Shown: positions 1 through 64,000 of the stretch, piece after piece
Position numbering within the stretch: the first letter of the stretch is position 1
How the letters are laid out: every line of letters starts with the position of its first letter
DNA from: a virus
Direction: 5' to 3' (one strand)
IMG/VR virus record: IMGVR_UViG_3300037010_002844
Coordinates: 128,001 to 192,000 of that record
DNA length: 64,000 nucleotides
Translations under genes and position numbers: made by a program
The notes under the pieces: model-generated
Database searches by the model: none
The model's input: the letters and a program-made list of their open reading frames with translations, nothing else
What the model was told of the DNA's origin: nothing

Positions 1-3000
1 TTCTCAAAGAACCAAGCAACTTCGTTGATGACTTCAGCCATGGCAAAGCCCTTGCCGTGGATGTCGCCGCCTTTGGCATCACCCGTCAATGACGTGATGA
101 TGCCGGGAATCATACCTACGATGTCCATCAATGACTTGAAGACATCGATGCCTTGTTTCAAGGACTCGGGCTTGGTACCCTTCTGAAGATTTTCGATGCC
201 CATTTTGAGGCTATCGAACAGGAAGGGCATCTTCTCGTTGATCGAGGTGAAGATCTTTGGAACGATGTCACCAATCTTGTCAATGAAAGTAACCACGTTG
301 AGGTTGGGCACCTTGGCCTGTGCTAGTTGCGAGCTCTGCGCCGTGATCGCCTGGACCATGATGAACATCTGCTGCAACAGCGGGCCGATAAACTTCGTGG
401 CAGCGGCGTCAGAATCACTAAAGTGCCAACTCGACATTGTCTGCAGCAGGGGTTCGATGGCACTGATGATAGCAGGAATCACCTTTGACAAACCGTCAGA
501 AATTTGAGTAACGTAGGCACCCAGGGCCTGCATGTTTTCAGGCTTCAGGTTCTTGTCGTCACCGTGTGCAATGATGTTACCAGTGACATCCTTCAACGCC
601 TCGATGGCGTTGGGTGAAGGTGACATGGCCTGTGCAATTGACACCACTGAACCCAGCAACTGACCCACAGCCGCCGAGGCCTTGAGTTGACTCTCGTTGA
701 GTCCACCTTGCACGAGAGGCATGACCTTTTCGACGAAAACGTTAATCAGACGTTCAACGTTCTTTGCCGTGTCACCTGCGTACTGCGTCACCTTATCGAT
801 GGCCTTGTGCACGTCCTCGCCGGTTGTCCACATGCTGTCGACGGACTCGAACAGCTTGTCAGGTGGCTTCATGGCGTTTGCCAGGCTGCCCATTGCGTTC
901 AAGATCTCAGCAAATGCCTTGGCAGCCTCGAGCATCTCAGGGCCGCCAGAGACTAGAGCCTGCAACGTCTTGGTGATCGTCTCAATGATGCCGATGATGC
1001 CGGACCCGCCAGGTTGGCCGATCATCGCCTTCATCATCTCAGTGACGCTATGGATTCGCTCGACGGTGTCATCCTTGCCACTGAGCAACGTGATGAACGA
1101 CGGCTTGACGGCCTCCAAAATGGCAGCGATGTTCTTGCCAAAGTTGGTGATCGAGTCCATGATCTTGGTGAAGGCGTCGACCTTCTCCTTGAAGCCCTGG
1201 CCCATTGGCACCTCATTGAGCTTCTTCATGATCTCGATAGCGGCTTCACCCATGACAGCTACTGCCGCGACCAACGCTGTCATGCCAGCGGCCAACGCAA
1301 TCGCGCCGAGGCCCGATGTTGACATGATGATAGCACCGATGCCCATGGCAGCGAGGGTGACGAGGCTGACAGCCAGGAACACCTTCGACAGTTCCCACAA
1401 GACGTCGACGACATTCTTCATGCGATTGATGTCAACGCCCTTGAGAGCCAAATAGACGAGGCCCATAATGCCAACCATCGCAAGCAAAGCTAGACCCACC
1501 GCAAGCAGACCGCTGCCCGTGTTGGCATCAACATTGACCTTCGAGACGATCTTCAACGCAAGTGCTGCTGGAACCATAGCCAACGCAGCAAGGCCCACTG
1601 TCTTCAGGCCTTCGATCAATTCAGCGTCTTTGATGTTGAACTTACGAATGAGAATGATCGCGGCGAAGACGGCGACCATGCCGATGAGGATAACGCCGGC
1701 AACTGCCAACAAGAACGTTTTGACCTTGGCCCAGTTGATGCCAGTGCCACCTTTTTCAGCTGCCTGACCGGCCTTGATGATCTCTTCTGACTTGCCTGCG
1801 CTGGGTAGCGGTGAACCTGGGGCCTCAGGCGCTGACTTGACTGTGCCGGCTGCCTCCGCGATCTTCGGACCGAACTTCTTGAAGATAGCACCCGCACCTG
1901 CGATGAAGCCCTTACCCAGTGCGGTGGTCAATGCGGCCAGCGCGGCTCGCGTCAGTGCAGGTCCAAACAGCGTTCCCGCCAACATTGGAATGAACGGCTT
2001 GACGGCTGGTAGAACAGTGTTCTGGAGGAAGTTAAGGACCTTGCCACCCAATACTTTGAGCAGGTCCCAAATTGCAGGTGCTAGGACCTTCCACGCGTGC
2101 TTTAGGCCTTCCGCGATGGGTGCCAACAGGTCTCCCAGGAATCCCAAAGCGCCAGAGCCCCCGGGCACGCCCAACTCGACCTTGCCCGTGATGACGTCAG
2201 TGATCCAGACGATGACGTCCTTCATCTTGTCGGAGATCCACTTGATGGCCTCACCCAGCATCTTGCTAATCGTGAGGAAGAACTCCTTGAAGCCGTTGAG
2301 CACCCGCTTGCCAGCGCCCTCACTCTTGTTGAAGAAATCGAAGAACTTCTCTTTGAGGTTGTCCATCAACTTCGAGAACGAGTATTCGCCCTTGGTGAAG
2401 CCCTTGAAGAACTTGATCAGCTCATCAGTGATTCCATTGAACAGTGCGCCGAACTTCTTCGGACTGAAGAGCTCCGCGATTCCACCAAGAATATCCTTGA
2501 CGCCAGGGAAGGCCTCAACGAAGGCCTTCCCTAGCCTGACGCCAGCCTGTTCGACCAACAACATGCCACGTTTGATGTTCCAGATGATATCACGGAACTC
2601 CTTGGAGGCCTGAATGCCACCCAAGAACCCATGGAAGAATCTATCGAAGAAGCCCCCCTGCATGCTGGAGCCGCCTGCCATCACGATGCGCTCAATCGAG
2701 TCGGCCAACTTCTCCATGGCTTCGGCCTGGCTCAACTGCTTCTTCTCGGCCTGCTCGCTCTTCTTCTTGATGTCATCCAGGGACGCGCCTTGGTTCTTCA
2801 TCGAGAAGGCCATCTGCGCTGTCTTCTCATCGAGGCCCGTGGTCGAGGCCAACAACTTCTTCTGCTGACGATTGAATTGGGATGCATCAACACCGGCGGC
2901 AGCGAACTGCTTGCGGAGCATCTCGATCTGCGTCGCGGGATCCTGTGCCTCCATCAACTTGAAAGCATCGACGGAAATGCCAAAGGCTTGCGACAGCTTG

Positions 3001-4235
3001 GCAGCATTTTCAGCCGCTGAGTCGAACGTCTCGAAGGCATCAAGTATGCCGGTGATCTTGTCGAGCTCGAGGCCCAGCTTGCGGGCATAGACCGATGCTT
3101 GACCGATCTCCTTGACGGTGGCACCCGCAAAGTGCTTCACGTCGTTCATGGCCTTGACCATGTCCCGTGAGATGTGCTTCGAAGCAATGCCAAACTGCTT
3201 GCCCAGGTCCATCGCCTGCTTCTGGATGGGCATCAACTGGTCTGCCATCGTGGTACCAAAGATCTTGGCACGAGCGCCGATGGTTCCCATCATCTCGCCG
3301 CTGAGACCGAGGCCTTTCTGCCAGGCCAGCAAGGCACCACCATTATCGTGGAACTCCTGTGCGAAGTTCTCAAAGGTCGGGCCCATCTCCTGCGACAGCT
3401 TCAGGAATTCCTCGAGGCGGTGAGCCATGTCGCCGAAGACGCGCCAGGCTGACAGGCCCGTGTCAGAGAAACCCTTCAATTCTGTTGCCATCGCAAAGAT
3501 GGCCTTGGGCCCCGTCTGATCGAGGGCTCCAAACTCCTTACGAATGTTCTCGATGGCCTGTAGCAGCTCATTAGAGCCGCCCGCCGCATTGTTGGCGATG
3601 TCGACCAGGCCCTTGAACATCTTGAATGGAATCGCGATGATCGCGCCCGCGATGTTAACCAACGAATCGAGTAGGCCTCCCAAGAAGCCCATCAGGCCCT
3701 TGCCGATGGCCATGACGTTCTTGATGCCCTGTTTGAATCCCGAGATCGCGGCGGCCGAGATCGCCCAAGATGTTGGGAACTTCTTGGACAGGTAGTCGCC
3801 CAACTTCTGCAGCTGCTTGAGCAGCAACTTGGAGACCCCACCGGGCTCCTCGAGGGCCCTCAAGAAATCATCCATTTTCGTCTGGTTGACTCCCTGCGCG
3901 GCCTGTTGCGTTTCTTTCATGCGGCCAGTCAAGGCCTGAACGGAGGTCCCAGCAGTGGCCGCCTTCTTACCCAGTTCATCCAGGGTCGCCTGCTGCGTCT
4001 TGGACAGATCACCCATCTTGTCAATCAGGATCTTGAGACTCTGAGTGACCTGGTTCAGCTGGTTGACAGTCTCTCTGACATCGAGCGTGCCCATGGCCGC
4101 CGCGAGCTGCTTCATCGACTCAACCTGAGTCGCCTGAGCATCGTCGATCTTGTTAGACGCCGCGGCCATGCGGTCCATCAGGGCCGCCATCTTTGTCGCG
4201 ATGTCTAGTTGTTCTTTGTCAATAGGCCCTGCCAT
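1..4235 (-). CDS. tail tape-measure protein (partial; continues beyond window start), functional analogue of T4 gp29
   Basis: Minus-strand frame is open from an ATG at 4235..4233 to the window edge (>1400 codons), with a GAGGTGA Shine-Dalgarno-like sequence 5-6 nt upstream. It is absent from the ORF track because there is no in-window stop. Translation begins MAGPIDKEQLDIATKMAALMDRMAAASNKIDDAQ... The protein is Ala/Gly/Leu/Lys-rich and helical, with hydrophobic segments (e.g. VAGVILIGMVAVFAAIILI). It sits downstream of the sheath/tube/small-ORF block, as in myovirus tail modules. The frame was checked by hand only at several points, not end to end. Confidence 0.6.
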   Translation of the reverse strand, partial: MAGPIDKEQLDIATKMAALMDRMAAASNKIDDAQATQVESMKQLAAAMGTLDVRETVNQLNQVTQSLKILIDKMGDLSKTQQATLDELGKKAATAGTSVQALTGRMKETQQAAQGVNQTKMDDFLRALEEPGGVSKLLLKQLQKLGDYLSKKFPTSWAISAAAISGFKQGIKNVMAIGKGLMGFLGGLLDSLVNIAGAIIAIPFKMFKGLVDIANNAAGGSNELLQAIENIRKEFGALDQTGPKAIFAMATELKGFSDTGLSAWRVFGDMAHRLEEFLKLSQEMGPTFENFAQEFHDNGGALLAWQKGLGLSGEMMGTIGARAKIFGTTMADQLMPIQKQAMDLGKQFGIASKHISRDMVKAMNDVKHFAGATVKEIGQASVYARKLGLELDKITGILDAFETFDSAAENAAKLSQAFGISVDAFKLMEAQDPATQIEMLRKQFAAAGVDASQFNRQQKKLLASTTGLDEKTAQMAFSMKNQGASLDDIKKKSEQAEKKQLSQAEAMEKLADSIERIVMAGGSSMQGGFFDRFFHGFLGGIQASKEFRDIIWNIKRGMLLVEQAGVRLGKAFVEAFPGVKDILGGIAELFSPKKFGALFNGITDELIKFFKGFTKGEYSFSKLMDNLKEKFFDFFNKSEGAGKRVLNGFKEFFLTISKMLGEAIKWISDKMKDVIVWITDVITGKVELGVPGGSGALGFLGDLLAPIAEGLKHAWKVLAPAIWDLLKVLGGKVLNFLQNTVLPAVKPFIPMLAGTLFGPALTRAALAALTTALGKGFIAGAGAIFKKFGPKIAEAAGTVKSAPEAPGSPLPSAGKSEEIIKAGQAAEKGGTGINWAKVKTFLLAVAGVILIGMVAVFAAIILIRKFNIKDAELIEGLKTVGLAALAMVPAALALKIVSKVNVDANTGSGLLAVGLALLAMVGIMGLVYLALKGVDINRMKNVVDVLWELSKVFLAVSLVTLAAMGIGAIIMSTSGLGAIALAAGMTALVAAVAVMGEAAIEIMKKLNEVPMGQGFKEKVDAFTKIMDSITNFGKNIAAILEAVKPSFITLLSGKDDTVERIHSVTEMMKAMIGQPGGSGIIGIIETITKTLQALVSGGPEMLEAAKAFAEILNAMGSLANAMKPPDKLFESVDSMWTTGEDVHKAIDKVTQYAGDTAKNVERLINVFVEKVMPLVQGGLNESQLKASAAVGQLLGSVVSIAQAMSPSPNAIEALKDVTGNIIAHGDDKNLKPENMQALGAYVTQISDGLSKVIPAIISAIEPLLQTMSSWHFSDSDAAATKFIGPLLQQMFIMVQAITAQSSQLAQAKVPNLNVVTFIDKIGDIVPKIFTSINEKMPFLFDSLKMGIENLQKGTKPESLKQGIDVFKSLMDIVGMIPGIITSLTGDAKGGDIHGKGFAMAEVINEVAWFFE

Positions 4236-4243
4236 GGATCACC

Positions 4244-4957
4244 TCAGAGGGGCCAAGGCACGCCGAGAATGCGCTCGAACTCAGACGCTGTCATGTGCTT
4301 GACGCCGAGCTTCTGCATCACGCTCTCGACGGTGGCGCCTGGGCGGCGTAGTTCTTCCTGAAAGTTTCGGCTAGCCAGCATTGCATTGCTGACCGCGCGT
4401 ACTTGTTCGACGGTCCCGCGGATCTTAGTGTTGACAGCCTTACCGACAAGCCAGGCGCCCAGCGTGGTGAAGAAGATCTTCCCAAGCAGGTTGGTGTGAA
4501 GTTCGTTGATCGGCTGCTTTGATTCAATCGTCACGGATTTGGGGGCGTGCTTAGCTAGGTAGTCCCGAGCGCGATTTAGGATCCCAATATCGCGAGAGTT
4601 GCCTTCGCTCAAAAAGAGCTGTTCAGCCTCTTCAAACGTGACAGCGCGCACTTCCTCCATCTCGTAGTCGTGACCTCCCACCGGGCCCGTCCTGACCATC
4701 ATGAAGTAGTGCGTGATGCTGTACGATCCAATACCTGTTCCCAAGTTGCCATTCGGCAGCAACTTAGCCGGAACTCCGGCCTCTTCTTGGACCTCGCGGA
4801 GTGCCGTTGCCTCGATTCCCTCGCCGGGGTCAACTCGGCCCTTGGGAAAGCACCAAGGGCCGTAGTTGTTTGAGGGTTTACAAACGAAGACCCGATAAGG
4901 CTCTTCCATGTTGTCAAGAACCACACCGCCAGCAGATGTCCACTTGTCCTTCGGCAT
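4244..4957 (-). CDS. Nudix hydrolase
   Basis: Nudix box GRVDPGEGIEATALREVQEEAGV (Gx5Ex7REUxEEXGU pattern) lies in the N-terminal half. A ~100 aa C-terminal extension has no recognisable motif. The proposed promoter-like element is just upstream. Confidence 0.85.
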   Translation of the reverse strand: MPKDKWTSAGGVVLDNMEEPYRVFVCKPSNNYGPWCFPKGRVDPGEGIEATALREVQEEAGVPAKLLPNGNLGTGIGSYSITHYFMMVRTGPVGGHDYEMEEVRAVTFEEAEQLFLSEGNSRDIGILNRARDYLAKHAPKSVTIESKQPINELHTNLLGKIFFTTLGAWLVGKAVNTKIRGTVEQVRAVSNAMLASRNFQEELRRPGATVESVMQKLGVKHMTASEFERILGVPWPL

Positions 4958-4975
4958 GGTTGTAAGTAGGCACGT

Positions 4976-5206
4976 TCAGGTGAATCGCCTCAGTCTCGAG
5001 GGCACCTGACTTCGCGCCTTGTTCTGCATTGACCTGATCTCAGGCGTGTTCTGATGCAAGGCCTTGGTCAACGGTTGCGGGTTGTCGCTGCCGTCTGTGT
5101 TCCCCTTGTTCAACTCTTTGACGATCCTCTCGATGAACCAGCGCTTGTACGCCACCGGGAGGTCATAGACCTCCCGATAGAGGAAGCCCCCGTAGTACAT
5201 CAACAA
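4976..5206 (-). CDS. hypothetical protein
   Basis: 76-aa ORF in the co-oriented gene array between the zinc-ribbon protein and the Nudix gene. No motif recognised. Confidence 0.3.
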   Translation of the reverse strand: MLMYYGGFLYREVYDLPVAYKRWFIERIVKELNKGNTDGSDNPQPLTKALHQNTPEIRSMQNKARSQVPSRLRRFT

Positions 5207-5237
5207 GAACGTCGGCTCTAGGATGAGCTGGACTTTG

Positions 5238-6164
5238 TCACTTGGCTGCAGGCCAAAGAAACGTCACACCCAGCGGCATCCCGACCTCCTCGGAGTGACC
5301 GCACGAAGGACACGAGGTCTCCTGCTTCATCACGATGCCAGGTTCATTGTCGCGAATGTAGTTACGCAGTGCTAGCGAATCACGAGCCGGCATCATGCGA
5401 ACGAAGGCCGCGATCTTGGCGCGGTCTTCGACTCCGTCGATCGAAACAATGCTGTACAGCAAGTTCGTCGTCACGCCGGCCTCGGTCGACAGGCCCAACT
5501 TCTTCTGCTTCTCAGCAGTCGACAGCATCTCTTCCTCATCGCGGCCTGACAGGAAGCGGAAACGAACAGTCTTCTTGCTGTAGGGCAACGTGAACTCGAA
5601 GAGATTCATGCCTTCGGCAACGGGTTCGATCTCTAGACGACGTAGAGGCAGCGCCGCCAAGTTGAACTGGTGAGGTGCCTTGGTCTGACACTCCGGACAC
5701 TCGATCTCGGCGTCGTATTCAGCACCGTAACCGGTGATGCGGACGGCAACCATCAGCGCATTGCGGTCACCGATCAACAGATCACGGGGATCGATGCGCT
5801 TGTCGATCAAGCACGACTTGATCAGTTCCGTGATGACGGTGCCCTTCTTCAACAGAGCCTTGCTCGTCAGGATGTCCTCCTCACGGGCCGTCATGGCACG
5901 AATCTCGACAGTCTCAAGACCGTGCAATGGAGAATCAACGGGGTAGGTCGCGCCGTTTGACGGCAGCGGGACGGTCTCGACTGGGATCTCTAGGCCAAAG
6001 TCTTGTTTAGCCTGAGCCTGTGTCGTTGTCTGGGGAATCCGAGGATCAACGCCGGCGGCGCCCTTGAAGATTTCGTTTCGCTGTTCACGCTGTTCTGACA
6101 TTTGTGGTCCCTTGTGTGGTGATCTTACCCTCCTGTCACCACTGCGTAAATAGGGACCTGGCAC
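5238..6164 (-). CDS. hypothetical protein with two CxxC zinc-ribbon motifs (possible baseplate-hub/tail assembly protein)
   Basis: Contains CPECQ ... CPSCGH pairs ~115 aa apart. Lies between tube and tape-measure genes. The true start is possibly the internal Met of MSEQREQRNEIF. Function is inferred from position only. Confidence 0.45.
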   Translation of the reverse strand: MPGPYLRSGDRRVRSPHKGPQMSEQREQRNEIFKGAAGVDPRIPQTTTQAQAKQDFGLEIPVETVPLPSNGATYPVDSPLHGLETVEIRAMTAREEDILTSKALLKKGTVITELIKSCLIDKRIDPRDLLIGDRNALMVAVRITGYGAEYDAEIECPECQTKAPHQFNLAALPLRRLEIEPVAEGMNLFEFTLPYSKKTVRFRFLSGRDEEEMLSTAEKQKKLGLSTEAGVTTNLLYSIVSIDGVEDRAKIAAFVRMMPARDSLALRNYIRDNEPGIVMKQETSCPSCGHSEEVGMPLGVTFLWPAAK

Positions 6165-6177
6165 ACGTGTCGGCCGT

Positions 6178-6522
6178 CTATGGCATGTGAGCCAATTTGA
6201 CGGACGACGGACCGATCAAGACAAAGACGTTGGCGCCCGTCACTCCATCGACCCTCGCAATCTCTTCTTTGGTCGCCCGGCGAATGAGGCCCTCGTGGAC
6301 CAGGTCGTCAACGTATGACTCAGTTCGAGGAAGATTGAAGCCGATCTCGAGCGAGATTTCACCCAAATAGACGGGGCGGGATACCTTGTGGAAGTATCTG
6401 ATGATTTTTCCTGCCACCTCTTGAGGTGTCGGCCCGATGTGCCTTTTAACCCAAGTTGGCATTTTCAGGCTCCCCATGCCGTGCAGCTCTGCTCGACCTT
6501 GATCCATGAGTTCATGGTACAC
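6178..6522 (-). CDS. hypothetical protein (possible tail assembly chaperone by position)
   Basis: 114-aa ORF, co-oriented, between tube and tape-measure genes. No motif recognised. Confidence 0.35.
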   Translation of the reverse strand: MYHELMDQGRAELHGMGSLKMPTWVKRHIGPTPQEVAGKIIRYFHKVSRPVYLGEISLEIGFNLPRTESYVDDLVHEGLIRRATKEEIARVDGVTGANVFVLIGPSSVKLAHMP

Positions 6523-6547
6523 CTCCCGCCCGCGGGCTTACATACGG

Positions 6548-6853
6548 TCAGTTGCGGTAACGTACCTTTGGCGGGACGGCCTTGAGCTGGTCGACAAAGT
6601 CCCACCGCCTGTCAATTTCCTGCTCAAACTCGAGGGGCGACCAACCAGAGGCCCGCAGGACTTCCTCATACTCCCTGTCGTACTCGTGCTGTGACAGTTC
6701 ACCCGACTGGTATCGCACGGCTAGATCGTCGAGGATTGGTGCCATCTCATCGTAAGGCATCTTCCGCGGTACGCTCGCGAGGTGTTCCTTGACCAGTGCC
6801 TTGATGAGGTGTCTGAAGCGCAGCATGATCGTAAATAGCACGAAGGCCCCCAA
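6548..6853 (-). CDS. hypothetical protein (possible tail assembly chaperone by position)
   Basis: 101-aa ORF directly downstream of the tube-gene region. No motif recognised. Confidence 0.35.
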   Translation of the reverse strand: MGAFVLFTIMLRFRHLIKALVKEHLASVPRKMPYDEMAPILDDLAVRYQSGELSQHEYDREYEEVLRASGWSPLEFEQEIDRRWDFVDQLKAVPPKVRYRN

Positions 6854-7411
6854 TATAGGAGCCCTCGCCAGAAAGATCGTCGCCTTTGCGGTGACAGGAG
6901 AATCGACGATCCCTGATGTCTTTAACTATGGTGATGTGCCAGCTCATGACAGTCGGAACTCAGGACGATGCCGGAGACCTCATGGGCAGCATGATAATCA
7001 GCAACCCAATGGACGTAAGCTTGATGGGTTACGAAGTCTTCCGTCACATCGCCCAAGATCTCCCGGGCTTTCTGGAGAACCTCCACAAAGCGTTCCTTGG
7101 TTGTGCCCCCAATTATTCTTCACTCGTGAATGATGACCATGGACATACTTAGCGAAACCGGTCTGCAACGTCCAGAATTTAGGAATTTGACCGCACCCAC
7201 AAGCGCACTCTGGCTACACGTTCTTGCAAAAGAGAGCAACATAAAGATCACGCGACGTAAGTTTGTGTTTCTTTTGGCAATGGATTCGAAGTGAATCGAG
7301 GTTGTCGATTTCATAATCCGCGCACTTAGGACACTTAAACGAGGAAGGGTCCATCGGCAGCATTGTACCATGGACCCATAACCTGTATCTTCGACAGAAG
7401 TCGAAAGCGAT

Positions 7412-7903
7412 TTAGAATTGCAGGCACGCGTTGTCGAAGCGCAGTGTTAGGCTGATCTCAGCCGGGCCGCCGTCTTCATACGTCAGTTCACCGAAGTTGA
7501 CCTCGGTGCAGAATGCACCCTTGATGTCCCAAAGTTCCACGACGGTGCCCACGGGATCCAGCAGCTTCAACTGGACGTCACGCTTGTAGAAGTCAGCGTA
7601 ACCAGCACGGCCCGAGACGCTCTCGTAGCACGTACGGATCCACTCCATCACCTGCTGCGCGCCGGACGGTGCAATCGGATCGTGCAACGTCACCGGAATG
7701 GTGTTGAACGTCGTCTTGCCGGCCAGGTAGCGGCGTGAATTGATGAATGGAATCTCGACCTCTTCGGTGGCCACCGTCGGTCGTGAGGTCGTCTTGATGA
7801 TGTAGGCGTCGAGGCCTTCGATCATGAGGACCCAACGGTTCTTGCGCTTCGGCTCGAACTTGTTGGGCAGCATCGATGTAACGTCAAGTGTCTCAGCTGG
7901 CAT
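7412..7903 (-). CDS. tail tube protein (T4 gp19-like)
   Basis: 163 aa, the same size as T4 gp19. It sits immediately downstream of the sheath genes. The C-terminal strand pattern ...ISLTLRFDNACLQF is of the same type as the sheath C-termini. AGGAGAA RBS. Confidence 0.7.
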   Translation of the reverse strand: MPAETLDVTSMLPNKFEPKRKNRWVLMIEGLDAYIIKTTSRPTVATEEVEIPFINSRRYLAGKTTFNTIPVTLHDPIAPSGAQQVMEWIRTCYESVSGRAGYADFYKRDVQLKLLDPVGTVVELWDIKGAFCTEVNFGELTYEDGGPAEISLTLRFDNACLQF

Positions 7904-7924
7904 GGTATTCTCCTGTCACCAACT

Positions 7925-7933
7925 CTAAATATT
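7925..7933 (-). promoter_or_regulatory. variant of conserved upstream element (gene orientation AATATTTAG) ahead of tube gene
   Basis: Reverse complement of ctaaatatt, about 25 nt upstream of the tube ATG. It matches the TAYTTA(C/G) core seen upstream of 10 other genes. Confidence 0.3.
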
Positions 7934-8088
7934 CGACCTTGTCAATTCATCCTCTATGACGTAGAGTGCGCGACTCGTTCTTTTGGACGTCGCCTTCAGC
8001 TTGGAAACACAACCACGAACTTCTGCCGTCTTGTTGAATGGGTCGCTGTGTAGACACATGATGACAACACGGGCCGCGCCTTCAGGTG

Positions 8089-8220
8089 CTAGCTGGTGAG
8101 CGATCTCAAGCTGCCTGTGACATTGTCCATCACGGCATCGAGGGCGCCGGCAAAGTCCTGTCGACCGGCCTCAAGTTTTTCGCGAATGATCCTTCTGATC
8201 TGTCCAATGGTTGCCTTCAT
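8089..8220 (-). CDS. small protein, member of MK(I/A)T..Q(L/I)R.IIRE family (43 aa; not in ORF track)
   Basis: ATG at 8220, TAG at 8091..8089. Translation: MKATIGQIRRIIREKLEAGRQDFAGALDAVMDNVTGSLRSLTS. The N-terminus aligns with the three upstream paralogs. Confidence 0.5.
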   Translation of the reverse strand: MKATIGQIRRIIREKLEAGRQDFAGALDAVMDNVTGSLRSLTS

Positions 8221-8221
8221 C

Positions 8222-8452
8222 TCAACCGCTCTTGCTCGGCTTCAGAAGCCCGACTTGAGACCCAAGAATGGCCCTCGAAAATTCTTCTTTTACTAGACGG
8301 TGTAGCTCCTGTTCGGTAATGCGAGATACACGCGGGTCGGACACAGACTCAGCGAGCGGTACGACCTCAGTGGGCACGAACCCCTCATCACGCAGCTGCA
8401 ATGCTGCCTCTCTGATCAGCTCGCGGAGCCTATTCGGAGAAATGAGTCGCAT
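8222..8452 (-). CDS. small protein, N-terminal motif family member (MRLISPNRLRELIREAALQ)
   Basis: 76 aa, in tandem with its paralogs between the sheath and tube genes. Confidence 0.55.
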   Translation of the reverse strand: MRLISPNRLRELIREAALQLRDEGFVPTEVVPLAESVSDPRVSRITEQELHRLVKEEFSRAILGSQVGLLKPSKSG

Positions 8453-8802
8453 CAGCCGTGCTTACCAACATGGGCCCAAGGATCCTTCGTCAAGGCCGTG
8501 CTTTGGGGATTGCCAAGCCACTTCATCACAGCATCGATGTTGGACTCGATCTGAGTGATTGCCCTCAATAGCTTCTGCGCCTTGTCCATGACGTCGCTGC
8601 CCGGGCCAGCATTCTGCAGCAACTCAGAGATCGCCTTCTTGGCACCCGCCTTGCCGAGCGCCTGTTTAGCAGACGATAGACTCCCGTGGAGCGCCTGCAG
8701 AGGAGCCTGGACCTTGCCTTGTTCCATCGTGATCTCGTCGAGCTCCTGCTCTTCAAGTGTCTCACGGATGATCTGACGGAGCTGCTTTTGGGTGATCTTC
8801 AT
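8452..8802 (-). CDS. small protein, N-terminal motif family member (MKITQKQLRQIIRETLEE)
   Basis: 116 aa. The N-terminal 16 aa are conserved with its paralogs and the C-terminus is divergent. Confidence 0.6.
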   Translation of the reverse strand: MKITQKQLRQIIRETLEEQELDEITMEQGKVQAPLQALHGSLSSAKQALGKAGAKKAISELLQNAGPGSDVMDKAQKLLRAITQIESNIDAVMKWLGNPQSTALTKDPWAHVGKHG

Positions 8803-8828
8803 CTGTTATTTCCCGCTGAATTTGACCA

Positions 8829-9041
8829 TCAGGGCGCGCGCGCGACAATGTCCTCAAATCGAGAACGCTCGAAAGGCCCGTCGCCCAGGGCTTCTGCAGT
8901 CTCAAACGTCATCCTGTTGACCATGTTCAAAACGCGAGACTTGAGCGTGGCCGCGAAGGCGGCCGACAGGGTGCTGATCAACTCAGCCCTGCCGGCTTCT
9001 TCCTTGATGATCTTACGCAGCTTTTGTGAAGTGATCTTCAC
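8829..9041 (-). CDS. small protein, N-terminal motif family member (MKITSQKLRKIIKEEAG)
   Basis: 70 aa, first of the tandem family, directly after the sheath gene. Confidence 0.6.
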   Translation of the reverse strand: MKITSQKLRKIIKEEAGRAELISTLSAAFAATLKSRVLNMVNRMTFETAEALGDGPFERSRFEDIVARAP

Positions 9042-9054
9042 TGTCAGCTCTCAA

Positions 9055-12000
9055 TCACTGCTGGGTGATGTTGTTGGTGACCACGAAGTCCAAGGAGACG
9101 AACTCGATCGACTTGGTCGGCTGGACATAGATCTTACCGCGGATCGTGTTGTTCTCGATGTCCTGCTGCGTCGTGGTGCTGGAGTCGATAATAACCTTGA
9201 ACCGCTCGAGGCCCGCCTGAGCCTGGATGCGCTGCAGACGCGGGGTAACCGCGGCCGTGAAGCGGGCCAGGGTGGCAGCCCTGTTGGGCTCGAAAATGAT
9301 CGTCTGCGAGATGTCGCGGACCTGGCGGCGGATCTCGATCAGCAACCTGCGAACGTTGACGCGATCGAGAGCCGAGGCCGCGGCCTGCAGGGTCTTCTGA
9401 CCCCAAACCACCACGCCGCCCTTCGGGTTGGTGCCACCGACGGCAGTTCCCGGGAAGGCGACCAATGGGTTGATGGCGACATCGTAGAGTGCGTCCATGT
9501 TAGGCTTCGACAGCTGAACACGGGCCTCGAGGACAGTCGGCAACGCACCGCGGGTGACACCGGCTGGAGCAAACCAGGGGTGACCGACCGCATCATTCAA
9601 GGCCAGGGCGCCGAGGACCGCGACAGAAGGTGGCGCGACGACGTTGGTCTTGGTGTTAGGATCCGGCATCACCACGTCTGGGAAGTAGGCAGCGGCGAAG
9701 TTGTTGTCCATCGCGCGGTTGGCGAACGAGTTGGCGGTGTAGGTGACAGACGGCAGCTGCGAATCAGTGAAGACCTCAGTGTCAGTGTTGTCGAACTGCT
9801 CGATGTCCATGATGTAGAGAGCATCAAACCGTTCCTTGACCGCGTCAGCCGCTGCGTTGGTGACGATCGGGTGACGGATGCCAGGGATCGCCAGCAACTG
9901 GATGTCTGTGTTCACCACGTTCTTCATGATTTCCAGCGCCTTGGCGTAGGTCCGGACGTTTGAGCCCTGGTCCCTGCCACGGTTGGTGGCGTTCATGTCA
10001 GCCGTGATGGCTGCGTTGTTGATCTCTGCTGAGTCCTTGTCGAACAGTAGGATTCCGTCGAAGCCGCCTTGCAATAGGAAGCTGAACTTGGCGAACCGAC
10101 GGTTGGCCTGGACGAGATCGTCTGTCTTGAAGGCCCGCGTCTTGTTGGCATCGTTAGCCGTGATCGCACCACCACGCACGTACTGTGCTGAGACCCACTG
10201 CGTCGGGTCAGCCAACGTCGTGGATGCCGTGACGACCTGCAGGTTCTCGAGGGTGAACAGGTTGTTGCAGAACCTGTCGGCATCAATGATGCCCCACGCG
10301 CCGGTGTCGACCGCGCCGGTGTTGTCACCGACAGACACGTTCTGGTTGATCTCCGAGAAGTCCGGGAAGTACTTGGCAAACGACTTCAACGAAGCGTTCT
10401 TCAAGGTCGATGCATTCGGAGTCGCCAGGCTGGCCACGTGCTCGAACTGGACGCCCCAGTAGAGCAATGGGTTGACTTGGACCTTGGCGCCAGAACCTGC
10501 GGTGATGTTGGAACGCATCGGCAGCGGCGGCTCGATTGCGCGCTTCAGGTAGGTGGCCGCAGTCAAGCTGCCGTCAGTGACGCTTGTCAGAGGAGCAGAG
10601 CCAGAGGTGACGAGGTGCTCGACGCCGCGGAAGCCCATGGGCAGTGCCGTCGGATCGACGGTGCCGTTCTCAACCCCAAGATCGACCTCGACGCGGACGA
10701 GGTTCGACTGTGCCGGGTAGTTGCCGTCGAAGACGATCTTCTGGGCCGGCTCGGCGCGGTCGAAGTCGAAGAACACGTGAGCATCGCCGACAATCTTGGC
10801 GATGTAGCGATCCGAGCTCGGATCCAAGTTGACGCCGCGGAACTGTTCCAGCGGCTGCTGAGCAGCATCGCGGTCGTTCCAGTCGCGGAGAACCAGGTCG
10901 AAGGAACCAAACTTGTTGGCTGGGTCCGTCGACGGGGTGATGTTCTCGATCGAGATCTTGTATAGCGTCGAGACATTGGCGCCGGCATCCAGAGCATGCA
11001 ACCGGAAGAGATTGGAAGGCGAGCCACCAAACTTCTGCGAGATGATCCACGGGGACTTAGCGTGGCTGAAACGATCAGTGAAGGCCTCGTAGTTCGGGAC
11101 CGTGCTCGAACCAACGTTGCGTGCAAGAGAAGCTGTCGTCAGGAAGACAGCAGTTTCAGCACCCGGTTTGGGCGCCGTGGCCGCACCTGCACCTGACAGC
11201 GCGGAAACGAGGCCCGAGCCGGTGACCACTGCAGTAGCAGGGTGAACGTCCCAGGATGCATACAGGAAGTGACCAGCCTGCTGAATCTTGTAGGGATCCG
11301 TGTTCAGGACGTTGGCAAAGTAGTTCGGGCTCGTCATGTCGAACGAAGCCGTGATAACGTTCGGGTACAGCGGGTCCGTTCCCTGGTGACCGTTCAACAG
11401 CAGCACGAAGTCCGACTTTGCGACACCTGCGTCCATCAGGACGACGGTGCCGACCAAGCCACCGTGAGCGGTGCCATCGGTAGCAACGAGGTTCGACGGA
11501 GGGGCTGAAGAGTTACCGGCTGTCGAAGAAGACACGCGGAGGATAACGCCCGAGGGGGCCATCAGCATGCCTCGAACGATGACCGCGGCAGTGTCTGCAC
11601 CGGGAGTCGTTGAACCCAATCCTTGGATGCCGGCCGACGAGAAGATAGTCGAACCAGCAGACTCTGACATGAACGCGCCGAGGAAGTAGGCTCGACCCAG
11701 AGGAGAACCCAAAGCGCCCGAATTGGCGTACGGGTTACCGTCCAGCGTGCCATCTGAGGCGCGCGGCAACTGCTGTCCGACAGTGAAACCAGCGCCGTTG
11801 ACCGAGCCGTCATCATTCCGCGTGCGGCCATCGCCTGCGCCCAGGACCCTGAGATAGGTCACTGCCTGCGCCTTGCGCATCCACTCAGTGACAGCCAACG
11901 GGCCGAACTTCTTGCCGTCGGTCTTACCGAACTTGGCGTAGAAGTCATCGATCGTGCCGACGGTGACCGGGATGAATGCAGGTCCTTTCACTGCCGTGCC

Positions 12001-12102
12001 AATAACGCCTGCGGGAACACCGACTGGTTCCTGGGTCACTGGACCCGAAAGATCGATTTCCCTTGCCGTCACGCCAGCGCTTCCGAACTTTAGCTGTGCC
12101 AT
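9055..12102 (-). CDS. tail sheath protein, paralog B (T4 gp18-like, 1015 aa)
   Basis: The C-terminal domain matches T4 gp18 closely: W.APAG.TRG ... LYD.AINP ... GQKT ... DRVNVRRL ... IYVQPTKSIEFVSLDFVVT. The N-terminus is paralogous to the upstream sheath gene. There are large insertions relative to the 659-aa T4 protein. Confidence 0.9.
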   Translation of the reverse strand: MAQLKFGSAGVTAREIDLSGPVTQEPVGVPAGVIGTAVKGPAFIPVTVGTIDDFYAKFGKTDGKKFGPLAVTEWMRKAQAVTYLRVLGAGDGRTRNDDGSVNGAGFTVGQQLPRASDGTLDGNPYANSGALGSPLGRAYFLGAFMSESAGSTIFSSAGIQGLGSTTPGADTAAVIVRGMLMAPSGVILRVSSSTAGNSSAPPSNLVATDGTAHGGLVGTVVLMDAGVAKSDFVLLLNGHQGTDPLYPNVITASFDMTSPNYFANVLNTDPYKIQQAGHFLYASWDVHPATAVVTGSGLVSALSGAGAATAPKPGAETAVFLTTASLARNVGSSTVPNYEAFTDRFSHAKSPWIISQKFGGSPSNLFRLHALDAGANVSTLYKISIENITPSTDPANKFGSFDLVLRDWNDRDAAQQPLEQFRGVNLDPSSDRYIAKIVGDAHVFFDFDRAEPAQKIVFDGNYPAQSNLVRVEVDLGVENGTVDPTALPMGFRGVEHLVTSGSAPLTSVTDGSLTAATYLKRAIEPPLPMRSNITAGSGAKVQVNPLLYWGVQFEHVASLATPNASTLKNASLKSFAKYFPDFSEINQNVSVGDNTGAVDTGAWGIIDADRFCNNLFTLENLQVVTASTTLADPTQWVSAQYVRGGAITANDANKTRAFKTDDLVQANRRFAKFSFLLQGGFDGILLFDKDSAEINNAAITADMNATNRGRDQGSNVRTYAKALEIMKNVVNTDIQLLAIPGIRHPIVTNAAADAVKERFDALYIMDIEQFDNTDTEVFTDSQLPSVTYTANSFANRAMDNNFAAAYFPDVVMPDPNTKTNVVAPPSVAVLGALALNDAVGHPWFAPAGVTRGALPTVLEARVQLSKPNMDALYDVAINPLVAFPGTAVGGTNPKGGVVVWGQKTLQAAASALDRVNVRRLLIEIRRQVRDISQTIIFEPNRAATLARFTAAVTPRLQRIQAQAGLERFKVIIDSSTTTQQDIENNTIRGKIYVQPTKSIEFVSLDFVVTNNITQQ

Positions 12103-12122
12103 CTTCTCGTAGCCTCTGCGTT

Positions 12123-12130
12123 GTAAGTAT
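12123..12130 (-). promoter_or_regulatory. conserved upstream element GATACTTAC (gene orientation), candidate late promoter, ahead of sheath paralog B
   Basis: Plus-strand gtaagtat, about 20-28 nt upstream of the ATG at 12102. It is one of 11 similar occurrences upstream of start codons. Confidence 0.45.
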
Positions 12131-12154
12131 CAGATCGTTTTGCAATCCATACCG

Positions 12155-12202
12155 CGAAAGAAAGCGGCCCTAAACTAGAGCCAAGCTGCTAGTTAGGGCC
12201 GC
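12155..12202 (-). terminator. rho-independent terminator-like hairpin between the two sheath genes
   Basis: Imperfect inverted repeat gcggccctaaactag (12164..12178) / ctagttagggccgc (12189..12202). On the minus strand it is followed by TTTCTTTCG. Confidence 0.5.
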
Positions 12203-12225
12203 ATTTCACAGTTCGGATTTGTTCA

Positions 12226-15200
12226 TCACACGAACTGGACGCCGCTGTTAGTGATGATGAAGTCGATCGCGATATACTCGATGACCCTCGTCGGCACCAC
12301 GACGATCCGACCGCGGAGGCGGTTGAGGTCGATGTCTTCCTGCGTGTTGTTCGTCTCGTTCATGATAACTTGGAACGCTTCCACGCCAGCCTGGGACTGA
12401 ATTAGACCTAGTTGCAGGATTGCGTCGGCCACGAACTTGTTACGCACCTCGGGGGTGTTCTGCTCAAAGACCAGCTTCTGAGCGATACCCATGATGATGC
12501 GCTTGACCTCCAGGAGGAGGCGACGGACGTTGACCCTGTCGAGTGCCGACTTGTTGATCTGCAACGTCTTCTGGCCATAGATGACGAAGCCTAGCCTCGG
12601 GAAGGTTGCGATCGGGTTGATTCGTGAATCGTAGAGCCTGTCACGATCGGGCACATTGAGACGCACGCTGACGTTGGTGACAAAGTCCAGCGCTGCGCGG
12701 TTGAAGCCGGCAGGCGCGAACCATGGGTAGGCAACGCGATCGTTGAAGGCCAAGGCACCCATGGCGGCGACCGAGGCCGGAACCTTGACGCGGCGGCGGT
12801 TGGTCGCATCGTCAACGAAGACGTCCGGGTAGTACGTGCCAGCGTAGTTATTGTCCAACGCTCGAGCATCGAACTGGTTTGCCGTCTGATCGATCGAGGG
12901 CCGTGCTGCCGAGTCATCGTACAGACGGTTCGAGGAATCATCGTAGGATGGGATGTCCATCACGTAGTAGGCCAGACCGTAGTCGCGGACCTTGTTGAGG
13001 GCATACTCTGTGATAAAGCTCTCGCGGATGCCCGGCAACGCCAGGATGTTCGTGTTGACGACCAGAGGATCAGTCATGATGTCGATTGCCGTCTTGTAGG
13101 AAGCGACCGTCGCATTCTGCTGACCCGTCCCGGTCGGGTTGTAACCCAGACCAGGCGCCGAGTAACCGACCGCAGCACCGCCGCCAGCGTCGAAGGACGA
13201 GGCCTTGTCATTCATCCTCCTCGCATCGCGGTCGAGAACATTGACGCCGTCCCAGCCACCAGCCATGAAGGTGATGAACTTGGTGAACTGCGAAAAGCGA
13301 TTGAAGTCCGAGGCGCTGCCTTGAGCCAACAAGGTGGCCAATGTGACACGCGGTCCGAGGACCGGATCCTTGATGGTGTAGTTGGTCAGGTCGAGCTTGC
13401 CGTTACGGATGTAAGCTGCTTCCTTCATGTGATCCTGAACCGACGAGGTGATGTCAGTCAGGGCACCATTGGACAGTGCAACCTTCGCCAACGTGAACTT
13501 GTTGTTGTTCAGTTGGTCTGCGCCCGAGCCAGAGACCAAGGCGTCCAACTTAGGAATGCCCATGAACTTGGTGTACGACTCGAGCAGACCGTTCTTGTCG
13601 TTGATGAGGTTGGGATTGAGCGGCAGAGTGTTGCGCTCAAACTTGACGCCCCAGTAGAACTGGCTGAGTGTCAGCTCAGTCGAACCGGGCTGGCCAAGCC
13701 AGGCTGCGCCGGCCGGAGCATCGCCCTTCGTCACCTTGGTGCGGAAAGGAACGGGCGGGATGATCGAACCCGACAGGGAAGACGCGGAACCCACGCCCAG
13801 GACGCCAGCCAACCGTGCAGTGGCGGAAGACGGTGAAGCGTCGGTCAACAGGTCGTTGGTCTTCGGGACCACCGCGCCGCGGAAGCCGAAGGGTAGCGAC
13901 TTCTGAGGCACCAAAGCACGCTCAACCTGGTCCGCGATGACAACGCGGACATACTGCGAGACGTTCGGGTACTTGCCTGTGGCGACCACGCGGCGTTCAG
14001 AGTCCAACGTCGTGTCAAAGTTATAGCTGACCTTGCGATCGCCGATCAACTTGCCGATGTAGTGATCTGACATCGGATCCAGTGAACAGCCTGGGAACAT
14101 CTCCAGGACCAACGGATTGGTGTCCGTGTCGTTCCAATCGCGGATCTGGACGGTGAAGGTGCCGTACGGGTTGGAATCGTCCAGCGAAGCCTTGAGGTCC
14201 GTGATGGCGATCTTGAAGAGGTTGTTGGCGTATTCGCCGTCGTCCAATGCCTCGAACTTGAAGAGGTCGTACTCTGTCGTGCCGAATGGCTGCGAGATGA
14301 AGTACGTCGTGGACGGTGCACGGTAACGCGTGTCGAAGGCTCCAAAGACCTTCCTCATCGGAAGGGTCTTGTCACCCGAGGTGCTGCTGGTGTTGTTGGA
14401 GCCCGAGAGGACGCCGACCACAGTCGCAGTGGCGAGCTCATCATCGACCGGGAAGTCTGCATAGACCAGGTGCTGCTCCTGGACGAACTTGTCAGGATCC
14501 GTGTTCAAGATCTTGGCGAAGTAGTCTGGGCTCGTCGGATTAAGTGAGGCCGTGAAGATCCTGACGCCCGGGTTGCCATCCGTGTTCCAGAAGGCATTGC
14601 CCAAGGTCGAAGAAATCGCGAGTTTGAACTTGCCACCAACCATCAAGGCCGAGTCAACGTTGCTGCCGTTGAAGGCGCCGACGGCGGTGCCGTTGCCATC
14701 CAGGACCATGAGGCGCGCGGTGGTCGGCAGCATCACCATGCCGCGGACCAGGTTGACGGTCGATCCCGAGTAGGAATCGTTGTCCGTGAACATCGGGATT
14801 CCATAGGCCTCATCGCTCTGCAAGGTGTGCTGAGCTGCCAAGAACTGGATTGCGCCGTTGTGGCGGCCCAGCTTGTCGTCAACGGCCGGAGTGCCATCCA
14901 GGTGCATGCCAGCCGAGAGAACTCGACCCGTCTGCAACGTGTTGGCGATGTCTGACTGCGTTGCGTTGGCACCCGCGCCCAGGACCCTGAGATAGGTCAA
15001 TGCGCTGCGATGCTTTAGAAACTCGTTGACCGCATACGGACCAAAGAGCTTTGGATCAAGGTTGCCGAATGTGGCAATGAACTGATCGAAGTTCCCGACC
15101 GTGACAGGGACGAACGCAGGTCCCCTGTTTGCGGTGCCGACAACGCCGGCAGGCGTTCCGACCGGACCGACGGGTGTCGGGGTCGAAATGTCAATCTCGC

Positions 15201-15240
15201 GCTCGAAAAAGTTGGGCGACCTGAAAGTCTGCTCGGGCAT
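12226..15240 (-). CDS. tail sheath protein, paralog A (T4 gp18-like, 1004 aa)
   Basis: The N-terminus (PAGVVGTANRGPAFVPVTVG...LTYLRVLGAG) and the C-terminus (LDRVNVRRLLLEVKR...VVVPTRVIEYIAIDFIITNSG) are both homologous to paralog B and to T4 gp18. Confidence 0.9.
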   Translation of the reverse strand: MPEQTFRSPNFFEREIDISTPTPVGPVGTPAGVVGTANRGPAFVPVTVGNFDQFIATFGNLDPKLFGPYAVNEFLKHRSALTYLRVLGAGANATQSDIANTLQTGRVLSAGMHLDGTPAVDDKLGRHNGAIQFLAAQHTLQSDEAYGIPMFTDNDSYSGSTVNLVRGMVMLPTTARLMVLDGNGTAVGAFNGSNVDSALMVGGKFKLAISSTLGNAFWNTDGNPGVRIFTASLNPTSPDYFAKILNTDPDKFVQEQHLVYADFPVDDELATATVVGVLSGSNNTSSTSGDKTLPMRKVFGAFDTRYRAPSTTYFISQPFGTTEYDLFKFEALDDGEYANNLFKIAITDLKASLDDSNPYGTFTVQIRDWNDTDTNPLVLEMFPGCSLDPMSDHYIGKLIGDRKVSYNFDTTLDSERRVVATGKYPNVSQYVRVVIADQVERALVPQKSLPFGFRGAVVPKTNDLLTDASPSSATARLAGVLGVGSASSLSGSIIPPVPFRTKVTKGDAPAGAAWLGQPGSTELTLSQFYWGVKFERNTLPLNPNLINDKNGLLESYTKFMGIPKLDALVSGSGADQLNNNKFTLAKVALSNGALTDITSSVQDHMKEAAYIRNGKLDLTNYTIKDPVLGPRVTLATLLAQGSASDFNRFSQFTKFITFMAGGWDGVNVLDRDARRMNDKASSFDAGGGAAVGYSAPGLGYNPTGTGQQNATVASYKTAIDIMTDPLVVNTNILALPGIRESFITEYALNKVRDYGLAYYVMDIPSYDDSSNRLYDDSAARPSIDQTANQFDARALDNNYAGTYYPDVFVDDATNRRRVKVPASVAAMGALAFNDRVAYPWFAPAGFNRAALDFVTNVSVRLNVPDRDRLYDSRINPIATFPRLGFVIYGQKTLQINKSALDRVNVRRLLLEVKRIIMGIAQKLVFEQNTPEVRNKFVADAILQLGLIQSQAGVEAFQVIMNETNNTQEDIDLNRLRGRIVVVPTRVIEYIAIDFIITNSGVQFV

Positions 15241-15273
15241 TACCGTTCTCCTCTACGGTGTGGAATCGCTATG

Positions 15274-15281
15274 ATAAGTAT
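15274..15281 (-). promoter_or_regulatory. conserved upstream element GATACTTAT (gene orientation) ahead of sheath paralog A
   Basis: Plus-strand ataagtat, about 35 nt upstream of the ATG at 15240. A GAGGAGAA RBS lies between. Confidence 0.4.
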
Positions 15282-15310
15282 CAAGCGCTCGTGTCGAAAA
15301 CCAACATCGG

Positions 15311-16606
15311 TCAGTCGTCAATGACCACGATCGCAAGGCCGCCGAGATCACTCGAGGGCGAATAGACAGTCTCACCGACTGACGGTGTCGTAGACAAAAT
15401 TCTCACGTACCGCGTCGCGGGACGGCCGTTCTGATCAATGACCGTGACCTTCTTGTAACGATTCGTCGGGCGCGAGCGCGGAAGTCCTGACAAGGCGGGA
15501 TCGTTCGGGTCGATCTCAGATGATTGTCTGTACAACCGACCACGTCCATCGCGGCGTTGGTCGCGGTTCCTGACTTCCCCGTCTGCCAGTGGCAGTGTCG
15601 GATCATCAGCACCCAAGAACGGATCATCAACTCCAGCCACGCCAGACTCTTCAGACACTGTAATGCCGGTCTCGAACTTGATGTCAGGCGCCGAGATATA
15701 GCGCTTGACAGGAATCGGCACGCCAGGTGCTGAACTTGCGAGGATGTACGCCGGCACCTTGACGTTGAACTTGTACTTGATGAGACGCTCGCCTTGCGAC
15801 ATGTCTTCGAAGTTCGTCTCAGCATTGTAAAGGTCATCCGCGACTGTCGCCACGAACCAGTAACCCTTGGGCGTATCGAGTCGCCAACCCTGGGTCTGTG
15901 GTAGGAAGGACGATAGCAACGTCTCAATGATCTGGTTCATATGATGAGTGTACTGGGTCCAGACGATGACCTCGTAGTTGAGGGTCACAAACTGTGGGCT
16001 CGGAATGACAAGCGTTTCATAGACATTGTTCGTTCGATCAGCCGCCAAAAACCCGCCATCATTCACTGTCGCATCGTCTGCCAGCTCGCCTATCTCCCTT
16101 AGGGTCGTCAACTGGCCTAGGTCGGCATCGTTGGGTCCAACTGCGAGCCCCTGCTGGTGCTTCAGAAAAATCCTGTTGATCAAGTTTTGGTAGCCACGGT
16201 CCGATTTATCGAGTTTTCTACGAATCGTGATCTCACCGGTGCGCTGGTTGATGCCACGACCCGTAATGTCATCAGCGCTACTCTGACCGATCGAGGGACG
16301 ACCCACGGTGATCAAAGGCAAGACAAGCGAATTGGTCTTATCGCGGATCGGTCGATTGCGCTTCAACATGGCCCACTTTTCGCCGCCAGCAAAGATGACG
16401 GGGACTTTTCTCATATCCGTCCCATCTTCACCGCCAGCCACGAGTGGAATCTCCTTGTCGAACAAGTTGAAGAACGCCACGTCGACGTCCTCCAGCCCCA
16501 CCGCAGGGATGACGAGGTCAGAGACGGGCCCGCCCTGCGGATAACCCGTGGGCAAAGGTGCGATTCCGTAGTTCTCGCGGGGCTTAGCATTGAAGCGATT
16601 GGGCAT
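15311..16606 (-). CDS. tail sheath stabilizer / tail completion protein (T4 gp15-like)
   Basis: The segment YEVIVWTQYTHHMNQIIETLLSSFLP resembles T4 gp15 YELSIFTRYEDDMFQIVEQILPYFQP. The gene sits immediately upstream of the sheath gene, as in T4-like synteny. Confidence 0.6.
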   Translation of the reverse strand: MPNRFNAKPRENYGIAPLPTGYPQGGPVSDLVIPAVGLEDVDVAFFNLFDKEIPLVAGGEDGTDMRKVPVIFAGGEKWAMLKRNRPIRDKTNSLVLPLITVGRPSIGQSSADDITGRGINQRTGEITIRRKLDKSDRGYQNLINRIFLKHQQGLAVGPNDADLGQLTTLREIGELADDATVNDGGFLAADRTNNVYETLVIPSPQFVTLNYEVIVWTQYTHHMNQIIETLLSSFLPQTQGWRLDTPKGYWFVATVADDLYNAETNFEDMSQGERLIKYKFNVKVPAYILASSAPGVPIPVKRYISAPDIKFETGITVSEESGVAGVDDPFLGADDPTLPLADGEVRNRDQRRDGRGRLYRQSSEIDPNDPALSGLPRSRPTNRYKKVTVIDQNGRPATRYVRILSTTPSVGETVYSPSSDLGGLAIVVIDD

Positions 16607-17277
16607 CAGTCATCCTCACCATAGAATGCAGAACCCACCTTGTCAGGATCGCCTTTGGGTGACACCTCACGGGGGCCTGACAGCGGCTTTTCTAGGACTC
16701 CGTTGTCCTGCAATGCACGTCGATCAGCCGTCGGTCCCTCTTTGTTTTCAGACTGCCCGCGCTGTTGCACGAAGGTCGTCTGCACTGCATCAGGCTCAGG
16801 CCTCGAAATGTCCGTCGGTCCCAAGGTCAACGCCTTAAACAAGCTCTCACGGGCCTTAGTTCCCGTCAACTTGACGCCGTCCTTGTGTTCGGGCAGGCCA
16901 TAGATGTTACGCATGAAGACGCGGTCTGAAATCTCATAGAAGATGTCCGAGAATGAAAAGTAATCACCCAGGGAGACGTTGATCCCCTTTTCAACCAGAT
17001 CACGGTGCTGGACGTAGACCTCGATCTTGTACTGCGGATCGACGCCAAACTGATCGATCTTGGTGTCTGTCTGAAAGTTGTTGTCCACCAACGCATCGAT
17101 GGCGATTGGATTGTCGACCACCTTCTTGATGGCCTCATTGTAGACCGCATGCGTCTTAGTCTTGAGCTCAGAGACCGGGTAGTAGAAGATCTTCTGACCG
17201 ACAACATCCTTGATGAACTCCTTGGTGATGTCGGAGATGAAGTTCAGCTCTCGAGGCGTGATGTACAACCTACTCAT
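16606..17277 (-). CDS. neck protein (gp14-like by position)
   Basis: 223 aa. Its stop overlaps the start of the gp15-like gene, and it lies between the gp13-like and gp15-like genes. The assignment is from synteny only. Confidence 0.35.
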   Translation of the reverse strand: MSRLYITPRELNFISDITKEFIKDVVGQKIFYYPVSELKTKTHAVYNEAIKKVVDNPIAIDALVDNNFQTDTKIDQFGVDPQYKIEVYVQHRDLVEKGINVSLGDYFSFSDIFYEISDRVFMRNIYGLPEHKDGVKLTGTKARESLFKALTLGPTDISRPEPDAVQTTFVQQRGQSENKEGPTADRRALQDNGVLEKPLSGPREVSPKGDPDKVGSAFYGEDD

Positions 17278-17280
17278 GGT

Positions 17281-18465
17281 TCACCCGATCACGATGCTCT
17301 TGCCGAGCGGCATTGGGATGTACTTCAACATCTTCTGCATGTTCTCTGCAACGTTAGCCTGCTGTTCCATCAGCTTAGCGTTCGTCAGGTTGTCCAAGAA
17401 CTCCTTGAGCTGAGTCTGAAGCTTGTCGCGGTCTTCCCGCGCCTGAGTGATCAGCGACTCGCCGTTCAACTGCAGGTCTGCGTTTGGGATCGGAATCCCC
17501 TGAAACTTTGACCTGTTGAGGCCCAAGATCTCACGGGCCAAGGCCAGAGTGTATTGCCTGATCCACTGGCGACCCGGCTGCGTGATGCTGCTAAATGGAA
17601 TGTTACCAAGAGGCACGTTCTGCGGACCCGAAACACCATAGATCGACTGATCTTGACCTTGAAGAGCAGACGGGTTCAACGGATCGAGCATGCCAGCCTG
17701 AACTTTCAGGTACATGCGGCCAGTGTCAAGGTCCGTCGTCGGCGTGGGATAAATCCTGACGTTGCTGCCCAAGATCTCATAACTGTAATTTGATCGACGA
17801 ACGCGGGAGGCCATATTCAACATGCCCCTCCTCAACACGTCCTCGAACACTGGCAGCACGTAGAAGATCGTCGAGTTAACGTAGCTCTCGTAGTTGAACT
17901 CAGTGGCCAAGAAGTTGGTAATGTTGCTAGCGTTCATCAAGAACTGCTGAGCAGCATATGGCTCGAAGTGAAAGACATCGATCACGCGGATCGGGCTCTT
18001 GGTCGTCATGTTCTGGTAAATGACTGAACCCGAGACTGCGTCCTTCAGCTCTGTGTAGATGTTGTAGTCCTGACGGCCGGGCTGCAGGTCGAAGTAACCC
18101 AGAGTCGCGTCATAGTTGCCTCCCATGCCCGCGTACGTCGAGTATGGCGAGGCCTGACGCATCAGGAACTCCAACGTCTGAAATGGGTACTTGTTCGTCA
18201 GATCGCTGGCGGATCCCGTGGGCATGCCCAAAACGTTGGCCAGTTCAGATTGGATCTTCATCTCGTGAATCTTTCGAGCGTACTCACAGCACGCTTCCTC
18301 GAAACACGCCCAGATCTCTTTGGATGTCAGCTCGACAGACAGGACATCGTCGCCCAGCTTACGCTTGACGAAGGTGACCATCGAGTCGGCTTCCTGCTGA
18401 AACTGCAGGTCGGAATCGAAGAACCCGAACGGCGTCGGGCGCAGGGTTTGCACAAAGCTCGGCAT
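17281..18465 (-). CDS. neck protein (T4 gp13-like)
   Basis: N-terminal RKLGDDVLSVELTSKEIWACFEEA resembles T4 gp13 [24 protein letters not shown]. C-terminal WIRQYTLALAREILG ... REDRDKLQTQLKEFL resembles gp13 WVKDYATALAKELNG ... RLEKEALREELYLL. Confidence 0.7.
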   Translation of the reverse strand: MPSFVQTLRPTPFGFFDSDLQFQQEADSMVTFVKRKLGDDVLSVELTSKEIWACFEEACCEYARKIHEMKIQSELANVLGMPTGSASDLTNKYPFQTLEFLMRQASPYSTYAGMGGNYDATLGYFDLQPGRQDYNIYTELKDAVSGSVIYQNMTTKSPIRVIDVFHFEPYAAQQFLMNASNITNFLATEFNYESYVNSTIFYVLPVFEDVLRRGMLNMASRVRRSNYSYEILGSNVRIYPTPTTDLDTGRMYLKVQAGMLDPLNPSALQGQDQSIYGVSGPQNVPLGNIPFSSITQPGRQWIRQYTLALAREILGLNRSKFQGIPIPNADLQLNGESLITQAREDRDKLQTQLKEFLDNLTNAKLMEQQANVAENMQKMLKYIPMPLGKSIVIG

Positions 18466-18479
18466 GTGACCTTCCGATC

Positions 18480-18487
18480 GTAAGTAT
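18480..18487 (-). promoter_or_regulatory. conserved upstream element CATACTTAC (gene orientation) ahead of gp13-like gene
   Basis: Plus-strand gtaagtat, 15-22 nt upstream of the ATG at 18465. A GGAAGGT RBS lies between. Confidence 0.45.
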
Positions 18488-18507
18488 GGAAGGCTTCAAC
18501 CGAGGAA

Positions 18508-19236
18508 TCAACGACGCTTGTCGCGGATGAAGCTACGTGCTAGTTCCCTGATCAGGCTCTCCTCGTCCTGCTGCTTGACAGGATGCTTCTTGGCGACCAC
18601 GACAGGTTGCTCGTCACGCTGTTTCTGCTCATATCGCTCGCGGAGCGTCATGCTAGCAGCATCTCTGGCAACCGGCATGTTCTCATTGACGTCAGGCGTC
18701 TTGGGCTTCGGATCAGGCGGTGGCCTCCGTGGGGGCGGTGCAATCACCGGTGCGACAGGTGGTGCCTTTACCGCAGACTTAGACTTAGACGCCTCTTCTA
18801 CGACGATCGGCTGAGGAGACGTCTTGGGCTTGTTGACGACGATCGGCGCCGCCGAGACCTTGATCTCGGGCTTAGCGTGCCGCGAAACGACATTGATCGA
18901 CTCAGCAACGACCTTGATGGCCTTCTTGAAGTTGATCTGAAAATGAACGGGCGCGAAGTAGCGATTCTCAATCAACACTTCGACTCGCGCCTGGTAGAGC
19001 CCTTCAGCCAACTTGTCCTTCATCTGCGGCAACACGAACTGGACGACACCGTCCTCGCCCGTGCCGTGCCCATTGAACATGTAGGCCATCTCACCGCCCT
19101 CGCAGACGAGCCTGACTTTGGCCGGAGCGGGTGCTGCGCCCTCCACCTTGATCTTGAAGGCAAGCTCATTGCTCTCCTCCATGTCGAGATCGACTGTTTC
19201 AACGAGGGGTTCCATCGTCTCGTAAGTATCCCCCAC
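18508..19236 (-). CDS. hypothetical protein with Pro-rich linker (PPPRRPPPDPKPKTP)
   Basis: The ORF-track start is a GTG. The in-frame ATG at 19215 (MEPLVETVD...) is preceded by GGGGATACTTACGAGACG, which is the conserved element. The real start is therefore probably 19215. Confidence 0.45.
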   Translation of the reverse strand: MGDTYETMEPLVETVDLDMEESNELAFKIKVEGAAPAPAKVRLVCEGGEMAYMFNGHGTGEDGVVQFVLPQMKDKLAEGLYQARVEVLIENRYFAPVHFQINFKKAIKVVAESINVVSRHAKPEIKVSAAPIVVNKPKTSPQPIVVEEASKSKSAVKAPPVAPVIAPPPRRPPPDPKPKTPDVNENMPVARDAASMTLRERYEQKQRDEQPVVVAKKHPVKQQDEESLIRELARSFIRDKRR

Positions 19237-19239
19237 GGG

Positions 19240-19593
19240 TCACTTCAGGCGCTTGATAGAGATCCGAATGTCTTCCCAGGCTTTTCGAACTCGCGTTGAA
19301 ACGTGTTCAATCAGAGAGACAGCATAGCTCGAGGCGCGATTGACTCGCACTCTGACGAAGCCCTCGACCTTGGCAGGCGGCGGCTCGTCGTTCAACCTAA
19401 TCATCTTTGCCCAGACGATAACCTCATCCAACTCGCGGAGCGCTCGCTTCGCACCCGACTGTCCAATTCTGACAATGCGTCGCAGGACTTCATGCAGAGG
19501 ACCGCCGTAGCCCTGAGTAACGAGACCGGCGCGGCCCGCAAGGCCACGCGAAGATCCCATTCCTCGCGTGACGATGCGGTTGATCGGCCTCAT
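19240..19593 (-). CDS. hypothetical protein
   Basis: 117 aa, co-oriented, with a start/stop overlap with the upstream ORF. Confidence 0.35.
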   Translation of the reverse strand: MRPINRIVTRGMGSSRGLAGRAGLVTQGYGGPLHEVLRRIVRIGQSGAKRALRELDEVIVWAKMIRLNDEPPPAKVEGFVRVRVNRASSYAVSLIEHVSTRVRKAWEDIRISIKRLK

Positions 19594-20072
19594 GGCACCC
19601 GAACACGATCGAACACTGCGTCCATCGACGGATTGCCAGTATCATCGTAGAGGTCAAACCTCGCAACCTCGGTAGCGTTATCTTCCTTGTAGAAGATCAT
19701 CTGATTGTTGGTGATACGCCAGCGACCGTATTGAATGTCGTACAACTGCTGAATCTGCGCGGCCAGCGGCAGCACGGCTCGCAGGGTGTCGTCCACCTTC
19801 GGGTTGTTTTCTTCAACGTTGTACTGCTCAGTGGCGTACGATGCTGTCAAGAACGCGGTGCCGGTATCCCACAGAAGTTGACCACGAAAGTTGTCGGGAA
19901 AGGTGATGTAGGCAGCGTAAATCCCGGGCGCCGTCTGGTAGACGCCTGTCGTTGTCCGTGGCATGACCGCAGAACCAGAGATGTCCAACAGGGTGTAACC
20001 CACGCCCGAAGAACCCGTGGCGTCGGCCTTCAATCGTCCGAAGTTAGCATTTCGTAGCTGCTGCAGCGGCAT
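19590..20072 (-). CDS. hypothetical protein
   Basis: 160 aa, co-oriented. Confidence 0.35.
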   Translation of the reverse strand: MPLQQLRNANFGRLKADATGSSGVGYTLLDISGSAVMPRTTTGVYQTAPGIYAAYITFPDNFRGQLLWDTGTAFLTASYATEQYNVEENNPKVDDTLRAVLPLAAQIQQLYDIQYGRWRITNNQMIFYKEDNATEVARFDLYDDTGNPSMDAVFDRVRVP

Positions 20073-20078
20073 GTCACC

Positions 20079-20966
20079 TCAATGGTACATCACCGCTCGA
20101 TCAGCAAAGGCATAGCCCTTGTCGATCAAGCCTGACACAATTTCGGGTGAAAACGTCAGTGAATCTTGGACCAACGGCGCGTCAGGCATCACGACCCTCA
20201 CCGTCACCTTGCGGTACTGTGGATCGATGACCGAGAGATCGTTCTTTAGGCCACACATCTCAATGTCATTCTTAATGATCTGGTCAGACATGAGGTCGAC
20301 GGCGCGAGTCACTGCGTCAGGAACCGCGCGCTTCGATGTTGAATCCCATCGAGTCATCTCCTCGATGTTGGTACACATGATGACGTCAATCTCAGTTGCT
20401 CCGAGCCTAATTGCCTCGCCCAAAGGAGTCACGTTCTTGATGCCGCCGTCTGACCACAACTGGCCTTCGATCTCAATGGGCTGCAAGAAAACTGGAAAAG
20501 ATGCCGAGGCTAGAACCCACTTCGTAAAATTGGGATCACTCTCGCGGGTAAACCTGTGTTCTCCAGTGTCCAACGAGACAGCTCCGACCGCCAGCATGCG
20601 ACCGTTGGAGGCAACCTTCTCGAGATGTAGATTATCGCTGACAAGCTTGATCAGAGGAGACGAATCATAAACTGACTTCTCCCACAGTGAGTGCAAGCGT
20701 CCAAACGGGAACCAGCGCTTGTAGATGTTCTTCTGATTGACCTGCGTCCGCCAGAAGTTTTCCAACCAGGCAACCGCCTCCTTCGGCGAACCCTTGGGCG
20801 TCATGCCGATGCCAGCAGTGTTCAAGGCGCCGACTGAAACACCACAGATGATGTCATAATCGATGCCTTGTTCGCCCATCCACTTCTTCAGGACGCCCAC
20901 CTGAAAGGCACCCTTGACGCCTCCACCACTCAGAACAAGTGCTCGCATGGTGCCCAACTCCTTCAT
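20079..20966 (-). CDS. patatin-like phospholipase
   Basis: Carries the GGGVKG oxyanion motif, the GVSVG (GxSxG) nucleophile motif, and the WSDGG (DGG) catalytic Asp motif. The likely real start is the second ATG at 20948 (MRALVLSGGG), which has an AAGGAG RBS and the upstream element GATACTTAG at 20969..20977. Confidence 0.8.
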   Translation of the reverse strand: MKELGTMRALVLSGGGVKGAFQVGVLKKWMGEQGIDYDIICGVSVGALNTAGIGMTPKGSPKEAVAWLENFWRTQVNQKNIYKRWFPFGRLHSLWEKSVYDSSPLIKLVSDNLHLEKVASNGRMLAVGAVSLDTGEHRFTRESDPNFTKWVLASASFPVFLQPIEIEGQLWSDGGIKNVTPLGEAIRLGATEIDVIMCTNIEEMTRWDSTSKRAVPDAVTRAVDLMSDQIIKNDIEMCGLKNDLSVIDPQYRKVTVRVVMPDAPLVQDSLTFSPEIVSGLIDKGYAFADRAVMYH

Positions 20967-20978
20967 GGCTAAGTATCT

Positions 20979-22298
20979 TCAGGCATCAGACTTAGTGACG
21001 CTGTAAAGGGCAATGGTGACCGTGCTACCAACGAATGGTCGATCATGACGTAGTTTGATCCTGATCTCGGCGCCGGCTGACGAGAGCAAATCGCGAGTCG
21101 TCTCATAATTGAATGGAAGTCCTTGAACTGGCGCCTGAGTGCCCCTCGACTTCTGGCGAAATTCCTCAAGAGACAACGTGAGGTCTGCGGAATTGGCGCC
21201 CAAAGCAGTGACCGGTGGATAAGCGCCTTGGGCTTCAGCAACGATCTGACCCATGCGCTTGTAGACTATCTGATCAATCATGATCTTCGTGCCAGAAGGA
21301 ACGAATCCACCAGCGACCAACTGAGGCGCCACCACATCAACCAATGCATAGATGTTGTACTCGACGGTGTCAGTCATGACGCTGTCGGTAGACACGTCGA
21401 CCTCGGCCTTGATGATTCGCAGCAAATTGCCAGGATCTGGTTGAACGTAGAACGTTGATCCATTCTGATAGGAGTAACTGACGACTGGTGGGCTTACGGG
21501 AGGCGAAAAGAACCTGACGCTGCCCGAGGCATACAACACCTCGTAATCTCCTCCTGACGTCTCGAGAGGTTCACGCATTGTCTTGAGCGAACCACTGACC
21601 TTAACGACCACACCGTAGCCGTGTGGATCGCCAGGATTTGCAGCCTGTTGCTTAGCAATCCACTTGTCCTCGTTGTGCATCCGCCCGGATGTCATGTCAA
21701 TCCAGAACGGGTGAGCCGAATTGAACGTCAATCCATCGCCGGAATCGACCAACGTCTCGTCATTGACTCGAACGGAATCGCCGAACCAGGTGCAGGGGTC
21801 GCACAGATTGTGTGACACAACGACAAGTTCAGATCCGACGGTCGGCGCCAAGGCGACCATGGGAGTGCCGTCGGTCTGCATCTGCGCAATGGTCATCAAA
21901 GGTGATCCAGAGGCAGTCTTGGGAGGCACCTGGGCAGCGATCCACGCGGGACTGACAGAAGACGTGATCCAACTCGACCCGTCGTACTGCATGCCGACGA
22001 ATGGAGACGTAGGTACAGCTTCGACCTCGAGCTGTGCTTCGGAAAACATCGATTGGAGCGTGCTTTGGACGTCCTCCGTCGAGGTTCCGGCCGGGAACAG
22101 ACCTGAGGTGAAAGGCTTCTCGATGACGAGCCCGCGGCGCAGAAGCAGATCCTCATCGCCCGTGATCCCGTGGACTGCGCTCTCAAACTTGGGCAGCGGG
22201 ACGATGTTGCTCGTGGGCGCTGTCAACCAAAAGACGCCGGCGACAGAGAATGAACCACCGTTCTGACTGTTGACGTTGAGGACTGTGATCTGTGCCAT
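20979..22298 (-). CDS. hypothetical structural protein (baseplate/fiber region)
   Basis: 439 aa, Ser/Thr/Gly/Val-rich, co-oriented. Confidence 0.4.
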   Translation of the reverse strand: MAQITVLNVNSQNGGSFSVAGVFWLTAPTSNIVPLPKFESAVHGITGDEDLLLRRGLVIEKPFTSGLFPAGTSTEDVQSTLQSMFSEAQLEVEAVPTSPFVGMQYDGSSWITSSVSPAWIAAQVPPKTASGSPLMTIAQMQTDGTPMVALAPTVGSELVVVSHNLCDPCTWFGDSVRVNDETLVDSGDGLTFNSAHPFWIDMTSGRMHNEDKWIAKQQAANPGDPHGYGVVVKVSGSLKTMREPLETSGGDYEVLYASGSVRFFSPPVSPPVVSYSYQNGSTFYVQPDPGNLLRIIKAEVDVSTDSVMTDTVEYNIYALVDVVAPQLVAGGFVPSGTKIMIDQIVYKRMGQIVAEAQGAYPPVTALGANSADLTLSLEEFRQKSRGTQAPVQGLPFNYETTRDLLSSAGAEIRIKLRHDRPFVGSTVTIALYSVTKSDA

Positions 22299-22309
22299 GG
22301 TGATCTTAC

Positions 22310-22972
22310 CTATTTGTTGAACATCGGCAATCGACGAGCTACGTAAGCCGGGCGCGCCACTATGCTGCCAAATTGCAGGACCGGTGATCCAGTTGGCGTC
22401 CAGACGCGACCATTGCCTGATCGATCAGTGTAAATGTCGTCATCAAACGGCGACCACACGATCAATCCTTCGGTGTTGACTGGGGCCGGTGACAAGTATT
22501 CCGCCTGGACGTTGAGGGCATTCAGTTCACGAGTCCAGATCCTCAGATCTCTGATGTTTCCATTGAAGTAATGTGTCGTGGGAAGAGACTGCAGGTTGCC
22601 GACGACGAGGCCTGTGTATGCTACGAACGTTGTCGTGTCTGCCACATCAACGACCTGCTTGCCGTTGACGTATCCTTTGATCTGTCGGCTAGTCGTCGAC
22701 GCATTTCTGATCGTCATGACGATGTGATACCACGTTGACACTGCCAGCAGCGGACCGTTGTGGTCCGCAGACGTGGTACCGAAGTCAATCGTCAGACCGT
22801 CAGTCGCCGTCTCGAGTTCAATATTGGGAGAAATGCCAACGATGACTCGATAGTTGGCCGTCACCACAGGCGGAATCCAGATCCAACAAGCAATCGTCAA
22901 ATCCTGTGTTGCAGCGCCAGTCCACGCCGCGTTGAGCCGTGACGAAGCTGTGTTCGGAATGAATACAGACAT
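22310..22972 (-). CDS. concanavalin A-like lectin / LamG-like domain protein
   Basis: Pattern ...WYHIVMT...KGYVNGKQV...GLVVGN...YFNGNIRDLRIWTRELNALNV... is typical of LamG/ConA-like jelly-roll domains. These are often found in phage fiber or receptor-binding proteins. Confidence 0.5.
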   Translation of the reverse strand: MSVFIPNTASSRLNAAWTGAATQDLTIACWIWIPPVVTANYRVIVGISPNIELETATDGLTIDFGTTSADHNGPLLAVSTWYHIVMTIRNASTTSRQIKGYVNGKQVVDVADTTTFVAYTGLVVGNLQSLPTTHYFNGNIRDLRIWTRELNALNVQAEYLSPAPVNTEGLIVWSPFDDDIYTDRSGNGRVWTPTGSPVLQFGSIVARPAYVARRLPMFNK

Positions 22973-24822
22973 CAGGTCAGCTGGCCGTTCACGCCCTGGT
23001 AGGTGACGCCGTAGCTACCCGTGGCGTTCAAGGCAGCGCCAGACTGATTGACGATGACAATGCCCCACTTAGCAGGCAAGCGATCGACGCCGTAGTTGCG
23101 ACAGAATGAAATGGGTCCCGCAGTGTAGGTCTTCAGGTTAGCGTTAGCAGTGAGCTGCGCCAACAAGACTAGATTAGGAGGTGTTGACAAGGTCGCCGCG
23201 CCGTCGACACCAGACAGGCCTTCAGGATAAGTGACACCATCGACAGTGCCATAGCCGTAGACGTTGACGTATCCTGTGGTAGAAACTGCTGTCGTCGCGG
23301 TGGTGAACTTGATGAATAGCAGCACGTCCTCATAGAGGCTGACAGTGTTATCGACTGCAGCGCTCTGGCGGGCTGCTGACGAGCCCAAGCTCGACAGAGT
23401 GATGGGCAGCACTACACCAGATGGGCCATACTGCGGCACATATCTGCCCGCAATGGGCTGAGGGACCATGCTGCCAGATGCAACGCCTGTCAACCTAACG
23501 AATAGAGGTTCGCCTGGAAAACTATTGGCGACCTCGATTCGATTGAGGTCATTCACCCACATCGCATTAGACGTCAAGACCGCTGAGGCACCCACAACCG
23601 CGGCGTTCTCAACCTGAAATGAGACATTCAACGGAACGTAGTTATCCGGGATCGCATTGGTGTGCTGTGCAACCGTGACACCGTTGATCGACAACGTGAC
23701 TGTAGCGCCTGTCGTGGTGATCAGGTACTGGTTTATTGCTGTTGTCAACGCAGAACCAGGTAGGGTGACCGTGGTGCTCTGCGTAACGTTGTTACCGGCA
23801 GCGGTGCGAAAGACAACCTGCGTGTTTCCCAACGTCGGATCAAAAATAACGACCGCGCGTTGACCGGATGCCGACAAAGGCACGTCAACGATCTCAACAA
23901 GACCAAACCACGGTGTCTGGTTCGGCACACGAGAAGTACATGCTACACGAGTATTGATGACCAGCGGCCCGTAGTCGACGAATCGATTAGCTGCGACAAT
24001 GGCGCCATTGCCCAAACTGTTGGACAATGTCATGTTTGAGTTGACATTGGCAATGCTACCGCCCGAAGACGACATCAACATCCATTGTGAGTAAATGCCA
24101 CCATTGCCAGTGGTGCCCGGATACGGCGAGACCAGTTCTAGTTGAGTATCGTTGCTGATTGATCTGACCAATGTCCAAGCAGAATCAGGATCAACAGTCC
24201 TCTTAATGTACTGCTGCGTGTCAAGTTGACGCGCGAACAGTGATCCGATGCCATTGACGTAAGTTGAACCCGACGTGAACGTGACAGTGCCACTAAGTGG
24301 CAACGTCAACGAGCTGATGAAGTTGTCGCGGAAGGATCCTTCATCCGTTAGTATCGGACCACGTGTCCGAAGTGATCCACCCGAGTCAACCAGAAGAGGT
24401 GCTGGAACTCTTATGTCAAGATTCTTTGGGTCTGGATAGCTACCGCCTTCAGCATCGGCCTGAGAGACGCCGGCGTCCTTTGAGAACACAACCAGGTTAA
24501 CGCCACCGAACGAAGGCGAAGATCCCGCGACTGTCCAGCTGACGAGCACCGTCGGAGTGATCGACAACAACAGTGTCACAGCCCCCGACGTGCCCGTCGC
24601 GGTGATCTCGGCAGACGCGACCACTTTATCAATGACGGTTGTCTCATTTGACGGATCGATTTCAGACAACGTGAATTGAAGGATGGGCGCAGTACCAGTC
24701 ACAGCACCGGTGATGTTGTAGACAAGGACGACCTCACCCGCCGGTCCGGCGCGGAAGACGTACGATCCATTGGAGGTGATCGTACTGTTAAGCAGTACCT
24801 GTTCAACCTTCACGGTGCTCAT
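22972..24822 (-). CDS. putative tail fiber / receptor-binding protein
   Basis: 616 aa, strongly Ser/Thr/Gly/Val/Asn-rich, with no enzymatic motif. It overlaps its neighbours by 1-4 nt. Confidence 0.35.
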   Translation of the reverse strand: MSTVKVEQVLLNSTITSNGSYVFRAGPAGEVVLVYNITGAVTGTAPILQFTLSEIDPSNETTVIDKVVASAEITATGTSGAVTLLLSITPTVLVSWTVAGSSPSFGGVNLVVFSKDAGVSQADAEGGSYPDPKNLDIRVPAPLLVDSGGSLRTRGPILTDEGSFRDNFISSLTLPLSGTVTFTSGSTYVNGIGSLFARQLDTQQYIKRTVDPDSAWTLVRSISNDTQLELVSPYPGTTGNGGIYSQWMLMSSSGGSIANVNSNMTLSNSLGNGAIVAANRFVDYGPLVINTRVACTSRVPNQTPWFGLVEIVDVPLSASGQRAVVIFDPTLGNTQVVFRTAAGNNVTQSTTVTLPGSALTTAINQYLITTTGATVTLSINGVTVAQHTNAIPDNYVPLNVSFQVENAAVVGASAVLTSNAMWVNDLNRIEVANSFPGEPLFVRLTGVASGSMVPQPIAGRYVPQYGPSGVVLPITLSSLGSSAARQSAAVDNTVSLYEDVLLFIKFTTATTAVSTTGYVNVYGYGTVDGVTYPEGLSGVDGAATLSTPPNLVLLAQLTANANLKTYTAGPISFCRNYGVDRLPAKWGIVIVNQSGAALNATGSYGVTYQGVNGQLT

Positions 24823-26129
24823 CTGATCTCCAACCAGGTCATGTCAGCCTTGACCTGCGTCTTGCCCGCGCCCAAGTTCGAGGCCACAACTGTCAAGATG
24901 TCGTTGGCGTTTACTCCTATGCCCAAGAAACCTGCGTTGCGCATGATTCGACCGTACACTTGGAAGAACTTCTGCATGTCAATTGTCACCACGCCAAGGT
25001 CAGAATTGACGACGCCGCGGTACAAGACCTCGCCACCGGTGAATCCAGTGGCAGCAACATCGTAATCCACCAAACTGGTATTGCCCGAAGAGTTGAATGA
25101 AGCGCCCGTCAACACGGGATTAGCGATGATGCGGAAGGCAATCGGATAACCTTGTGTGCTGATTGACAACGACTTGGGTTGAATGATGCTGCGATTGGTG
25201 ATGCCGTTGTACGTTGACTTGGGCCTGATCGAGAGGACAGGGGCTTCAACCTGAGTGATCAACACCGAATTTGTGTTGCCCACGCCATAGACCCAGTGTG
25301 CAGGTTCAACAGTCTGAGCCTGTGCCGCCACACGAGCGCAGATCAGATCGAGATAACCAGCAGACGACGACACAAGATTCGTCACCTTGGCCTGCACTGG
25401 CAACTTAGCCGTACGCATGTATGGCAGCGTCAGGGTGTTGGCGTGCTTCGACTCGTGGACCAAGATGTCATCAATGAAATAACGTGTGGTGCCGACGCCG
25501 AACCACTGCACCTCGATCTCGTATAGGTTGCCCTTCGAGACATTGAGGTTAAGACCACTGGCGCCAAAGCCATTGACCGGGTCCTTGCTGAAGGCACTCT
25601 GCGAGATGACGGTCTCGACGACTACACCCGTCGCGTCAGACCTCTCGACGATGTTGAAGGACGTACCATTGAGACGAAAGAACAATCCGTTGTTGTCATC
25701 TACGTAGCCCCAGTCCCTGAGCTGGCCTGCCTGGCCGGTGTCAGAATTGATAACTGACATTCCGATCAGCTGAGTGTAACCTGCCTGGTACTTGTAGTAC
25801 GTGTTGGTCCTCAACGTTGCAGATGAACCAGAGGTGCCGACGACAGCTACACGAAGTGCTGACTCTGCGGGAACGTGAGTCACAGAACCCGCAGACGCCG
25901 TCAGCACGTCCCAGAGGCGAGTGTCGAGCTCATACTTGTTGGTGAGGTCCGCAAGCAGGTATAGGCCTGCAACGCGGAGCTCATCTGCAACAGTGGCGCG
26001 GATGTTGCTGCCGAATGAGTCGGCCAGCGTAGACTTGAACGAACCCGTGACCTGCGCCGAGACGGGGTTCGTCGAGGTGCCGATTGGGTTGCCGTTGATG
26101 TCTGTCTGTACCGGGCTCTGTAGCGGCAT
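24819..26129 (-). CDS. putative tail fiber / baseplate protein
   Basis: 436 aa, beta-rich composition, co-oriented in the fiber-like block. Confidence 0.35.
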   Translation of the reverse strand: MPLQSPVQTDINGNPIGTSTNPVSAQVTGSFKSTLADSFGSNIRATVADELRVAGLYLLADLTNKYELDTRLWDVLTASAGSVTHVPAESALRVAVVGTSGSSATLRTNTYYKYQAGYTQLIGMSVINSDTGQAGQLRDWGYVDDNNGLFFRLNGTSFNIVERSDATGVVVETVISQSAFSKDPVNGFGASGLNLNVSKGNLYEIEVQWFGVGTTRYFIDDILVHESKHANTLTLPYMRTAKLPVQAKVTNLVSSSAGYLDLICARVAAQAQTVEPAHWVYGVGNTNSVLITQVEAPVLSIRPKSTYNGITNRSIIQPKSLSISTQGYPIAFRIIANPVLTGASFNSSGNTSLVDYDVAATGFTGGEVLYRGVVNSDLGVVTIDMQKFFQVYGRIMRNAGFLGIGVNANDILTVVASNLGAGKTQVKADMTWLEIR

Positions 26130-26160
26130 CGTTCACTTTCTGAGCAATGTCAACTCATCA

Positions 26161-27138
26161 TCACGTCAATTCGGTGACTCGAGCAGCACCGTTGGTGCTG
26201 TTCCAAAGACCATCGATCTGGCCCACGTAGCCAAACGGAATCTCGTAGTAGCCTCGGGCCGTGAGCTGCACCGTGTAGCTGGTGTTCGAGGCAGTGGCTC
26301 CCAACTTGACGTACAACGTCTGGTTGCTGTCATTGAAAATCGTCGCACCGATGCGGTTGACGTTGGCAGCCAACAGCGTGACGTTGGTCGTGGAGGACGC
26401 AACGCTCAAAGTAGTTGATGTGTTTGCCACCGGATCAGATGCCAAGTAGCCAGCCGGCGTGGTGCGCAAGGTCCTGACGACACCGAGCGGGTCGACGCCG
26501 CCGATGATGACCGGCGCTGCGTTATTAGCAGTTGAACCCGACAGGACGGGACCAACGACGACCTGGCGACCGGAAGCATCCGTCAATAGACCACGAACGA
26601 TGCCGCCGGAGTCAGCACCCGCAATGAGGACCGGATTACCCGTAGCAGTCGAGCCTGACTGGTTCTGACCAACGACGGTGACAGTGCCGGAGACCTGCTG
26701 GGCACCCTGCGTGAAGACTGAAACTCCACCAGTGATGCTGACAGAGCCTGAGACCTGCTGAGCGCCTTGGGTATAGACAGCGACGGAGCCAGTGACCTGC
26801 TGAGCTCCCTGAGTGAAGACAGAGACGCCGCCAGAGACGCCGACAGTTCCTGAAACGCCCTGAATGCCTTGTGTGTAGACTGAAAGACCTTGGGCAGTGA
26901 CGAACAACTTGCCTGAGGTGTCAGTCAAGAAACCGCGAAGGATGCCGCCGGAGTCAGCGCCACCGACCAACTGCGGGAATCCTGTAGTGGTTGAGCCAGA
27001 CTGAACCGGACCGACAGCAGAAATGTTGCCAGAGATTGAAACAGATCCCGAGGTCTGGACGGCCAATGGATTTGTTGGGACGCCGATCGGGTTGCCGTTG
27101 ACATCGTACAGAATTGCTAGCGGATTGGTGACTCCCAT
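26161..27138 (-). CDS. tail-fiber-like protein with internal tandem peptide repeats
   Basis: Five repeats of V(F/Y)TQGAQQV(S/T)GSV (13 aa = 39 nt, about 26700..26900). Three repeats of QSGSTxTGxPxLxxGADSGGIxRGxLTDxSG. Confidence 0.45.
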   Translation of the reverse strand: MGVTNPLAILYDVNGNPIGVPTNPLAVQTSGSVSISGNISAVGPVQSGSTTTGFPQLVGGADSGGILRGFLTDTSGKLFVTAQGLSVYTQGIQGVSGTVGVSGGVSVFTQGAQQVTGSVAVYTQGAQQVSGSVSITGGVSVFTQGAQQVSGTVTVVGQNQSGSTATGNPVLIAGADSGGIVRGLLTDASGRQVVVGPVLSGSTANNAAPVIIGGVDPLGVVRTLRTTPAGYLASDPVANTSTTLSVASSTTNVTLLAANVNRIGATIFNDSNQTLYVKLGATASNTSYTVQLTARGYYEIPFGYVGQIDGLWNSTNGAARVTELT

Positions 27139-27150
27139 ATCGTTGGCCTC

Positions 27151-27837
27151 TTAGGTGATGACTCTTGTTCGAGAAGTCTCAAAGATCCCAGAGTAAGTAA
27201 TCGTGTCAGTCGCTGTTGCCAACAGCGTGATGCCGTCAGGTGCATAGACCTTCCACTGCACTGTTGAGAAGGTCTTGTTGGCGTTGTATGACACGATTTG
27301 TTCTGTGATCTTCTTCGTCCGGCCCACGTCAGCATACCAAATAGATGACGTTGGGAATGGTTGTGGTCCGGTATCACAATAAGTAGTTCCGAACGTCTCA
27401 TATGGGCCACCGCCTCCATCAGCGAGGTGAATCAGCTGCCTGATCGCCGCGTGTGAAGCAGAGTTATACGCAACGTTCTGACTGAAGATGTACTGCCCGC
27501 CAGGACCCGTATCAGTGACGTCGATGCCTGCAGAGCCCGTCAACTTACGAGCATTCGGCAAAGAACCCGTCAACGTGATCAGCGCGTAGGCAGCATTAGG
27601 ATCGCCTCCTCCATGCATTGATGACGAGACAGGCGTCCAGTACGAATTTGTGTCGTCTCGGCGATAGAGGATGTTGTTCGCGGTATTCCAGAAGATTTCT
27701 CCGGGCTGCGAGACAACCGGAAAAGATGATCCTGAAGGAATGATCAGCACGCCACCCAGGGTCCGATCGAACTCCCAGATCCCAGTGATCGTCTTATTCG
27801 ACGAGTCGTCAATGACGACCTGGACTACATGCATCAT
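27151..27837 (-). CDS. putative fiber-associated protein
   Basis: 228 aa. Contains GIDVTDTGPGGQYIF, a motif shared with the ORF at 30597..31055. Confidence 0.35.
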   Translation of the reverse strand: MMHVVQVVIDDSSNKTITGIWEFDRTLGGVLIIPSGSSFPVVSQPGEIFWNTANNILYRRDDTNSYWTPVSSSMHGGGDPNAAYALITLTGSLPNARKLTGSAGIDVTDTGPGGQYIFSQNVAYNSASHAAIRQLIHLADGGGGPYETFGTTYCDTGPQPFPTSSIWYADVGRTKKITEQIVSYNANKTFSTVQWKVYAPDGITLLATATDTITYSGIFETSRTRVIT

Positions 27838-28325
27838 TAGAGCACCCGCGTCCGCGTCACAGTGATAATGCGACGGCGGCTGTCGTAGGTAGGTACTTCA
27901 ATGACCTGGGCCTTCAACGAACCGTCAGGATTGTAAGCGCTGCTGGTCATAGCATTGATAAACCTGTAGTTCGGGCCATAGACTACTGTGTAGTCCTGCA
28001 GCTTTTGGGTCTTAGCGATGTCCGTCCAAATGGTGAGGTTGGTCAGACCGATGGTGTTGTACTGCAGCTCCTCATAACCATTCGCTGCATTATCATGCGC
28101 CAGAGAATTCAACGCCTCGTGGGTCGGCTCATCGAGTCCCAACCTGCGAATGACGCCTTCCTCGTGAAAGAAGAAGCCGCTGCCAGAGACTGATCCGGAA
28201 ACGTAATAGATCTCGCCGTCAGTCGACGGCAATGAGGCAGAAACGAGCAGCAGCTGGATCGATTCATCGATCCGCTCACCAGGAAAGTCGTCAGGTGTGC
28301 GACCGCCGCCGAAGATTCCGCCCAT
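27837..28325 (-). CDS. hypothetical protein
   Basis: 162 aa, co-oriented. A GTGATAGTTATGC 13-mer sits immediately upstream. Confidence 0.35.
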   Translation of the reverse strand: MGGIFGGGRTPDDFPGERIDESIQLLLVSASLPSTDGEIYYVSGSVSGSGFFFHEEGVIRRLGLDEPTHEALNSLAHDNAANGYEELQYNTIGLTNLTIWTDIAKTQKLQDYTVVYGPNYRFINAMTSSAYNPDGSLKAQVIEVPTYDSRRRIITVTRTRVL

Positions 28326-28340
28326 TCCGCAGCATAACTA

Positions 28341-28859
28341 TCACTTCTGGGGTCTGGTCTTCCGTTGCTTCTTGCTGGGGGCCGCTTGTTCTTCTTCGAC
28401 ACGTTCAGCTTCAAGCGGATGATCTTCAGGCAGGTAACCCACGGGTCGCTCTTTCAGGTTCTGCGGCACCTGCGATTCATACTGGGCGACTTCCGCGAGC
28501 TTAGCTCGTTCAGAGTCCCAAACCGCCTTCGCATCAGCAACAGCTTTCTTCATTGCCTCTGCCGCTCCATGAGACGCCAGCCTACGGGCCTCAGTGTCGG
28601 TGAACAACTGCTTCACCAGTTCAATGCACGCAGAGACGTACGACAAGGCGTGTTCGCCTTCCTTGAGGGGCAGCTTGCCCGTGGTGACGTCTTCCTTGAT
28701 CTTGCCTCTGTACTCCTCGAGACGGGCCCCCGCCATCCCGAAGGCTGTCTTCATGGCGTTGAACTGCTTGACTTCTTCTTCGTAGACTTCCTTGGCATTT
28801 TCCAGCCGGCTGCCCATCGAAAACGTCGCAGCGACCCTACCCTCGTGAAAATCACTCAT
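28341..28859 (-). CDS. hypothetical helical protein
   Basis: 172 aa, charged and helical, co-oriented. Confidence 0.35.
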   Translation of the reverse strand: MSDFHEGRVAATFSMGSRLENAKEVYEEEVKQFNAMKTAFGMAGARLEEYRGKIKEDVTTGKLPLKEGEHALSYVSACIELVKQLFTDTEARRLASHGAAEAMKKAVADAKAVWDSERAKLAEVAQYESQVPQNLKERPVGYLPEDHPLEAERVEEEQAAPSKKQRKTRPQK

Positions 28860-28906
28860 GCCCGGATTGTACCGAGCATGAGTGTCACGTTAACTGTGAG
28901 AGATCA

Positions 28907-30535
28907 TCACCCGCCGGTGAAGACCTCCATGGTGATGACCGAGCCACTTCTGATCTTCATCGGGAACTTGAGGTCGCCCGTAGCCGCAGAAGTGCCCGGG
29001 TAGACGTCGTTGGCATTGCCTGCCGAGGTGCCTGGGACCAACAGAATACCATTCAGGTAGATGTTGAGATCCTTGGCAAAGTCCCTGCCCACGTAGCTGA
29101 GCAACGGCGCGTCCAGGTTCGTCGGATAGGTCACGTTGACGTTCGGGTTGATGAACTGAGCACCTGTGGTGCCAGCCTGCGCCCGCTTGCGGTGTAGTGC
29201 ACCCGAGACTGCCGTGTAGATCGAGCTCGACAGGGCATCAAACGCGCCGAGAATCGAAGTTCCCGCGCCGAAGAGTGCACCAAACTGATCCCACTCCGCA
29301 ATGCTGTTCGAGAAGTTGATGCTCGATGACAGCGCACCGGTGCCGTACTGGTCATTGAACTGCAGGTTACCGCCTGGGTTCAGTGACAAGTTGACGCTGG
29401 GCTGCAGGAACAGGCTCAGGGCGCTGCTGATGACGCCTGGGTTCGAGGCACCGATGTCGATCGGGTTGTTAGAACCCGTGCCAACAGTGATGCCGCTCTT
29501 GAAGCTGACAGCGTCATTGACAAACGTTGCCAAAGTGGCGCTGACGATCATCTCTGTATACGTCGGACCTGCGAAGAGCGACCACATCTGCTGCGTGCCG
29601 CTCAAAAAGGTCCAGGACGTGCCTGCCGCCAGCTGAATGTTGGTGCCCGTGGTGTCGACGACAACAGTCGCACCCTGGTTGTCGATCGCCCTCTGCAGGG
29701 TGATGTCTGCCAGGGTGACCACAGAACCACCCGTAATTGGTTGCGGAATGTCGATGAAGATGTTGTTGGAGAGGTACGCATCCTCAGGCAGGTCCTTGAG
29801 GTCCGTCCTGCTGATGTAGGCGTAGTTGATCGTCCGACCGCCGATGTCAGAGGCAGGGACCGGTGCCAGCGACGAGGTGCCGTTGATCATCTTCTCGTAG
29901 ATGAACGAGATCTGAGTACGGTTGCTGACATCATCGAACGTGTTGCCTGTGGCAACGCCCGGTTCAGCCTGCATCAGGCCGAAGATCTCCTGCCCGCCGC
30001 CCAAGGAGGTGGTCAAGGTAGAGTGCGTCCAAGCGTCGCGGACGATAACCAGGTTCTTGGGAGTGATTGCCGACGAGCCAGAGACCTGTTCGATGCTAAA
30101 TGCACCGTAGGTTCCTGCGAGGGCAACCAACGTACCCGTGGCATATGGCTCCAGGCCGACGACTGCCGGGCTGGCGGGTGCCGTTCCTAGGGACACTGAC
30201 AGCAATGCAAAGTTTGAACCCGTCGCAATGTTGACCTGCGTGAGGTTCTGGCGGCGGAACAGGAAGCGGTGCTGTTCAAGATCGGCAAGATCGCTGCCCA
30301 ACGTGTTGACGCCTCGGGCAGGCACGATGCCGTAACCGCCCGACACCTGCGTCACCATGTCGTACCAGCTGCCTGTCATGCCGGCCCACAACAGCTGCCT
30401 GATCTGAGTCCTCAACGCATTGAGGTCATCCTCAAGGCTGAGAGAACCGGTCTGCAGGCCGTCGCCAACCAACAACGCGTCATTGTACGTGTCTGAATTG
30501 AAGATCTGGGTTGGCTGATCGACAAACGTCCTCAT
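28907..30535 (-). CDS. putative tail fiber / baseplate protein
   Basis: 542 aa, Gly/Ser/Thr/Asn-rich, with no enzymatic motif. Confidence 0.35.
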   Translation of the reverse strand: MRTFVDQPTQIFNSDTYNDALLVGDGLQTGSLSLEDDLNALRTQIRQLLWAGMTGSWYDMVTQVSGGYGIVPARGVNTLGSDLADLEQHRFLFRRQNLTQVNIATGSNFALLSVSLGTAPASPAVVGLEPYATGTLVALAGTYGAFSIEQVSGSSAITPKNLVIVRDAWTHSTLTTSLGGGQEIFGLMQAEPGVATGNTFDDVSNRTQISFIYEKMINGTSSLAPVPASDIGGRTINYAYISRTDLKDLPEDAYLSNNIFIDIPQPITGGSVVTLADITLQRAIDNQGATVVVDTTGTNIQLAAGTSWTFLSGTQQMWSLFAGPTYTEMIVSATLATFVNDAVSFKSGITVGTGSNNPIDIGASNPGVISSALSLFLQPSVNLSLNPGGNLQFNDQYGTGALSSSINFSNSIAEWDQFGALFGAGTSILGAFDALSSSIYTAVSGALHRKRAQAGTTGAQFINPNVNVTYPTNLDAPLLSYVGRDFAKDLNIYLNGILLVPGTSAGNANDVYPGTSAATGDLKFPMKIRSGSVITMEVFTGG

Positions 30536-30596
30536 CGGTTGCGTCTCCTATGACCTAAGGTCGAGACTAAATATCGATGAGGAAGAATCAGAACGT

Positions 30597-31055
30597 TCAG
30601 TACGGATACGTCGCTCGAAAATTGCTACCCGACCTGTAAGGATGTAGCATGTGAACGATTGACCCAGAGACCAACACGTAGTCGGAATCAGACCCTTGTT
30701 CCTGTAGGATGCCGTTGTAGAAGAACATCAAGGCTGAACCAGGAGTCGGAGCAAATGATAGCGCAAAATCTCGATTGACGCCGTCGTTGAGGCCGACCGG
30801 TCGCTCCATCCACATCGTGGTGGACCCGGTCAACATTCCGGTGGCAGAGATGACCAGGTCGCCGCCCGGTCCCCCGTCCGTGATTGTCACGCCCGGGCCC
30901 TGAACCAGCCTGCGAGCGCTCGGGGGCTGCGTTCCAGCAACGCCTGAGACAATGACCCATGGTGTCGTATTGACGACCTGATCGAGCTGATCGTGAGTAA
31001 GTGTCCCTACACCTCCTAGCTCGCTGTGGTCATCTACTACCCGATATGCCGTCAT
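30597..31055 (-). CDS. putative fiber-associated protein
   Basis: 152 aa. Contains GPGVTITDGGPGGDLVISATG, a motif shared with the ORF at 27151..27837. Confidence 0.35.
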   Translation of the reverse strand: MTAYRVVDDHSELGGVGTLTHDQLDQVVNTTPWVIVSGVAGTQPPSARRLVQGPGVTITDGGPGGDLVISATGMLTGSTTMWMERPVGLNDGVNRDFALSFAPTPGSALMFFYNGILQEQGSDSDYVLVSGSIVHMLHPYRSGSNFRATYPY

Positions 31056-31404
31056 CCTTCACAGTCCCTGCTAACGTGAAAATATACCCTGTCGTGAACG
31101 ACCGGGGCCGACGGACTCACCGCGGGACTGTCAGAAATGATTTGATGACGATCCAACGTAGTAACCGCGAAATTCTGACCTGCTCAGTCAGATTGTCTGA
31201 GTCACTCAGCAGTTCTTCGCTGTCATCTACGTCCTCAGCGCCTGACTTCATCATGCCTGTCCTCGATGGACCAGGTTGATATGAAAAGACGCCTTCTGGC
31301 AACCTCACTTGCTTTTTCTTGTTTTTTCCGTGGGTCATCTGGTTACCTCACGGCAGCAACTCAAGGTTTCTATCTTGTTGCAGCACGTTCATGCTGCATA
31401 ACTA

Positions 31405-32010
31405 TCACAGACCCAAAGCGCCAGACACTTCCGCGGGCGTCAGTTCATCTTCTGGCAGCGGCTCAGTCCCCTCGAAAGCACCTGTCAGGTCGACGGGTTC
31501 AACATCACCATGGCCGTCCATCCACCGACGGCTGCACTTGACGATGCGCTTGCCTGCTTCACGGAGATCCTCATTTGTGACATTGACGAAGAGAATGCAC
31601 TTGTCAGCTGCACGAGCTTGGGACTCAGCCATCAGATTGCCGCACAACTCTGACTGCACCTTCTGAAGGTGCGCAATGTCGGCTAGCTCGTCGAGCACGG
31701 CCCGTGTCAGGTGCATATCCTCACGAATTTCGCGGAATGATTCACCCGACTTCACCTGCCAATCCTTTATGCTCTTGAAAGAGGAATCGATGTGCATCCG
31801 CGGGTCGTTGAAAGCGCAGTCTTTGGTGACCTCAGCCAGCATCTTGTCATCATAGACCAGATGTGCCGCGATATCGTCGGTTCCCTTCAATGAAGTTCCG
31901 ACGCCGGCGTTCTTCCGACGCGCATAGTCAACGATTTCGTCGTTTCTTTCAGCCGCCATAATCGCGAGGGTCTCTTCTAGCGCAGCGCGGTCCAACTTAA
32001 AATCACTCAT
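31405..32010 (-). CDS. hypothetical protein
   Basis: 201 aa, co-oriented. Confidence 0.35.
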   Translation of the reverse strand: MSDFKLDRAALEETLAIMAAERNDEIVDYARRKNAGVGTSLKGTDDIAAHLVYDDKMLAEVTKDCAFNDPRMHIDSSFKSIKDWQVKSGESFREIREDMHLTRAVLDELADIAHLQKVQSELCGNLMAESQARAADKCILFVNVTNEDLREAGKRIVKCSRRWMDGHGDVEPVDLTGAFEGTEPLPEDELTPAEVSGALGL

Positions 32011-32047
32011 GTTATCTCCTCAAAAGCGCGGCAGCGCTCCACTGGAG

Positions 32048-32650
32048 CTAAATATTGACTCGAGTGAGCAGGATGGGTTCGCCGGCCAGCGGACGGGCCG
32101 TCTTCCACTCGGGATACGCAGCAAGGAACTCATCGACGGCAGGCTTGACGCCGTGCTTCTCCGTCTCGATCTTGGCAGTCGCGTCCTTGACGTCCTTGTA
32201 ATCAGGCCGCTCAGCATACCAGAGGTCCTTGTCAGACCACCGACCCTCGTAATCGTCAATGATGACCAGAGAGTGTGGATGACACAGGTCCTCGAGGTGC
32301 AGCAGCTCCTGTTGAACAGTGTGGAAGTTGTGATCGCCGTCCAACAGCACTAGATCGAACTTCATGCCTTGCGCGACCAACTTGGGCAAGACATCGAGGC
32401 TGTTGCCCTGAATGAGGAACAGTTGCTGGTTTGGGCTCAAGTCTAGGTTCCTCGACATGATGGTGACCTGCTCTTGGACCAGAATATCCACACCGACCAT
32501 GACGAACTGTTCCTTGGCCCGCGCCATGAAGGCTGCCAAAGGAAACAACGAGACGCCACGATCGACACCGATCTCGATGACAAACGGAGGATGAGGCAAC
32601 CGATGAATGAAGTTCTTCATCATCGGCAGATACCCGTGATATGCCATCAC
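32048..32650 (-). CDS. class I SAM-dependent methyltransferase, TylF/macrocin-O-methyltransferase-like
   Basis: IEIGVDRGVS (a Gly-rich SAM-binding loop in a Rossmann start) and LLDGDHNFHTV (the DGDH metal/substrate motif typical of the TylF/MycF family). Confidence 0.5.
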   Translation of the reverse strand: MMAYHGYLPMMKNFIHRLPHPPFVIEIGVDRGVSLFPLAAFMARAKEQFVMVGVDILVQEQVTIMSRNLDLSPNQQLFLIQGNSLDVLPKLVAQGMKFDLVLLDGDHNFHTVQQELLHLEDLCHPHSLVIIDDYEGRWSDKDLWYAERPDYKDVKDATAKIETEKHGVKPAVDEFLAAYPEWKTARPLAGEPILLTRVNI

Positions 32651-32937
32651 GCCACCCGCCTCAGATACGTTGGCCTAATGTCATTGGGATCGAACCAAAC
32701 GCATTGGTGCTTCTCACGGCGTTTGACAGGCACATAGCGTCCATGAATGATCATGCGTTGCAGGGTGACGAGGATGCCGGGAGGCCTGTCAGAATCTCCA
32801 GGCTTATCAGGCACACACTCACGCGTATAGATCCGTGTGGCACGCACGTACGTGCCATTTTCTTTCTTAATGAACCCAGTGATCACCAATGGTGACATCT
32901 GGACCCGCTTCGCCTTCTTGTCGTTGTGACCCATCAC
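32647..32937 (-). CDS. hypothetical protein
   Basis: 96 aa, with a 4-nt overlap with the methyltransferase gene. Confidence 0.3.
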   Translation of the reverse strand: MMGHNDKKAKRVQMSPLVITGFIKKENGTYVRATRIYTRECVPDKPGDSDRPPGILVTLQRMIIHGRYVPVKRREKHQCVWFDPNDIRPTYLRRVA

Positions 32938-33158
32938 TGCCCCGCGATCAGCGCCTGGACTGCGGTCTCTACGCGGCGACGTAGCTCTTCCGGCAGCGCA
33001 GACAACAAAACGTAGGTCTCAGCTTTGACCGATGAGACGAGTGGACCACCGACGGTGTGAACGTCAGCGGGTTGAACGCCGACGCGCAAGGCGATGGGTG
33101 GCGGGCCCTTACGGGCCGCCATGATCGGTGCATAGAGGTCGATCTTCTGGACTTCCAT
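32934..33158 (-). CDS. hypothetical protein
   Basis: 74 aa, with a 4-nt overlap with the downstream ORF. Confidence 0.3.
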   Translation of the reverse strand: MEVQKIDLYAPIMAARKGPPPIALRVGVQPADVHTVGGPLVSSVKAETYVLLSALPEELRRRVETAVQALIAGQ

Positions 33159-33161
33159 GGT

Positions 33162-33341
33162 TCAACCCTTCAGGACGCCCTTACCTTCGTTGAGTGCCTG
33201 ATTTGCCCGAGCGAGCTCCTTCAACAGAAGGTTTCGCTGTTCCTTGAGGGCCACCACGTTTTCTCCGCGGTTGGTCTTTTCGTTGATCTGGGTCTCAAGG
33301 TCCCTGATCTGCTCGGCTAGCAGTTCTGACGTTGCTGACAT
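33162..33341 (-). CDS. small coiled-coil protein (59 aa; below ORF-track cutoff)
   Basis: ATG at 33341 with a GGAGAGGAAAGTCC RBS upstream. Translation: MSATSELLAEQIRDLETQINEKTNRGENVVALKEQRNLLLKELARANQALNEGKGVLKG. Confidence 0.35.
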   Translation of the reverse strand: MSATSELLAEQIRDLETQINEKTNRGENVVALKEQRNLLLKELARANQALNEGKGVLKG

Positions 33342-33763
33342 GGACTTTCCTCTCCTTGGTTGTCTTACACCATTCGTGCGCGGAGGGACTGGGATCTATA
33401 CCTTCTCGTCATTGTTCCATCGACAACATCGACGAGAACGTCTCCTTCCACGGACGATTTCCCGAGACCAGCGGGCACATGGTCCAACGTGGACACACGG
33501 AGCTTGAATCCTGCTGATTTTACCTTGACGTATGCAAATGCCAGTGCCTGGCCGCGCCAATCCCAACAACTGGTCTGTTTGGCATTTGTTGTCTTTCAGT
33601 TTGTAACTGTGATTCTCTAGTAGGACTTAACGACCTTTCCCGTCGTTCTGTCCCACGCCGCCATCGTGGCATCGATGAACTTGACCTGCTCGTCAAGCTC
33701 TAGTTCTTGATTGTTGACTCGAATTAGAAGGATGCCGCGTTTCACTGCCTCACGTTCCTCAAG

Positions 33764-34192
33764 TCAATCTCTGAATTGCATCGTCTCGAAATCATGACCT
33801 GCGTGCACCTGTCTGAAGTGCCATTCACCGTCAGATTCGACCCAAACTTTACCGTCGTCAGACACAATGTCAACATCGAACATTACACCGTCGATGGACA
33901 CCTGCTTGTGTCTCTTGAATCCTCGAGACCTCAGCAGTTCTGCCAAGGCGCGTTCTGCTTTTAAGGAAGAATGACGATTATCAACTCTCGATAAAAGAAA
34001 TCGATGCCGTAGCTCAACGTCTTGAGCAAGACGTTGTTTCATTGAGTTACTTTTCTTCTCACTTGATTCTTGCGTGAACTTACGACGAGCTGCACACGCC
34101 TTGGAACATGTTTTCTTGACGTACACTTTTCGTTCCGGTGAAAACAACACCTGAAAAGTAGTGCCACACTCACACGTGCGCTCTTCGGTCAC
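33764..34192 (-). CDS. DUF559/Vsr-like endonuclease-fold protein with N-terminal zinc finger
   Basis: C-terminal LLRSRGFKRHKQVSIDGVMFDVDIVSDDGKVWVESDGEWH matches the DUF559 restriction-endonuclease-like pattern (R..........D.D......E.DG..H). N-terminal CECG...CSKAC. Confidence 0.5.
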   Translation of the reverse strand: MTEERTCECGTTFQVLFSPERKVYVKKTCSKACAARRKFTQESSEKKSNSMKQRLAQDVELRHRFLLSRVDNRHSSLKAERALAELLRSRGFKRHKQVSIDGVMFDVDIVSDDGKVWVESDGEWHFRQVHAGHDFETMQFRD

Positions 34193-34402
34193 GAGCGTCT
34201 TTTCACCGCACCTCTTTGCAGTGGAGGCGCGAGCGTTCTCTTTGATCTTTTCAAGGCCTTCTTTGAATACGCTTGGGGCTTATGTTGCCACCTCACGTGG
34301 TTAGCTTTAGCTTGAAAAGTCTCAAAGAGAAGTTCACATTCATCACATCGTCACATGACAATAACTACACGTCATTTCCGTGGAGGTGATCAAAATAGAA
34401 CA

Positions 34403-34774
34403 TGGTGGAGGCGCCCGGAATCGAACCGGGGTCCGTAACAGATCCTCTGAGGACCTCATCCACAGGCTTGGTCCGTCTTGTTGCTCAACCTCCGGACGGG
34501 TCTAGCGACGCGAAATTTAGCGAGCTGGTCACCAACTCGACACTACGTTTTACGTCCAGTGCTTTGACGTGTTCCGCTTAACGTCCGGTTCCCCGACGTT
34601 TTCCCTGGCTTTCTGTTTCTAGGCGCCAGGACCCCATTCCTCAGGCCGCGAGGGCGAGAGGAGCAACACCATTGTCGTTGGCGTTTATACGTCACATGGG
34701 TTTTGAACTGGTCCCTCGTGCACCAGTGCCTGCAGTCTACAGTCTCAATGCCACGTCGAAGCCTAGTCGCCCCC
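34403..34774 (-). ncRNA. ssrA: tmRNA (ssrA), one-piece, about 372 nt
   Basis: Minus-strand RNA starts GGGGGCGACUAGGCUUCGACGUGG (compare E. coli GGGGCUGAUUCUGGAUUCGACGGG). It ends ...GGACCCCGGUUCGAUUCCGGGCGCCUCCACCA, a T-arm plus a 7-bp acceptor stem with a G3:U70 wobble. The internal tag ORF after ...GUAUAAAC reads GCC AAC GAC AAU GGU GUU GCU CCU CUC GCC CUC GCG GCC UGA = ANDNGVAPLALAA (34641..34682), ending in the canonical ALAA. Confidence 0.9.
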
Positions 34775-34836
34775 GTGCATTTGACCGAACAGCTCAGTTG
34801 TCAAAGATCGATGGCCGTAATTATGGCCTCACAGCG

Positions 34837-35214
34837 TCACTTCTTACCGCGAGGTTTTCCACCGGGCGGTTTGGGGTGCCCGCCCTTGCGCGGGTAAGTT
34901 CCCGCCTCAAGGTCGTCATCGTCCAACGTCAAGAAGTTCTCGGGCCGGGCCATCTGCCGCAGGTCCTCGTTCTTCTTCTCCAGCTCTGTAATCTTCTCCT
35001 TCTGGACCTTTTCCCAGCTATCGAAAAGTTCATCGTCTGTTGGGCCAGCGCCTGATCTCGTCAGCGAGGAGATGATGTAGGCCCGTAGACGATTGTGAAT
35101 CTCACGCAAGGCTGCTTCATCTGAGCCTACCGCCACCGACAATTCGCTCTCAAGTGCCCGGACCAGTAAGTTGTACAAGGCCAGGAACTCTTTCGGGTGA
35201 ATATTCAACTTCAT
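34837..35214 (-). CDS. hypothetical protein
   Basis: 125 aa, co-oriented, between the tmRNA and the head module. Confidence 0.35.
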   Translation of the reverse strand: MKLNIHPKEFLALYNLLVRALESELSVAVGSDEAALREIHNRLRAYIISSLTRSGAGPTDDELFDSWEKVQKEKITELEKKNEDLRQMARPENFLTLDDDDLEAGTYPRKGGHPKPPGGKPRGKK

Positions 35215-35217
35215 TAA

Positions 35218-35817
35218 TCAGCTCCGGCCCTGGAGCCTGTATGTCGTGTCGACAGTCAGGAGCTTCGTCCACTGCTTCGGGAACTTGGGAACGTTGACTG
35301 TGATCCAGTCGTGATTAACGTAGAGATCAATCGATCTCCCATGACGTCGAACGAAGCCCACGTCCTCGTACTCGGTGTAACCGTCGAGCACTACATCGAC
35401 CTGGTCGCCTTCCACGTGTTCAAATTCGAGTGACTGAGAGTTGTCGGTCTTGACGACCGGCAGTGCATGCAGCACGGATGCCGAGATCGTCTCTTCCACG
35501 TTAGGCAGGGAACTATCATCTTCCGCCTCTTTGGCGACGTCTTCGTAGACCTCGTCCTCATCCTCATCGTCCATGATGAGGCTGCCATTTGGCTTGGACT
35601 TCAGGCGCACGCGCTCTTCGGAAACGTGACAATCATCGCTGCACTCGTGGTCGCACTCGTCAACATCATCTTCAACATCAAGGATAAAGTCGTTGAGCCG
35701 ACCACGAAGATTGCGAACACGCTCGGTAATCGTTGACGATTCAACCAGCGACCGTGTCTGTTCGTAGTGAAACAGTACCTTCGCCAAAAAGAGCGCCTCT
35801 ACCTTAGTCAGTCTCAT
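35218..35817 (-). CDS. hypothetical acidic protein
   Basis: 199 aa, with an Asp/Glu-rich central region. Confidence 0.35.
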   Translation of the reverse strand: MRLTKVEALFLAKVLFHYEQTRSLVESSTITERVRNLRGRLNDFILDVEDDVDECDHECSDDCHVSEERVRLKSKPNGSLIMDDEDEDEVYEDVAKEAEDDSSLPNVEETISASVLHALPVVKTDNSQSLEFEHVEGDQVDVVLDGYTEYEDVGFVRRHGRSIDLYVNHDWITVNVPKFPKQWTKLLTVDTTYRLQGRS

Positions 35818-35889
35818 GTTTGCCTCTCAACGCCGCAAGGCCGGGAACCCGTAGGCACCCGGCCGCAGCAATGCACTTCCCTTACGGGA

Positions 35890-36147
35890 TTAGCGCGACT
35901 TGTTGGTCGCGCTGTAGTGCTTGTGCAGGAGGCGGTACATGGTGCGCGCCTCGGCACCCGTCAACCGCAGCGCACCTTCCGGGAAGTCGATGAAGACCGA
36001 CGTCGCGTTCGTGCGAGGGTTGGTCGACGCCGCGAACAACATTGCACCTTCGTCACGAAGGACGGTCTCGGTCCGGATGTTGCCCTTGCGGTCCTCACGG
36101 CTGTTGATGCGTGCGTTGCGGTTCGTCGAGATGTTGGATCGGCTCAT
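35890..36147 (-). CDS. hypothetical protein
   Basis: 85 aa, Arg/Asn-rich N-terminus. Confidence 0.3.
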   Translation of the reverse strand: MSRSNISTNRNARINSREDRKGNIRTETVLRDEGAMLFAASTNPRTNATSVFIDFPEGALRLTGAEARTMYRLLHKHYSATNKSR

Positions 36148-36255
36148 GGGATAATCTCCTTAGGCAGGTTGATTCCGTGCCCGTAGTAGAACATTACCCG
36201 CCCAAGTGGATCATGTACACGTCACAAAATCATTTCAGATCTTTGGATCATTTAT

Positions 36256-36723
36256 TCACACATCTCGGCCAGGGTTAGACACCGTCCGATTATCAGAAGA
36301 TTTTTCTAGGGGCCTTCTAATAAAGCCATAGAGGTACTTGGCGGCCTCGTCGAGCTGCAACTGGAAGAGTTGCCACCAGACGTTTCCGAGAATGTCGGCA
36401 CGTTCCTTGCCCAAGGTTTCCTTGACTTCAGCCTTGAAGTTTGTGTAGTCGATTTCGAGAGCACACTCTGCAACGACTCGGGACCACTCCTCGCGCCACA
36501 CGGCGACGCGGTACTTGTAGTCCGTGCCGCAGTCCTCCTCAATCGGAGATGAATTGACCTCGTAGGTCTCAATGAGACGCACCAAATCTTCTCGCACTCG
36601 TGTGCGAACCCAGATGATGCGCTCGTCCTTTTTGTCCTGAACGGCACTGTAAAAACCGTCCAACGTGAATAGCCACATACAGTTCAATCGTATTCCAGCG
36701 TCCTGAGCAATTGCACTGTACAC
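36256..36723 (-). CDS. hypothetical protein
   Basis: 155 aa, immediately downstream of the major capsid gene. Confidence 0.35.
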   Translation of the reverse strand: MYSAIAQDAGIRLNCMWLFTLDGFYSAVQDKKDERIIWVRTRVREDLVRLIETYEVNSSPIEEDCGTDYKYRVAVWREEWSRVVAECALEIDYTNFKAEVKETLGKERADILGNVWWQLFQLQLDEAAKYLYGFIRRPLEKSSDNRTVSNPGRDV

Positions 36724-36744
36724 AATCGTTAGTGCTTAAACAGG

Positions 36745-36770
36745 CGAAGGCCCGCGTTTGCGGGCCCTCA
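36745..36770 (-). terminator. terminator-like GC hairpin after major capsid gene
   Basis: ggcccgc (36749..36755) / gcgggcc (36760..36766), a 7-bp stem with a 4-nt loop. On the minus strand it is followed by TTCGCCTGTTT. Confidence 0.4.
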
Positions 36771-36795
36771 AGCCTTAGGATTTCCCTAGTGAACG

Positions 36796-38697
36796 TCAGA
36801 TGACGTTCATGTCCAACACTGTGACGGTCCCGTAGAAGTCCGTGCGGACCATCTTCTTGCCGTATCGGGTCATGACACCCTTGCGCGGCGTGAAGTCTTC
36901 CGGCGCAAAAATCGTCGGGGTGACGATCAGTGGCACGTACGGGGCGTACACGTAACCCGTCTCGAGATAGCTGCCGCCCTTGTAGCCGATCAGGATCTTG
37001 TTGCGGGGGAAGTACGGGTCCTTGTAGACCGTGAAGCGGTTGGACACCGTGCCGATCGCTTCCGCACCAATGGTAAACGGAGAGCCAACCTGTCCCTCGC
37101 CATCGATCGAGAACTTCGGCTTGTACAGCGTGGAAGCCTCGAGGATGGTGCAGACGTCCGGGCCGGTGACCATAAAGTTGGCCGAGCCGCGAAGGGTCTT
37201 ACGGTGAATGGTGTTCGCCACGTCGATGATCGTCTCGATCAACGTCTCGTACCACTCGCGGACCGTGCCCGTGAATTGCGGGCCGATACTCAAGGAGCTC
37301 GCCAGCTGCTGACGGTCACCCGTCAGCTTGTTCACGAAGCGGCCCGGCGAACGCGACCAGAAGAAGTTCGCGCCGTTGGCCTGAGAGACGAGATCATTCA
37401 AGATCTCGCGGTCGATCTCGAGAGCGATCTGCTCCGAAAGGATGCTCGTCAGCTCGACCTCAGCGTCCATCGAGTGGTACGCGTTGAGGTCCTGTGCGAG
37501 TTCAGGCGACCAGCGAGCGCGGAGCCTGCGGGTTGTCGCGGTGATTGCGATCGACTCGATCTTGATATCGATCTCGGGGATGGCCGGAGCCGGGGTCACC
37601 GAGAAGTCCGTCTCGAAGGAGGGAACAGTCAAGGTCGCGCCCGAGCCACCATCGACCATGAGGGCGTCGGCGATCGCCATCGAAACCTTCTGCGTCGCCG
37701 TGTTCAGCGTTGGAACCGAGCCGCCGTTCGACAGCTTCAGCACGAACTGAATGTGCGAACCATTCAGCGGGTTCGGCGTGAAGACCGAGCCGTTCCAGTC
37801 ACCGCGCTTGTTCAGACGACGGAGGTTCAGCAGGCCCTTGCCCGACTGGTAGGAGTCACCCCACTCAACGGCGCCGTTGTTCGCCTGGAAGCCGAAGAGA
37901 GCGATCTGCTCCGGAGCAAGGAAGTCACCCTTCGGGATCTGGGCTGCGATTGCCGCGACCGAGAGGTGGACGAAGGTTACATCCAGGAGGTTGCTGCCCA
38001 GGTCGACCTCAACCTGCGGATCGAACTGCAACATGCGGGCGTTGGTGCCCGAGAAGTCCGTGCTCGAGGCCACGATGCCGCCGGCGGCCCAAGCGTTGTT
38101 GGCACCGGTCCATGCGCCAAGGTCGAGGTTCGAACCCGAGACACCCAGCGAGGCCGAGTGCACCTTCGAGTAACCGACATTCACCAGGTCGTACATACCA
38201 CCCGTGGCGAGTGATCCAGACTGGATGCCCTTGCCGGTCGGGTTGTTGTAGATCGACTGGCCACGCTGGTAAGTCTCGTAGGCCGAGGAGTTACTAAGCT
38301 GCGAGCCAGCATCACCACCAACGTTCGAGCCGTAGGTGTAATCGAGATAGAAGATCAGACCAGACGGTAGGCTCATCGGCTGAATCGAGACAAGCTCGTT
38401 TGCAACGAGGCCACCGAAGACGCGGCGGACGATCGGGAAGGCGATGTTCGAGAAGCCCTGGATCTGACCCGAGGAAGCGACAGCGCCGCCGCCAGTGGAC
38501 AGGGAGTTCGACTCCTTCAGGACCTGGGCAGCCTGGTTCTCCAGGAGCTGCGCCATCGTCTCGCGCTTGAAACCGTCGAGACCGCGGAGCAAGCCAGTAC
38601 GGCTCCACTTCTCAACAAGACGGGCACGCTCAGCACCGACGTGCTTCTCGCGGATGCCCTGGGCCAGCTGGTCCAGTGTAAAAAACTTTGAAGACAT
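36796..38697 (-). CDS. major capsid protein (T4 gp23-like)
   Basis: VSIQPMSLPSGLIFYLDYTYG vs T4 gp23 GVQPMNSPTGQVFALRAVYG. SPELAQDLNAYHSMDAEVELTSILSEQIALEIDREI vs gp23 SIELAQDLRAVHGMDADAELSGILATEIMLEINREV. GYKGGSYLETGYVYAPYVPL...TRYG vs gp23 GYKGPNEMDAGIYYAPYVAL...TRYG. Confidence 0.9.
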   Translation of the reverse strand: MSSKFFTLDQLAQGIREKHVGAERARLVEKWSRTGLLRGLDGFKRETMAQLLENQAAQVLKESNSLSTGGGAVASSGQIQGFSNIAFPIVRRVFGGLVANELVSIQPMSLPSGLIFYLDYTYGSNVGGDAGSQLSNSSAYETYQRGQSIYNNPTGKGIQSGSLATGGMYDLVNVGYSKVHSASLGVSGSNLDLGAWTGANNAWAAGGIVASSTDFSGTNARMLQFDPQVEVDLGSNLLDVTFVHLSVAAIAAQIPKGDFLAPEQIALFGFQANNGAVEWGDSYQSGKGLLNLRRLNKRGDWNGSVFTPNPLNGSHIQFVLKLSNGGSVPTLNTATQKVSMAIADALMVDGGSGATLTVPSFETDFSVTPAPAIPEIDIKIESIAITATTRRLRARWSPELAQDLNAYHSMDAEVELTSILSEQIALEIDREILNDLVSQANGANFFWSRSPGRFVNKLTGDRQQLASSLSIGPQFTGTVREWYETLIETIIDVANTIHRKTLRGSANFMVTGPDVCTILEASTLYKPKFSIDGEGQVGSPFTIGAEAIGTVSNRFTVYKDPYFPRNKILIGYKGGSYLETGYVYAPYVPLIVTPTIFAPEDFTPRKGVMTRYGKKMVRTDFYGTVTVLDMNVI

Positions 38698-38747
38698 TGT
38701 CTTTTTCTCCGTGACTTTCAGTTGATCAGATATCGTTCATGCACCAA

Positions 38748-40751
38748 TCACTTGATGCCAGCGAGGCGTGCCCATCGATCCGTCTCGTAGCCCTCATCGA
38801 GCTTAGTCGAGGCGGGGCGAGTTGCCCGTGAGGCCGAACCGATGACCTTGCGGCCGGCGGACTCTACCAGAGGACGGGAAGTGCCTGCCAAAGTCTTGGT
38901 CAGGCTCTCGTAGATGAGCTTGGCCTCACGGAGGCTCTTCGCCTCATCGAGCCGCTCGATGATCTCAGCCTTCTGCTTGCGCGAGAGTGCCTCGTTCTGG
39001 AGCAACTTGTTCGTGAAGACCAGCTTCGCGTTGAACAGATTCGTTTCTGCCAACTTGTTGCGGAGGTTTGCGTCGGCCTTTCCTTCCGCGGGCCGGATCG
39101 GGCTGCCATTCAGGCGAGCACCATTGCGAGACGCGACTTCCGCCAGCGTCTTCGTCATCTTCTTGACACGCATCACCGACTCGGTGAAGCGGCCGTGCAG
39201 GGCAGCGTGCTCCTTCTTTAGGGCAGCAACCTTACGTGAATCCTTCTTTGCCGTCGCACGAGTGGCTTCCTTCTTCAAGGCAGCAGCGCGGGTCTTAATC
39301 CTCTCCTGCAGGCGCTTCTCGAAGCCGACGCGACGCTTCAGCGCCTCCATCGTTGCACCTGGCTCGCGCGATTCCTTGCCAGACTCAGCGCCCGGACCCA
39401 TCGAAGCCGGAGCGACATTGCCGCCCGCCTCACGAGAATCCTCGGCCTGATCCATTCCGAAGTCCGTCTCATCAAGCTGGTCATCGTCCTGGTCGTCGTC
39501 GCCTTCATCCATCGTCAGTTCGCCATCGATCTCGTCGAGCTGGTCGTCATCCTCGTCACCCTCATCGGACTCCGTGGTGACCTCACCGTCGAGCCAGGGA
39601 TCGCCTTCCGACTTGCCGCCGCCGAACTGATCAATGACTGCGTCAACGCCGGCGCCCTTGGTGGACGGGACCGCATCCTCGCGGAGGGACTTCATCCGAG
39701 CAATCTCACGGCGGAGCATGCTCTCGTCAATTTCGACAATCGTGTCGTCGCTGAGCCGGCGTGACTCCATCTGGTCATCCTGACCCTGGTCCTCACCGCC
39801 CATGTCGAGGTCGCCAAGATCCATGTCCTCGCCACCCTCTTCATCGCCTTCTTCGCCGCCTTCTTCGCCGGCGCCGAGGTCAAGATCTTCACCGCCCTCG
39901 CCGTCTTCGTCTTCGCCAGTGATCAAGTCAACACCGACCGAATCAAGGTCAATCTCATCGGGCAGGCCAGTGAGCTTCAGCGTCACATCGCCTTCATTCA
40001 TCAAATCTTTGAGGCTCTTCTTCGACATCTTCTGCTCCTGGAGCTTGCTGAGTTCTTTGAAGTACGTTTCGAGTTTCGCTTCGTATGAACTCTTCCGTGC
40101 GGGATCCGTTACCGCCTCCTGCACGTAGTCATACATATTCTCCACTCGTGAAATCATATGAGTGATTTGCTCTGAGTAACCACGAGACTCCTTGACCACC
40201 TTATGGGCGGCCTTGAATGCTTGCAGTTGCTCACCGAGCCGGTAGAGACCGGCTTCGAGTTCCTTGATGATTCCTGACTTGGTTGCCTTGGCGACCGGCG
40301 TCAAGGCTTCCACGGATTCAAGGCTAAGCTCGTATTCATCTCCATCGACTGACGTAGGCTGCCCAAAGACAGGTGCAGGGACGGCTGCACCGATGGGGTC
40401 TGTCGCCAACGCATCAAGGTCGAGCGTGACCTTTCCTTCTGCATCAGGGACTGAGATGGCAGCCGCCGCCGTGCCACCATCGCCGGCTGCAGGAACCGCG
40501 CCGACGGGAGCAGTGTCAGTGACCAAGTCGCCCGGCTTGTCCGGGGTGCCCGGAGCACCTGAAACGATTTCAACGACTTCGACATCATCGTCATCATCGA
40601 AATCACCGTGCTCCTTGAGGAGCTCCTTCTCGATCAGATCCCGAATCCTCGGGGTCACTGCCTCGATCAGGGTACGCCTAGCATTATCCTCAGCGACTTC
40701 CTTCAATCGCTTGGCATCTGCTAGAGCCTCTTCGTACAGCTGCTTTGACAT
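38748..40751 (-). CDS. prohead scaffolding protein (gp22-like, acidic coiled-coil)
   Basis: 667 aa, extremely acidic (DDDDDVEVVE, EEGGEEGDEEGGEDMDLGDLDMGGEDQG), coiled-coil. It lies between the protease and the MCP, as in the T4 head module. The N-terminus contains I/L-x-E protease-site-like motifs. Confidence 0.55.
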   Translation of the reverse strand: MSKQLYEEALADAKRLKEVAEDNARRTLIEAVTPRIRDLIEKELLKEHGDFDDDDDVEVVEIVSGAPGTPDKPGDLVTDTAPVGAVPAAGDGGTAAAAISVPDAEGKVTLDLDALATDPIGAAVPAPVFGQPTSVDGDEYELSLESVEALTPVAKATKSGIIKELEAGLYRLGEQLQAFKAAHKVVKESRGYSEQITHMISRVENMYDYVQEAVTDPARKSSYEAKLETYFKELSKLQEQKMSKKSLKDLMNEGDVTLKLTGLPDEIDLDSVGVDLITGEDEDGEGGEDLDLGAGEEGGEEGDEEGGEDMDLGDLDMGGEDQGQDDQMESRRLSDDTIVEIDESMLRREIARMKSLREDAVPSTKGAGVDAVIDQFGGGKSEGDPWLDGEVTTESDEGDEDDDQLDEIDGELTMDEGDDDQDDDQLDETDFGMDQAEDSREAGGNVAPASMGPGAESGKESREPGATMEALKRRVGFEKRLQERIKTRAAALKKEATRATAKKDSRKVAALKKEHAALHGRFTESVMRVKKMTKTLAEVASRNGARLNGSPIRPAEGKADANLRNKLAETNLFNAKLVFTNKLLQNEALSRKQKAEIIERLDEAKSLREAKLIYESLTKTLAGTSRPLVESAGRKVIGSASRATRPASTKLDEGYETDRWARLAGIK

Positions 40752-40771
40752 GCTACCGTTTCCCTGCTGCA

Positions 40772-40779
40772 GTAAGTAT
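40772..40779 (-). promoter_or_regulatory. conserved upstream element GATACTTAC (gene orientation) ahead of scaffold gene
   Basis: Plus-strand gtaagtat, about 21-28 nt upstream of the ATG at 40751. Confidence 0.4.
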
Positions 40780-40801
40780 CATCCCGTGATGCAGTTTCAC
40801 A

Positions 40802-41365
40802 TCACTTGAACTGTTCCAGACCCGACTTGGGATCTGGCATAGATGTGATGGTGCCTGCGTCGCCCAGGGTATTCGCATCATGGACCTTGCCACTCGTGGC
40901 CGTCGGGGAACGAGTTCCCGTGTTCGGTCCGCCGGGCACGTAGGTGGGCTTAACATCAGAAGACTTGATCTTCGGATTTGCCGACTTGTCGACGCCGTCT
41001 GTCTTGCCCGGCCCAGGAGATGATAGGTCAGGAACGTAGGAGTTCGCAGGATCTCCTGCGTTGACCCAAGCGTCATCAGCACCCTTCGATGTGTCAGGAG
41101 CCTGAATCGATGCCTTGGCGCCACCGTAGGTGAAATCAACACCATCCGGGAAGTGCTGCGCATCGCCAGCCTGAATGCCTGAAGTAGCGGCAGCACGGAG
41201 GATGTCGTTACCCTCCTTGGCCGCGTACTTGTAGGCGTCGGCCTGGTCCACGCCGTAGAACGGTGGCGACGTCGTCGAGTCCCCCTTGAAGAGGTTCTCA
41301 AAAAACGTCCTCCGCGGTGACTTCGGCGGAACGTATGTCGTGTACTTTCCCTTACCAGCAGGCAT
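40802..41365 (-). CDS. hypothetical head-module protein
   Basis: 187 aa, Gly/Pro/Asp-rich. The upstream gene ends 16 nt before its start. Confidence 0.35.
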   Translation of the reverse strand: MPAGKGKYTTYVPPKSPRRTFFENLFKGDSTTSPPFYGVDQADAYKYAAKEGNDILRAAATSGIQAGDAQHFPDGVDFTYGGAKASIQAPDTSKGADDAWVNAGDPANSYVPDLSSPGPGKTDGVDKSANPKIKSSDVKPTYVPGGPNTGTRSPTATSGKVHDANTLGDAGTITSMPDPKSGLEQFK

Positions 41366-41380
41366 CTTCGTTCTCCTTGA

Positions 41381-41632
41381 TCAGACGCCCTTACGGATCG
41401 ACTTCATAACCCGGGCCCTGGTCTCGACGATCTTGTTGAGACGAGCGCGAAGGCGCAACTCTTCGACCTTCAACGCCTTGGCGTAGTCGATCTTCTTCTC
41501 AAGAGCGTCAGCATACTCGTCCGCATCCACCTCGTCGGTGTCCTTGGCGCGCTTCTCCGGGTCTTCCATGTCCCCGAACTTACCGACTTCTTCTTCAATG
41601 ATCTTCTTGAGTAGCTTTGACGTGAGCTTCAT
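41381..41632 (-). CDS. small protein, N-terminal motif family member (MKLTSKLLKKIIEEEVG); prohead-core-like position
   Basis: 83 aa. The N-terminus aligns with the tandem family at 8089..9041. The gene is located inside the head module between the protease and the scaffold, like T4 gp67/gp68. Confidence 0.55.
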   Translation of the reverse strand: MKLTSKLLKKIIEEEVGKFGDMEDPEKRAKDTDEVDADEYADALEKKIDYAKALKVEELRLRARLNKIVETRARVMKSIRKGV

Positions 41633-41686
41633 CTATGCACCCTCTCCTGCGTTTAGTGCTACGTCTAAATAGGCATCACCCCGCGA

Positions 41687-42160
41687 TTACGCGGTTTTCT
41701 TGGCCGGTGCATCCATGAAAGCCAGGTTGGCCCACTTTGACGCCGCCTCTTCACCAAAAACCTCTTCAGGTGAGCCAACGAACTTTTCTTCCTGCACGAC
41801 GCGGGACTGGGTGCCTTCAGACGGACGAGCCGCTGAGTCTCCGGCGCCCAACATCTTGGGCAAGGTCGTCATGGCGGTGTCTGCCAGAATGTCTGCCATC
41901 AGCGCGTTGCCGCGTGCCTCAGCTTTGATGGCCTGAGCCAGTGCCTCAGTCGGGCGTCGCCCGTTGGGCAATGTCTGCATGTCAAGCGGCGACTTTCCTC
42001 GAGCGACCGGACGCTGAGGAGCGCGAGATTCAGTGACGGGCAGCGTCATTCCCATCGAAGCGCCAGCACCCGATCCCAGGCCTTCCTGCAAGATCTCAAC
42101 GAGGCACTCTTTGACGATTGCCTTCAGTTGCTGACGTGACATTTTGCCTGTTCCAGACAT
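41687..42160 (-). CDS. hypothetical head-module protein (possible prohead core protein)
   Basis: 157 aa. N-terminal ...QQLKAIVKECLVEILQEG carries an (L/I)xE motif. Ala/Gly-rich. Confidence 0.35.
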   Translation of the reverse strand: MSGTGKMSRQQLKAIVKECLVEILQEGLGSGAGASMGMTLPVTESRAPQRPVARGKSPLDMQTLPNGRRPTEALAQAIKAEARGNALMADILADTAMTTLPKMLGAGDSAARPSEGTQSRVVQEEKFVGSPEEVFGEEAASKWANLAFMDAPAKKTA

Positions 42161-42162
42161 GA

Positions 42163-42666
42163 TTACCCCATCGCCTTTTTCGAAAGATTTTTGTGGGCCA
42201 TCCTGCGCTCCATTGGGGAGGCACGATCGAGCATCAAGACACCATTTAGGTGGTCGACCTCGTGCTGCACAATTCGCGCCAAGAAACCGTTGAGGAAGGC
42301 GTGTTGAGTCTGCCCGGAGACGTCCTGGTACTCGATTTCAATCTCCGTCGAACGAGCAACATTGACAGCAACTCCAGGAATCGACAGGCAACCCTCTGGC
42401 CCGAACTCGACTTCCTTGGAAGACCAGACAATCACGGGATTGACCATGAAGATCATCTCACAAGCTTGTTCACCTGCTGACGGATCGACAACAATCAAAC
42501 GTTGATTGATGCCAACCTGTGGAGCGGCTAGGCCAACGCCGCGTGAGGCGTACATGGTCTCGGCCATCTTCTCGAGTTGGATCTTGAGCTCGGGCCCAAA
42601 GTCATCGACACGGTCGCAGGTCGCCTGCAAGCCCTGGTCGGGGAAGAGAACGACCTGCATGATCAA
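42163..42666 (-). CDS. def: peptide deformylase
   Basis: All three PDF motifs are present: GVGLAAPQVG, EGCLSIPG, QHEVDHLNG. Confidence 0.9.
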   Translation of the reverse strand: MIMQVVLFPDQGLQATCDRVDDFGPELKIQLEKMAETMYASRGVGLAAPQVGINQRLIVVDPSAGEQACEMIFMVNPVIVWSSKEVEFGPEGCLSIPGVAVNVARSTEIEIEYQDVSGQTQHAFLNGFLARIVQHEVDHLNGVLMLDRASPMERRMAHKNLSKKAMG

Positions 42667-43067
42667 CCGACTCCCTGCCAGCCCGCCGAGCCGTCACCCA
42701 GAGTGCCACTCAACTGCGGCATTTCGACAGCATCGATATTTGTCAGGCCACCACAGAACGCAAAGGCTGGCGAGCTGGAGTCGCCAGCAAAATAGACTGC
42801 TGTCACTCGAAGTTCCAGCGTCACCGTCGCATTGGGGCCCACCAGGTAGTAGTTGCTACCCAGGATACCGTTACGAGTGAAACCGACGCGGAGCTTGTTG
42901 GTGCCGTCCAGGTTTGAAACTGTCAGCGTCCTGCTGATCTTGGGCAGGTCAATCCTCAAACAACCCGAAGTTGCCTGAGGTGCGACAGACGACGTGACAA
43001 AAGGCAGCGCAGAAGACTGAAACTCTCCTGCGTAACCAATGCCACCTTTGGGGTTGTTGAGACTCAT
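42663..43067 (-). CDS. hypothetical protein
   Basis: 134 aa, immediately downstream of the prohead protease gene. Confidence 0.35.
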   Translation of the reverse strand: MSLNNPKGGIGYAGEFQSSALPFVTSSVAPQATSGCLRIDLPKISRTLTVSNLDGTNKLRVGFTRNGILGSNYYLVGPNATVTLELRVTAVYFAGDSSSPAFAFCGGLTNIDAVEMPQLSGTLGDGSAGWQGVG

Positions 43068-43073
43068 CTTGCA

Positions 43074-43736
43074 TTACCTCTTGTACGACAGGATGTCGTT
43101 TAGAACCCGGTCAATCCGGTCGCTGCGGTTGAAGATCCGCTTCAGCTCGCCATCGCTTAGCTGGCGACCTTCTGGAATCATGAAGGCACCAGGCGTTGAA
43201 GGCTCAGAAACGTAGTCCCAACAGATCAACTGAAAGTCATCCTGAACCACGTAGTAGTCGCCATCCTTCCGAGTTGACCCCACGCCCCGCGAGGAGATAC
43301 CCAACTTGACGTTGCTCTCGGCCAACGACTGCAGGATCTGACCCGAGGGGGTATTCAGGATCTCGACGGTTCCCATCACTGTTCCGTTCTCGAGGTAGGC
43401 CTCACGGACAATGTGGGAAACGTTCTTCAGGTTGATGACCGAGGAATCAGGGTGATCGAGCTCACCAAGAGCACGATTCTCAATGATGAACTTCTGGTAG
43501 TTCCTGACCTCGCGCTCCAACACACGGAGCGGATAGATTCGGCCGTTCTGGTTTAGGGTGTCTGCCTTCTGCAGGATTCCCTTCATCAGGATCTTCTTGA
43601 CAGCGGGCACCTTGACAGCGTTGCCCTGAGAATCTTCAGTAATGGTCTCAGGCTTGACGACCTCGGTGACCAGCTTGTAGTCAAAGATGTCGTAGGTATT
43701 CAGTAGCCTCTGGTTGCTCATGACATCACTCCTCAC
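43074..43736 (-). CDS. prohead core protease (T4 gp21-like)
   Basis: QNGRIYPLRVLEREV ... GELDHPDSSVINLKNVSH vs T4 gp21 LNGRIYPKEVLDNAI ... GEFDHPDSHSINLKNVSH. Confidence 0.9.
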   Translation of the reverse strand: MRSDVMSNQRLLNTYDIFDYKLVTEVVKPETITEDSQGNAVKVPAVKKILMKGILQKADTLNQNGRIYPLRVLEREVRNYQKFIIENRALGELDHPDSSVINLKNVSHIVREAYLENGTVMGTVEILNTPSGQILQSLAESNVKLGISSRGVGSTRKDGDYYVVQDDFQLICWDYVSEPSTPGAFMIPEGRQLSDGELKRIFNRSDRIDRVLNDILSYKR

Positions 43737-44580
43737 CGTTTAGTTCGGTACTCAACTTGGTGTAAAGCATGAAGCGAGTCACTGTCTCATCATTGACCAC
43801 ATCGAGGGTCTCGGAGATCAGGCGCTCTCGGGCCTCGTTCAGCTTTTCATTGACGTACTTGTTAGCGTTTGCTGCAGTGTACTCGTCCATTCGTTGCAAC
43901 AGGTCAGACTTGATCTCTGCCAGTTTCTTGTGAATGACGGTCGGATCATCGTGAGCGGCCGAAAAGACATACGCCTTGACGAGTGACTTCTGATCATCGT
44001 TCAGGACACCAGCGTACTTCTCGTTCAACTTCTTTGTCATGACCTTCATCAACAGGCGAGCAGTTCCGTTAGACTCTTCACTGATGACATGATCATCAGC
44101 CTCTGGTCGTTCAGACACCAACCACTGGACCAACTGGTCCTCGTAGGTCGCCATCCTCGACAAGTCCTTGTCGGTCGATCGCCAATCATTGAGCAGCGTC
44201 TGCACGGTGGCATACATCCTGTACTCATTGATCTGTTGATCATAGAAGTTGTCATCTTTGATCGAGTAGTTGATGTGCTTGATGAGCAGCGACTTCTCGC
44301 GGTCCAGAGTCTGGATGTCGTGAGATCGGGCCGCCGAGCGCGCCTCGTTCAGGATGTTAGCAGCGACTGCCTCTGACGTCACCTTCGTCTTAATCAACGA
44401 ATTGACGAGCCTAAACTCTCGGTACAGCTCAGAACCAGGCTTGAAGTGCTTTCGGAGGATCTTCAACGCCACGGCAGACTTCTTCTGGTTGCCCTCGACG
44501 AGGGCGGTCGAAATGGTGCGGACAAGGAACTCGTAGAGTAGTCCAGCATTACGCTTCTTGTTGTGGCCCTTGCTGCTCAT
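43726..44580 (-). CDS. hypothetical head protein (prohead core / gp67-gp68 position)
   Basis: 284 aa, lying between the portal and the protease. The N-terminus contains LVEG (an L-x-E site). Confidence 0.35.
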   Translation of the reverse strand: MSSKGHNKKRNAGLLYEFLVRTISTALVEGNQKKSAVALKILRKHFKPGSELYREFRLVNSLIKTKVTSEAVAANILNEARSAARSHDIQTLDREKSLLIKHINYSIKDDNFYDQQINEYRMYATVQTLLNDWRSTDKDLSRMATYEDQLVQWLVSERPEADDHVISEESNGTARLLMKVMTKKLNEKYAGVLNDDQKSLVKAYVFSAAHDDPTVIHKKLAEIKSDLLQRMDEYTAANANKYVNEKLNEARERLISETLDVVNDETVTRFMLYTKLSTELNGEE

Positions 44581-47500
44581 GACTCGTCATCCTCGTTGTC
44601 ATCATCGATGATAAGTACATCGCCTTCGTTAATGGCGCTGCCTGTCAGACCCGGTTCGATCGACTCATCAATCTCGATGTTGATCTCTTGGTCCTCTTTT
44701 ATCAAACCATTCTTCGATCCGCGCTCACCAGGGAACTTCTTTTCCCAACTTAGCAACGCAGCGACCACGTCGCCAGGAAGCCGCTGCTGACGTGCGACGC
44801 TTTCGCCGAATGGGTCGCTGACGACAGACTTCAAGAAGTCGGTATCGTAAGGATCCTCCATCGCTCGATTGTCAGTCGAAGTCATCTTCCTGAAGTCAGG
44901 CATGTGCGTCTTAGACGGTCCGTGCGTCAAGTGACGGCTACGGTTGTAGAGCACGCGGTCAAGCTGCTTCTGAGCCTTGACTGGAATCTCGACGTCCTTC
45001 ATGGCGCCGACGCGGAGCCCAAATGTCTCATCGTCATCATTGTCGTCAGCTGACGTCAGGAGCTGAACACCAGGCGTGGTCTCCTCTTCTGGTTCCTCAC
45101 CTGCGTTTTCCTCGGGAGGCGTCTCTTCTCCGCCTGCGGGTTCCTCACCGCCTCCACCTTCATCGCCGCCGCCAAAGAGGTCTTCGCCTCCCCCGCCGCC
45201 ATCCCCTCCAGCACCCGCGCCGGACTCGATGGCTGCGTCAACGACCTTATCTTTCATGCGATTCTTGTCGATCTGCTTGCACTCCTGATCGTTGAGGCCC
45301 CAGATCTCCTTGCGGACAAAGTCCTTATCAATGAAGCCTTCAGGGGCCGAGCCGCCGATCTCAAACTTGGCACGCCACAGTTCTAGCTTCTGTTGCTGTG
45401 CGACAGTCGACGGGTTGGACAGATGCAACGTAAAGTTCTGCAGATCATCACCGTCATACCCGTGTGCATAGAGGTGGATGATCGCCAGCTTGTTGAGCTC
45501 GGCAAGGATCGTCTTCTGAATGACAGCAATGGTACGCGAGAACCTGATGTCCTCCTGCGCCAACGTGGCCTTGCTGCTAAGCATCTCATCGTAACCCAAG
45601 TAGGCGCGTGGGATCTTCAGAGCAGCAAACAGCTTCTTCTGAATGTAGGCCACGTCCTCGACGGCGGCAGTGTTCTGGCCTCCCGCGAGGGTTTCAATGC
45701 GAGTTCCAGACTCTTGGCCACGAACTGGGATGAAGTAGTCCTCATCGACGCTCTGAAACGCAAATATTAGTCCTACACCACCACCACCACCATGAGGTGA
45801 TTGTGCACCTTTCGCAGCATTTTCACCACCCACGGCAAGATTGTGCCATCGATCAACGGTAACACTGTACACATCTTCAGTTGTATCGATGAGCTCAACA
45901 GAAATGACGACGTGGTTGTTCGCACCGTCAGAAGCAACAACGCCGGTGTCAACGTTGTTGACGTACTGACGACCCAAGGCCGCAGGATGGTGCGCAGCCC
46001 AAACTGCCTTCCAGTTAAGGTAATCGGCGATGATGAACTTACCGACGACGTTTTTATGCAGCGATTTCGCGAGATCGTGAGCCAGATGAGCGTTCGTTGC
46101 TGCGTAGAGCTTCATGAACGTTACGTCGGACTTCAACCGTCTCAGGAACGCATCGAGCCCCTCGAACCTACGAAGCGATCTGATGACGTTGATAACGTAG
46201 ACCTGGCACTCAGGCGACCAAACATAGCGCATGTTCTGTCGGGCACGCTCCCTTCGTTCAGGGTCAGCCCACATCGTAGACATCGCTTCAGAACGTTTGA
46301 CGTAATGCTCAGCGTTCGTTATCAACTGCAGGTTGCCAGTTGAGTTGTTGAGCTTGTCAAAGTTGACGTGATGAATTGTCTTTCCCTGCTGTGAGATGTG
46401 CCCGTTCCGATAGACCTCGAGCCCGAACGCATGAGCCGCGATCAACTCGTGGGTAAAGATGCGTGTTCCGAACGATGGATCGAGCACCTTTTCGTAACAG
46501 TGCTTGTCAACTTCAGAAACTTCAGCGCCTGACATCGGTGCATATGTAACGTGCAACGGCATCAAGCTGTCGCCCGAACGTAGATCCTTCGCTTTAACGT
46601 GAGAACCATCACGAAGCATCATCCTATGTTCAGGTGTGACATTGATGACGCCGCCGTCGTCCAGCGTCACCCTGACAAACTGTTTCGTAGTACCTGACTT
46701 CCCGGCCCAGATCACCTTGCCGGGTACCAACCTACCCCCCGCTTCGAGATCAAGGGAATAAGTCTCATGGTCTCGGCGCCCTTCATTCCACTCCTTGACT
46801 AGCTCATCGATCCGCAGCATCCTACCATCCAACAATGGTATCTGAACGTTCGCTGCGAAGCACAGTGGATTGTACCTGAGGTCCACACGACCAGAAGAGC
46901 GATCAATGACCTGATTCGTCCTGAGGTTCTTCCTCTGCTCTTCAACATAAAGAGGCACGTCCTGCGCTGGAACGTTGGCAACGTCGATGTAGAAGACGCG
47001 GCGTTCAGGTGCCCTGACGACGCGGTACACCAACATTGCATCTTCGATGAGGATCAACTGACGCCAAATGCGGCGGGCAGGCTCAATGATCGATGACCCG
47101 TAAGGCAAGAACATGTCGTTGCCCAAGAGCCGAAAGTGAGTGATCTCCCAGTTCTCGAGGACTCGATTACCTAGGGTGACCCAGCGATACCTGACCGCAA
47201 ACGGATCGTCACGATCGTAGTTCTCTTCGCGCTCGATCTCGTTGACAGGGATCGGGAACGCTGAGACGACTCCGTACGTTGGAGAAACGTCATTATAGAG
47301 GAAGAAGTCGCCGTACTTAACAAGATTGCGCGCCCAGGATCGCAGGTTGAACTCGGTGTTCAACGTATTGTAGAAAAGGTCCTCGAGCACCTCGCGAATC
47401 TTCTCATTGTCCGAGTAAATGTGGAGGACGCGGCCTTTCTCATCCTGTGCACACGTTTCGTCGGCATAGATGTCAAGAGCAGCCGCGATCTCAGGAGTAT

Positions 47501-49088
47501 TGTGCGAGATCACACTATCGGTGGCAAAGTTCTTGTACCCGTCAACGGTGAGGTCGTAGAGAGGGATCTCACCGACATACTCAACGGAAACTACCTTACA
47601 GTTGTTGTAAGTCTCCTGAAAGTCACTAAACTTCTTGAAGCCATTCTGCGACAACCTGGAGATAATCGTGTTCTTGTTGGCGCCAAGCTTTTCGGCGAGA
47701 CGAGGCAACGTCACGCTGGGTGTATATGCATCACAGATCTGTTGGAACGTCAGTGAATTACCGTTCGAACCTCGTGGACGACCGCCCTTTCGGACGCTCT
47801 TAATCTGATTGACGGTCACTTCCTCGTCGTGATACCCCATTGTTGAACGCAACTCTGTCCACGACATCCGGGCGCGGCGGGCCAAAAACTTGTCAAGTAC
47901 GTTGACAGTGCAACCGAGCTTAATGCACAAAGAACGCTTCGTGTCACCAGCAGTCATCGAAGACTTCAATAGCTCGAGGCTCAAGTCCCGTGTCAGTAGA
48001 CCGGGTCGGTTGTTGATCATAGAATCAGCTTGACCGCCAGCATATGCCGCAACAAATTTATTGAACGTTGAGAATCCGTGGGTCGCCAATCGTTCATAGA
48101 TCAGGTTCCATGTGACATCAAGAGCATTTGCAATCGCCGGCATGCTGAAACCAACACGTTCAGCAGTCTCTAGGATTCGAGCAAAAGTCACATCCCTGCG
48201 AGCGCCAGGAGCATTGTCACGCATCCGAGCTGCATGGTTCTTCTTGAACTCTTCGATCCACTCACGGTTTTCGGGTGCCCACTTCACCCCGTTGTTGATC
48301 GCGGCGTGGTAACTGTCATGGGCAGACTTCGTCATGATCCTGAGATTTTCAGGACGATTATCAGTCTTAATGAAGTTGATGTGGTGGACAACCTCATCTT
48401 CGTTGAGCTGACGACCGGCAACCCACTCAGCGATCAGTTGGTGCTCTTTGGTCCAACCGCGGAACCTATCGTCCATCGTGTAGATCCACGAGTAGCCAAG
48501 GGTGCCTTCTTTGGCATCAGCAAAGATGTCTTTGCGGTAGAAGGGCATCATTGCATCGCCGGGTTTCAGGTCCTCAACACGACGGTATGTACCGTCACGA
48601 AGCATCAGTCGATGTTCCGGTGATGCAACAATCTCTTTTCCATTATCAAATTTGATCTTCCAGGCACTATCGACACAGGTCTGACGAGCCTGTTTACCGA
48701 ACGCCGGAACGATGCGCTTCAAATTGTGATCGTACGAATAGACAATGAAGATGTGATCCGGATTTTTCTCACACTCTTGCGCTAGCTCACCTATAGTCTT
48801 GAAACCATCTGAGGTTGCGATCTTAGTGTCAATCGCAAGTGAATACTCCATTTCTTGAAAGTCCTGATAGCGCATCAAGCGCTCGCTCAGGTTGTAGGCA
48901 TTTGCCGTGATGGTCGCGTAGGTCGGCGCCAGCGACTTCTGAAAGAGCAACGTGCCTGACGACTTAGTCTTGTCAGCGACCGCGATCGTCGTGTCGGCGG
49001 TGCGGATCTTCTTCTTGATGACAGGACCACTTCGAAACAGTCGCGTCAGTCGTCGGAAAAGGCTTTGAGGTGCTTCTTTTTTTGCCAT
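44577..49088 (-). CDS. portal protein (T4 gp20-like) interrupted by two intein-like insertions; long acidic Gly/Glu-rich C-terminal extension
   Basis: 1503 aa. It sits immediately upstream of the gp21-like protease, at the gp20 position. Two Hint domains carry HNH modules (see the mobile_element features). The extein segments total about 550 aa, plus a roughly 250-aa acidic tail (GGDGGGGGEDLFGGGDEGGGGEEPAGGEETPPEE...). Confidence 0.7.
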   Translation of the reverse strand: MAKKEAPQSLFRRLTRLFRSGPVIKKKIRTADTTIAVADKTKSSGTLLFQKSLAPTYATITANAYNLSERLMRYQDFQEMEYSLAIDTKIATSDGFKTIGELAQECEKNPDHIFIVYSYDHNLKRIVPAFGKQARQTCVDSAWKIKFDNGKEIVASPEHRLMLRDGTYRRVEDLKPGDAMMPFYRKDIFADAKEGTLGYSWIYTMDDRFRGWTKEHQLIAEWVAGRQLNEDEVVHHINFIKTDNRPENLRIMTKSAHDSYHAAINNGVKWAPENREWIEEFKKNHAARMRDNAPGARRDVTFARILETAERVGFSMPAIANALDVTWNLIYERLATHGFSTFNKFVAAYAGGQADSMINNRPGLLTRDLSLELLKSSMTAGDTKRSLCIKLGCTVNVLDKFLARRARMSWTELRSTMGYHDEEVTVNQIKSVRKGGRPRGSNGNSLTFQQICDAYTPSVTLPRLAEKLGANKNTIISRLSQNGFKKFSDFQETYNNCKVVSVEYVGEIPLYDLTVDGYKNFATDSVISHNTPEIAAALDIYADETCAQDEKGRVLHIYSDNEKIREVLEDLFYNTLNTEFNLRSWARNLVKYGDFFLYNDVSPTYGVVSAFPIPVNEIEREENYDRDDPFAVRYRWVTLGNRVLENWEITHFRLLGNDMFLPYGSSIIEPARRIWRQLILIEDAMLVYRVVRAPERRVFYIDVANVPAQDVPLYVEEQRKNLRTNQVIDRSSGRVDLRYNPLCFAANVQIPLLDGRMLRIDELVKEWNEGRRDHETYSLDLEAGGRLVPGKVIWAGKSGTTKQFVRVTLDDGGVINVTPEHRMMLRDGSHVKAKDLRSGDSLMPLHVTYAPMSGAEVSEVDKHCYEKVLDPSFGTRIFTHELIAAHAFGLEVYRNGHISQQGKTIHHVNFDKLNNSTGNLQLITNAEHYVKRSEAMSTMWADPERRERARQNMRYVWSPECQVYVINVIRSLRRFEGLDAFLRRLKSDVTFMKLYAATNAHLAHDLAKSLHKNVVGKFIIADYLNWKAVWAAHHPAALGRQYVNNVDTGVVASDGANNHVVISVELIDTTEDVYSVTVDRWHNLAVGGENAAKGAQSPHGGGGGVGLIFAFQSVDEDYFIPVRGQESGTRIETLAGGQNTAAVEDVAYIQKKLFAALKIPRAYLGYDEMLSSKATLAQEDIRFSRTIAVIQKTILAELNKLAIIHLYAHGYDGDDLQNFTLHLSNPSTVAQQQKLELWRAKFEIGGSAPEGFIDKDFVRKEIWGLNDQECKQIDKNRMKDKVVDAAIESGAGAGGDGGGGGEDLFGGGDEGGGGEEPAGGEETPPEENAGEEPEEETTPGVQLLTSADDNDDDETFGLRVGAMKDVEIPVKAQKQLDRVLYNRSRHLTHGPSKTHMPDFRKMTSTDNRAMEDPYDTDFLKSVVSDPFGESVARQQRLPGDVVAALLSWEKKFPGERGSKNGLIKEDQEINIEIDESIEPGLTGSAINEGDVLIIDDDNEDDES
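45801..46862 (-). mobile_element. intein 2 in portal gene (HNH type), C-terminal junction uncertain
   Basis: Begins CFAANVQIPLLDG (block A) with block B VINVTPEHRMMLRDG. The HNH module is HHVNFDKLNNSTGNLQLITNAEHY. Block G-like VYSVTVDRWHNLAVGG is present. No canonical terminal HN+(C/S/T) was found, so the end is placed approximately (residue 1083-1096 of the ORF). Confidence 0.5.
47499..48842 (-). mobile_element. intein 1 in portal gene (about 448 aa, HNH homing endonuclease type)
   Basis: Begins SLAIDTKI (block A with a Ser1 nucleophile) and has block B VASPEHRLMLRDG. The HNH module is HHINFIKTDNRPENLRIMTKSAHDSYH. Blocks F/G read VEYVGEIPLYDLTVDGYKNFATDSVISHN, followed by extein +1 Thr. Confidence 0.65.
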
Positions 49089-49165
49089 GATGTTCGCCCG
49101 ACTATTTCAGTCGCGGCTCAGGGTTAATAGTAAGGTTCACTGCTGCAGCGTATACGGTAGCGTGA

Positions 49166-49477
49166 TCAAACGTCCCCTTCACCCTTCACGGGCTTCAAAG
49201 AAACCTTCTTTGGTTCGACCTTCTTCTTCTCGACGTAGGATCCAGGCGTACTTACCATGTCCTCGAGAATCTTTTCCATCTGTGCAAGATGAGGCGTCAG
49301 CGCATTGATCATCGGCCCGTTGGCTGACTTCTGAAATACCTCGACCGCCGCCAACAGCTTGGAGGCGCCATTGACGACTTCACGAATTGATGCATGGTCG
49401 ACGGCCTCGTTGACCGAGGAAGACAGTTCCTCAGCAATGATCTTCCGAAGACGTGGTAGGGTAATCTTGTTGCTCAT
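49166..49477 (-). CDS. small protein, N-terminal motif family member (MSNKITLPRLRKIIAEEL)
   Basis: 103 aa. It has the conserved upstream element CAATACTTACAC and an AGAAGGT RBS. It lies between the terminase and portal genes. Confidence 0.55.
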   Translation of the reverse strand: MSNKITLPRLRKIIAEELSSSVNEAVDHASIREVVNGASKLLAAVEVFQKSANGPMINALTPHLAQMEKILEDMVSTPGSYVEKKKVEPKKVSLKPVKGEGDV

Positions 49478-49497
49478 CGCGAGACCTTCTCTGCAGT

Positions 49498-49505
49498 GTA
49501 AGTAT
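49498..49505 (-). promoter_or_regulatory. conserved upstream element AATACTTAC (gene orientation)
   Basis: Plus-strand gtaagtat, about 21-28 nt upstream of the ATG at 49477. Confidence 0.4.
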
Positions 49506-49517
49506 TGGTGACCAGCG

Positions 49518-51146
49518 TCACCGTAGCAACCAGCTAAAATCGCTCACGTCAGCATTCTTGATCTGCGATGGATCGCGGGGCTTGTGAACGTTGTAAGGAT
49601 TAACGCCCCTGATGTTAGGATTGATCAGCGGCTGTGCTGACTGAATGTCACCTGGCATCTGCGCTGAGTCCCTGCGCGCGACCTGCGTGGCCTTCAACAT
49701 GGCCATCGCCATCTCATGAGCCTGTTCATTGACTCCTGAACCGCCGTTGGTCAGCCAAATGCCAATCGCTAGACTCATAATCAAGTCGTCATGACTGTCA
49801 CGGGTGGCCTGAGCCTTGGACCCCTGCCAGATGAAGGCCTGCATCTGATCGTAGAAGCGTTGCGAGTAGATTTTGACAATCTTGTTGCGGATGATCTCCT
49901 CGAGCTTCGCCAGGATCTGCGGACGAGTGTTACCTTGCGTCTCAAAGCCAGGAATTGCCTCTGGGTCGCTCGAGATGTACTCGAACATGTCGCCTGTCAT
50001 ATTGCGATAATACAGACGCTTGTAGCCGATGTCTCTGAGTCTGACAGCCGTCATGTAGCCAAAATTGTTACGCTCTGGGCACAGCAAGGCAGTGTTATAC
50101 TTCTTGCCGTAGTCAGCTAGAAGGTCGGCCAACTTGTCAGGCGGAATCTTGCCCATGTATTCTGCGACGACTTCACAATCATTTACGTCAATGACGTGCA
50201 TCGTCGAATAGTCGGCAGCGTCTCCACGGGCCACGTCAGATGAAATAACATACTTCTTGCCCGGCTCAGGATCAGACCAGATCCAGACAGCATTCTGCGG
50301 TCCTTCTTTGCGAATCGGACTGTCGATCATGCTCCTGAGATAGTCCATCTCCGTGGGTTGCAGGAATGTGTCACCTGACGAGATGAAGTCGCAAAGGAAC
50401 TCCTGGGCAACTTTTCGCTTTGGCAGGTTCTTGGTTTCCTTGTCAAACCATGCCTGATCGTGCTCGGGATGAACGTGCCATGGAAGATTGATAGTGTTGA
50501 ACTCATTGACCTGTGCTATTGCGTCGGTCCACAACTTGTAGTACATGCCGCCGACGCCGTTAGGCGTGGAAATAATGATCGCAGAACCGCCCGTGGAGAT
50601 AGTCGGATAGAGACCGGTCCAGATCTCTTCAAAGTCTCTGATGAATGCGGCCTCATCGACGATGAGAAGTGACAAGGCCTCCGAACGACCAGCGTCTGGT
50701 GAGGTCGGTACGGCCGCGATGACTGACCCATTGGCAAACGTGATCTGTTGCTTGGTCGATTCGAACTTGGTGAGGAGCAACCACTTGGGCAGGCCGTCAA
50801 GGATTGTCTTCACCTTCTTGATGAAGTTCATGGCGGTCTGCAACTTGGTAGCGATGACCAGGACGTTCTTGTCCTTCTTGAAGATCGCGTACCAGACGGC
50901 GTAGGCCGCGGTGACGGTTGACAGGCCCAGCTGACGTGACTTCAGGACGATGTTGAAGCGATTCTCTTCAAATGCCTTGATGCAGTCATCCTGAAAGTAG
51001 TAGGTGTCGAACGGGATCAGGCCCCTCTTGGGGTGCTGGATCTTCGCATAGTTCTTCATGAAGTAGACGGCGTTTTTGCCGCACTTCAGAATCTCGCGGA
51101 CCTGTTCTTCTCTACCGAGCGGACCGTTGGACGTGGCAATTGACAT
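49518..51146 (-). CDS. terminase large subunit (T4 gp17-like)
   Basis: ENRFNIVLKSRQLGLST vs gp17 NRFNACNLSRQLGKTT (Walker A region). LLIVDEAAFI (Walker B) vs gp17 IYIEDCAFI. IIISTPNG vs gp17 IITTTPNG. The Walker A is the deviant type with an N-terminal Lys (KSRQLGLST), lacking the canonical GK(T/S) Lys. Confidence 0.9.
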   Translation of the reverse strand: MSIATSNGPLGREEQVREILKCGKNAVYFMKNYAKIQHPKRGLIPFDTYYFQDDCIKAFEENRFNIVLKSRQLGLSTVTAAYAVWYAIFKKDKNVLVIATKLQTAMNFIKKVKTILDGLPKWLLLTKFESTKQQITFANGSVIAAVPTSPDAGRSEALSLLIVDEAAFIRDFEEIWTGLYPTISTGGSAIIISTPNGVGGMYYKLWTDAIAQVNEFNTINLPWHVHPEHDQAWFDKETKNLPKRKVAQEFLCDFISSGDTFLQPTEMDYLRSMIDSPIRKEGPQNAVWIWSDPEPGKKYVISSDVARGDAADYSTMHVIDVNDCEVVAEYMGKIPPDKLADLLADYGKKYNTALLCPERNNFGYMTAVRLRDIGYKRLYYRNMTGDMFEYISSDPEAIPGFETQGNTRPQILAKLEEIIRNKIVKIYSQRFYDQMQAFIWQGSKAQATRDSHDDLIMSLAIGIWLTNGGSGVNEQAHEMAMAMLKATQVARRDSAQMPGDIQSAQPLINPNIRGVNPYNVHKPRDPSQIKNADVSDFSWLLR

Positions 51147-51529
51147 CAGCTGAGCTCAAACACTGTCTTGCGGCGGTAATAAGCAGTGCGCTTTGGATTG
51201 TGAATGCCGAAGTTGATGACCTCGACTGAATCATCGGAGGCTCCCTCAGAAGTCTTCAGGGCCTTGCCAGCGAGTTCCTTGTACGTGGCCTTCACCTTCT
51301 TCATGACGGCGCTGATGATGGCTTGCGACTCCTCAGAGTAACGCCTCTTCATCAGGATCATTTCCTTCTCCGTGCCAAAGTTGACAACTGCGGCGTAAGA
51401 GGCGATGATGCGATTACCGTGCAGGGTAAACTTCACAGAGTAACCTGCCGTATTGGGCGTTGATGAACGGCCCCATGAGGTGTCGATTGCCTGACCCAAG
51501 GCATTGAAGTCGATTTTCACGTCTGCCAT
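51146..51529 (-). CDS. hypothetical protein (small terminase subunit candidate by position only)
   Basis: 127 aa. Its stop overlaps the large terminase start (TGATG), and the conserved upstream element TATACTTAG lies at 51547..51554. No similarity to gp16 was recognised. Confidence 0.25.
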   Translation of the reverse strand: MADVKIDFNALGQAIDTSWGRSSTPNTAGYSVKFTLHGNRIIASYAAVVNFGTEKEMILMKRRYSEESQAIISAVMKKVKATYKELAGKALKTSEGASDDSVEVINFGIHNPKRTAYYRRKTVFELS

Positions 51530-51561
51530 GTCCCGTTGCTCCTGGCCTAAGTATAGGGCGC

Positions 51562-51864
51562 TCAGTCGATCTCGAGGTCGACGACCAACGGAGGCCTACC
51601 TGCGACCTCAGCATCCAACGCGGCGCGTTCGGGTCGCCAGCCAGCAGCCCATTCCTTGCGCCTCGGGGCAGCCCAAGCCAAGGCGCAACGATTGCAGCAG
51701 GCAAATTCATGCCACGCTGCCTCATCGTCTTGCGTTCTCATCACCGTCCCACAGACAGCACAGGACAGCGGCACGCTCGGGGAGGCCTCACACGGAACGA
51801 TAACGCAGTAACCGCCCGGTCTCCGAGAGATCAGACGGTCACGTAGGTACGGTTGACGATCCAC
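51562..51864 (-). CDS. hypothetical Cys-rich (zinc-finger-like) protein
   Basis: CAVCGTV ... CCNRCALAW Cys pairs. 100 aa. Confidence 0.3.
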   Translation of the reverse strand: MDRQPYLRDRLISRRPGGYCVIVPCEASPSVPLSCAVCGTVMRTQDDEAAWHEFACCNRCALAWAAPRRKEWAAGWRPERAALDAEVAGRPPLVVDLEID

Positions 51865-51878
51865 CGAGCGATCTTACA

Positions 51879-54464
51879 TCACTCGTAGACTACCTTGGTG
51901 TCCTTTTCATTCTTGGTGATCTCAAGAACGGTGTCGGCAGAATCCTTGACGCCATCAACGTGAGTGATAATCATGACCGTTCTGAAGTGGCGCTTCAACG
52001 AAGACAACAAACGATTGCAAGCCTCGACGCCAGCGTCGTCCAGTGCACCAAAGCCCTCATCCAGGATGAACATGTCAGTCTTGGGCAGCGACGAGACGTT
52101 GATCAGCGCCACACGGATGGCGATCGAGCTGATCATCTTCTCCATGCCTGAACCCAACTCAACGATTCGCCGTGAGTCGCCGTAGTTGATGTAGACGTCC
52201 ATCCAGTCAGACTCTGGGTCAACCTCGAGTTCTACCGTGAAGTCAACAATGCCAGTCAAGATCTTGGCGATCTCTGCGTTGATGACCGGCAACTGCGATG
52301 TCACGATTACGCTCGGGATTCCCTTTCGTGAAAAGGCGTTGGCAACGAGCTCATAGACCTTCATGCCCTGCAAGAGGGTCTCGCGGTTCTTCTTCTCATT
52401 CAATGCTTTTTCTGCGTCCGAAATAAGCTTACCTTTGTCGGCGGCGGCTGTCATCTTCTCCCCGTCGAGCCTCGCAATGACCGCCGTGAGTTCATCAATT
52501 TCAGTGCGGAGGGAAACCACCTCTGCATTTTCGTCATTTTTCAGAGCCTCTTCTAGTTCATCCAGCTTGGCCTTAGAAATCTCAAGACTGGAGATCTGGG
52601 TCTCTTGCTGCGTCTCGAGCTTCACCAGTTCGATTTGCTTGTTTGATAGCTCGACCTTCAACCGCGAGTGAAGCTCATGCAACTTCTGAATCTTCTCGAC
52701 TTTGTCTCGAATGTTTTCCGTCTTCAGTTCGTCCAACGAGACGGCGGCTCGGTCAAGCTTCTCCAAGGCGCGACCAGTCTTGTCACGTTGCGATTCGATC
52801 TTGCCTTTGACAAAGTGTGCATCCTTGATGAACTTGCAGGTTGGGAACTTGTCGCCACACGGGACGTCATCAAGGATCTTCAGGGAACGCTCCTGTTGCT
52901 TCAACAGAGCGGCTTCCTTCTCGTGAGAGTGCTTCAACGATACGACAGTCGACTCAAGGGCGTTGAACGCCTTCAGGCGCTTCTTCAACTCTTCGATGTC
53001 GTGTTCTTCCTTGAGGGTGTCGATCGTCGACACCTTGCCTTCAATCTTGCCGATCTCCACGCGGAGGTCGACGATCTTGGCGGCAACAGACGCCACCTGA
53101 CGCTCCAGAGTGATGACCTTGTTACGTTGCGATTCGACCTGCGACTTGCTAACTGGTGTGAAGTCACTGTGACGAGCGAGCTGAGCACGAACCTCAGCTA
53201 GACGCTCTGCGGCCTCCTGCTCCTTGTACGTCTTGTCGTCGATGGCTGCCGACAACTTTTCGAGCTTTGACTTCAGGTCAGTGGCAACCTGATTCCAATC
53301 CTTGTCGGGATAGGCACGCAGCTGTGCCTTAGCGTTGTTGACATCCTTGTTGGCTAGGTCGTACATCCTGTCAAAGACGTCGAGGTCGAGGAACCGCGAC
53401 AAGATCTGCCGGCGGCGCGAGGAACCCTGCTGAATGAACTGATTGATCTCACCTTGTGCCGAAAGCGAGGTCAACAAGAAGTCGTCTTGGCTGCCGATGA
53501 GGTTTCTGATGACCTTTTCGGTGTCATTTCGCTGTTCACCCGCTAGGTCGATAACGTCGCCAGATTCTGTGACACGGTACGCATTCAATGAAGTGACTGC
53601 GTGAACAATGCCTCTCCGAGCATTCTCGTGTTTGACAGTCTGACGCTCGAAGACGTAATCGGTGCCTCCAACGTTGACGATGGCACGAGTGTAGCAGTAG
53701 GGCTTGCGAGCGTTGATGACGTGCAGGTTCTTGATCGAACCGCGGTCAGTACTGTTGAACAGCGAGTACATGATCGAGCCGACGATTGACGACTTGCCGG
53801 CGCGGTTCTGACCGAAGATGCCAACGATGCCCTCGAGCCCGTCAAAGTTGATGTGATTGCCCTCGCCGTAGGCAAAGACATTGTCAAACTTCAAGTCACG
53901 GAGAGACCACTTCGTGTTCCGCGGAGCCTCCTCCATGCCAGTAACAGCGGCGAGGTATGTCTTGACCTGCTCACCGACGCGGGTCCAGACTTCATCCGGG
54001 TAGTTTGAGTCTACGTGGTAGTTGCGAATCAGGCCCATCAGGATGTCAGGATTGCGTAGGTCCGCTCGGGCCAGCGTCTGAGTGCCAGCCGTTAGCGTTT
54101 CCTTGTTGATGTGCTGGTCAACTTTGAAGGTGACTTCCGTCGCATTCATCGTCTGCTTCAGCATCGATGTCAACGACTGGACTTCTTGTTGCGCGACGTG
54201 CGTGCGACTCTTGATCCTAAACCGTGAACCATGAGGATATGTGCTAGCAACCTCGAACGTCTTCTTGACGTCACCTTCCCAGTCGACGGTAACAAAAGGC
54301 TTCGGGTTGGGCAGCTGCCTGAAATCCACGCTAAAGCTGTTACGATCCTTGATCGACCAGCTCAAGTACCCGTGTACCAGGTCTTCCGCGTAGTTCTGCT
54401 GGACTGTCGAACCCGGGTATGCAATCCAACCCTGGTTAACCTTGATACGAACTTTCTTGCTCAT
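51879..54464 (-). CDS. SbcC/Rad50-like recombination ATPase (T4 gp46-like) with about 180-aa N-terminal extension resembling the SbcD/Mre11 capping region
   Basis: Walker A FGQNRAGKSSIVGSI sits at about residue 225. There are long coiled-coil repeats and C-terminal FILDEGFGALD (signature/Walker B-D-loop). N-terminal IAYPGSTVQQNYAED resembles SbcD VRYCGSPIPLSFDE. Confidence 0.8.
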   Translation of the reverse strand: MSKKVRIKVNQGWIAYPGSTVQQNYAEDLVHGYLSWSIKDRNSFSVDFRQLPNPKPFVTVDWEGDVKKTFEVASTYPHGSRFRIKSRTHVAQQEVQSLTSMLKQTMNATEVTFKVDQHINKETLTAGTQTLARADLRNPDILMGLIRNYHVDSNYPDEVWTRVGEQVKTYLAAVTGMEEAPRNTKWSLRDLKFDNVFAYGEGNHINFDGLEGIVGIFGQNRAGKSSIVGSIMYSLFNSTDRGSIKNLHVINARKPYCYTRAIVNVGGTDYVFERQTVKHENARRGIVHAVTSLNAYRVTESGDVIDLAGEQRNDTEKVIRNLIGSQDDFLLTSLSAQGEINQFIQQGSSRRRQILSRFLDLDVFDRMYDLANKDVNNAKAQLRAYPDKDWNQVATDLKSKLEKLSAAIDDKTYKEQEAAERLAEVRAQLARHSDFTPVSKSQVESQRNKVITLERQVASVAAKIVDLRVEIGKIEGKVSTIDTLKEEHDIEELKKRLKAFNALESTVVSLKHSHEKEAALLKQQERSLKILDDVPCGDKFPTCKFIKDAHFVKGKIESQRDKTGRALEKLDRAAVSLDELKTENIRDKVEKIQKLHELHSRLKVELSNKQIELVKLETQQETQISSLEISKAKLDELEEALKNDENAEVVSLRTEIDELTAVIARLDGEKMTAAADKGKLISDAEKALNEKKNRETLLQGMKVYELVANAFSRKGIPSVIVTSQLPVINAEIAKILTGIVDFTVELEVDPESDWMDVYINYGDSRRIVELGSGMEKMISSIAIRVALINVSSLPKTDMFILDEGFGALDDAGVEACNRLLSSLKRHFRTVMIITHVDGVKDSADTVLEITKNEKDTKVVYE

Positions 54465-55114
54465 GCGTCTCCGAGGACGGTGGCGCCTGGGTATTTGTCG
54501 AGGTCGCCTTCATCGATCACAAGTTCAACTTCACGAGAGCGAAGGAACTGCAACTTATGGATGTCGCCCAGGAGGGCAAAATCATAATCTTTGAAAAAGT
54601 CAAGATTGAGACCTTCCTCGATCAACCAATCGGTCTCCGTCCGCGCACCGTACACCGGTCCGTGATAACACGCAATGTTGATCTTACCGGGTAGCGGTTT
54701 GACTGCTGCCCAACCTTCAACATCAAAGAGGCTGTAGATGCACCAAACGTAACCCGGTGAGAACTCATAGCAACCGCTCTGCTTGTAGAGATGAATCATC
54801 GGGTCCTTCAATGCCTCGACGATGGGAGTGACAGCATCCTGTCGCGAGAGGTTGACAAGGTTCCCGTCATGATTTCCGAGCGTCAAGTGAACCTCGGCGA
54901 CCGATGACATTGACTTGAGCCACCTCGTCAACTCATCGATGTACTCTGGGCTAAGGCCCGTCGTCTTGGTATGGAAGATGTCGCCACCGACAAAGATGTG
55001 CTCGATCCCCTGATCCTTGACGTCCTTGACAAAGGCATCAAAGACCTCACGGTACTCATCGTGCCGCGAAAGGCCTCGCCAGTGCACGTCTGCAATATGT
55101 GCTATCTTGAGCAT
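54461..55114 (-). CDS. SbcD/Mre11-like phosphoesterase (T4 gp47-like), nuclease domain only
   Basis: Calcineurin-like motifs DVH, GGDIFH, GNHD, YHGPV and LLGDIHK are present. Only 217 aa vs about 340-400 aa for SbcD/gp47. A 4-nt ATGA overlap joins it to the downstream ORF. Confidence 0.75.
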   Translation of the reverse strand: MLKIAHIADVHWRGLSRHDEYREVFDAFVKDVKDQGIEHIFVGGDIFHTKTTGLSPEYIDELTRWLKSMSSVAEVHLTLGNHDGNLVNLSRQDAVTPIVEALKDPMIHLYKQSGCYEFSPGYVWCIYSLFDVEGWAAVKPLPGKINIACYHGPVYGARTETDWLIEEGLNLDFFKDYDFALLGDIHKLQFLRSREVELVIDEGDLDKYPGATVLGDA

Positions 55115-55174
55115 GTGCCCTATCCAGAGGGTATAATTGAGCGCCCTGCCTGTACAAATACAATGGCGCTAACA

Positions 55175-56173
55175 TCACATTCTGATACGTAGGGGCACAT
55201 TGGTCGCTCGTGACAGGCGATCGAAGAATGAACTCGACCAGGTCGGTTCCTTCGCAGCCTCGACGGCAGCCTTGAACTGTTGCTTCGTCATCTTGCCTGG
55301 GTCGCCCCACTCACGGACATCGACCAGTGCCACGTCAACTGCGTATTCTTGCAACTTCTTGGCGATCCTGGGCGCCTTCGTCGCCCACATGTCACCGTCC
55401 AACGCTAGGGCAATGGGCGTACAATTAGCGATGATCTGAGAAAACAATCGTGACTCTTCGTTGAGGTCTGAGCCCAACAAAGGCACTGCGTTCTCACCAC
55501 ACTTCATCAGATCGAATGGCCCCTCGCAGATCACCAGACGACGCTTCCAGTCAATGTTGATCTCGTTGAATACGATGGATAGCTTGTCGTCCTCGGGATT
55601 GTCGTACTTCGGGCGCTTGTCCCACTCATCGACGCTACGACCCACGTAGAAGTTCAACTTGCCTTCCCAATCAAATGAAGGCATGATGACGCGGCGGCGC
55701 CAACGATGTTCACCTGAGACGCCAAGCTTGAAGTACCACGCGTCTCTACGAGTGACGTTCCTTTTCTTTAGGTAGGTCCAGGCCGCGAGGACGTCTGGAT
55801 CTGATAGCGACGCCAACGTCAGCAGCCTGAAGTCCTTGGGCAGCTCGAGAGGCTTTTTGTCGTTGTCGACGTCAATGTACCTGAGACGAGCGCGAACATC
55901 CTCAGGCATGAACTCATCGCGGTAGCGATTGAGTTGCGCCTGCGTTCCGTACTTCTTGATCAGGGGTGCCAGCGTGTGGGCCTTCCATCCGCACGACCAG
56001 CAGTGATTCACGTCATCTTCTACACGGATGACCAGCTTGCGCTTACTCGAATCCTTGTGCGAGTGACACGTGGGAATCGGACAGCGCACCCCGAAGTTCT
56101 TGCCGTTTGCAGCAAGGTGTCCCTTCCCAAATACGCTCTCGTAGAACTTACATTTCTCAGAGAGGCTCTGCAC
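55175..56173 (-). CDS. DNA primase (DnaG/T4 gp61-like)
   Basis: N-terminal zinc ribbon CPIPTCHSH ... HCWSCGW. TOPRIM motifs ICEGPFD (E..D) and ALDGDMWA (DxD). Confidence 0.8.
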   Translation of the reverse strand: MQSLSEKCKFYESVFGKGHLAANGKNFGVRCPIPTCHSHKDSSKRKLVIRVEDDVNHCWSCGWKAHTLAPLIKKYGTQAQLNRYRDEFMPEDVRARLRYIDVDNDKKPLELPKDFRLLTLASLSDPDVLAAWTYLKKRNVTRRDAWYFKLGVSGEHRWRRRVIMPSFDWEGKLNFYVGRSVDEWDKRPKYDNPEDDKLSIVFNEINIDWKRRLVICEGPFDLMKCGENAVPLLGSDLNEESRLFSQIIANCTPIALALDGDMWATKAPRIAKKLQEYAVDVALVDVREWGDPGKMTKQQFKAAVEAAKEPTWSSSFFDRLSRATNVPLRIRM

Positions 56174-56197
56174 GCTTACATTGTCCCGCTCAGGACC

Positions 56198-56776
56198 TCA
56201 TATGTTCATGAGACAGGCAGCACGGGCAATAACGTACGCATCGGTTGCATCACGCGACCAATCGACGGAGGTACCGTTCTTCTTGGTCGGCCACTTCACA
56301 TGTGACAAATCGTGCTGTGCCATGTGATCGAAGACCTGCTCCTTCTGGCTCTTGCCTGCTACCGAAGGCTTCTGCAGCTTCAAGCCACACTGCTTGCGGG
56401 CCGTGGGTGCAGAGATGTAATTGGGCTCTACGTTGAAGGTGTTCCGTGAGATATACGAGACGATCCCGTTGAACCTCAGCAACGAGGCAATGGTCGTGGC
56501 AGACGACATCCCCTGTCGAAAGCCCAGTAGAGGTTCTTCAATTGCGACGGCAATCTCGGCATTAGCGTGATTGACGTGCAATCCGTTTAGGTAGTGAGCC
56601 ACCACGTCGGCCTTGTCCCACAGCGTCTTACACTTCTTGAACTCGATATGATCGAGGTGGACAATGTGATTGCCAGTCCCGTCGGGGACCACGTCACGGT
56701 CGATCAAACAGACGCCCGTAATCGACGTAGAAACATCGAGTCCCAACACGTAACGGCGTTTCATCTTCAGTGGCAT
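56198..56776 (-). CDS. RuvC-like Holliday junction resolvase
   Basis: YVLGLDVSTSITGVCLID (first catalytic Asp). EEP. C-terminal SRDATDAYVIARAAC (the terminal Asp pair), in RuvC order. Confidence 0.65.
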   Translation of the reverse strand: MPLKMKRRYVLGLDVSTSITGVCLIDRDVVPDGTGNHIVHLDHIEFKKCKTLWDKADVVAHYLNGLHVNHANAEIAVAIEEPLLGFRQGMSSATTIASLLRFNGIVSYISRNTFNVEPNYISAPTARKQCGLKLQKPSVAGKSQKEQVFDHMAQHDLSHVKWPTKKNGTSVDWSRDATDAYVIARAACLMNI

Positions 56777-56816
56777 GTCATAACTGTGGACCCTCGCGGC
56801 CTCTCGTAAAATCGAG

Positions 56817-57233
56817 TTACAATAGACCTAGGCCCTTCAATTCACGCTCTGTGATTACTCGGAGGGCCACGCCGTGATCACGGCACCATATTCCAGCGGC
56901 CTCTAGCTTCTTGACAACCGTCGGACGGGTCAACCGCTTGGAAGGCTTGATTTCGACCACCTCGATGCGACCATCATCATACTCGATCTTGAAGTCTGGG
57001 ATATAACGGCGAACGCGGCCCGTCTTTTTGTTACTGATGTAGTCGATGGTAAATGCCTCGTACCACCAGGTCTTCACTGAAGCCTCACCGTCGAGGTACT
57101 CCATGAACTTGAGCTCCCATCCAGAGCGATACTTACACGCCGCGCCCGTCTTCGTCGAGGTGTATGTCCCCGTGATGTAGTGACCCTTGCGCTTCCGGCG
57201 CTTACGCTTGACGGGTGCTTTCTTGGCGGCCAT
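56817..57233 (-). CDS. PD-(D/E)xK nuclease-fold protein with basic N-terminus (possible homing/structure-specific endonuclease)
   Basis: YIPDFKIEYDDGRIEVVEIKP contains a PD...(E)xK arrangement (D, E-V-V-E-I-K). N-terminal KRKRRKRKG. Confidence 0.5.
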   Translation of the reverse strand: MAAKKAPVKRKRRKRKGHYITGTYTSTKTGAACKYRSGWELKFMEYLDGEASVKTWWYEAFTIDYISNKKTGRVRRYIPDFKIEYDDGRIEVVEIKPSKRLTRPTVVKKLEAAGIWCRDHGVALRVITERELKGLGLL

Positions 57234-57269
57234 CTGTGGATTGTATTGCGTCCCACCAGATGAGCAACA

Positions 57270-59777
57270 TCAAAAGTCGATCCCGACTTTGAAAAGAATC
57301 CGATCCCCGTGGCGCTTGACGATGGGCTGAGCGAGTTGGGTCTTCGCCACCACGTTCAAGTTCTCGTCATGAAAATTGAGGCCAGTGATGTAGACGTAAT
57401 TGGGATCGTTGTCAGTCTTGAAGCCCGAGGCAGGTAGCAGCTTGAAGTTCGGGTTGGAACTTGAGTTGAGCTGATTTTGGGCCGCAATCACCTCTAGCTT
57501 TAGCGAGTGAATCGACTGGACACCTCTAAACGAGACCTCGAAGTGATCCTTTCCGTAGAAGTAGAGGTGCGGGTTCTTGATGACAATGATTCCCTCGTCG
57601 TAGAAGACGTTGCCCACAGAGTTCCATGTGGATGCTGAGGTGAAGGTGTCGGCGCGATAGATGTTACCGTTGCCGTCGTCCTTCAGGGTCATCGGCACAC
57701 GGCCATTTGAGCCAGTCATGCCGCTCTCGTAGAGCTCAAGGGTGCCAGGCATAATTCTTTGGCCATAGTACAGATTACTGACGTCAAAGAATGTCACCTG
57801 GTTGGATGAGGGATCACGAGTACGTTGGTAGATCGTCAGCGGGGCATTGTTTTCAACGCCCGGAATGTAAGTGCCCGATGCCACTGATTGAGTTAGCTTA
57901 CGCATGAACCCAACGTAGGCTCGGCCAGGCTGATTACCCGGTTGCTCTGGCGTGAACCCGATCAACTCGTCAATGAACCTATCGGCATCTGCGGCCGCCA
58001 CACCCTCCACGTCTTCAAAGGCGCTGCCAAACAAGATGGAGGCAGTAGACAGCATGTTGCCTAGGTGAACGTAGCTCAGTTCTTCGACCCCGTCGTCACC
58101 GACCATGATGGTCCTAAGGCTCTCGCTCGCCAACAGTTCATAGGCAGGGATAAAGTTGCCATCGTCGCACGGCAGGATCAGCAAGTTCCTAGCACGGACC
58201 TTGGGATCATCGTACAGAAAATCGTTGGCGGCTCGAGCCTCTGTGGTGTAGTCAATGACCGACGCCGACAGATCGTGAGCCCGAGGGAAGACGTCGCTCG
58301 CAAAGTCACGCAGGTAATTTTCAATGTTGATGTAGTGACCATTGACGCCGAACGACATGGCCACGTTGAACGGTGACTGCGTGGTGCCGTCGACCTCAAA
58401 GAAGGGCGTCTGCATGATGCCACCGTGAGTGCCGACGAACTGCCTGAAGGGCGATTCCTGAATGAAGAACGGAGGCAAATAGAAGGCGACCAGGTTCCAG
58501 TCGAGCAACTTGGGCCCCTGAGACGCAGAAAACACGATGTCATCGTTGCTCATGTAGAAGCGCTTGAGCGCCACGTCATGAAGTTCAGCATTCAACGGGT
58601 GATTGAAGGCTACCGCAGCTGAGATTGGCGCGTCGATTCCAACCGTGCCATTGAGTTGCGTCAGACCCTCACGGAGGGCCGGATCTGCCGCAAAGAACAA
58701 TGATTGCTCATTGTTGCCTTTGTTGGTCCCCTCCCAATAGTTGCCAACGCACAGAACCGATGGCATGCCCTGGGCAGGGTCGCCAAACAACAAGGGCGCC
58801 ACTGTGCCGCTTGGAATGACGAACAACCCCTTGTCAACGCCGTCAATGTTGAAGCTGCCAGTTCCTTGGTTGATGAGACTCGTGCCCCAGCGAACCACCA
58901 CGTGGTGCCAGCGATTCCACTGCAACGAGTTATCGTCAGACAAGAACACAAGATCGTTCGGATAATTTCCTGGCAATGCCTCTGACGGCCGCGTGTCTGC
59001 GCTATGGCTCAACTGGAGCAATAGACGATAGCCAAGAGGCCGACCATTTTGGTCCTTCGCTGAGCCAGTGACCAACGACAAGGCATAGCACGATGAAACG
59101 TGCATGATGGTGCCAGCCTTGAACTGGCCATTGGGCTCCTCTGTCTGGTAACGTGGATTGATGTAGAAATCGAACGAGAATGAACCACTCAATGAGTAAT
59201 TGAGCGCCACGTAACCCTCGTGAGCCTGGTCGCTCATAGAGACATCGTAGTTCGGATACAACAGCACTGAACTCGTCGGAACAGAAGATGCGGTGAAGAA
59301 GTTCAGGGAGTTGTAGTTGGAGTAGGCCCAGTGCGCCGACGGGTACGACGTCCTGTAGTATTTCATCAAGATGTCCTTGACGATCAACTTCCTCGTGGTG
59401 TTTGAGCTGAAGTTGACGGAAGGCGTGAACCTGATGATGTCGAGAATCTTCTGCTTACGCGCTGAGATCGCCTGGCTGTCGACCTTGGACAAGTAGTCAT
59501 CCAGCATCCCAGGAAACTTCTCTGCGATGGTACTGACGTACTTAGCCAGACGCCCCAGCATCGTCAACTGACCGATGGTTGCGTTGAGGTCAGAATCGTC
59601 TTTCGTCGCATCAACGAACCCGGGTAGGGAGGTGACGTCTTTTTCGATCGACGACCGTCGAGCAAAAACGTGAACTGACCCAGTCACGCCCATCGACGAC
59701 GAGGAATATTGCCTAATCGGATTGGCGATGACGCTGAACGACTCTAGGTCGTTCTGGCTAACGGGGGTGAGTGACAT
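57270..59777 (-). CDS. large hypothetical virion protein (baseplate/tube-initiator candidate)
   Basis: 835 aa. C-terminal ...NLNVVAKTQLAQPIVKRHGDRILFKVGIDF is paralogous to the C-terminus of the ORF at 60015..61283 and resembles the terminal strands of the tube and sheath proteins. Confidence 0.4.
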   Translation of the reverse strand: MSLTPVSQNDLESFSVIANPIRQYSSSSMGVTGSVHVFARRSSIEKDVTSLPGFVDATKDDSDLNATIGQLTMLGRLAKYVSTIAEKFPGMLDDYLSKVDSQAISARKQKILDIIRFTPSVNFSSNTTRKLIVKDILMKYYRTSYPSAHWAYSNYNSLNFFTASSVPTSSVLLYPNYDVSMSDQAHEGYVALNYSLSGSFSFDFYINPRYQTEEPNGQFKAGTIMHVSSCYALSLVTGSAKDQNGRPLGYRLLLQLSHSADTRPSEALPGNYPNDLVFLSDDNSLQWNRWHHVVVRWGTSLINQGTGSFNIDGVDKGLFVIPSGTVAPLLFGDPAQGMPSVLCVGNYWEGTNKGNNEQSLFFAADPALREGLTQLNGTVGIDAPISAAVAFNHPLNAELHDVALKRFYMSNDDIVFSASQGPKLLDWNLVAFYLPPFFIQESPFRQFVGTHGGIMQTPFFEVDGTTQSPFNVAMSFGVNGHYINIENYLRDFASDVFPRAHDLSASVIDYTTEARAANDFLYDDPKVRARNLLILPCDDGNFIPAYELLASESLRTIMVGDDGVEELSYVHLGNMLSTASILFGSAFEDVEGVAAADADRFIDELIGFTPEQPGNQPGRAYVGFMRKLTQSVASGTYIPGVENNAPLTIYQRTRDPSSNQVTFFDVSNLYYGQRIMPGTLELYESGMTGSNGRVPMTLKDDGNGNIYRADTFTSASTWNSVGNVFYDEGIIVIKNPHLYFYGKDHFEVSFRGVQSIHSLKLEVIAAQNQLNSSSNPNFKLLPASGFKTDNDPNYVYITGLNFHDENLNVVAKTQLAQPIVKRHGDRILFKVGIDF

Positions 59778-59825
59778 TCCTGCTCCTCATCATAACTATA
59801 CCCCGTTGCATCGGGGGCCTCAGTC

Positions 59826-59963
59826 CGTCAGATGTTGCAGATGACACACTGGTTGGTCACCTGGCCATGTCGTGCCGTGGAACATTTGACTGAACAGAAC
59901 TTCTTGTCCTTCTTGTAAGACTCGAAGGGCTTTAAACACGTTTGGCATGTGTATTGATAACGC
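59826..59963 (-). CDS. small zinc-ribbon protein (45 aa; below ORF-track cutoff)
   Basis: MRYQYTCQTCLKPFESYKKDKKFCSVKCSTARHGQVTNQCVICNI. The ATG is embedded in the palindrome GGCATGCGTTATCAATACACATGCC. A genuine gene is uncertain. Confidence 0.25.
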
Positions 59964-60014
59964 ATGCCAAATCGTACAACTTTCTGTTTGACTGCTTACC
60001 AGTCGAGAATCATC

Positions 60015-61283
60015 CTAGAAGTCAAGTCTGACACGGAGCGTGAGATCCCTCTCAGGCGACTTCTCCACCGGCCTCGACAGCTTAGCCACCGCCAACAGGT
60101 TATCGTTGGCATCGTAGAGACCAACTGAAGTGATGAAGGTGAACGTCTGCTGCGTGTCTTCCTGACCCGGGTCAATGACGACGATTCGATTGTCAGCGTC
60201 AGTGAACGTCGGGTTGGACGAGTAGTTGAACTCGTCGGCGCCGGCGCGGCAGAAGATCAAAGTGCTGTTGATATTCGTCACGTTTTGGAACGTGATTGCT
60301 GACTGTGAGCCAGAACCAAATCGACACGCGGCGATGTGGTCGACGATGTTATCGATCGACGCAGAGACGACAAAGTCAGGAATGAACTTCTCGGCAAAGT
60401 TGGCCTGCCGGCCCGTCTCGGTGTGCGGGTCACCCAGTGTGATCCTACCCAACGGGTGCATTGCGTCGATGACGCCCGACATGAACTGTGAGCCAGACGT
60501 GATCTTGGCCATGTCAAGGACCATGATGCCACGGTCGTAGAACATCAGGCCGACTGACCGATTGGTGTTTGCAGAATCGACAATATTACCGACCTGACCG
60601 CCAAACGCCGTCAACTTGTTGGTCGACGCACCGATGTCGGTGTAAATCGCTGACCCTGAGGTCGAGGTGACATTGAGATTAGTGACGCCCGGATTATCGC
60701 CGTAGCCATTGAGCTGCGGTGGCACGTCAATGCTGGAGCCATTAGGACCGACCGCGACGAACGAGGCCGACTGATAGAACCGCATCGCCATCGTCTCACG
60801 TTTGATCTGATCGCGTGCAAACAAACGCTTGAAGGCGATGAACAACGCCACGTCCATCGAGTCCGACACGCCAGTCGAATCAAAGGGCGCCTTGAACGTC
60901 TGTGTCGAATCACCCAACAAAGCTTGCGAGAACTGACGATAGACGTCCAACTTTTCACGCATCATCAGTGAAGATGATGGGAACAGTTCCTTACCCGCTG
61001 CGTCGGTGCCCAACTGGCTCGACCGTGCCGTGGTGCCGCCAGGCAAGATTCCCAGCGTCATGTCGAAGATCGGGTTCGCTGTCTGCAGACTGAAGTCCTG
61101 ATCATAGACGGTCTGAAACAGCGAGCTGGTCACGCCAGGACCAATGCCGCCAGTGACGAAGACCTGGTACTTGCGCCGCGAAACTGAACCGCTGATGTCC
61201 TCCTGAAGGACGTCGATGAGCTGGTTCAGAAATGAGCGTGCCGTCTTGATGTCGCTCGGAAGGATTTCCTTGAAAATTGCCAT
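60015..61283 (-). CDS. hypothetical virion protein (tube-like C-terminus; gp48/gp54-like candidate)
   Basis: 422 aa. C-terminal ...DANDNLLAVAKLSRPVEKSPERDLTLRVRLDF is paralogous to the C-terminus of the ORF at 57270..59777. Confidence 0.4.
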   Translation of the reverse strand: MAIFKEILPSDIKTARSFLNQLIDVLQEDISGSVSRRKYQVFVTGGIGPGVTSSLFQTVYDQDFSLQTANPIFDMTLGILPGGTTARSSQLGTDAAGKELFPSSSLMMREKLDVYRQFSQALLGDSTQTFKAPFDSTGVSDSMDVALFIAFKRLFARDQIKRETMAMRFYQSASFVAVGPNGSSIDVPPQLNGYGDNPGVTNLNVTSTSGSAIYTDIGASTNKLTAFGGQVGNIVDSANTNRSVGLMFYDRGIMVLDMAKITSGSQFMSGVIDAMHPLGRITLGDPHTETGRQANFAEKFIPDFVVSASIDNIVDHIAACRFGSGSQSAITFQNVTNINSTLIFCRAGADEFNYSSNPTFTDADNRIVVIDPGQEDTQQTFTFITSVGLYDANDNLLAVAKLSRPVEKSPERDLTLRVRLDF

Positions 61284-61300
61284 GGGTCAGTGGGCTCCGA

Positions 61301-62017
61301 TCACAGATTCTTGTCGATGATGACGGTGATGTCCTTGACGGCACCTGACTGGACGCCTGTGATCTTGATGTAGGTCTTGATCTTCGACTTGTTGGCCGTG
61401 CTGCCGTAGACCGAGAACAAGGCGTCGGTCAGTGACTTGACCGAGAGGGTGAACTGGACGCTCGACCCGCCATATGCGTTCTCAGTCGGTGAACGGGTGA
61501 GGATGTAGGTCGCACGCTGCTGGCCGTCGACATTTTCAGGCGTGTTGCGGAGGACCTGGCAGAAGAGGTTCGGCACCTCAATGATGAACGTTTGGTCGCG
61601 GAGTTCAACGTCGATCGAAGTCTCGTTCTTGATGACCTGTTCCAACGTCATGGTCGACGTCTTCTGCTGATTACGACCCAGGGTCACCACAGCATTCAGA
61701 CCGTCAACGTTAGCATCGCCAGACAGGCTCAACGCAGGCAGCCTCAACAGGTTGGGGTTTGAGACGCTGATCAACTTGAACTTCTGCGAGTGTTGCTGAT
61801 TAGTCAACGCCTCGAAGATCGGCGTGTTCTTCTCGATCTTTTCACGGCCAACGGTACGACCATACTTCGAGATGATCCCATAGTTTACCTCATCGTCACC
61901 AAGAGCAAACTTGTGTAGTGAAAAGCTGCCGTCATTGCGGGCCAGGAACTGGCGCCCTACGTCAGTTAGCACAGCGTCGAGGATGATATTGTTAGTTGAA
62001 TGATCAAGGAACCCCAT
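61301..62017 (-). CDS. hypothetical structural protein
   Basis: 238 aa, co-oriented. No motif recognised. Confidence 0.35.
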   Translation of the reverse strand: MGFLDHSTNNIILDAVLTDVGRQFLARNDGSFSLHKFALGDDEVNYGIISKYGRTVGREKIEKNTPIFEALTNQQHSQKFKLISVSNPNLLRLPALSLSGDANVDGLNAVVTLGRNQQKTSTMTLEQVIKNETSIDVELRDQTFIIEVPNLFCQVLRNTPENVDGQQRATYILTRSPTENAYGGSSVQFTLSVKSLTDALFSVYGSTANKSKIKTYIKITGVQSGAVKDITVIIDKNL

Positions 62018-62020
62018 GCG

Positions 62021-62206
62021 TCACCGTGCCTCTTTTTGTTCTTCTGCGTAACGCCAGAAATAGCCAGCGTGTGATTCTCGTATACCTCGGCAACAATCAC
62101 CAGTGCGATCCTTGTGACCGTTAACGGCTTGTGCAGCTTCTTTCATTGAAGCGTAAGTAGTTAGCGCAGTCCCGTTCAGAACATTGCGAACCTCATACAC
62201 GATCAT
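62021..62206 (-). CDS. small protein with homing-endonuclease-associated DNA-binding-like motif
   Basis: MIVYEVRNVLNGTALTTYASMKEAAQAVNG...GIRESHAGYFWRY resembles the short N-x-x-F-x-S-x-x-E-A-A-x-x-x-G...GG/W-x-Y modules attached to GIY-YIG/HNH homing endonucleases. It also contains ACTACTTAC internally, so it may instead be a leader region. Confidence 0.25.
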   Translation of the reverse strand: MIVYEVRNVLNGTALTTYASMKEAAQAVNGHKDRTGDCCRGIRESHAGYFWRYAEEQKEAR

Positions 62207-62293
62207 GGTGATCTAGCCTTTACGTATTGCTCTATGGCGAGAAACTGCCCATCGACATCTGAATCCTACTTTTCACAGTGCGTCCGTAAACGA

Positions 62294-63991
62294 TCATCCC
62301 TTGACTTGCTTAGGCACGTTGAAGACGAACTTGGGGAACGTCAGTTTGGGCTGCGCCGCCCTAACGCGGTCATCGATGGCGACAGTCAGTTTTTGACTCT
62401 TCTGATTGTCAGCATTGATGAATTGAAAGACGTATGATCCATGTGTCTGCTTGGTCGACAAGATCCGATGTGCACGTTCCTGATCATCCTCAAGGATGTA
62501 GTACTCAGGGTTGAAGAACAAACGCAGTGTTTTAGAGTGAGGACCTGAAACACGAGCCACGTTGACAAAGCCTTCTCCTTCCAGATAGAGGTTCGGATAA
62601 GGCTTGGGAGCACCAGCGTGAGAAATCAGCGACTTCACCAACTGGTTTTTGAAGACATCGAACGACAGCTGAAACTGTGCTCCATAGCACGAGGTTAGAC
62701 CGTGAGCGTCAATGCAACAGACGGTGTAGATGTACTTCGAAGACTTAGTGAAGTCATCGTCAACATAGAACCTACACGGTGAAGTCAGGTGTTCAACGAG
62801 GTGTGGCTCAGGTCGCTCGTGATCGTCAGCCCTGACTGCAGAATCATCGAAGTCGTATTCCTTCAACAACTCAAAGGGTTGATCTGTCGTCACACGGCGG
62901 AAAACTTGAAACCTCTTGACGTCACGCTGCGAATTGGGTGGGAATGCCCAGTGCATCATCAACTTCTCGGTCTCATAGTTCCAGACGAAGTTGATGTCAG
63001 ACGGTGGCGGTGGTGCTGTGTCATCAACGATCTTGATGTCAACCTTGTTAGAAGGCTTCGACGACACCAGTACTTGAATCGTGGCAATATCACCCGTATC
63101 ATGATCAATGGCCGGAAGGTGGAACAGCGCAATCGTCCTGATCGTGTACGAGTACTGCTGATTGTACTTGACGGCCACGTCCAGCGCCCTGTGCACCTCG
63201 GGGTGCTCAACGATGATGGGTTGAAGTTGCTTGACTGACCCGTCGTCAGCAATCTCGTACTTGTCAATAATGAAGCCTACCAGTTCAGCGTTCATGCGCT
63301 GCACGTGGTGCGACGTTGGGTCGACACGAAGGTTAACGTACGGGACGATGACCTTGAACTCCTCGTCATTGATCGTCAAGTTAAGGCGCTTCTTGACAGA
63401 GTTGCCGAGCTTGCGACTGACAAAGTGCAACGATCCTGCATCCAATGGGAAAGGTGAGTGTGGGTCCTTGATGACGCGGTTGGTTACGTCATGGAACAAC
63501 TTCGAATTGATCTGCGAGTGCAGGTAGACGTGCTTCAGACGATTGAAGTACTGCCGATAGAGAACCTGAGCACCTGGAATAGTATGCATTGTGACGCCGC
63601 CAGCGGCGTCATAGTGTCGGGCTCCGAACGCACTGTGCGGCTGGATCATGGCCCGTGAGATGAAGTGAGGATTGATCCTGCTGGGCACTTGACGTTGTAG
63701 GGCCAACGAGGCCTTGTGAACGCTGAGGCCAGGGTCCTTCGGCGTCTCGAGAGTCAACTGTTCATAGCTGCCCGAGACAAAGTTGTAGACCTTGTCGTCA
63801 ATCGAACCATCGTGAAACGTGACAGCCAGATAGTTGTATGACGAGAAGTGATCCTCGTCAACGATTTTGTCAAGATTGTCAGCAATCAGCCTGGGCAGCG
63901 TCGGCGGGCGCTGACTGTGTTTTCGGACATCACTCTCGATAAGTTGTCCGCCAGGCGCCTGAAGCCTCGGCTTGTTCCAACTGAATGCCAC
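62294..63991 (-). CDS. hypothetical large protein
   Basis: 565 aa, co-oriented. No motif recognised. The start is near the window end, so the N-terminus is uncertain. Confidence 0.4.
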   Translation of the reverse strand: MAFSWNKPRLQAPGGQLIESDVRKHSQRPPTLPRLIADNLDKIVDEDHFSSYNYLAVTFHDGSIDDKVYNFVSGSYEQLTLETPKDPGLSVHKASLALQRQVPSRINPHFISRAMIQPHSAFGARHYDAAGGVTMHTIPGAQVLYRQYFNRLKHVYLHSQINSKLFHDVTNRVIKDPHSPFPLDAGSLHFVSRKLGNSVKKRLNLTINDEEFKVIVPYVNLRVDPTSHHVQRMNAELVGFIIDKYEIADDGSVKQLQPIIVEHPEVHRALDVAVKYNQQYSYTIRTIALFHLPAIDHDTGDIATIQVLVSSKPSNKVDIKIVDDTAPPPPSDINFVWNYETEKLMMHWAFPPNSQRDVKRFQVFRRVTTDQPFELLKEYDFDDSAVRADDHERPEPHLVEHLTSPCRFYVDDDFTKSSKYIYTVCCIDAHGLTSCYGAQFQLSFDVFKNQLVKSLISHAGAPKPYPNLYLEGEGFVNVARVSGPHSKTLRLFFNPEYYILEDDQERAHRILSTKQTHGSYVFQFINADNQKSQKLTVAIDDRVRAAQPKLTFPKFVFNVPKQVKG

Positions 63992-64000
63992 GTATCGCGG

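Follow-up and report, generated by a model that had tools for sequence, protein, structure and literature searches.

To judge from its sequence, the DNA studied here derives from a large, uncultured, T4-like phage. In the window, as we call the whole 64-kb stretch that was analysed, a short N-terminal leader recurs on small genes, four of them in tandem between the tail sheath and tail tube genes and three in the head module (Table 1).

Table 1. Leader genes of the window and the structural genes discussed with them.
Feature	Position	Strand	N-terminal, leader or other sequence	Evidence and remarks
Tail tube gene, gp19-type	7412-7903	-		E 2.9e-6; downstream flank of the tandem leader genes
Leader gene 4, C-terminal half, in another reading frame	7925-8128	-	…HRQLEIAHQLAPEGAARVVIMCLHSDPFNKTAEVRGCVSKLK…	tblastn E 2e-13, 1e-14
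Leader gene 4, N-terminal fragment, 43 aa	8089-8220	-	MKATIGQIRRIIRE	frame broken after about ...MDNVTG
Leader gene 3, 76 aa	8222-8452	-	N-terminal MRLISPNRLRELIRE (8402-8452); internal SRITEQELHRLVKEE (8273-8326)	two leader copies
Leader gene 2, 116 aa	8452-8802	-	MKITQKQLRQIIRETLEE; leader MKITQKQLRQIIRE	
Leader gene 1, 70 aa	8829-9041	-	(M)KITSQKLRKIIKEE; leader (M)KITSQKLRKIIKE	GTG start
Tail sheath gene	9055-12102	-		Pfam Phage_sheath_1C E 1.5e-8; upstream flank of the tandem leader genes
Major capsid protein (MCP), gp23-type, 633 aa	36796-38697	-		Pfam Gp23 E 1e-74
Putative scaffold/core protein, 667 aa	38748-40751	-		acidic, coiled-coil-like; role inferred
p83, head-module leader protein	41381-41632	-	MKLTSKLLKKIIEEEV…	between p157 and p187-scaffold-MCP; syntenic across the clade
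p157, head-module leader protein	41687-42160	-	ORF start MSGTGKMSRQQLKAIVKE	seventh leader ORF, additional to the preliminary description
Prohead serine protease, gp21-type (Peptidase_S77)	43074-43736	-		Pfam E 6.2e-25; proposed processing enzyme
p103, leader protein	49166-49477	-	MSNKITLPRLRKIIAEEL…	between large terminase and portal

A preliminary description of this DNA had given the coordinates and sequences of the tandem ORFs correctly, and its placing of them between sheath and tube is borne out by the Pfam matches of the two flanking genes. Leader gene 1 starts 13 nt past the stop codon of the sheath gene, and its body, i.e. the part behind the leader, had no relatives among the sampled loci. 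The body of leader gene 2 is predicted to form a three-helix bundle (aa 28-97) and carries a conserved C-terminal TKDPWAHVGK. The doubled leader of gene 3 is kept in a 53-aa homologue at another locus (L001). All four small ORFs described earlier exist, but the 43-aa ORF is only the N-terminal part of a gene broken by a frameshift, from a family of about 95-115 aa; the C-terminal half is homologous to full-length members of 94-115 aa at loci L007 and L019. In relatives, the gap between sheath and tube ranges from 23 bp to 3.4 kb. A promoter/terminator scan found no minus-strand terminator between the two genes of the window, and the T4 late promoter TATAAATA was not found in the window.

An 18-residue leader HMM was trained on the window copies and run on the six-frame translation of the window. 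It set the copies clear of background (19.6-27 bits versus 8.3 bits for the next-best match). There are eight leader copies on seven minus-strand ORFs, every copy on the coding strand; the earlier count of six members was thus too low, whereas the two copies reported outside the tandem group, at p83 and p103, are both present. The consensus is M-[KR]-[IL]-T-x-x-Q-L-[RK]-x-I-[IV]-x-E, 14 residues at the N-terminus. Position 12 was Ile, Val or Leu in all 158 copies compared and position 14 was Glu in 154 of the 158; when positions 13-15 were left unconstrained, position 14 was Glu in 121 and Asp in 3 of 128 copies. Overall, Glu occupies this position in 95-97% of leader copies. Since Asp was also missing at the neighbouring position 15 in the scan with positions 13-15 free, the preference for Glu over Asp at position 14 is only suggestive. 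All six Leu codons are used at Leu8 and all four Thr codons at Thr4, which indicates that the leader is selected at the protein level.

In the head module, the true start of p157 is probably Met7 (42142), which gives MSRQQLKAIVKECLVEILQEGLG as in protein P0117; read from there, the protein carries three [LIV]-x-E motifs at four-residue spacing. p157 and p83 lie between protease and scaffold/MCP, and p103 between the large terminase (TerL) and portal; of the 29 longest protease loci, nearly all show this synteny. The earlier statement that the C-termini diverge completely holds for the tandem four only: p83, p157 and p103 are conserved head-module proteins, not variable cargo, each in a well-conserved orthologous family. 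Like T4 gp67 and gp68 (80 and 141 aa), p83 (about 81 aa) and p157 (about 141-157 aa) are small and belong to a portal-protease-scaffold-capsid cluster. Homology to these T4 proteins was rejected, as hhalign detected none between the p83 family and gp67 (probability 1.2%) or between the p157 family and gp68 (probability 0.5%). Genes 67 and 68 of T4 come before the protease gene, unlike p157 and p83, which come after it.

Two L-x-E sites of the capsid protein, LLE53|N and LKE62|S (nt 38512-38547), are invariant in the clade and flank the position aligned with the maturation cut of T4 gp23; the capsid propeptide is predicted to be cleaved there. At known T4 gp21 sites the P1' residue is Ala; it is Ser or Asn at the predicted capsid sites of this phage, versus mostly Glu at the leader, where the residue after Glu14 would be P1' of the predicted cut. 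T4 gp21 cleaves after L/I-x-E, and Asp in place of Glu stops processing of the T4 capsid-targeting sequence, or CTS (PMC9026906). With its [IV]-x-Glu end, the leader fits this rule, as had been pointed out in the preliminary description. L/I-x-E is short and frequent in any charged helix. The putative scaffold/core role of the 667-aa protein is assigned from one property, the position of its gene between the protease and capsid genes. Two further leader copies had been suspected by eye, one at the capsid N-terminus (MKxFTLDQLAQGIRE) and one at scaffold residues 31-45 (VTPRIRDLIEKELL); both were rejected, as each scored -2 bits with the HMM, the level of unrelated proteins.

Across roughly 300 related loci from metagenomes, 80-98% of leader copies begin on the start codon. 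Among 207 unique copies from loci picked by tube or protease homology, 166 began exactly at an ATG, 93% were at most four residues from one, and all were on the coding strand; in the IMG/VR pattern loci, start codon and leader start coincided in 351 of 359 copies. The number of copies per locus varies from 0 to 11, with arrays of 9-11 consecutive genes, each beginning MKITKRQLRRIIKEE. In LR756508, a complete 484-kb relative, 19 of the 23 copies fall within an 85-kb block from TerL to the baseplate genes and on the strand of the structural genes (binomial P = 2e-11), and four weak copies lie outside it. The large collections were searched with degenerate-DNA scans. Among bacterial and archaeal genomes totalling 596 Gb only 20 stretches matched, all clustered on MAG contigs (one contig of 305 kb carries at least 16 leader copies), and none was found in the isolate bacterial genomes of this set. 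The leader is nearly identical in genomes that span a GC content of 30-58%.

The bodies are highly diverse. In one sample, 230 leader proteins gave 79 BLAST body clusters (59 singletons), and in a second sample 366 proteins gave 257; body lengths run from 43 to more than 400 aa, and no similarity was detected between clusters. Most bodies are small (median 86 aa) and mildly acidic (median pI 5.3, with a pI above 8 in only 23%). As 118 of 121 diverse bodies scanned had no recognisable domain, to call these proteins effectors is speculation. Neither a shared Pfam family nor a PHROG match was found for 73 diverse leader proteins, 48 large ones gave no PADLOC match, and toxin or immunity domains were not detected in the leader proteins scanned; for the small proteins of the window, all Pfam and PHROG matches were sub-threshold. 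One leader protein has a complete AAA_33 kinase domain from residue 28, right behind the leader (profile positions 1-141 of 143), and another a marginal match to 2H phosphoesterases. A Dps-like member, so called from its likeness by eye, had no Pfam support. AlphaFold modelling returned small helical bundles for the 116-aa protein and p103. In the former, a low-confidence leader helix and a low-confidence linker precede the three-helix body; in the latter, the leader falls within the initial quarter of a single long helix (residues 7-51) and so runs on into the body helix. Fold searches with both models and a sequence search of the PDB gave nothing at E <= 0.001.

The leader is thus N-terminal and portable, selected at the protein level, restricted to phages and located in the virion-gene block, and it has a gp21-type ending in a phage with an S77 protease. 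We tentatively read it, at a little under an even chance, as a capsid-targeting propeptide that the protease would remove, similar to the T4 CTS in its working but not homologous to it. It would serve as a portable tag that addresses proteins to the head during assembly. Leader proteins would be synthesized late, alongside the structural genes; the amphipathic leader helix would then dock them onto the scaffold/core within the prohead, and the gp21-type protease would cut past the near-invariant Glu14, with Ile/Val12 as P3, so that the bodies are freed in the capsid. In such a scheme p157, p83 and p103 would be components of the prohead core or of its assembly, in the role that gp67 and gp68, both cleaved by gp21, have in T4 (PMC9026906). 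The fast-turnover members encoded between sheath and tube would instead act as internal proteins that are packaged in the head and remain with the DNA; that they are injected into the host and act against its defences is speculation. Against a propeptide stand the Glu that mostly occupies P1', the continuity of the p103 leader with its body helix, the acidic bodies, the many arrays beside tail genes and the lack of similarity to the T4 CTS.

The leader may instead be an uncleaved docking helix that permanently ties the proteins to one shared structural partner (scaffold, portal, capsid interior or a tail/baseplate component), with Glu retained to form a salt bridge. Such an anchor predicts the same confinement to the virion block. 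It would suit the many arrays that adjoin tail genes (sheath, tube, baseplate) and not head genes, as well as the p103 leader that runs into the body helix, and the avoidance of Asp at position 15 as at 14 would then be a general helix preference. However, one permanent partner would have to fit hundreds of unrelated bodies in 0 to 11 copies per locus, and it would be by coincidence that [IV]-x-E occurs at a constant distance from Met1 in a phage whose head protease is specific for Glu. The three stacked [LIV]-x-E motifs of p157, moreover, resemble the redundant propeptide sites of phiKZ (PMC9026906). We consider a permanent anchor unlikely, though by no means negligible.

Distinctly improbable, in our view, is a tag for a common partner outside the virion, such as a phage chaperone, or a signal for degradation, stability or localisation, or a helix through which late accessory proteins oligomerise, the proteins acting unpackaged in the infected cell. 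Bodies that are acidic ORFans without a structural-protein signature would suit this, the few enzymes (the AAA_33 kinase and the marginal 2H phosphoesterase) could be useful in the producing cell too, and the four weak copies of LR756508 lie beyond the structural block. The strong same-strand clustering in the virion-gene block (P = 2e-11) and the membership of p157, p83 and p103 in the core head module speak against it, and the protease-type ending would be left unexplained.

The third alternative holds that there is no signal at all, only one fast-diverging paralogue family of which the first helix is still recognisable. Tandem arrays do point to duplication, small bodies predominate and both of the modelled ones are helical; yet the leader precedes a complete, independently evolved AAA_33 domain, two leader modules occur inside single ORFs, and bodies of 43 to more than 400 aa in 79 and 257 clusters without detectable similarity accompany a leader that stays near-identical across genomes of GC 30-58%. 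A leader kept while the bodies decay so far would imply separate selection on the leader, and we regard this explanation as very improbable. The first helix of a DNA-binding domain, raised by weak Pfam matches of the 116-aa protein to DEK_C (E 0.005; 17.1 bits, gathering cut-off 24.8) and DUF5760 (E 0.011; 16.3 bits, cut-off 27), or an RNA-level element at the gene start is effectively refuted, as among 73 diverse leader proteins only one matched DEK_C and none DUF5760 at E <= 0.01, and codons vary freely at conserved positions.

Returning to the propeptide, its closest model is in T4, whose internal proteins (IPs) have only a 10-residue capsid-targeting sequence in common, removed by gp21 (PMC3012670, PMC9026906). 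The CTS of IPI, IPII and IPIII is, like the leader, a short N-terminal sequence on otherwise unrelated small proteins, it has a hydrophobic-x-Glu ending in a phage with a gp21-type protease, and it has been engineered onto enzymes (PMC9026906), onto which the leader is likewise portable. The hyper-variable polymorphic IP loci of T-even phages are paralleled by the variable sheath-tube gap. The comparison with the CTS made in the preliminary description is supported in architecture, L/I-x-E ending and S77 protease, but not in sequence: the leader HMM scored -2 to -5 bits against the IPIII N-terminus, and neither the CTS MKTYQEFIAE nor T4 gp22, gp67 and gp68 at their N-termini showed detectable similarity to the leader. 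With 14 residues the leader is also longer and far more conserved. T4 IPs that travel with the DNA are basic (PMC9026906), IPII and IPIII among them, in contrast to the acidic leader bodies. The putative leader system is larger than that of T4 (up to 11 genes per array and hundreds of body families), and its genes sit within the structural gene block, unlike the T4 IP genes.

Propeptide processing is also known from the giant phages phiKZ, 201phi2-1 and SPN3US, where many head-internal proteins are cut after Glu by a diverged gp21-like protease and the propeptides contain more than one such site, in redundancy (PMC9026906, PMC5694885). In p157 the three [LIV]-x-E motifs are comparable to such sites. 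The propeptides of these giant phages are long and are not known to share a single short leader; the phiKZ cleavage motif is S/A/G-x-E and the lineage is not known to be related. A conserved N-terminal trafficking module followed by variable C-terminal domains, as described for polymorphic toxin and cassette systems (PMC3482391), follows the same logic, in which the address stays constant and the payloads in tandem arrays can be exchanged. Leader proteins differ from these toxins in being small, separate viral ORFs in which no toxin or immunity domains were detected.

A wider claim, which we hold to be doubtful if quite conceivable, is that of a lineage-wide capsid address code. An abundant, uncultured group of large T4-like phages (GC 30-58%, 200-480 kb) would load a rapidly changing set of unrelated ORFans into the head for co-injection with their DNA, now and then with an enzyme among them (a P-loop kinase, perhaps a 2H phosphoesterase), and would gain new cargo by fusion or recombination at the leader. 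The injected proteome of each phage could then be read straight from its sequence. If the propeptide reading is true, a 14-residue pattern would flag packaged, possibly injected, proteins of a whole uncultured lineage in metagenomes, and hundreds of ORFan families would rank first among candidates for functions in early host take-over or counter-defence. The principle known from T4, a single short address in front of exchangeable cargo, would then be general in the T4 superfamily, reinvented here with a different sequence and expanded far past the few internal proteins of T4. The leader is also a candidate tag for putting foreign proteins into such capsids, and it offers a first handle on conserved head-module families, of which that of p157 alone has 3284 unnamed members in a public protein collection.

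When the window region and one distant relative were compared with 50,697 phage records, no nucleotide match and no cultured member was found, and capsid identity to the closest cultured phages is only 33-43%. The leader is missing from the gene 17-24 region of T4 and from the first 50 kb of Microcystis phage Mel-JY01; Flavobacterium phage immuto carries one leader copy.

A distant T4-like myovirus is the source of the window, which makes up its virion-gene block. The GC content is 55%, and essentially all convincing genes are carried on the minus strand. Among 50,697 phage records no nucleotide match to the window was found. Closest by protein comparison were three phages, with capsid identities of 48% (LR756508, uncultured, 484 kb), 43% (Flavobacterium phage immuto) and 33% (Microcystis phage Mel-JY01).

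Virion-gene features annotated in the window
Feature	Position	Strand	Evidence
gp23-type major capsid protein	36796-38697	-	Pfam Gp23, E 1e-74
gp21-type prohead protease	43074-43736	-	Peptidase_S77, E 6e-25
gp20-type portal, two HNH inteins inserted	44577-49088	-	
T4-type large terminase	49518-51146		
Tail-sheath paralogues, two	9055-12102 and 12226-15240	-	
gp19-type tube	7412-7903	-	
Baseplate hub	5238-6164		

In the sheath-tube gap, four ORFs of 70, 116, 76 and 43 aa (8089-9041) start with the leader, a 14-residue N-terminal tag shared by otherwise unrelated small proteins, the remainder of which we call the body. These ORFs and two further ones, encoding p83 (41381-41632) and p103 (49166-49477; all on the minus strand), were exactly as the preliminary description had reported. 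In a six-frame scan with an 18-residue HMM, leader copies scored 19.6-27 bits, the next best match in the window reaching 8.3 bits. The total of six members given at that time was too low: a seventh leader ORF (41687-42160) encodes p157, and the 76-aa ORF contains a second, internal copy, a doubling kept in a 53-aa homologue of a related locus (L001). The protein p157 probably starts at Met7, as does an otherwise identical protein called from another assembly (P0117). The 43-aa ORF proved to be a front half only. Full-length relatives (94-115 aa) align over two frames, one covering 8089-8220 and the other about 7994-8119 (E 2e-13), and the fourth leader gene spans 7925-8220 on the minus strand, comprising the 43-aa ORF and a downstream ORF (7925-8059) in another frame. 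Because the same 43-aa ORF was called in independent assemblies, the frameshift is genuine and not a read error; it reflects pseudogenisation or, alternatively, recoding. When the junction was read by eye, no obvious slippery heptamer was seen. The 116-aa protein (8452-8802) was also recovered from seven metagenomic contigs of up to 309 kb. JGI names it 'seryl-tRNA synthetase', and names given to relatives of p103 include 'lipoate synthase' and 'CheZ'; all appear to be spurious automatic annotations.

A large uncultured clade with contigs of up to 340 kb emerged from loci retrieved as homologous to the tube (L007-L086) or the protease (L087-L166). Across these loci 254 HMM matches of at least 12 bits were obtained, all on the coding strand. 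The leader starts exactly at the ATG in 166 of 207 unique copies, 93% lie at most four residues from it, and a handful are internal second copies. The consensus of 158 unique copies is M-[KR]-[IL]-T-x-x-Q-L-[RK]-x-I-[IV]-[KRE]-E-[ECA], with Glu at position 14 in 154 of them. Codons at conserved positions vary freely (all six for Leu8, all four for Thr4); thus, it is the peptide rather than the RNA that is under selection.

The sheath-tube gap ranged in 71 relatives from 23 bp, without a gene, to 3.4 kb, and where small ORFs were present most were leader-initiated. In some relatives, arrays of 9-11 consecutive genes, each starting MKITKRQLRRIIKEE, adjoin the tube gene. Arrays of this size were seen at L071 (2425-5694), L083 (3063-6143) and L065 (4503-7419) and in L303 and L307 (10 pattern matches within 8 kb of each); the back-to-back genes have unrelated bodies, and stop and start codons often overlap. 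The gap of L010, L012, L040, L049 and L050 (about 700-1750 in locus coordinates) holds ORFs that by eye resemble GIY-YIG homing endonucleases, e.g. MFIVYKHINRVNGKVYIGYT, and a roughly 1.7-kb insert without a long plus-strand ORF is found in L029-L031, L043, L044, L048, L051 and L066. Such ORFs and inserts make the gap a general insertion hot spot. On the contig of protein P0003 (L006), a Pfam GIY-YIG gene lies directly upstream of the homologue of the 116-aa protein.

In IMG/VR, at least 120 stretches match a degenerate DNA pattern of the leader, on contigs of 30-58% GC, and 46 of 80 pattern loci carry homologues (25-60% identity) of the window's terminase, portal, protease, capsid or neighbouring genes. 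These loci encode 366 unique leader proteins with 257 body clusters, and the leader sits on the start codon in 351 of 359 copies. The bacterial and archaeal genomes (596 Gb) contained the pattern in only 20 stretches, clustered and all on MAG contigs; a single contig of 305 kb carries no fewer than 16 copies, and another of 101 kb carries 13. Most simply, these contigs are probably mis-binned genomes of large phages. Many leader genes are present on NHDW01000006.1 (305,838 bp, labelled Methylococcaceae MAG; L296, L304, L307 and L310) and on PBIO01000025.1 (labelled Halobacteriovorax MAG; L298 and L303). The complete LR756508 has 23 leader matches of at least 10 bits, all on the structural-gene strand and 21 at start codons; 19 lie in the block of 85 kb that runs from terminase to baseplate (binomial P = 2e-11). 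One copy directly follows the terminase, the position of p103, and three directly follow the protease, the position of p157 and p83. Neither the T4 gene 17-24 region nor the initial 50 kb of Mel-JY01 contained the leader.

BLAST sorted the bodies from 230 unique leader proteins into 79 clusters (59 singletons), the big three being p157, p83 and p103. The bodies are mildly acidic (median pI 5.3), and 73 diverse members had no Pfam family in common and no PHROG match. Among 48 large leader proteins, which gave no PADLOC matches, one contains a complete AAA_33 P-loop kinase domain from residue 28, directly after the leader (E 5.5e-13), one a borderline 2H-phosphoesterase match (tRNA_lig_CPD, 22.9 bits against a cut-off of 23) and one DUF6745 repeats. 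On the plus strand of L281, the borderline phosphoesterase (297-797) and the AAA_33 kinase (794-1513) are leader-tagged neighbours, a pair that by analogy recalls RNA-repair/healing or cyclic-nucleotide degrading enzymes.

The p103, p157 and p83 families are conserved and syntenic. The p103 gene lies between terminase and portal, and p157 and p83 come after the protease and ahead of the genes for p187, putative scaffold and capsid. At the N-terminus of p157, three [LIV]-x-E motifs (IVKE-CLVE-ILQE) recur at a spacing of four residues and lead into an invariant GLG; none of the 3284 family members in the public protein collection has a functional name. In its AlphaFold model (mean pLDDT 83.6), p103 forms a long helix (7-51), with the leader lying in its first quarter, and then two shorter ones. 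The model of the 116-aa protein shows a three-helix body (residues 28-97, pLDDT 71-87) behind a leader helix and a linker, both of low confidence. Neither model had a significant structural neighbour.

In T4, the first ten residues of IPIII suffice to bring foreign proteins into the prohead core, after which gp21, cleaving after L/I-x-E, cuts them off; Asp in place of Glu blocks processing, and this capsid targeting sequence (CTS) is the sole common part of T-even internal proteins (PMC9026906, PMC3012670). The leader follows the same logic: it is N-terminal and portable, its [IV]-x-Glu ending stands at a constant distance from Met1, the phage has an S77 protease, and the genes lie among virion genes. 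In the capsid protein, two L-x-E sites, LLE53|N and LKE62|S, are invariant across the clade and lie on either side of the residue aligned with the T4 gp23 cut. Together with the stacked motifs of p157, these features favour a mechanism in which the leader would target proteins to the prohead and would then be removed by proteolysis. We tentatively consider this the most likely mechanism, and infer its steps from docking onward. Against this mechanism count the result that no similarity of the leader to the T4 CTS was found by HMM, the likewise negative comparison of p83 and p157 with T4 gp67/gp68, of which the leader proteins are not homologues, the acidic bodies, the usual Glu at P1', the helix running unbroken from leader into body in the p103 model, the shortness of L/I-x-E, and Asp being equally absent at position 15. 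By eye, the N-terminus of the capsid protein and part of the scaffold looked leader-like; the HMM did not bear this out, and the resemblance was discarded.

An uncleaved virion docking helix would account for the gene location but leaves the protease-type ending and the tolerance of hundreds of bodies unexplained; we consider it rather unlikely. ORFan and enzymatic bodies would suit a tag that addresses proteins to a non-virion partner; the restriction of the genes to the virion block is at odds with this, and we consider such a role distinctly unlikely. That the leader is a remnant of simple paralogue decay is improbable, given that it precedes a complete kinase domain and is doubled inside single ORFs. 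A DEK_C/DUF5760 helix or RNA element is refuted by the Pfam scan of the 73 diverse members and the freely varying codons.

As for the suggested analogy to T4 internal proteins, the leader proteins look functionally like the CTS system; by sequence they are not members, since neither CTS similarity nor basic bodies, two defining features, were found when tested. A full-text literature search found no description of the leader. The passages of bioRxiv 10.1101/2021.10.11.463225 on related 293-331-kb freshwater phages report conserved hypothetical genes near the terminase-portal-protease-capsid region and do not mention a shared N-terminus. The principle is already familiar; new are the leader sequence, its lineage and scale, with a putative function.

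The two adjacent sheath paralogues (1015 and 1004 aa) both have sheath C-terminal domains and are separated by a terminator-like hairpin (12165-12183). The portal reaches 1503 aa because it contains two intein-splicing regions, both of which include a Pfam HNH_3 endonuclease; spacing between its N- and C-terminal parts differs between relatives, and so, therefore, does intein content. A phage tmRNA was predicted by ARAGORN at 34403-34774 (minus strand), with the tag peptide ANDNGVAPLALAA. Within the head-morphogenesis cluster, a peptide deformylase gene (42163-42666, minus strand; PHROG 2890, E 1e-42) lies between protease and p157; only some relatives have it.

Follow-up and report, generated by a model that had tools for sequence, protein, structure and literature searches.

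The 64-kb stretch of viral DNA analyzed here (the window) very probably encodes a functional one-piece tmRNA (ssrA), located in the late structural block of an uncultured T4-like jumbo phage. Phage tmRNAs are routinely annotated but, to our knowledge, seldom analyzed beyond the ARAGORN call. For this one, comparative data show that fold, alanine identity, an elbow tertiary pair, and tag peptide are kept under selection, and that the gene has been inherited vertically beside a peptide deformylase in a large clade of uncultured jumbo phages. This argues that, in the course of infection, these phages may actively keep up ribosome rescue and protein maturation. The tmRNA family is now defined and usable for experiments. 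The sole unusual point of the window tmRNA is that it is a one-piece RNA resembling the two-piece type of Alphaproteobacteria.

A Complete One-Piece tmRNA Gene

The one RNA gene that ARAGORN calls in the 64-kb window is a tmRNA of 372 nt on the minus strand at positions 34403-34774. Rfam RF00023 gives the same coordinates, with the model aligned end to end (positions 1-374). It scores 93.1 bits (gathering score, 47; E 5.9e-35), and no other Rfam family passes its threshold anywhere in the 64 kb. These two calls, together with the covariation presented below, confirm that the window carries a complete, full-length tmRNA gene. An earlier sequence-only reading of this DNA had placed a tmRNA at these coordinates, listed its main features, and proposed checking it with ARAGORN and a covariance model; both programs now return a full-length tmRNA, and the coordinates and features were correct. 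The minus strand of the gene was absent from that reading.

Read on the minus strand, the RNA has a 7-bp acceptor stem (GGGGGCG/CGCCUCC) with a G3:U70 pair, a discriminator A, and an encoded CCA end. Its T-arm is CCCGG-UUCGAUU-CCGGG, and the UUCGACG box is present. The resume codon GCC is preceded by U(-5)A(-4), which we take to be the counterpart of U85/A86 of Escherichia coli tmRNA, two nucleotides that help set the resume frame. The tag frame, GCC AAC GAC AAU GGU GUU GCU CCU CUC GCC CUC GCG GCC UGA (tmRNA positions 93-134; 34641-34682, minus strand), encodes ANDNGVAPLALAA, with an Ala resume codon, a LAA C terminus, and a UGA stop codon that lies within hairpin H5. The gene order is standard. 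Both ARAGORN and Rfam call a one-piece molecule and not the permuted order of two-piece tmRNAs (RF01849/RF04321); the permuted tmRNA of Rhodobacter phage RcRudolph was recognized as such by both.

Genomic Context of the tmRNA Gene

From 4.2 kb to 64 kb of the window, nearly all long ORFs are on the minus strand and tightly packed, and GC content is uniform (0.51-0.61). Genes were called by PHROG and Pfam scans. First in the direction of transcription are a primase, an SbcC-like nuclease with its phosphoesterase partner, and a TnsA-like endonuclease. The structural module then runs on the strand of the tmRNA. Upstream of the tmRNA, and all on the minus strand, are the large terminase TerL (49518-51146), a 1503-aa portal with an HNH insertion (44577-49088), the prohead protease (43074-43736), a phage peptide deformylase (PDF) conserved in the family (42163-42666; phrog_2890, E 1.2e-42), and the gp23-like major head protein (MCP) that we used as synteny anchor (36796-38697; phrog_138, E 9.9e-71). 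Downstream are a methyltransferase-like ORF, a virion structural protein (24819-26129, minus strand) followed by a fiber-like protein, a head-tail adaptor, two tandem tail-sheath paralogues, a gp19-like tail tube, and a T4-type baseplate protein. The structural and head genes that the sequence-only reading had seen on both flanks are borne out by the PHROG and Pfam calls. The major head protein is 2 kb upstream, and the ORFs directly adjoining the tmRNA are hypothetical proteins.

Of these two neighbors, the one immediately upstream is a conserved 125-aa ORF (p125; 34837-35214, minus strand) that occurs in 21 loci with the tmRNA and in 1 locus without it. It has no Pfam or PHROG match, and its AlphaFold model (pLDDT 70) is all-alpha, with three helices and a disordered tail that is first acidic and then basic. 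This rules out p125 as a divergent SmpB, the fold of which is a beta-barrel. Directly downstream is a 142-aa ORF (ORF142; 33764-34192, minus strand) with weak DUF559/REase-like matches (Pfam E values of 0.0017 and 0.0036, neither of which passes the curated cut-off). Among related loci, ORF142 is found next to the tmRNA sporadically, only in the window, L086, L091-L093, and L098, and it is possibly a free-standing homing endonuclease.

The TerL and MCP of the window are less than 50% identical to those of any of 50,697 deposited phages, the nearest being 484-kb and 595-kb unannotated "uncultured phage" genomes, Flavobacterium phage immuto, and Microcystis phage Mel-JY01. The PDF exactly matches a protein encoded by a contig of 309,481 nt, and members of the tmRNA family sit on contigs of 116-370 kb. 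Together with the T4-like structural genes, these sizes point to an uncultured T4-like jumbo phage as the source of the window. We also considered the PDF as an indicator of the host, for which its closest named cellular matches, from Acidobacteriota and Gemmatimonadota at ~45% identity, are too weak. These matches disagree with the alphaproteobacterial signal of the tmRNA described further below.

Distribution of the tmRNA Family

The MCP has at least 563 relatives in IMG/VR, and 80 related loci (64-86% identity) made up our MCP-anchored set. Among the 40 loci whose sequence extends far enough, ARAGORN, Rfam, and an nhmmer profile of the family located the tmRNA in 13, including 8 of the 10 closest relatives, on the MCP strand and 1.9-7.6 kb downstream of the MCP. 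Since it is missing in 27 of the 40 informative relatives, the tmRNA is dispensable for the clade. A pattern built on the signature of the first pseudoknot (PK1) located the tmRNA on 22 viral contigs, and a second pattern retrieved ~50 family members from metagenomes. In total, 25 distinct family sequences were compared, with identities down to about 50-60%.

Selection on the RNA Fold

Covariation was counted on an 18-sequence alignment, starting from a hand-written structure of nested helices and pseudoknot stems. In this structure 84.3% of cells are paired, compared to 35-45% when the partners are slid by 1-3 columns, a control that favors the structure in that it was derived from the window sequence and inspection of the alignment. 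Compensatory double changes are seen in 56 of its 97 pairs, a count that does not depend on how the structure was derived. None of 500 shuffles reached the observed values. Pairing reaches 100% in helix P2a, 93% in P2d, and 97.8% in the T-arm, where 4/5 pairs are compensatory. A further candidate helix, P2b (UUGAG/CUCAG), is paired in only 48% and is unsupported.

The pseudoknots are conserved as well. PK1, upstream of the resume codon (34693-34727, minus strand), consists of stem S1 (ACUGG/CCAGU; 98.9% paired, 4/5 pairs compensatory) and stem S2 (CACGAGGG/CCCAUGUG; 92.9% paired, 4/7 compensatory). PK2 (34604-34636, minus strand), which is like the terminal pseudoknot of alpha-type tmRNA, has a main stem CCUGGC/GCCAGG that is 95.6% paired, with 5/5 pairs compensatory, and a conserved loop GCCUAGAAACAGAAA. 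A chain of H-type pseudoknots (PKa, PK3, PK4a, and PK4b) then leads from PK2 to the 3' strand of helix P2 (34471-34599, minus strand). The two stems are 94% and 91% paired in PK3 and 100% and 81% in PK4b, and together with PK1 these are the three pseudoknots in which both stems covary. Support is moderate for PKa (58-82% paired) and PK4a (70-74%), for which the alignment is probably limiting. The pseudoknots after the tag differ in number and sequence from the Rfam RF00023 consensus. This is the region on whose folding the sequence-only reading had made its call depend, and it folds with covariation support. The minimum free energy has a z-score of -1.72, which is unsurprisingly weak because the RNA consists largely of pseudoknots, which nested-only folding cannot represent.

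Two elements of the tRNA-like domain stand out. The G3:U70 pair is invariant (18/18). In the elbow, a D-loop AG occurs with T-loop G55 in 7/7 sequences, across three T-loop contexts, and a D-loop GG with U55 in 18/18, so that all 25 sequences covary.

Selection on the Tag Peptide

The tag frame is intact in 23 of the 25 family members, with 13-15 codons. Its ends are conserved, an ANDN start and a (L/I/V/H)(A/V)A end, and its middle is variable. Over the conserved tag codons there are 570 synonymous compared to 140 nonsynonymous differences, and the last residue is Ala in 23/23 members, encoded by all four synonymous codons. Since the pattern used to find tags pre-selected ANDN, for this block we relied on what is invariant in the alignments: In both A1 and A2, positions 1 and 2 of the ANDN codons do not change and position 3 varies. 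In the two remaining members, L100 and L094, the canonical stop codon is lost by a change of UGA to UUA, and several members have noncanonical T-loops, so that decay or functional divergence may be under way in some lineages. Taken together, these findings support purifying selection on the fold of the tmRNA, its alanine identity element, its tRNA-like elbow, and the peptide that it encodes.

Expression and the SmpB Partner

A conserved TTTGACAA element resembling a sigma-70 -35 box is present 24 nt upstream of the mature 5' end (34798-34805, minus strand), and most family members have a C(T/C)TTGACAA element 20-33 nt upstream of theirs. We considered whether TTGACAA marks a general class of phage promoters, but the other copies in the window are mostly inside genes, and the element appears to be tmRNA-specific. 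Judged by its sequence, it could be the -35 box of a sigma-70-type promoter specific to this gene; no clear -10 box was found after the TTGACA element upstream of the tmRNA. The tmRNA could equally well be expressed by read-through of the late structural operon.

The tmRNA presumably uses the SmpB of the host. No SmpB was found in Pfam scans of 50 ORFs of the window, which included the neighbors of the tmRNA and most ORFs of ~130-250 aa, nor in six-frame phmmer searches of the 64-kb window and all viral loci, nor in 72 metagenome loci. The E. coli SmpB query used with phmmer was shown to be exact by a scan of viral contigs, in which all 80 of the listed loci with an SmpB alignment were E. coli-like prophage edges. 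The window covers 64 kb of a genome of roughly 300 kb.

Proposed Role in Trans-Translation

The features described above make a conventional role in ribosome rescue the most probable one. Once transcribed from its own TTGACA-type promoter and/or by late read-through, the RNA would be matured at its 5' end by host RNase P and, through G3:U70, charged with alanine by host AlaRS. Delivered by host SmpB and EF-Tu, it would then enter ribosomes that have stalled on truncated or non-stop mRNAs, where translation would resume at GCC and append ANDNGVAPLALAA. The UGA codon would release the ribosome for recycling, and the C-terminal LAA would direct the product to degradation by host ClpXP-type proteases. 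In the E. coli system, ClpX reads LAA and SspB reads N-terminal residues of the AANDxxY type; conserved ANDN and (L/I/V/H)(A/V)A ends around a variable middle fit such a reading of the tag by proteases. The phage would benefit by keeping ribosomes available and clearing truncated products during a long, translation-heavy jumbo-phage infection, when host mRNAs are being broken down and less host tmRNA may be available. The PDF conserved alongside it points toward this investment in translation as well.

A role other than housekeeping rescue is conceivable but improbable. The tmRNA might act in anti-defense, by rescuing ribosomes stalled by abortive-infection RNases (mRNA- or tRNA-cleaving toxins, Cas13, or type III CRISPR RNases). 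Alternatively, it might modify trans-translation, by competing with host tmRNA or titrating SmpB and thereby changing the set of tagged proteins. An accessory gene with a patchy distribution (13/40 loci) is typical of arms races, and a tag with a variable middle between fixed ends, as well as the altered T-loops or lost stop codon of some lineages, would suit such a role; moreover, inhibition by titration of SmpB has been discussed for the tRNA-like-domain-only molecule of phage DS6A (PMC4131195). However, the window RNA has every canonical determinant and a standard tag ending in LAA, so that its sequence demands no noncanonical role, and no defense or anti-defense genes were identified beside it. 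The reaction would in any case be the same trans-translation, and only the selective benefit would differ.

It is very unlikely that the tmRNA is a decaying passenger, captured from a host or another phage and no longer functional. Such an origin would account for its absence from many relatives, the stop codon lost in L100 and L094, the odd T-loops of several lineages, and the weak thermodynamic z-score. Yet stems have been kept by compensatory changes despite ~50-60% identity, and an invariant G3:U70, a covarying D/T-loop pair, and synonymous variation of tag codons are unexpected under neutral decay. Even the odd T-loops are matched by compensating changes in the D-loop and resemble the natural alpha-type loop.

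Vertical Inheritance within the Phage Clade

The gene order around the tmRNA (protease, PDF, MCP, p125, tmRNA, p74, and methyltransferase) is kept on more than 20 independent viral contigs and ~50 metagenome contigs. The same sequence is also recorded in a separate JGI contig, in which the p125-tmRNA-ORF142 arrangement is identical. Pairwise identities of the tmRNA track those of the MCP (Spearman 0.76; Mantel r=0.75, p=2e-4), which fits vertical inheritance. These findings support the conclusion that the tmRNA belongs to the phage genome and is inherited vertically within the phage clade.

We also looked for traces of integration. No integrase domain was found by Pfam in the window ORFs that were screened, and no second copy of an att-like sequence taken from the tmRNA's 3' end was found beyond chance. 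A prophage attP/attL remnant of ssrA would consist of the 3' part only, whereas this gene is full length and has neither integrase nor att repeat; integration of an island at the 3' end of the phage tmRNA is likewise rejected, with no att duplicate and no integrase. The sequence-only reading had argued that this is not a host ssrA serving as a prophage attachment site, and full length, phage flanks, recurring synteny, and the missing integrase and att repeat agree with it. It had also raised the concern of a contig chimera, of which the recurrence of the same junctions in independent contigs and the uniform GC content leave no signal. Even though integration into ssrA is classic, IMG/VR has many contigs of E. 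coli prophages that end at smpB-ssrA, and islands integrating next to tmRNA genes are common (PMC12595487), a host ssrA or fragment of it at a prophage or genomic-island junction, or a host-phage assembly chimera, is the least credible explanation of all and can practically be set aside, given a full-length gene flanked on both sides by one phage structural module on one strand, no integrase in the screened ORFs or 3'-terminal att-like copy beyond chance, uniform GC content, junctions that recur in dozens of independent contigs and in the separate record of the same sequence, and no adjoining smpB or housekeeping gene.

Comparison with Known tmRNAs

Phage tmRNAs are uncommon but already known, and the window adds a further member. 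The sequence-only reading had called a phage-borne tmRNA rare, which was overstated: Buchholz et al. counted tmRNA in 402 of 18,146 phage genomes (2.3%), and of their 133 unique sequences 53 are two-piece (PMC9004378), and tmRNAs are known in huge phages (PMC7162821), in cluster C mycobacteriophages and Bacillus phage G, with a tRNA-like-domain-only form in DS6A (PMC4131195), and in Bradyrhizobium elkanii phages (PMC12656738). The translation genes that Al-Shayeb et al. 2020 listed for huge phages include tmRNA and SmpB, without structural or evolutionary analysis of the tmRNA (PMC7162821). The window is similar in that it comes from a large uncultured phage with translation genes including a tmRNA. 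Its best MCP matches, LR756508 and LR756511, come from that kind of data set, but at only 39-48% identity, and no tmRNA was found in them within ~20 kb either side of the MCP match. SmpB is encoded by some huge phages, whereas none was found in the window. Cluster C mycobacteriophages (Bxz1-like) and Bacillus phage G are large lytic myoviruses that also have a complete one-piece tmRNA (PMC4131195, PMC1475703, and PMC12484599); theirs are conserved within the cluster and presumed to use host SmpB, as we presume for the window. They differ in host phyla and tags (that of phage G is AKLNITNNELQVA) and have no detectable nucleotide similarity to the window tmRNA.

Compared to E. coli ssrA (RF00023), the window tmRNA shares the tRNA-like domain, G3:U70, PK1, U(-5)A(-4) preceding a GCN resume codon, a tag that begins with AND and ends in LAA, and a stop codon in H5. 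It differs from bacterial ssrA in being phage-encoded and without adjoining smpB. Its PK2-PK4 region aligns poorly to the RF00023 model, with low posterior probabilities, and its PK2 loop motif is absent from E. coli ssrA.

That motif is shared with the two-piece tmRNAs of Alphaproteobacteria. While megablast of the tmRNA region against 50,697 phage records gave no match, blastn against the same records gave a single weak one, which led to Rhodobacter phage RcRudolph. What is annotated there as a hypothetical protein is an alpha-type tmRNA in two pieces (RF01849, 94.8 bits; RF04321, 103.6 bits) with the tag ANDNVRMDAQALAA. Two-piece tmRNAs are also those of pelagimyophages such as Melnitz (PMC9004378). 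We compared the family with the RF01849 consensus and six permuted tmRNAs. The window tmRNA and the two-piece form have in common 1) the acceptor stem, GGGGGCG/CGCCUCCACCA, 2) a tag that begins with ANDN and ends with AA, and 3) a pseudoknot after the tag with the loop CCUNGNAACAGAA. Among the hallmarks of the alpha type (T-loop GGCGGUA, D-loop GAAAUAGG, and terminal pseudoknot loop CCUGGCAACAGAA), the window has the PK2 loop motif, and those of the D- and T-loops are absent from it but present in the sister lineages L003 and L098-L101, which have the D-loop analogue GAAAUAG and the T-loop GGC(G/A)GUA. By eye, the 3' tRNA-like half of these sister lineages differs from the RF01849 consensus at ~1 of ~30 positions. 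The window tmRNA itself has the canonical T-loop UUCGAUU and a different PK1 sequence. Its gene is unpermuted and gives one RNA, with the extra pseudoknot chain leading from PK2 to the 3' tRNA-like half.

We looked for a cellular counterpart in two ways. Among 185,579 representative bacterial genomes (one per species), a pattern scan found no tmRNA with the PK1 signature of the family: None of its 86 matches is a tmRNA, and the alphaproteobacterial ones are a coding motif, so that no bacterial donor emerged from this pattern. A motif-and-geometry scan of metagenomes, which required the tag start, the PK2 loop, and one-piece spacing, returned the family itself, other one-piece tmRNAs in phage-like contexts (tail fiber, HNH, and families known only from PHROG), and a few permuted genes by chance. 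It gave no cellular one-piece counterpart, in that all one-piece matches that could be annotated are in phage-like contexts and several are on short contigs that could not be annotated.

Based on these motifs, we tentatively propose, as a possibility that is on the whole doubtful, that the family represents a phage-restricted one-piece lineage specifically related to the two-piece tmRNA of Alphaproteobacteria, i.e., alpha-type in unpermuted order. Such an RNA could be a relic of the form that preceded permutation, or a rejoined version with a new linker in which the extra pseudoknots evolved; rejoining could have occurred, for example, where the coding and acceptor pieces meet in a permuted gene duplicated in tandem. 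If the alpha-type reading is true, the hosts would be alphaproteobacterial and the tRNA-like domain would occasionally have been exchanged with the host gene. Should the affinity hold, the family would bear on the origin or the reversal of the permuted two-piece tmRNA and would offer a host-prediction marker for these phages.

Genes flanking the tmRNA and small RNA genes in its slot

Directly upstream of the tmRNA lies p125, a 125-aa ORF (34837-35214, minus strand) that holds this position in 21 tmRNA-bearing loci versus one tmRNA-less locus. Its predicted structure consists of three helices followed by an acidic and then a basic tail (YPRKGGHPKPPGGKPRGKK), and the adjoining 199-aa ORF (35218-35817, minus strand) begins with what appears to be a paralog of its N-terminal region. 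On the other side, a 142-aa ORF (33764-34192, minus strand), with weak DUF559/REase-like matches, directly follows the tmRNA's 3' end. Among the loci compared, this arrangement is limited to the window, L086, L091-L093 and L098. In the window and L093, the 142-aa ORF comes with a 9-nt near-repeat of that end; in the window this short repeat (CACCUCCAC) is located about 14 nt past the 3' end (around 34372-34389). Together, the ORF and the near-repeat may represent a free-standing homing endonuclease cassette targeting the tmRNA locus.

In tmRNA-less relatives (L030 and L031, 15537-15609; L033, 15919-15993), a tRNA-Glu gene is found on the opposite strand at about the slot of the tmRNA, 3.7-4.1 kb downstream of the major head protein gene. 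In L094, a tRNA-Thr (4373-4447) comes directly after the tmRNA. The slot seems to collect small RNA genes.

Other genes of the window

A phage-encoded peptide deformylase (42163-42666, minus strand), kept across the family, is located between the protease and major head protein genes, and an identical protein is present on contigs in the 0.2-1 Mb range, of which the longest is given as 309,481 nt. In the 1503-aa portal ORF (44577-49088, minus strand), the portal match is restricted to residues 1111-1284 or thereabouts, and an HNH endonuclease domain is located at about residues 190-290. The portal gene may therefore contain an intein, or a homing endonuclease may be fused into it. The tail-sheath genes (9055-12102 and 12226-15240, both minus strand) are two tandem paralogs; each encodes about 1000 aa and has its sheath domain in the C-terminal third only.

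tmRNAs outside the family and chance matches

Rhodobacter phage RcRudolph (OP009285.1) encodes an unannotated two-piece, alpha-type tmRNA at about 49090-49454 (1230-1594 of locus L273), with the tag ANDNVRMDAQALAA. It overlaps the CDS RCRUDOLPH_61, which was deposited as a hypothetical protein and is probably mis-annotated. Metagenome contigs L283/L305, L285, L309, L311, L315, L322 and L326 carry another set of one-piece tmRNAs, which share the PK2 loop motif of the window's family. Their tags mostly end in AAA (e.g., ANDNSVAAPLQAAA), that of L326 in LAA, and their phage-like surroundings (tail fiber, HNH and a possible Ro-like RNA-binding protein) are unrelated to those of the family.

Bacterial genome contigs L104-L189 were hits of the pattern TTCGACN{24,36}GGYGCACGAGRGWCC. 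In many Hyphomicrobiales genomes this pattern matches, by coincidence, a coding segment that is conserved and that we read as an M24 aminopeptidase-like motif. Such matches call for caution in motif scans.

Variation in the tag stop and in the T- and D-loops

In two family members, L100 (11979-12349) and L094 (3977-4349), UUA replaces UGA at the tag stop, and the tag would run on (in L100, ANDNGVAPFALAALGTGVPATLEQ...); this could reflect decay, sequencing error or an altered tag.

Non-canonical T-loops were found in the window's closest tmRNA relatives, those of L003 (15234-15604), L098 (4082-4445), L099 (2744-3107), L100, L101 (960-1327), L085 and L087, and are accompanied by a D-loop analog with AG rather than GG. 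ARAGORN made no tmRNA call for most of this set (L003, L098-L101 and L087), and the Rfam score falls to 48.6 bits in L003. The loop reads UGCGAUU in L085, UGCAAUG in L087 and GGCAGUA in the others, which is the GGC(A/G)GUA type of alphaproteobacterial tmRNA.

Follow-up and report, generated by a model that had tools for sequence, protein, structure and literature searches.

To our knowledge, experimental proof of capsid-targeting sequences is limited to phage T4 and its close relatives, and the capsid-targeting sequences of phiKZ-like phages are of a very different, long form. The internal proteins of T-even phages are diverse and have only their targeting sequence in common (PMC3012670, PMC9026906). 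For one of them, T4 IPIII, the first 10 residues suffice for capsid targeting, with residues 4 and 7 having a role in targeting and residues 8 and 10 in processing; an aspartate at position 10 blocks cleavage and leaves targeting intact (PMC9026906). The T4 capsid-targeting sequence (CTS), which is cleaved by gp21 and found on IPI, IPII, IPIII, and Alt, is carried by unrelated, rapidly exchanged proteins, encoded as variable cargo genes in plastic loci. In the giant phages phiKZ, 201phi2-1, and SPN3US, a gp21-related protease, cutting after Glu, removes propeptides that are mostly longer than 100 residues and end in (S/A/G)-x-E (PMC9026906, PMC5694885). These assignments have mass spectrometry support, and conserved N-termini are found there on diverged paralogs (SPN3US gp53/gp54, PMC5694885).

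Here, we describe an N-terminal element of approximately 16 residues (referred to as the tag), with the consensus M-K-(I/L)-T-x3-L-(K/R)-x-I-(I/V)-x-E-E-(L/V/I), in a 64,000-nucleotide stretch of viral DNA (the window; positions 128,001 to 192,000 of IMG/VR record IMGVR_UViG_3300037010_002844). Like the T4 CTS, the tag is N-terminal, starts with M-K, has an end of the (F/I)-I-x-E type, and is found on unrelated proteins, some of them variable genes in plastic loci, in a phage that also encodes homologs of gp20, gp21, and gp23.

Head module of the window

Nearly all genes of the window are on the minus strand. The head module contains, in transcription order, the following genes.

49518-51146, minus strand: T4-type large terminase (Pfam Terminase_6N)
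49166..49477, minus strand: ORF for the 103-aa leader protein (N-terminus MSNKITLPRLRKIIAEEL; leader profile, 24.1 bits)
44577..49088, minus strand: T4-type portal protein with inteins (Pfam Portal_T4, 1.5e-61)
43726..44580, minus strand: conserved 284-aa protein, between portal and protease, in the same slot in relatives
43074..43736, minus strand: gp21-type prohead serine protease (Pfam Peptidase_S77, 6e-25)
Between the protease and peptide deformylase genes: 134-aa ORF
41687..42142, minus strand: 151-aa head-module protein (N-terminus MSRQQLKAIVKECLVEILQEGLG), in the same slot in relatives
41381..41632, minus strand: ORF for the 83-aa leader protein (N-terminus MKLTSKLLKKIIEEEVG; leader profile, 29.4 bits)
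Between the 83-aa ORF and the scaffold-like gene: 187-aa ORF
38748..40751, minus strand: 667-aa acidic scaffold-like protein, named for position and composition rather than homology
36796..38697, minus strand: gp23-type major capsid protein (Pfam Gp23, 1e-74)

The protease, capsid protein, portal, and terminase had already been recognized in the initial annotation, and the Pfam matches bear this out. Both leader ORFs lie at the coordinates given there, on the minus strand (the strand had not been stated), and the N-terminal sequences quoted for them are correct.

The protease, the presumed processing enzyme, aligns to the T4 gp21 structure (5JBL) at 5e-14, and its catalytic positions are occupied by His, Ser, and Asp. 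Just after its catalytic domain, in 66/66 relatives, it contains the sequence I-P-E|G (aa 187-189; window 43170-43178), a candidate C-terminal autoprocessing site; autoprocessing of this kind has been reported for T4 gp21 and SPN3US gp245 (PMC9026906, PMC5694885). The 284-aa protein, in which several (L/I)xE sites are conserved, had no family match in Pfam and PHROGs searches. The scaffold-like protein had no match to Pfam T4_CASP, and its N-terminus is conserved in relatives. In the capsid protein, an N-terminal region of approximately 60 residues is conserved, including RL(V/T)EKW and QVLKE|S.

A search of IMG/VR with the protease returned 481 related stretches; 80 loci were analyzed. Across related loci, the gene order is terL-p103-portal-p284-protease-(p134)-(PDF)-p157-p83-p187-scaffold-MCP, all of these genes being constant except those for the 134-aa protein and the deformylase (PDF), which vary in presence. 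By capsid protein, the window has no close relative among GenBank phages; the best match, to the uncultured phage LR756508 (484 kb), reaches only 48% identity. A 309-kb metagenomic contig encodes proteins identical to the two leader proteins of the head module, and homologs of them are found on contigs of 200 to 357 kb. We conclude that the window derives from an uncultured T4-related giant phage.

Two features of the module deserve mention in their own right. The portal gene has 1,503 codons and shows, within Portal_T4, two matched stretches each for Intein_splicing and HNH_3. The peptide deformylase gene (42163-42666, minus strand) lies between the protease and the core protein genes and is present at that position in about one-third of related loci.

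Four window proteins share the tag

Among the 59 window proteins, the strict pattern for the tag matched at 5 N-termini and, in 18,215 residues, at 0 internal positions (mean in shuffles, 0.006). Since that pattern was drawn up post hoc, with the sequences already known, an independent profile was built from 183 leaders, all from other IMG/VR contigs, and applied to every candidate N-terminus in the six frames of the window (n = 2,528). The four top-ranking candidates were the two head-module ORFs, at 29.4 and 24.1 bits, and two ORFs at the sheath-tube locus.

8829..9041, minus strand: 70-aa leader protein with a GTG start (32.7 bits)
8452..8802, minus strand: 116-aa leader protein (23.2 bits)

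The fifth-ranked candidate reached only 7.9 bits, and the E-values of the window members ranged from 5e-9 to 4e-6, compared to a noise floor of 0.27. The tag family is genuine, and the 83-aa and 103-aa ORFs are members of it, so that the leader previously noticed as common to both stands. All four window members are located in structural gene blocks and on the structural strand. At the DNA level, the leaders differ from each other synonymously, and their upstream regions are unrelated; selection thus acts on the protein rather than on the DNA, and a recent duplication is ruled out. On the same grounds, we excluded a DNA or RNA element as the origin of the likeness.

One further head-module protein looked like a member by eye. 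The leader profile gave the N-terminus encoded at 41687-42142, LKAIVKECLVEILQEG, a score of only 2.9 bits, however, and we ruled out the 151-aa protein as part of the tag family. A longer version of the same ORF (41687-42160) encodes 157 aa, and an identical database protein starts at the 151-aa start. This protein is highly conserved over its first 23 residues, which contain three nested (V/L)-x-E sites with Glu in nearly 100% of the sequences, and conservation collapses past the sequence ...L-x-E-G-(L)-G. In the phiKZ/SPN3US group, propeptides with nested sites have been described (PMC9026906, PMC5694885).

The 83-aa and 103-aa proteins

The leader of the 83-aa protein corresponds to aa 1-17 (coded at approximately 41582-41632); the remainder consists of a disordered acidic linker and, C-terminally, a long helix. 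In the AlphaFold2 model, residues 5-18 are predicted to form a helix, residues 19-43 are of low confidence, and residues 44-82 form a helix with a pLDDT of >95. We found 204 unnamed homologs of this protein, and its slot is unchanged in approximately 60 related IMG/VR loci. In relatives, the leader (MKLTsxLLkxIIEEEVaKFG), the acidic linker, and the long C-terminal segment are all retained; since conservation extends over the full length, the leader does not stand out from the remainder of this protein.

Residues 4-19 make up the leader of the 103-aa protein. The gene lies between the large terminase and portal genes, as it does in most relatives covering that part of the module. Both the leader and the helical body are conserved in this family, and the leader site is its only conserved (L/I)xE. 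AlphaFold2 predicts a helical, hairpin-like structure with a disordered basic tail, in which the tag is part of a helix formed by residues 7-51; a fold search with this model returned nothing below an E-value of 0.28. In one related locus (L024, 4343-9133), the 103-aa gene continues in frame through the intergenic spacer into the portal gene, yielding an ORF of 1,596 codons. This is a read-through of the spacer in which the portal gene keeps its own start, and the loss of a stop codon is a more probable explanation than a functional fusion; the read-through was not counted as evidence.

The initial annotation placed the 83-aa gene exactly where the T4 prohead core genes for gp67 and gp68 are found, which is not the case. 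In T4, the order is 20-67-68-21-22-23, so the gp67/gp68 slot lies between portal and protease and is held here by the 284-aa gene, whereas the position of the 83-aa gene is between those of protease and scaffold. With hhalign, the 83-aa protein was matched to gp67 and gp68 with probabilities of only 0.4% and 0.3%, and it had no Pfam GP67 match at E-values up to 0.1, while T4 gp67 itself scored 163 bits. On the basis of Pfam, hhalign, and gene order, we therefore ruled out identity with gp67 or gp68. What the T4 pair shares with the 83-aa protein is that all are small, helical, acidic, and encoded in the head module, and gp67 and gp68 each contain an (L/I)xE inside their first 6 residues. Separately, T4 gp67 contains the sequence IDLIKEE at aa 29-35.

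Tagged proteins in related phages

In 109 of the 206 tagged ORFs collected, the start of the motif is 7 residues away from Met1, and positions that had been left free in the selecting pattern are conserved nonetheless: M, K (71%), I/L (86%), and T/S (81%). The bodies behind the tag are another matter. When the leader was removed from 166 tagged proteins, 147 body clusters remained. Tagged proteins have a median total length of approximately 100 aa and mostly acidic bodies (median pI, 5.0). In relatives, further tagged ORFs of 81 to 393 aa were found, again with unrelated bodies. One of these proteins, of 340 aa (L008, 18045-19067; MRQTIRRIIKEEAENV...), contains a DxDxT motif and matches Pfam DUF2608 at 1.2e-6; it might be an enzyme cargo.

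The interval between the sheath and tube genes (window 7903-9055; loci L085-L164) is particularly variable: among 70 relatives, its length lies between 23 bp and 3.4 kb, and 23 of them have one or two tagged ORFs there, with differing bodies. A degenerate DNA pattern of the tag was found in at least 120 IMG/VR stretches among the matches listed, often in tandem runs of 2 to 5 genes. Of 96 loci selected by the tag pattern only, with G+C contents from 26 to 58%, 57 also encode homologs of the window terminase, portal, 284-aa protein, or protease. The protease, scaffold, and capsid genes of LR756508 are flanked, within 41 kb, by more than 20 tagged ORFs; in the corresponding locus (L084; LR756508.1 151913-193517), these form clusters at 492-11753 and 35288-41492. 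That locus also contains, at 25784-31663, a second set of paralogs of 247 to 281 aa with another common N-terminus (MRLKxxLLKE...).

Cultured phages did not yield the tag: a tblastn search of 50,697 phage records with the 83-aa protein and two consensus tags matched only the uncultured LR756508 and, marginally, one Streptomyces phage at an E-value of 7. Likewise, the head-module region of Flavobacterium phage immuto, which is among the closest cultured phages by capsid protein, contains no clear tagged ORFs. In Pfam and PHROGs searches of the tagged proteins, no family covered the tag; subthreshold matches to DEK_C and DUF5760 concerned one tag helix only. The motif strings returned nothing relevant from the literature searched. 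As judged from these comparisons, hundreds of otherwise unrelated, mostly small acidic proteins in this lineage carry the tag at their N-terminus, as a portable element.

(L/I)xE sites and candidate cleavage motifs

The end of the tag, (I/V)12-x13-E14, follows the gp21 recognition pattern of a hydrophobic residue, any residue, and Glu. Sequences of the 83-aa family have Glu at position 14 in 120/121 cases and Asp in 0/121, and Glu at position 15 in 121/121, while E and D do interchange at other acidic positions. In the 103-aa family, Glu is found at the tag site in 50/53 sequences. A preference for Glu at the putative P1 position without Asp fits the specificity of gp21; Asp at residue 10 of the T4 targeting sequence blocks processing (PMC9026906).

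The initial annotation also pointed to (L/I)xE strings near the N-termini of neighboring head proteins. All of these strings are present, but they occur against a background of 0.97 sites per 100 residues, and 19 of the 59 window proteins have an (L/I)xE within their first 40 residues, so that single N-terminal sites are at chance level and, on their own, constitute no evidence. Of the (L/I)xE measures, only the density over whole proteins exceeded shuffled sequences.

Scaffold-like protein: 22 sites; shuffle mean, 10.0; P < 0.002
284-aa protein: 9 sites; shuffle mean, 3.8; P = 0.01
Capsid protein: 8 sites; shuffle mean, 4.1; P = 0.04
T4 controls: gp22, 16 sites versus 5.8 in shuffles; gp21, 7 versus 2.6; gp23, 8 versus 4.0

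The enrichment in the scaffold-like protein equals that of T4 gp22 in degree, and the capsid protein parallels T4 gp23 in the same way. For the capsid protein, LVEKW had been suggested as a cleavage motif; alignment to T4 gp23 favors QVLKE|S instead, and the maturation site is probably this sequence, near residue 60, which would place LVEKW within the putative propeptide. The scaffold-like protein additionally contains, at aa 34-44 (window 40620-40652), the sequence RIRDLIEKELL, which is conserved in relatives and resembles the core of the tag.

Comparison with known targeting sequences and propeptides

T4 IPII and IPIII start with MKTYQEFIAE|A, and the tag described here ends in ...KIIAE|E. 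The likeness is limited to M-K at the start and (F/I)-I-A-E at the end, which is too short for statistics. With approximately 16 residues, compared to 10, the tag is longer than the T4 CTS, and it has no demonstrable sequence homology to it. Other differences are that the residue after the cut is Ala in the T4 CTS and Glu (Cys or Thr in variants) after the putative cut in the tag, that the bodies of T4 internal proteins are basic (PMC9026906) and those of tagged proteins mostly acidic, and that the family of tagged proteins is large, with more than 20 members per 41 kb in LR756508. Even so, the tag has the general features of a T4 CTS: it is situated at the extreme N-terminus, has a length between 10 and 20 residues and a gp21-like end, and is found on unrelated cargo in genomes with gp21 and gp23 genes.

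Propeptides of phiKZ, 201phi2-1, and SPN3US share with the tag the giant-phage setting and a gp21-related protease, which cuts after Glu in those phages. They belong to another lineage, however, and the tag, with its small size and with I or V at P3, does not fit their type.

Function of the tag

The reading that we favor, on an evenly balanced judgment, is that the tag is a prohead-targeting tag similar to the T4 CTS, used on both fixed head proteins and exchangeable cargo and plausibly cleaved by the gp21-type protease. It would direct proteins into the core of the assembling prohead, as the 10-residue CTS does for T4 internal proteins, and would then be clipped off after the invariant (I/V)-x-E by the prohead protease. 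The 83-aa and 103-aa proteins would be fixed parts of the head module, probably core and portal-proximal components, and the tagged genes of the sheath-tube locus would encode exchangeable cargo. Prohead targeting, a binding partner, and the cleavage itself are the parts of this model that we infer. The gp21-type processing logic proposed at the outset is supported by sequence in part, through the protease, the portable leader at its fixed distance from Met1, the strictly kept Glu, and the (L/I)xE enrichment of the scaffold-like protein; the equation with gp67/gp68 and the single sites in neighboring proteins are dropped. Observations that weigh against CTS-like targeting and cleavage are the following: Glu follows the putative cut, while a small residue follows the T4 sites examined; the predicted helix of the tag runs on into the body, as in residues 7-51 of the 103-aa protein; the bodies are acidic, unlike the basic T4 internal proteins; the 83-aa protein is conserved beyond its leader, over the full length; and no cultured phage among those searched has the tag.

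The first two of these observations would suit a docking or oligomerization helix that brings proteins into the scaffold core or portal region and is retained, with (I/V)-x-E-E serving helix packing and salt bridges. A helix continuing into the body, as modeled, suits docking no less than it suits a protease substrate, and also in the 83-aa protein, the tag is predicted to be helical (residues 5-18). Hydrophobic positions with helical spacing extend beyond the tag, to positions 16, 19, and 20, and the internal look-alike of the tag in the scaffold-like protein also speaks for docking. Against retention are a position 14 that is strictly Glu while neighboring acidic positions swap E and D and the fixed distance from Met1, which is typical of propeptides. 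An amphipathic helix was rejected as a description of the tag, its hydrophobic moment being not above that of shuffles, and the T4 precedent is one of targeting sequences that are cleaved (PMC9026906). All in all, we regard a retained docking helix as rather unlikely.

A role outside the capsid, with the tag acting as an N-terminal interaction, regulatory, or degradation element of small cytoplasmic proteins (for example, in anti-defense) and occurring in the head module only incidentally, is in our estimation unlikely. The small, acidic, and hyperdiverse bodies are reminiscent of many cytoplasmic anti-defense proteins, many tagged genes belong to the sheath-tube locus or to tandem clusters rather than to head modules, and one tag shows the weak likeness to DEK_C and DUF5760 mentioned above. 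Those Pfam matches are below threshold and cover the helix only, however, and two tagged genes are fixed, and conserved over their full length, in the portal-protease-scaffold-capsid module of approximately 60 relatives. The confinement of all four window members to structural blocks and the structural strand, and the flanking of protease and capsid genes by the tagged clusters of LR756508, likewise argue against such a role. Finally, chance, low complexity, or recent local duplication can be excluded as the source of the likeness of the leaders: K, E, and I are abundant in what is a short motif, but the profile E-values and shuffles given above, the synonymous divergence with unrelated flanks, and the retention of the tag across contigs of such different G+C contents speak against it.

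Taking the CTS-like reading one step further, the M-K-I-T...L-K-x-I-I-x-E-E tag might be a general capsid import and processing signal of a large T4-related giant-phage lineage that is entirely uncultured, carried by a fixed core and by dozens of cargo proteins per genome, a proposal that we put forward tentatively and consider somewhat short of probable. If it is true, all proteins that these phages package, and possibly inject, could be recognized directly by sequence, yielding a list of candidate packaged or ejected proteins, which are likely counter-defense factors, and the tag could be used as a packaging handle. A distinct and readily recognized tag in such a widespread lineage, which has contigs of 200 to 357 kb and G+C contents from 26 to 58%, would extend the T4 principle of a constant address label on exchangeable cargo. 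While that principle is already known from T4, the tag sequence, the breadth of its use, and the lineage appear to be undescribed. Together, tag and protease would form a protease-substrate pair that is testable with recombinant proteins and requires no phage culture.

Other features of the window

An ORF of at least 1,412 codons (3-4238, minus strand), with the untagged N-terminus MAGPIDKEQL..., runs off the window start. Two tandem sheath-like genes (9055-12102 and 12226-15240, minus strand) encode proteins of 1,015 and 1,004 aa with similar N-termini. In an otherwise ORF-poor stretch, ARAGORN identified a phage-encoded tmRNA (34403-34774, minus strand) with the tag peptide ANDNGVAPLALAA.

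Follow-up and report, generated by a model that had tools for sequence, protein, structure and literature searches.

Structure and genomic setting of the portal gene

The stretch of viral DNA analysed here (64,000 nucleotides in total; hereafter the window) carries on its minus strand a gene for a T4-type portal protein that is interrupted by two inteins. Its elements are listed below; amino acid positions refer to the unspliced precursor.

44577..49088, minus strand: portal gene of the gp20 family, 1503-aa precursor, stop codon included (ORF list; Portal_T4, 208.9 bits; phrog_213 portal)
48843..49088, minus strand: N-extein, aa 1-82, ending ...QEMEY (no gaps when aligned to intein-free alleles)
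47499..48842, minus strand: intein 1, aa 83-530, 448 aa (Intein_splicing, 56.8 bits; boundaries from alignment)
48318..48443, minus strand: HNH_3 motif of intein 1, aa 216-257, HHINF...N...NL...H..H (PF13392 and several PHROG HNH families)
46863..47498, minus strand: middle extein, aa 531-742, TPEIAAALD ... DLRYNPL (73-100% column identity with 92 relatives)
45753..46862, minus strand: intein 2, aa 743-1112, 370 aa (Intein_splicing, 51.2 bits; alignment; AF2; Foldseek)
46305..46406, minus strand: HNH_3 motif of intein 2, aa 895-928, IHHVNF...NN...NL...AEH (PF13392; beta-beta-alpha predicted in the model)
45825..45878, minus strand: block F of intein 2, EDVYSVTVDRWHNLAVGG, with Ser1075 (AGT) at F:4 (subfamily alignments)
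45774..45824, minus strand: Gly-rich loop linking block F to block G, ENAAKGAQSPHGGGGGV, extended compared with relatives (alignment; pLDDT <50 at model residues 356-364)
45753..45773, minus strand: block G of intein 2, GLIFAFQ, last beta-strand and terminal Gln (strand at model residues 369-372)
45243..45752, minus strand: portal core of the C-extein, aa 1113-1282, SVDEDYFIPVRG... (Portal_T4 stretch; gp20 alignment)
44580..45242, minus strand: acidic Gly/Glu/Asp-rich C-terminal tail, aa 1283-1503, ending ...VLIIDDDNEDDES (composition; conservation in 92 relatives)

A first-pass annotation, made from the sequence, had described this reading frame as a portal gene with two inteins, and its coordinates, strand and length of 1503 aa proved exact. 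Pfam profiles for Portal_T4 (PF07230; 1.5e-61), Intein_splicing (2.1e-28) and HNH_3 (2.8e-16) each matched the protein in two stretches, with the best Portal_T4 stretch at aa 1110-1278, and phmmer matched the portal to the T4 gp20 structures 3JA7/6UZC at 1e-24. The gene is flanked by genes for the large terminase subunit (TerL, 49518-51146) and an S77-type prohead protease; this position, together with the Portal_T4 domain, identifies the product as a T4-type portal. As had been stated earlier, TerL is intein-free. With a profile made from the portal inteins, no reading frame of the window other than the portal gene was matched. Rfam and ARAGORN searches detected no intron or other RNA element inside the portal gene; a tmRNA was found elsewhere, away from it.

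The source of the window is a T4-like environmental jumbo phage, and its portal comes from an abundant environmental clade of phages of ~350 kb. In this clade, T4-type portals form a hot spot for inteins, which occupy 12 or more sites; multiple inteins are common, with a maximum of six per gene. Since portals of the clade often contain at least two inteins, the gene in the window is a clear yet ordinary example. T4-type portals with several inteins were not described for huge phages in the literature searched. The identical protein is encoded on five public contigs, three of them >200 kb; this speaks for a replicating phage.

Insertion sites and mature portal

Removal of aa 83-530 and 743-1112 leaves an extein of 685 aa. 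MAFFT scrambled the intein 1 region when the unspliced protein was used, and the junctions were read from an alignment of the spliced sequence. The extein fits the portals of Mel-JY01 and immuto phage, as well as those of 92 intein-free relatives (63-90% identity), without a gap across both junctions. It aligns with residues 261-503 of T4 gp20, in which the insertion site of intein 2 corresponds to 328|329. An empty-site allele (L004) is identical at the junctions, reading RYQDFQEMEY|TPEIAAALDI at the site of intein 1 (site 82) and GRVDLRYNPL|SVDEDYF at that of intein 2 (site 294); the YNPL|SVDEDYF motif is strongly conserved. The expected ligated sequences are ...QDFQEMEY-TPEIAAALDIYADE... 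and ...VDLRYNPL-SVDEDYFIPVR..., respectively. GC3 is lower in the inteins (0.57-0.58) than in the extein core (0.69), which is consistent with mobile DNA. For annotation purposes, the 1503-aa reading frame is best treated as two inteins within a 685-aa portal, the junctions being exactly defined.

For the spliced extein monomer, AF2 gave a poor model (pLDDT 48.6, pTM 0.26); the insertion sites were not placeable on portal domains, and the acidic tail lacked confident structure. The Gly/Glu-rich composition of this tail, which had been noted before, is real (24.5% D+E and 14% G over the last 220 aa), but it is unusual for gp20 only in comparison with T4 itself. Each of the 92 close relatives without inteins has such a tail, and the portals of Mel-JY01 and immuto phage have a shorter one. 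Scanned alone against Pfam, the tail matched no family. We conclude that it is a clade trait of the host portal and unrelated to the inteins.

Intein 1 is a canonical class 1 intein

By its sequence, intein 1 is a fully canonical class 1 intein. It scored 56.8 bits with PF14890 (cut-off 35.8; profile positions 9-155) and 40.1 bits with PF13392 (cut-off 24.8). HINT blocks A, B, F and G are present, with Ser83 (TCA) as the nucleophile at position 1, LYDLTVDGYKNF as block F, the C-terminal end VISHN containing His529-Asn530, and Thr531 at +1. The boundaries 83-530, the Ser nucleophile and the HN|T junction given in the first-pass annotation are exactly right by alignment; block B, read there as TxxH, is in fact SPEH, in agreement with a (T/S)xxH motif. 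The motifs named at that stage were all located, at aa 83 (SLAIDT), 526 (VISHNT), 743 (CFAANV) and 1073 (VYSVTVD).

The intein lies in-frame at a conserved site for which intein-free host alleles exist (the 92 relatives and L004). Alleles at the same site are 64-78% identical to it, the upper value being that of the allele in P0085. Among 38 site-82 alleles, position 1 is Ser in 17 and Cys in 21, and all share Asp at F:4, the terminal His-Asn and Thr at +1.

Intein 2 ends in glutamine

Intein 2 scored 51.2 bits with PF14890, above the curated cut-off, and 26.8 bits with PF13392, which is 2 bits above the cut-off of 24.8. Both inteins thus pass the curated Intein_splicing and HNH_3 cut-offs when scanned separately, and the view that each has its own HNH module was borne out. 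Intein 2 begins with Cys743 (TGC), has TPEH as block B and is followed by Ser1113 (AGC), which provides a nucleophile at position 1, the block B TxxH and a nucleophile at +1. Its AF2 model (pLDDT 81.7) has a predicted HINT fold and matched the Ssp DnaE, Mtu RecA, PI-PfuI and Pab PolII inteins in Foldseek with a probability of 1.00. A C-terminal Asn preceded by His is absent; instead, the intein ends with Phe1111-Gln1112 (CAG), and a terminal Gln is an infrequent variant that has been seen before.

The lack of a terminal His-Asn had been recognised in the first-pass annotation, which guessed the kind of unusual end, Gln followed by Ser, correctly but suggested KGAQ|S as a possible junction. This junction, KGAQ(1096)|S(1097), is likewise of the Gln|Ser type, and SPHGGGGGVGLIFAFQ would become part of the mature portal. 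We consider such an end practically excluded, because it leaves an insertion of 16 residues that no intein-free homologue has; with FQ(1112)|S(1113), the alignment is gapless. In addition, the 70 site-294 inteins of relatives all end directly before a SVDEDYF-type sequence, and the model shows LIFA as the last strand of the HINT fold. The intein in fact ends at GLIFAFQ|S, 16 residues further downstream, and the sequence VYSVTVDRWHNLAVGG, previously taken as block G-like, is block F according to the subfamily alignments.

A full HMMER scan with intein 2 yielded 3595 relatives; a word-indexed search with intein 2 alone was insensitive and gave no matches. Intein 2 belongs to a subfamily of 12 members with 36-56% identity, in which Cys1, the block B Thr and His, the terminal Gln and Ser at +1 are invariant (12/12). 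The terminus reads [F/W]-Gln|Ser in every member, and the codon of the terminal Gln varies (CAG in the window, CAA in P0124, whose intein shares ~54% amino acid identity with that of the window). Judged from these sequences, the odd end of intein 2 is a conserved trait of a Gln-terminal subfamily and does not point to damage or a sequencing problem. According to published work (PMC4031507), inteins with a native terminal Gln are able to splice, and many inteins can do without the G:6 His. As Gln is an accepted functional substitute, we regard intein 2 as a variant class 1 intein rather than as a non-member. Assignment to class 3 was ruled out on account of Cys1 and Ser at F:4; B:12 is Met and G:5 is Ala.

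Private changes in intein 2

Two features set the intein of the window apart within its subfamily. The 11 other members have Asn at F:4, a position important for catalysis in other inteins, and Ser is confined to the window, where its AGT codon is one transition away from Asn. Moreover, 51 aa are missing directly after ...AEH of the HNH motif. The corresponding His-containing segment, SxxHxE...YNxSxLHxxHN, is kept in 10/11 of the other members; in the intein of P0127, the entire endonuclease is lost. These private oddities suggest that the endonuclease of intein 2 may be decaying, and it is perhaps inactive now.

Decay might also extend to splicing itself, as had been raised in the first-pass annotation. 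The precursor would then stay unmatured, in a defective or minority genome, or undergo cleavage only, and the allele would be heading for loss. The private Ser at F:4, the deletion in the endonuclease region and the extended Gly loop before block G would fit this scenario, as would the lack of both the G:6 His and the G:7 Asn and the end of the Pfam intein profile match at position 147/155. However, we do not favour impaired splicing because the [F/W]-Gln|Ser terminus is invariant in the 12 subfamily members and hence the subfamily norm. The remaining catalytic residues are intact, the intein reading frame is open over 1110 nt, and the model predicts the HINT fold with confidence. It also speaks against decay that intein 2 splits the conserved YNPL|SVDEDYF motif of an essential single-copy gene and that the identical allele occurs on several long contigs. 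A splicing-impaired intein 2 is therefore unlikely. The observation behind the first-pass annotation was confirmed, and its interpretation is partly supported.

Proposed maturation of the portal

We consider it probable that this T4-like jumbo phage makes its portal as a 1503-aa precursor, from which two mobile HNH inteins of the same superfamily excise themselves to give the 685-aa portal. For both inteins, we infer the splicing reaction and the chemistry of its steps from the conserved residues. Each intein would excise itself after translation and its flanks would be joined, resulting in a portal like that of the intein-free relatives. Intein 1 would follow the class 1 route, with an N-O acyl shift at Ser83, attack by Thr531, cyclisation of Asn530 aided by His529, and a final O-N shift. 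Intein 2 would use a variation of this route that differs in three points: Cys743 would form the thioester, Ser1113 would attack it, and the branched intermediate would be resolved through cyclisation of Gln1112. The active site around this Gln co-varies among the subfamily members, with Asn or Ser at F:4 and Phe or Trp replacing His at G:6. The nested HNH endonucleases would provide the route of homing into empty alleles.

Cyclisation of Gln is slow in some characterised inteins, with step 3 being rate-limiting (PMC4031507). Intein 2 might therefore be kept as a regulator, slow or conditional splicing serving as a timer or switch on portal supply, beyond the role of a mere parasite. Persistence of the Gln-type lineage in divergent phages, even where the endonuclease is lost wholly (P0127) or partly (window), would agree with such a function. 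On the other hand, site 294 is intein-free in most close relatives, which indicates that the intein is dispensable, and it is occupied by four unrelated-looking intein lineages, a pattern expected from a homing hot spot rather than from a conserved regulator. A regulatory role thus appears quite improbable to us, and we retain autocatalytic excision of two mobile inteins as the preferred reading.

Intein lineages at site 294 and class 3-like relatives

We tentatively propose, as a possibility short of an even chance, that the lineage of intein 2 represents natural Gln-terminal phage inteins with an active site adapted by co-evolution to Gln cyclisation (Cys1, Met B:12, Asn F:4, Phe/Trp G:6, Gln G:7 and Ser +1), with the window as an Asn-to-Ser variant at F:4, and that its site is shared with three further lineages, one of them having Pro1 and Cys at F:4. 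We found no description of this Gln-terminal lineage in the literature searched. If the proposal is true, inteins of several mechanistic classes would form a natural series at the YNPL|SVDEDYF site, and class 3-type chemistry would either be more widespread than the 'single event' view of a 2014 review holds, or have originated repeatedly.

Outside the window, we observed 56 portal inteins with Pro1 and Cys at F:4 that are class 3-like but non-WCT. Class 3 inteins are characterised by a non-nucleophilic residue 1 and Cys at F:4, plus Trp at B:12 and Thr at G:5 (PMC2807308). Their prototype, MP-Be DnaB (WCT), resembles the Pro1 relatives at site 294 and not intein 2, the shared features being Pro1, Cys F:4, His B:10 and mostly Ser/Thr at +1. 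In contrast to class 3, B:12 is Phe rather than Trp in 43/56 of the Pro1 relatives, G:5 is Val, Leu or Ile rather than Thr, and +1 is Cys in 25/56. These 56 inteins are a more novel lead than the inteins of the window, and the portal hot spot including them would be a rich supply of new splicing domains for protein engineering.

Comparison with known inteins

Intein 2 is similar to the Gln-terminal class 1 inteins of Pyrococcus abyssi and Methanoculleus marisnigri Pol II and of the Chilo iridescent virus RNR, for which splicing was demonstrated experimentally (PMC4031507). They share the terminal Gln, the +1 nucleophile, the N-terminal nucleophile and the block B His. The likeness to the Pab PolII intein, whose structure is among the fold matches of intein 2, lies in the HINT fold and these residues. 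Unlike the Pol II and RNR inteins, intein 2 is located in a phage portal, belongs to another lineage, has Phe/Trp at G:6 and Asn/Ser at F:4, and contains a nested HNH domain, whereas the former are mini-inteins or of the LAGLIDADG type. The window thus adds a phage case of putative Gln-terminal splicing with an aromatic penultimate residue and a natural F:4 variant.

Inteins within portal genes have also been described in actinobacteriophages and mycobacteriophages (Kelley et al. 2016, PMC5050341; Gosselin et al. 2025 preprint), and the penultimate His is poorly conserved among phage inteins (same references). However, the actinophage inteins reside in another portal family, in phages of ~50-150 kb, and are mostly of the LAGLIDADG type. 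The present gene encodes a T4-type portal (PF07230) of a ~350-kb phage in which the HNH domains are in-frame and several inteins per gene are possible. In-frame HNH phage inteins (Dalgaard et al. 1997, as cited in the 2025 actinophage survey) have the HNH domain nested between the N- and C-terminal splicing halves, as here. This architecture was described as rare in that survey, whereas it dominates in the present portal family. More than one intein in an essential morphogenesis gene, as observed in the window, is also known from a crAss-like TerL that contains two (PMC7886860). These belong to the Hint-Hop type and interrupt a different host gene, and in the present clade a portal can carry as many as six inteins.

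The portal gene and its neighbourhood

The portal ORF lies at 44577-49088 on the minus strand, starts with ATG and encodes 1503 aa, as the first-pass annotation had described, and all motifs quoted there are present at their residues. Pfam detected Portal_T4 (1.5e-61), Intein_splicing (2.1e-28) and HNH_3 (2.8e-16) in this ORF, each in two stretches, and PHROGs returned the portal family phrog_213 together with many HNH families. These matches are highly significant and chance is excluded. It encodes the T4-type portal of a jumbo phage and is interrupted by two genuine HNH inteins.

Inteins of the portal gene and neighbouring genes
47499-48842: intein 1 (aa 83-530), with Ser1, SPEH as block B, LYDLTVDGYKNF as block F, VISHN at its end and Thr at +1
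45753-46862: intein 2 (aa 743-1112), with Intein_splicing at 51.2 bits and HNH_3 at 26.8 bits (cut-off 24.8), above the Pfam cut-offs
49518-51146: large terminase (TerL)
43074-43736: prohead protease
Further neighbours: a 103-aa ORF and a 284-aa ORF

The gene order (SbcC-like gene, TerL, small ORF, portal, ~285-aa ORF, S77 protease, on to gp23) is common to the window, one intein-free relative and one two-intein relative. Related contigs are up to 340-370 kb long, and 429 related loci are present in IMG/VR, which places the window in a well-sampled environmental jumbo-phage clade. Five public contigs, of which three measure 0.2-1 Mb, encode a protein identical to the 1503-aa ORF (P0273); the allele thus stems from a phage that has been assembled repeatedly, which argues, indirectly, in favour of the portal maturing.

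The phage structural region also contains a full-length tmRNA gene at 34403-34774 (-), with the tag peptide ANDNGVAPLALAA* according to ARAGORN and a match to Rfam RF00023 (93.1 bits, E = 5.9e-35). Two adjacent paralogues of ~1000 aa, at 9055-12102 (-) and 12226-15240 (-), both match tail sheath families, with matches limited to the C-terminal ~320 residues. The major head protein ORF at 36796-38697 (-) encodes 633 aa, of which the gp23-type match (phrog_138) covers residues 364-616 only; the N-terminal ~360 aa lie outside this match, within a stretch of raised GC content (0.60-0.62).

Both inserts are absent from intein-free portals

Removal of S83-N530 and C743-Q1112 leaves 685 aa that align without a gap at either junction to the closest annotated intein-free portals, those of Microcystis phage Mel-JY01 and the Flavobacterium 'immuto' phages (~41-43% identity). 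A search with the spliced extein yielded more than 7900 homologues, and the best 120 (63-90% identity) comprise 92 intein-free portals of 657-735 aa and 28 with one intein. When pairwise alignments were run with cheap long gaps, the intein boundaries agreed in all homologues so aligned. An intein-free relative locus with available DNA sequence (L004) carries residues identical to the exteins of the window at both insertion points, RYQDFQEMEY|TPEIAAALDI and GRVDLRYNPL|SVDEDYF, so that splicing would give back the exact wild-type portal sequence.

The first-pass annotation had considered an unusual terminal residue for intein 2, at KGAQ|S. The unusual residue stands, being Gln followed by Ser, but its position does not: an end at Q1096|S1097 leaves a 16-residue insertion relative to intein-free portals, and the junction lies instead at F1111-Q1112|S1113.

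Intein 1 and the intein load of the clade

Intein 1 is a wholly canonical class 1 intein. Its same-site alleles reach 78% identity, and all 38 that are cleanly delimited have Asp at F:4 (position 4 of block F), a terminal His-Asn and Thr at +1. The Ser nucleophile pointed out earlier is a common allele state, since 17 of these alleles start with Ser and 21 with Cys. Each intein has its own HNH module, that of intein 1 scoring 40.1 bits against the HNH_3 cut-off of 24.8. Intein 1 and intein 2 are paralogues of each other (29% identity over 206 aa, E = 9e-17), and both have a GC3 of 0.57-0.58, compared to 0.69 in the extein core. A portal-intein profile matched no further ORF of the window, so TerL, as already noted in the first pass, and the rest are intein-free.

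Two inteins in one portal are not very unusual. An independent HMM count gave 2 to 6 inteins per portal in a set chosen by likeness to intein 2 and hence biased to intein-rich proteins. Clean insertions occur at a dozen sites or more, with hot spots near extein positions 77, 82, 87, 93, 97, 141, 230, 294, 319, 352/353 and 358; the exact layout of the window, with insertions at 82 and 294, recurs in 13 of 88 further portal clusters. By this count, portals of the clade, among them P0128 (2818 aa), P0130 (2930 aa) and P0218 (3009 aa), have up to six inteins, with at least a dozen sites used. The published, unannotated huge-phage genome LR756508.1 (484 kb) encodes a 1386-aa portal at 2740-6900 (+) with three inteins near extein 216, 230 and 354, and the ORF upstream, at 877-2658 (+), also has an intein (CVSGDTRVL...VIVHN|C). 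Earlier publications already cover inteins in portals, HNH inteins with the module in frame and phage genes with two inteins; in the literature searched, we found no description of this intein-rich T4-type portal family.

Intein 2 belongs to a conserved Gln-terminal subfamily

The Pfam intein profile match to intein 2 stops at position 147 of 155, which indicates an atypical block G. In an alignment with related inteins, VYSVTVDRWHNLAVGG, previously taken as block G-like, proves to be block F; a Gly-rich loop comes next, and after it the true block G, GLIFAFQ, which abuts SVDEDYF. Intein 2 plus three flanking residues per side was modelled with AlphaFold2 (mean pLDDT 81.7); poor definition was confined to a linker at model residues 301-318 and to the Gly loop (356-364), and the last beta-strand (L1108-A1111) directly precedes Gln1112. 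Foldseek matched this model to solved inteins in the PDB at probability 1.00, including the Gln-terminal Pab PolII intein.

A complete HMMER search using intein 2 retrieved 3595 relatives; portal proteins account for 134 of the best 150. A word-indexed protein search with intein 2 alone gave no match, although the collection contains the full-length protein in identical form as well as inteins of ~55% identity; negatives from this search tool should be treated with caution for domains nested in long proteins. Within the best 150, 70 inteins occupy exactly the site of intein 2 and fall into lineages. That of intein 2 has 12 members (the window, P0121-P0124, P0127, P0131, P0150, P0274, P0275, P0281 and P0300), the others being 36-56% identical to the window's copy. 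Cys1, Thr and His of block B, the Gln at the end and Ser at +1 are invariant in all 12, and Phe or Trp always precedes the Gln. This Gln is encoded by CAG in the window but by CAA in P0124; it was thus kept through a synonymous difference. The junction F1111-Q1112|S1113 is that of a conserved Gln-terminal subfamily.

According to a review, inteins that natively end in Gln go through the same four splicing steps, and step 3 is then the cyclisation of Gln, a slow reaction in Pab and Mma Pol II but an efficient one in CIV RNR; His at G:6 is absent from many functional inteins (PMC4031507). Intein 2 thus has a conserved non-canonical junction with known precedents, and class 1 splicing with Gln cyclisation would be the most likely mechanism.

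Private to the window's copy is Ser at F:4, where the other 11 members have Asn; its codon (Ser1075, AGT) differs by a single transition from the AAY Asn codon of P0124. Two further features are private to this copy: the loop that links block F to block G exceeds that of relatives by 4-9 residues, and a 51-aa segment right after the HNH ...AEH, kept in 10 of the 11 other members, is absent. P0127 has lost the entire endonuclease. This loss in the endonuclease region looks like the usual decay of homing endonucleases after fixation.

The acidic C-terminal tail

The Gly/Glu-rich tail noticed in the first pass is real, with 24.5% Asp+Glu and 14% Gly in the last ~220 aa, but it is no peculiarity of this gene. 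All 92 intein-free close relatives have it with few gaps and a like composition, including a moderately conserved island at extein 551-600 and a shared acidic end, ...VLIIDD(E/D)n, and the Mel-JY01 and immuto portals also extend ~150 aa beyond the Portal_T4 domain; the tail thus characterises the host portal lineage. The alignment to T4 gp20 is restricted to extein 227-457, a Pfam scan of the tail matched no family, and the monomer model of the spliced portal was too poor for judging tail order. Because the C-termini of portals face the capsid interior, the tail is a plausible candidate for contacts with the scaffold, the core or DNA, or for being cut off by the prohead protease.

Class-3-like inteins in related portals

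Further lineages were observed in relatives. At site 294, P0313, P0314, P0318, P0287 and P0302 carry a fourth lineage that starts with CHFGNDYIYLCDG and ends in GIFLLN|S or GVFVRN|S, with a block F (APAYGVTVENSTH) unlike that of the other three.

The most novel lead of this analysis is a group of 56 inteins with Pro1 at extein sites 141 and 294, whose carriers include P0006, P0070, P0086, P0095, P0279 and P0282. All 56 have Cys at F:4 and His at B:10. At B:12, 43 of them carry Phe, 6 Trp and 5 Tyr; at G:5, 52 carry Val, Leu or Ile and 1 carries Thr; none has His at G:6. The +1 residue is Ser (28), Cys (25) or Thr (3). Judged by these residues, the Pro1 portal inteins are class-3-like and not canonical. 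Features of class 3 inteins include an initial Pro, Cys at F:4 and Ser or Thr at +1, and their prototype, MP-Be DnaB, likewise starts with Pro (PMC2807308); the class has been regarded as monophyletic (PMC4031507). The Pro1 portal inteins may either be divergent members of class 3 or have arisen independently: they share with the class 3 inteins Pro1, Cys at F:4 and, in part, Ser/Thr at +1, whereas the Trp and Thr of the WCT triplet that defines the class are mostly missing.
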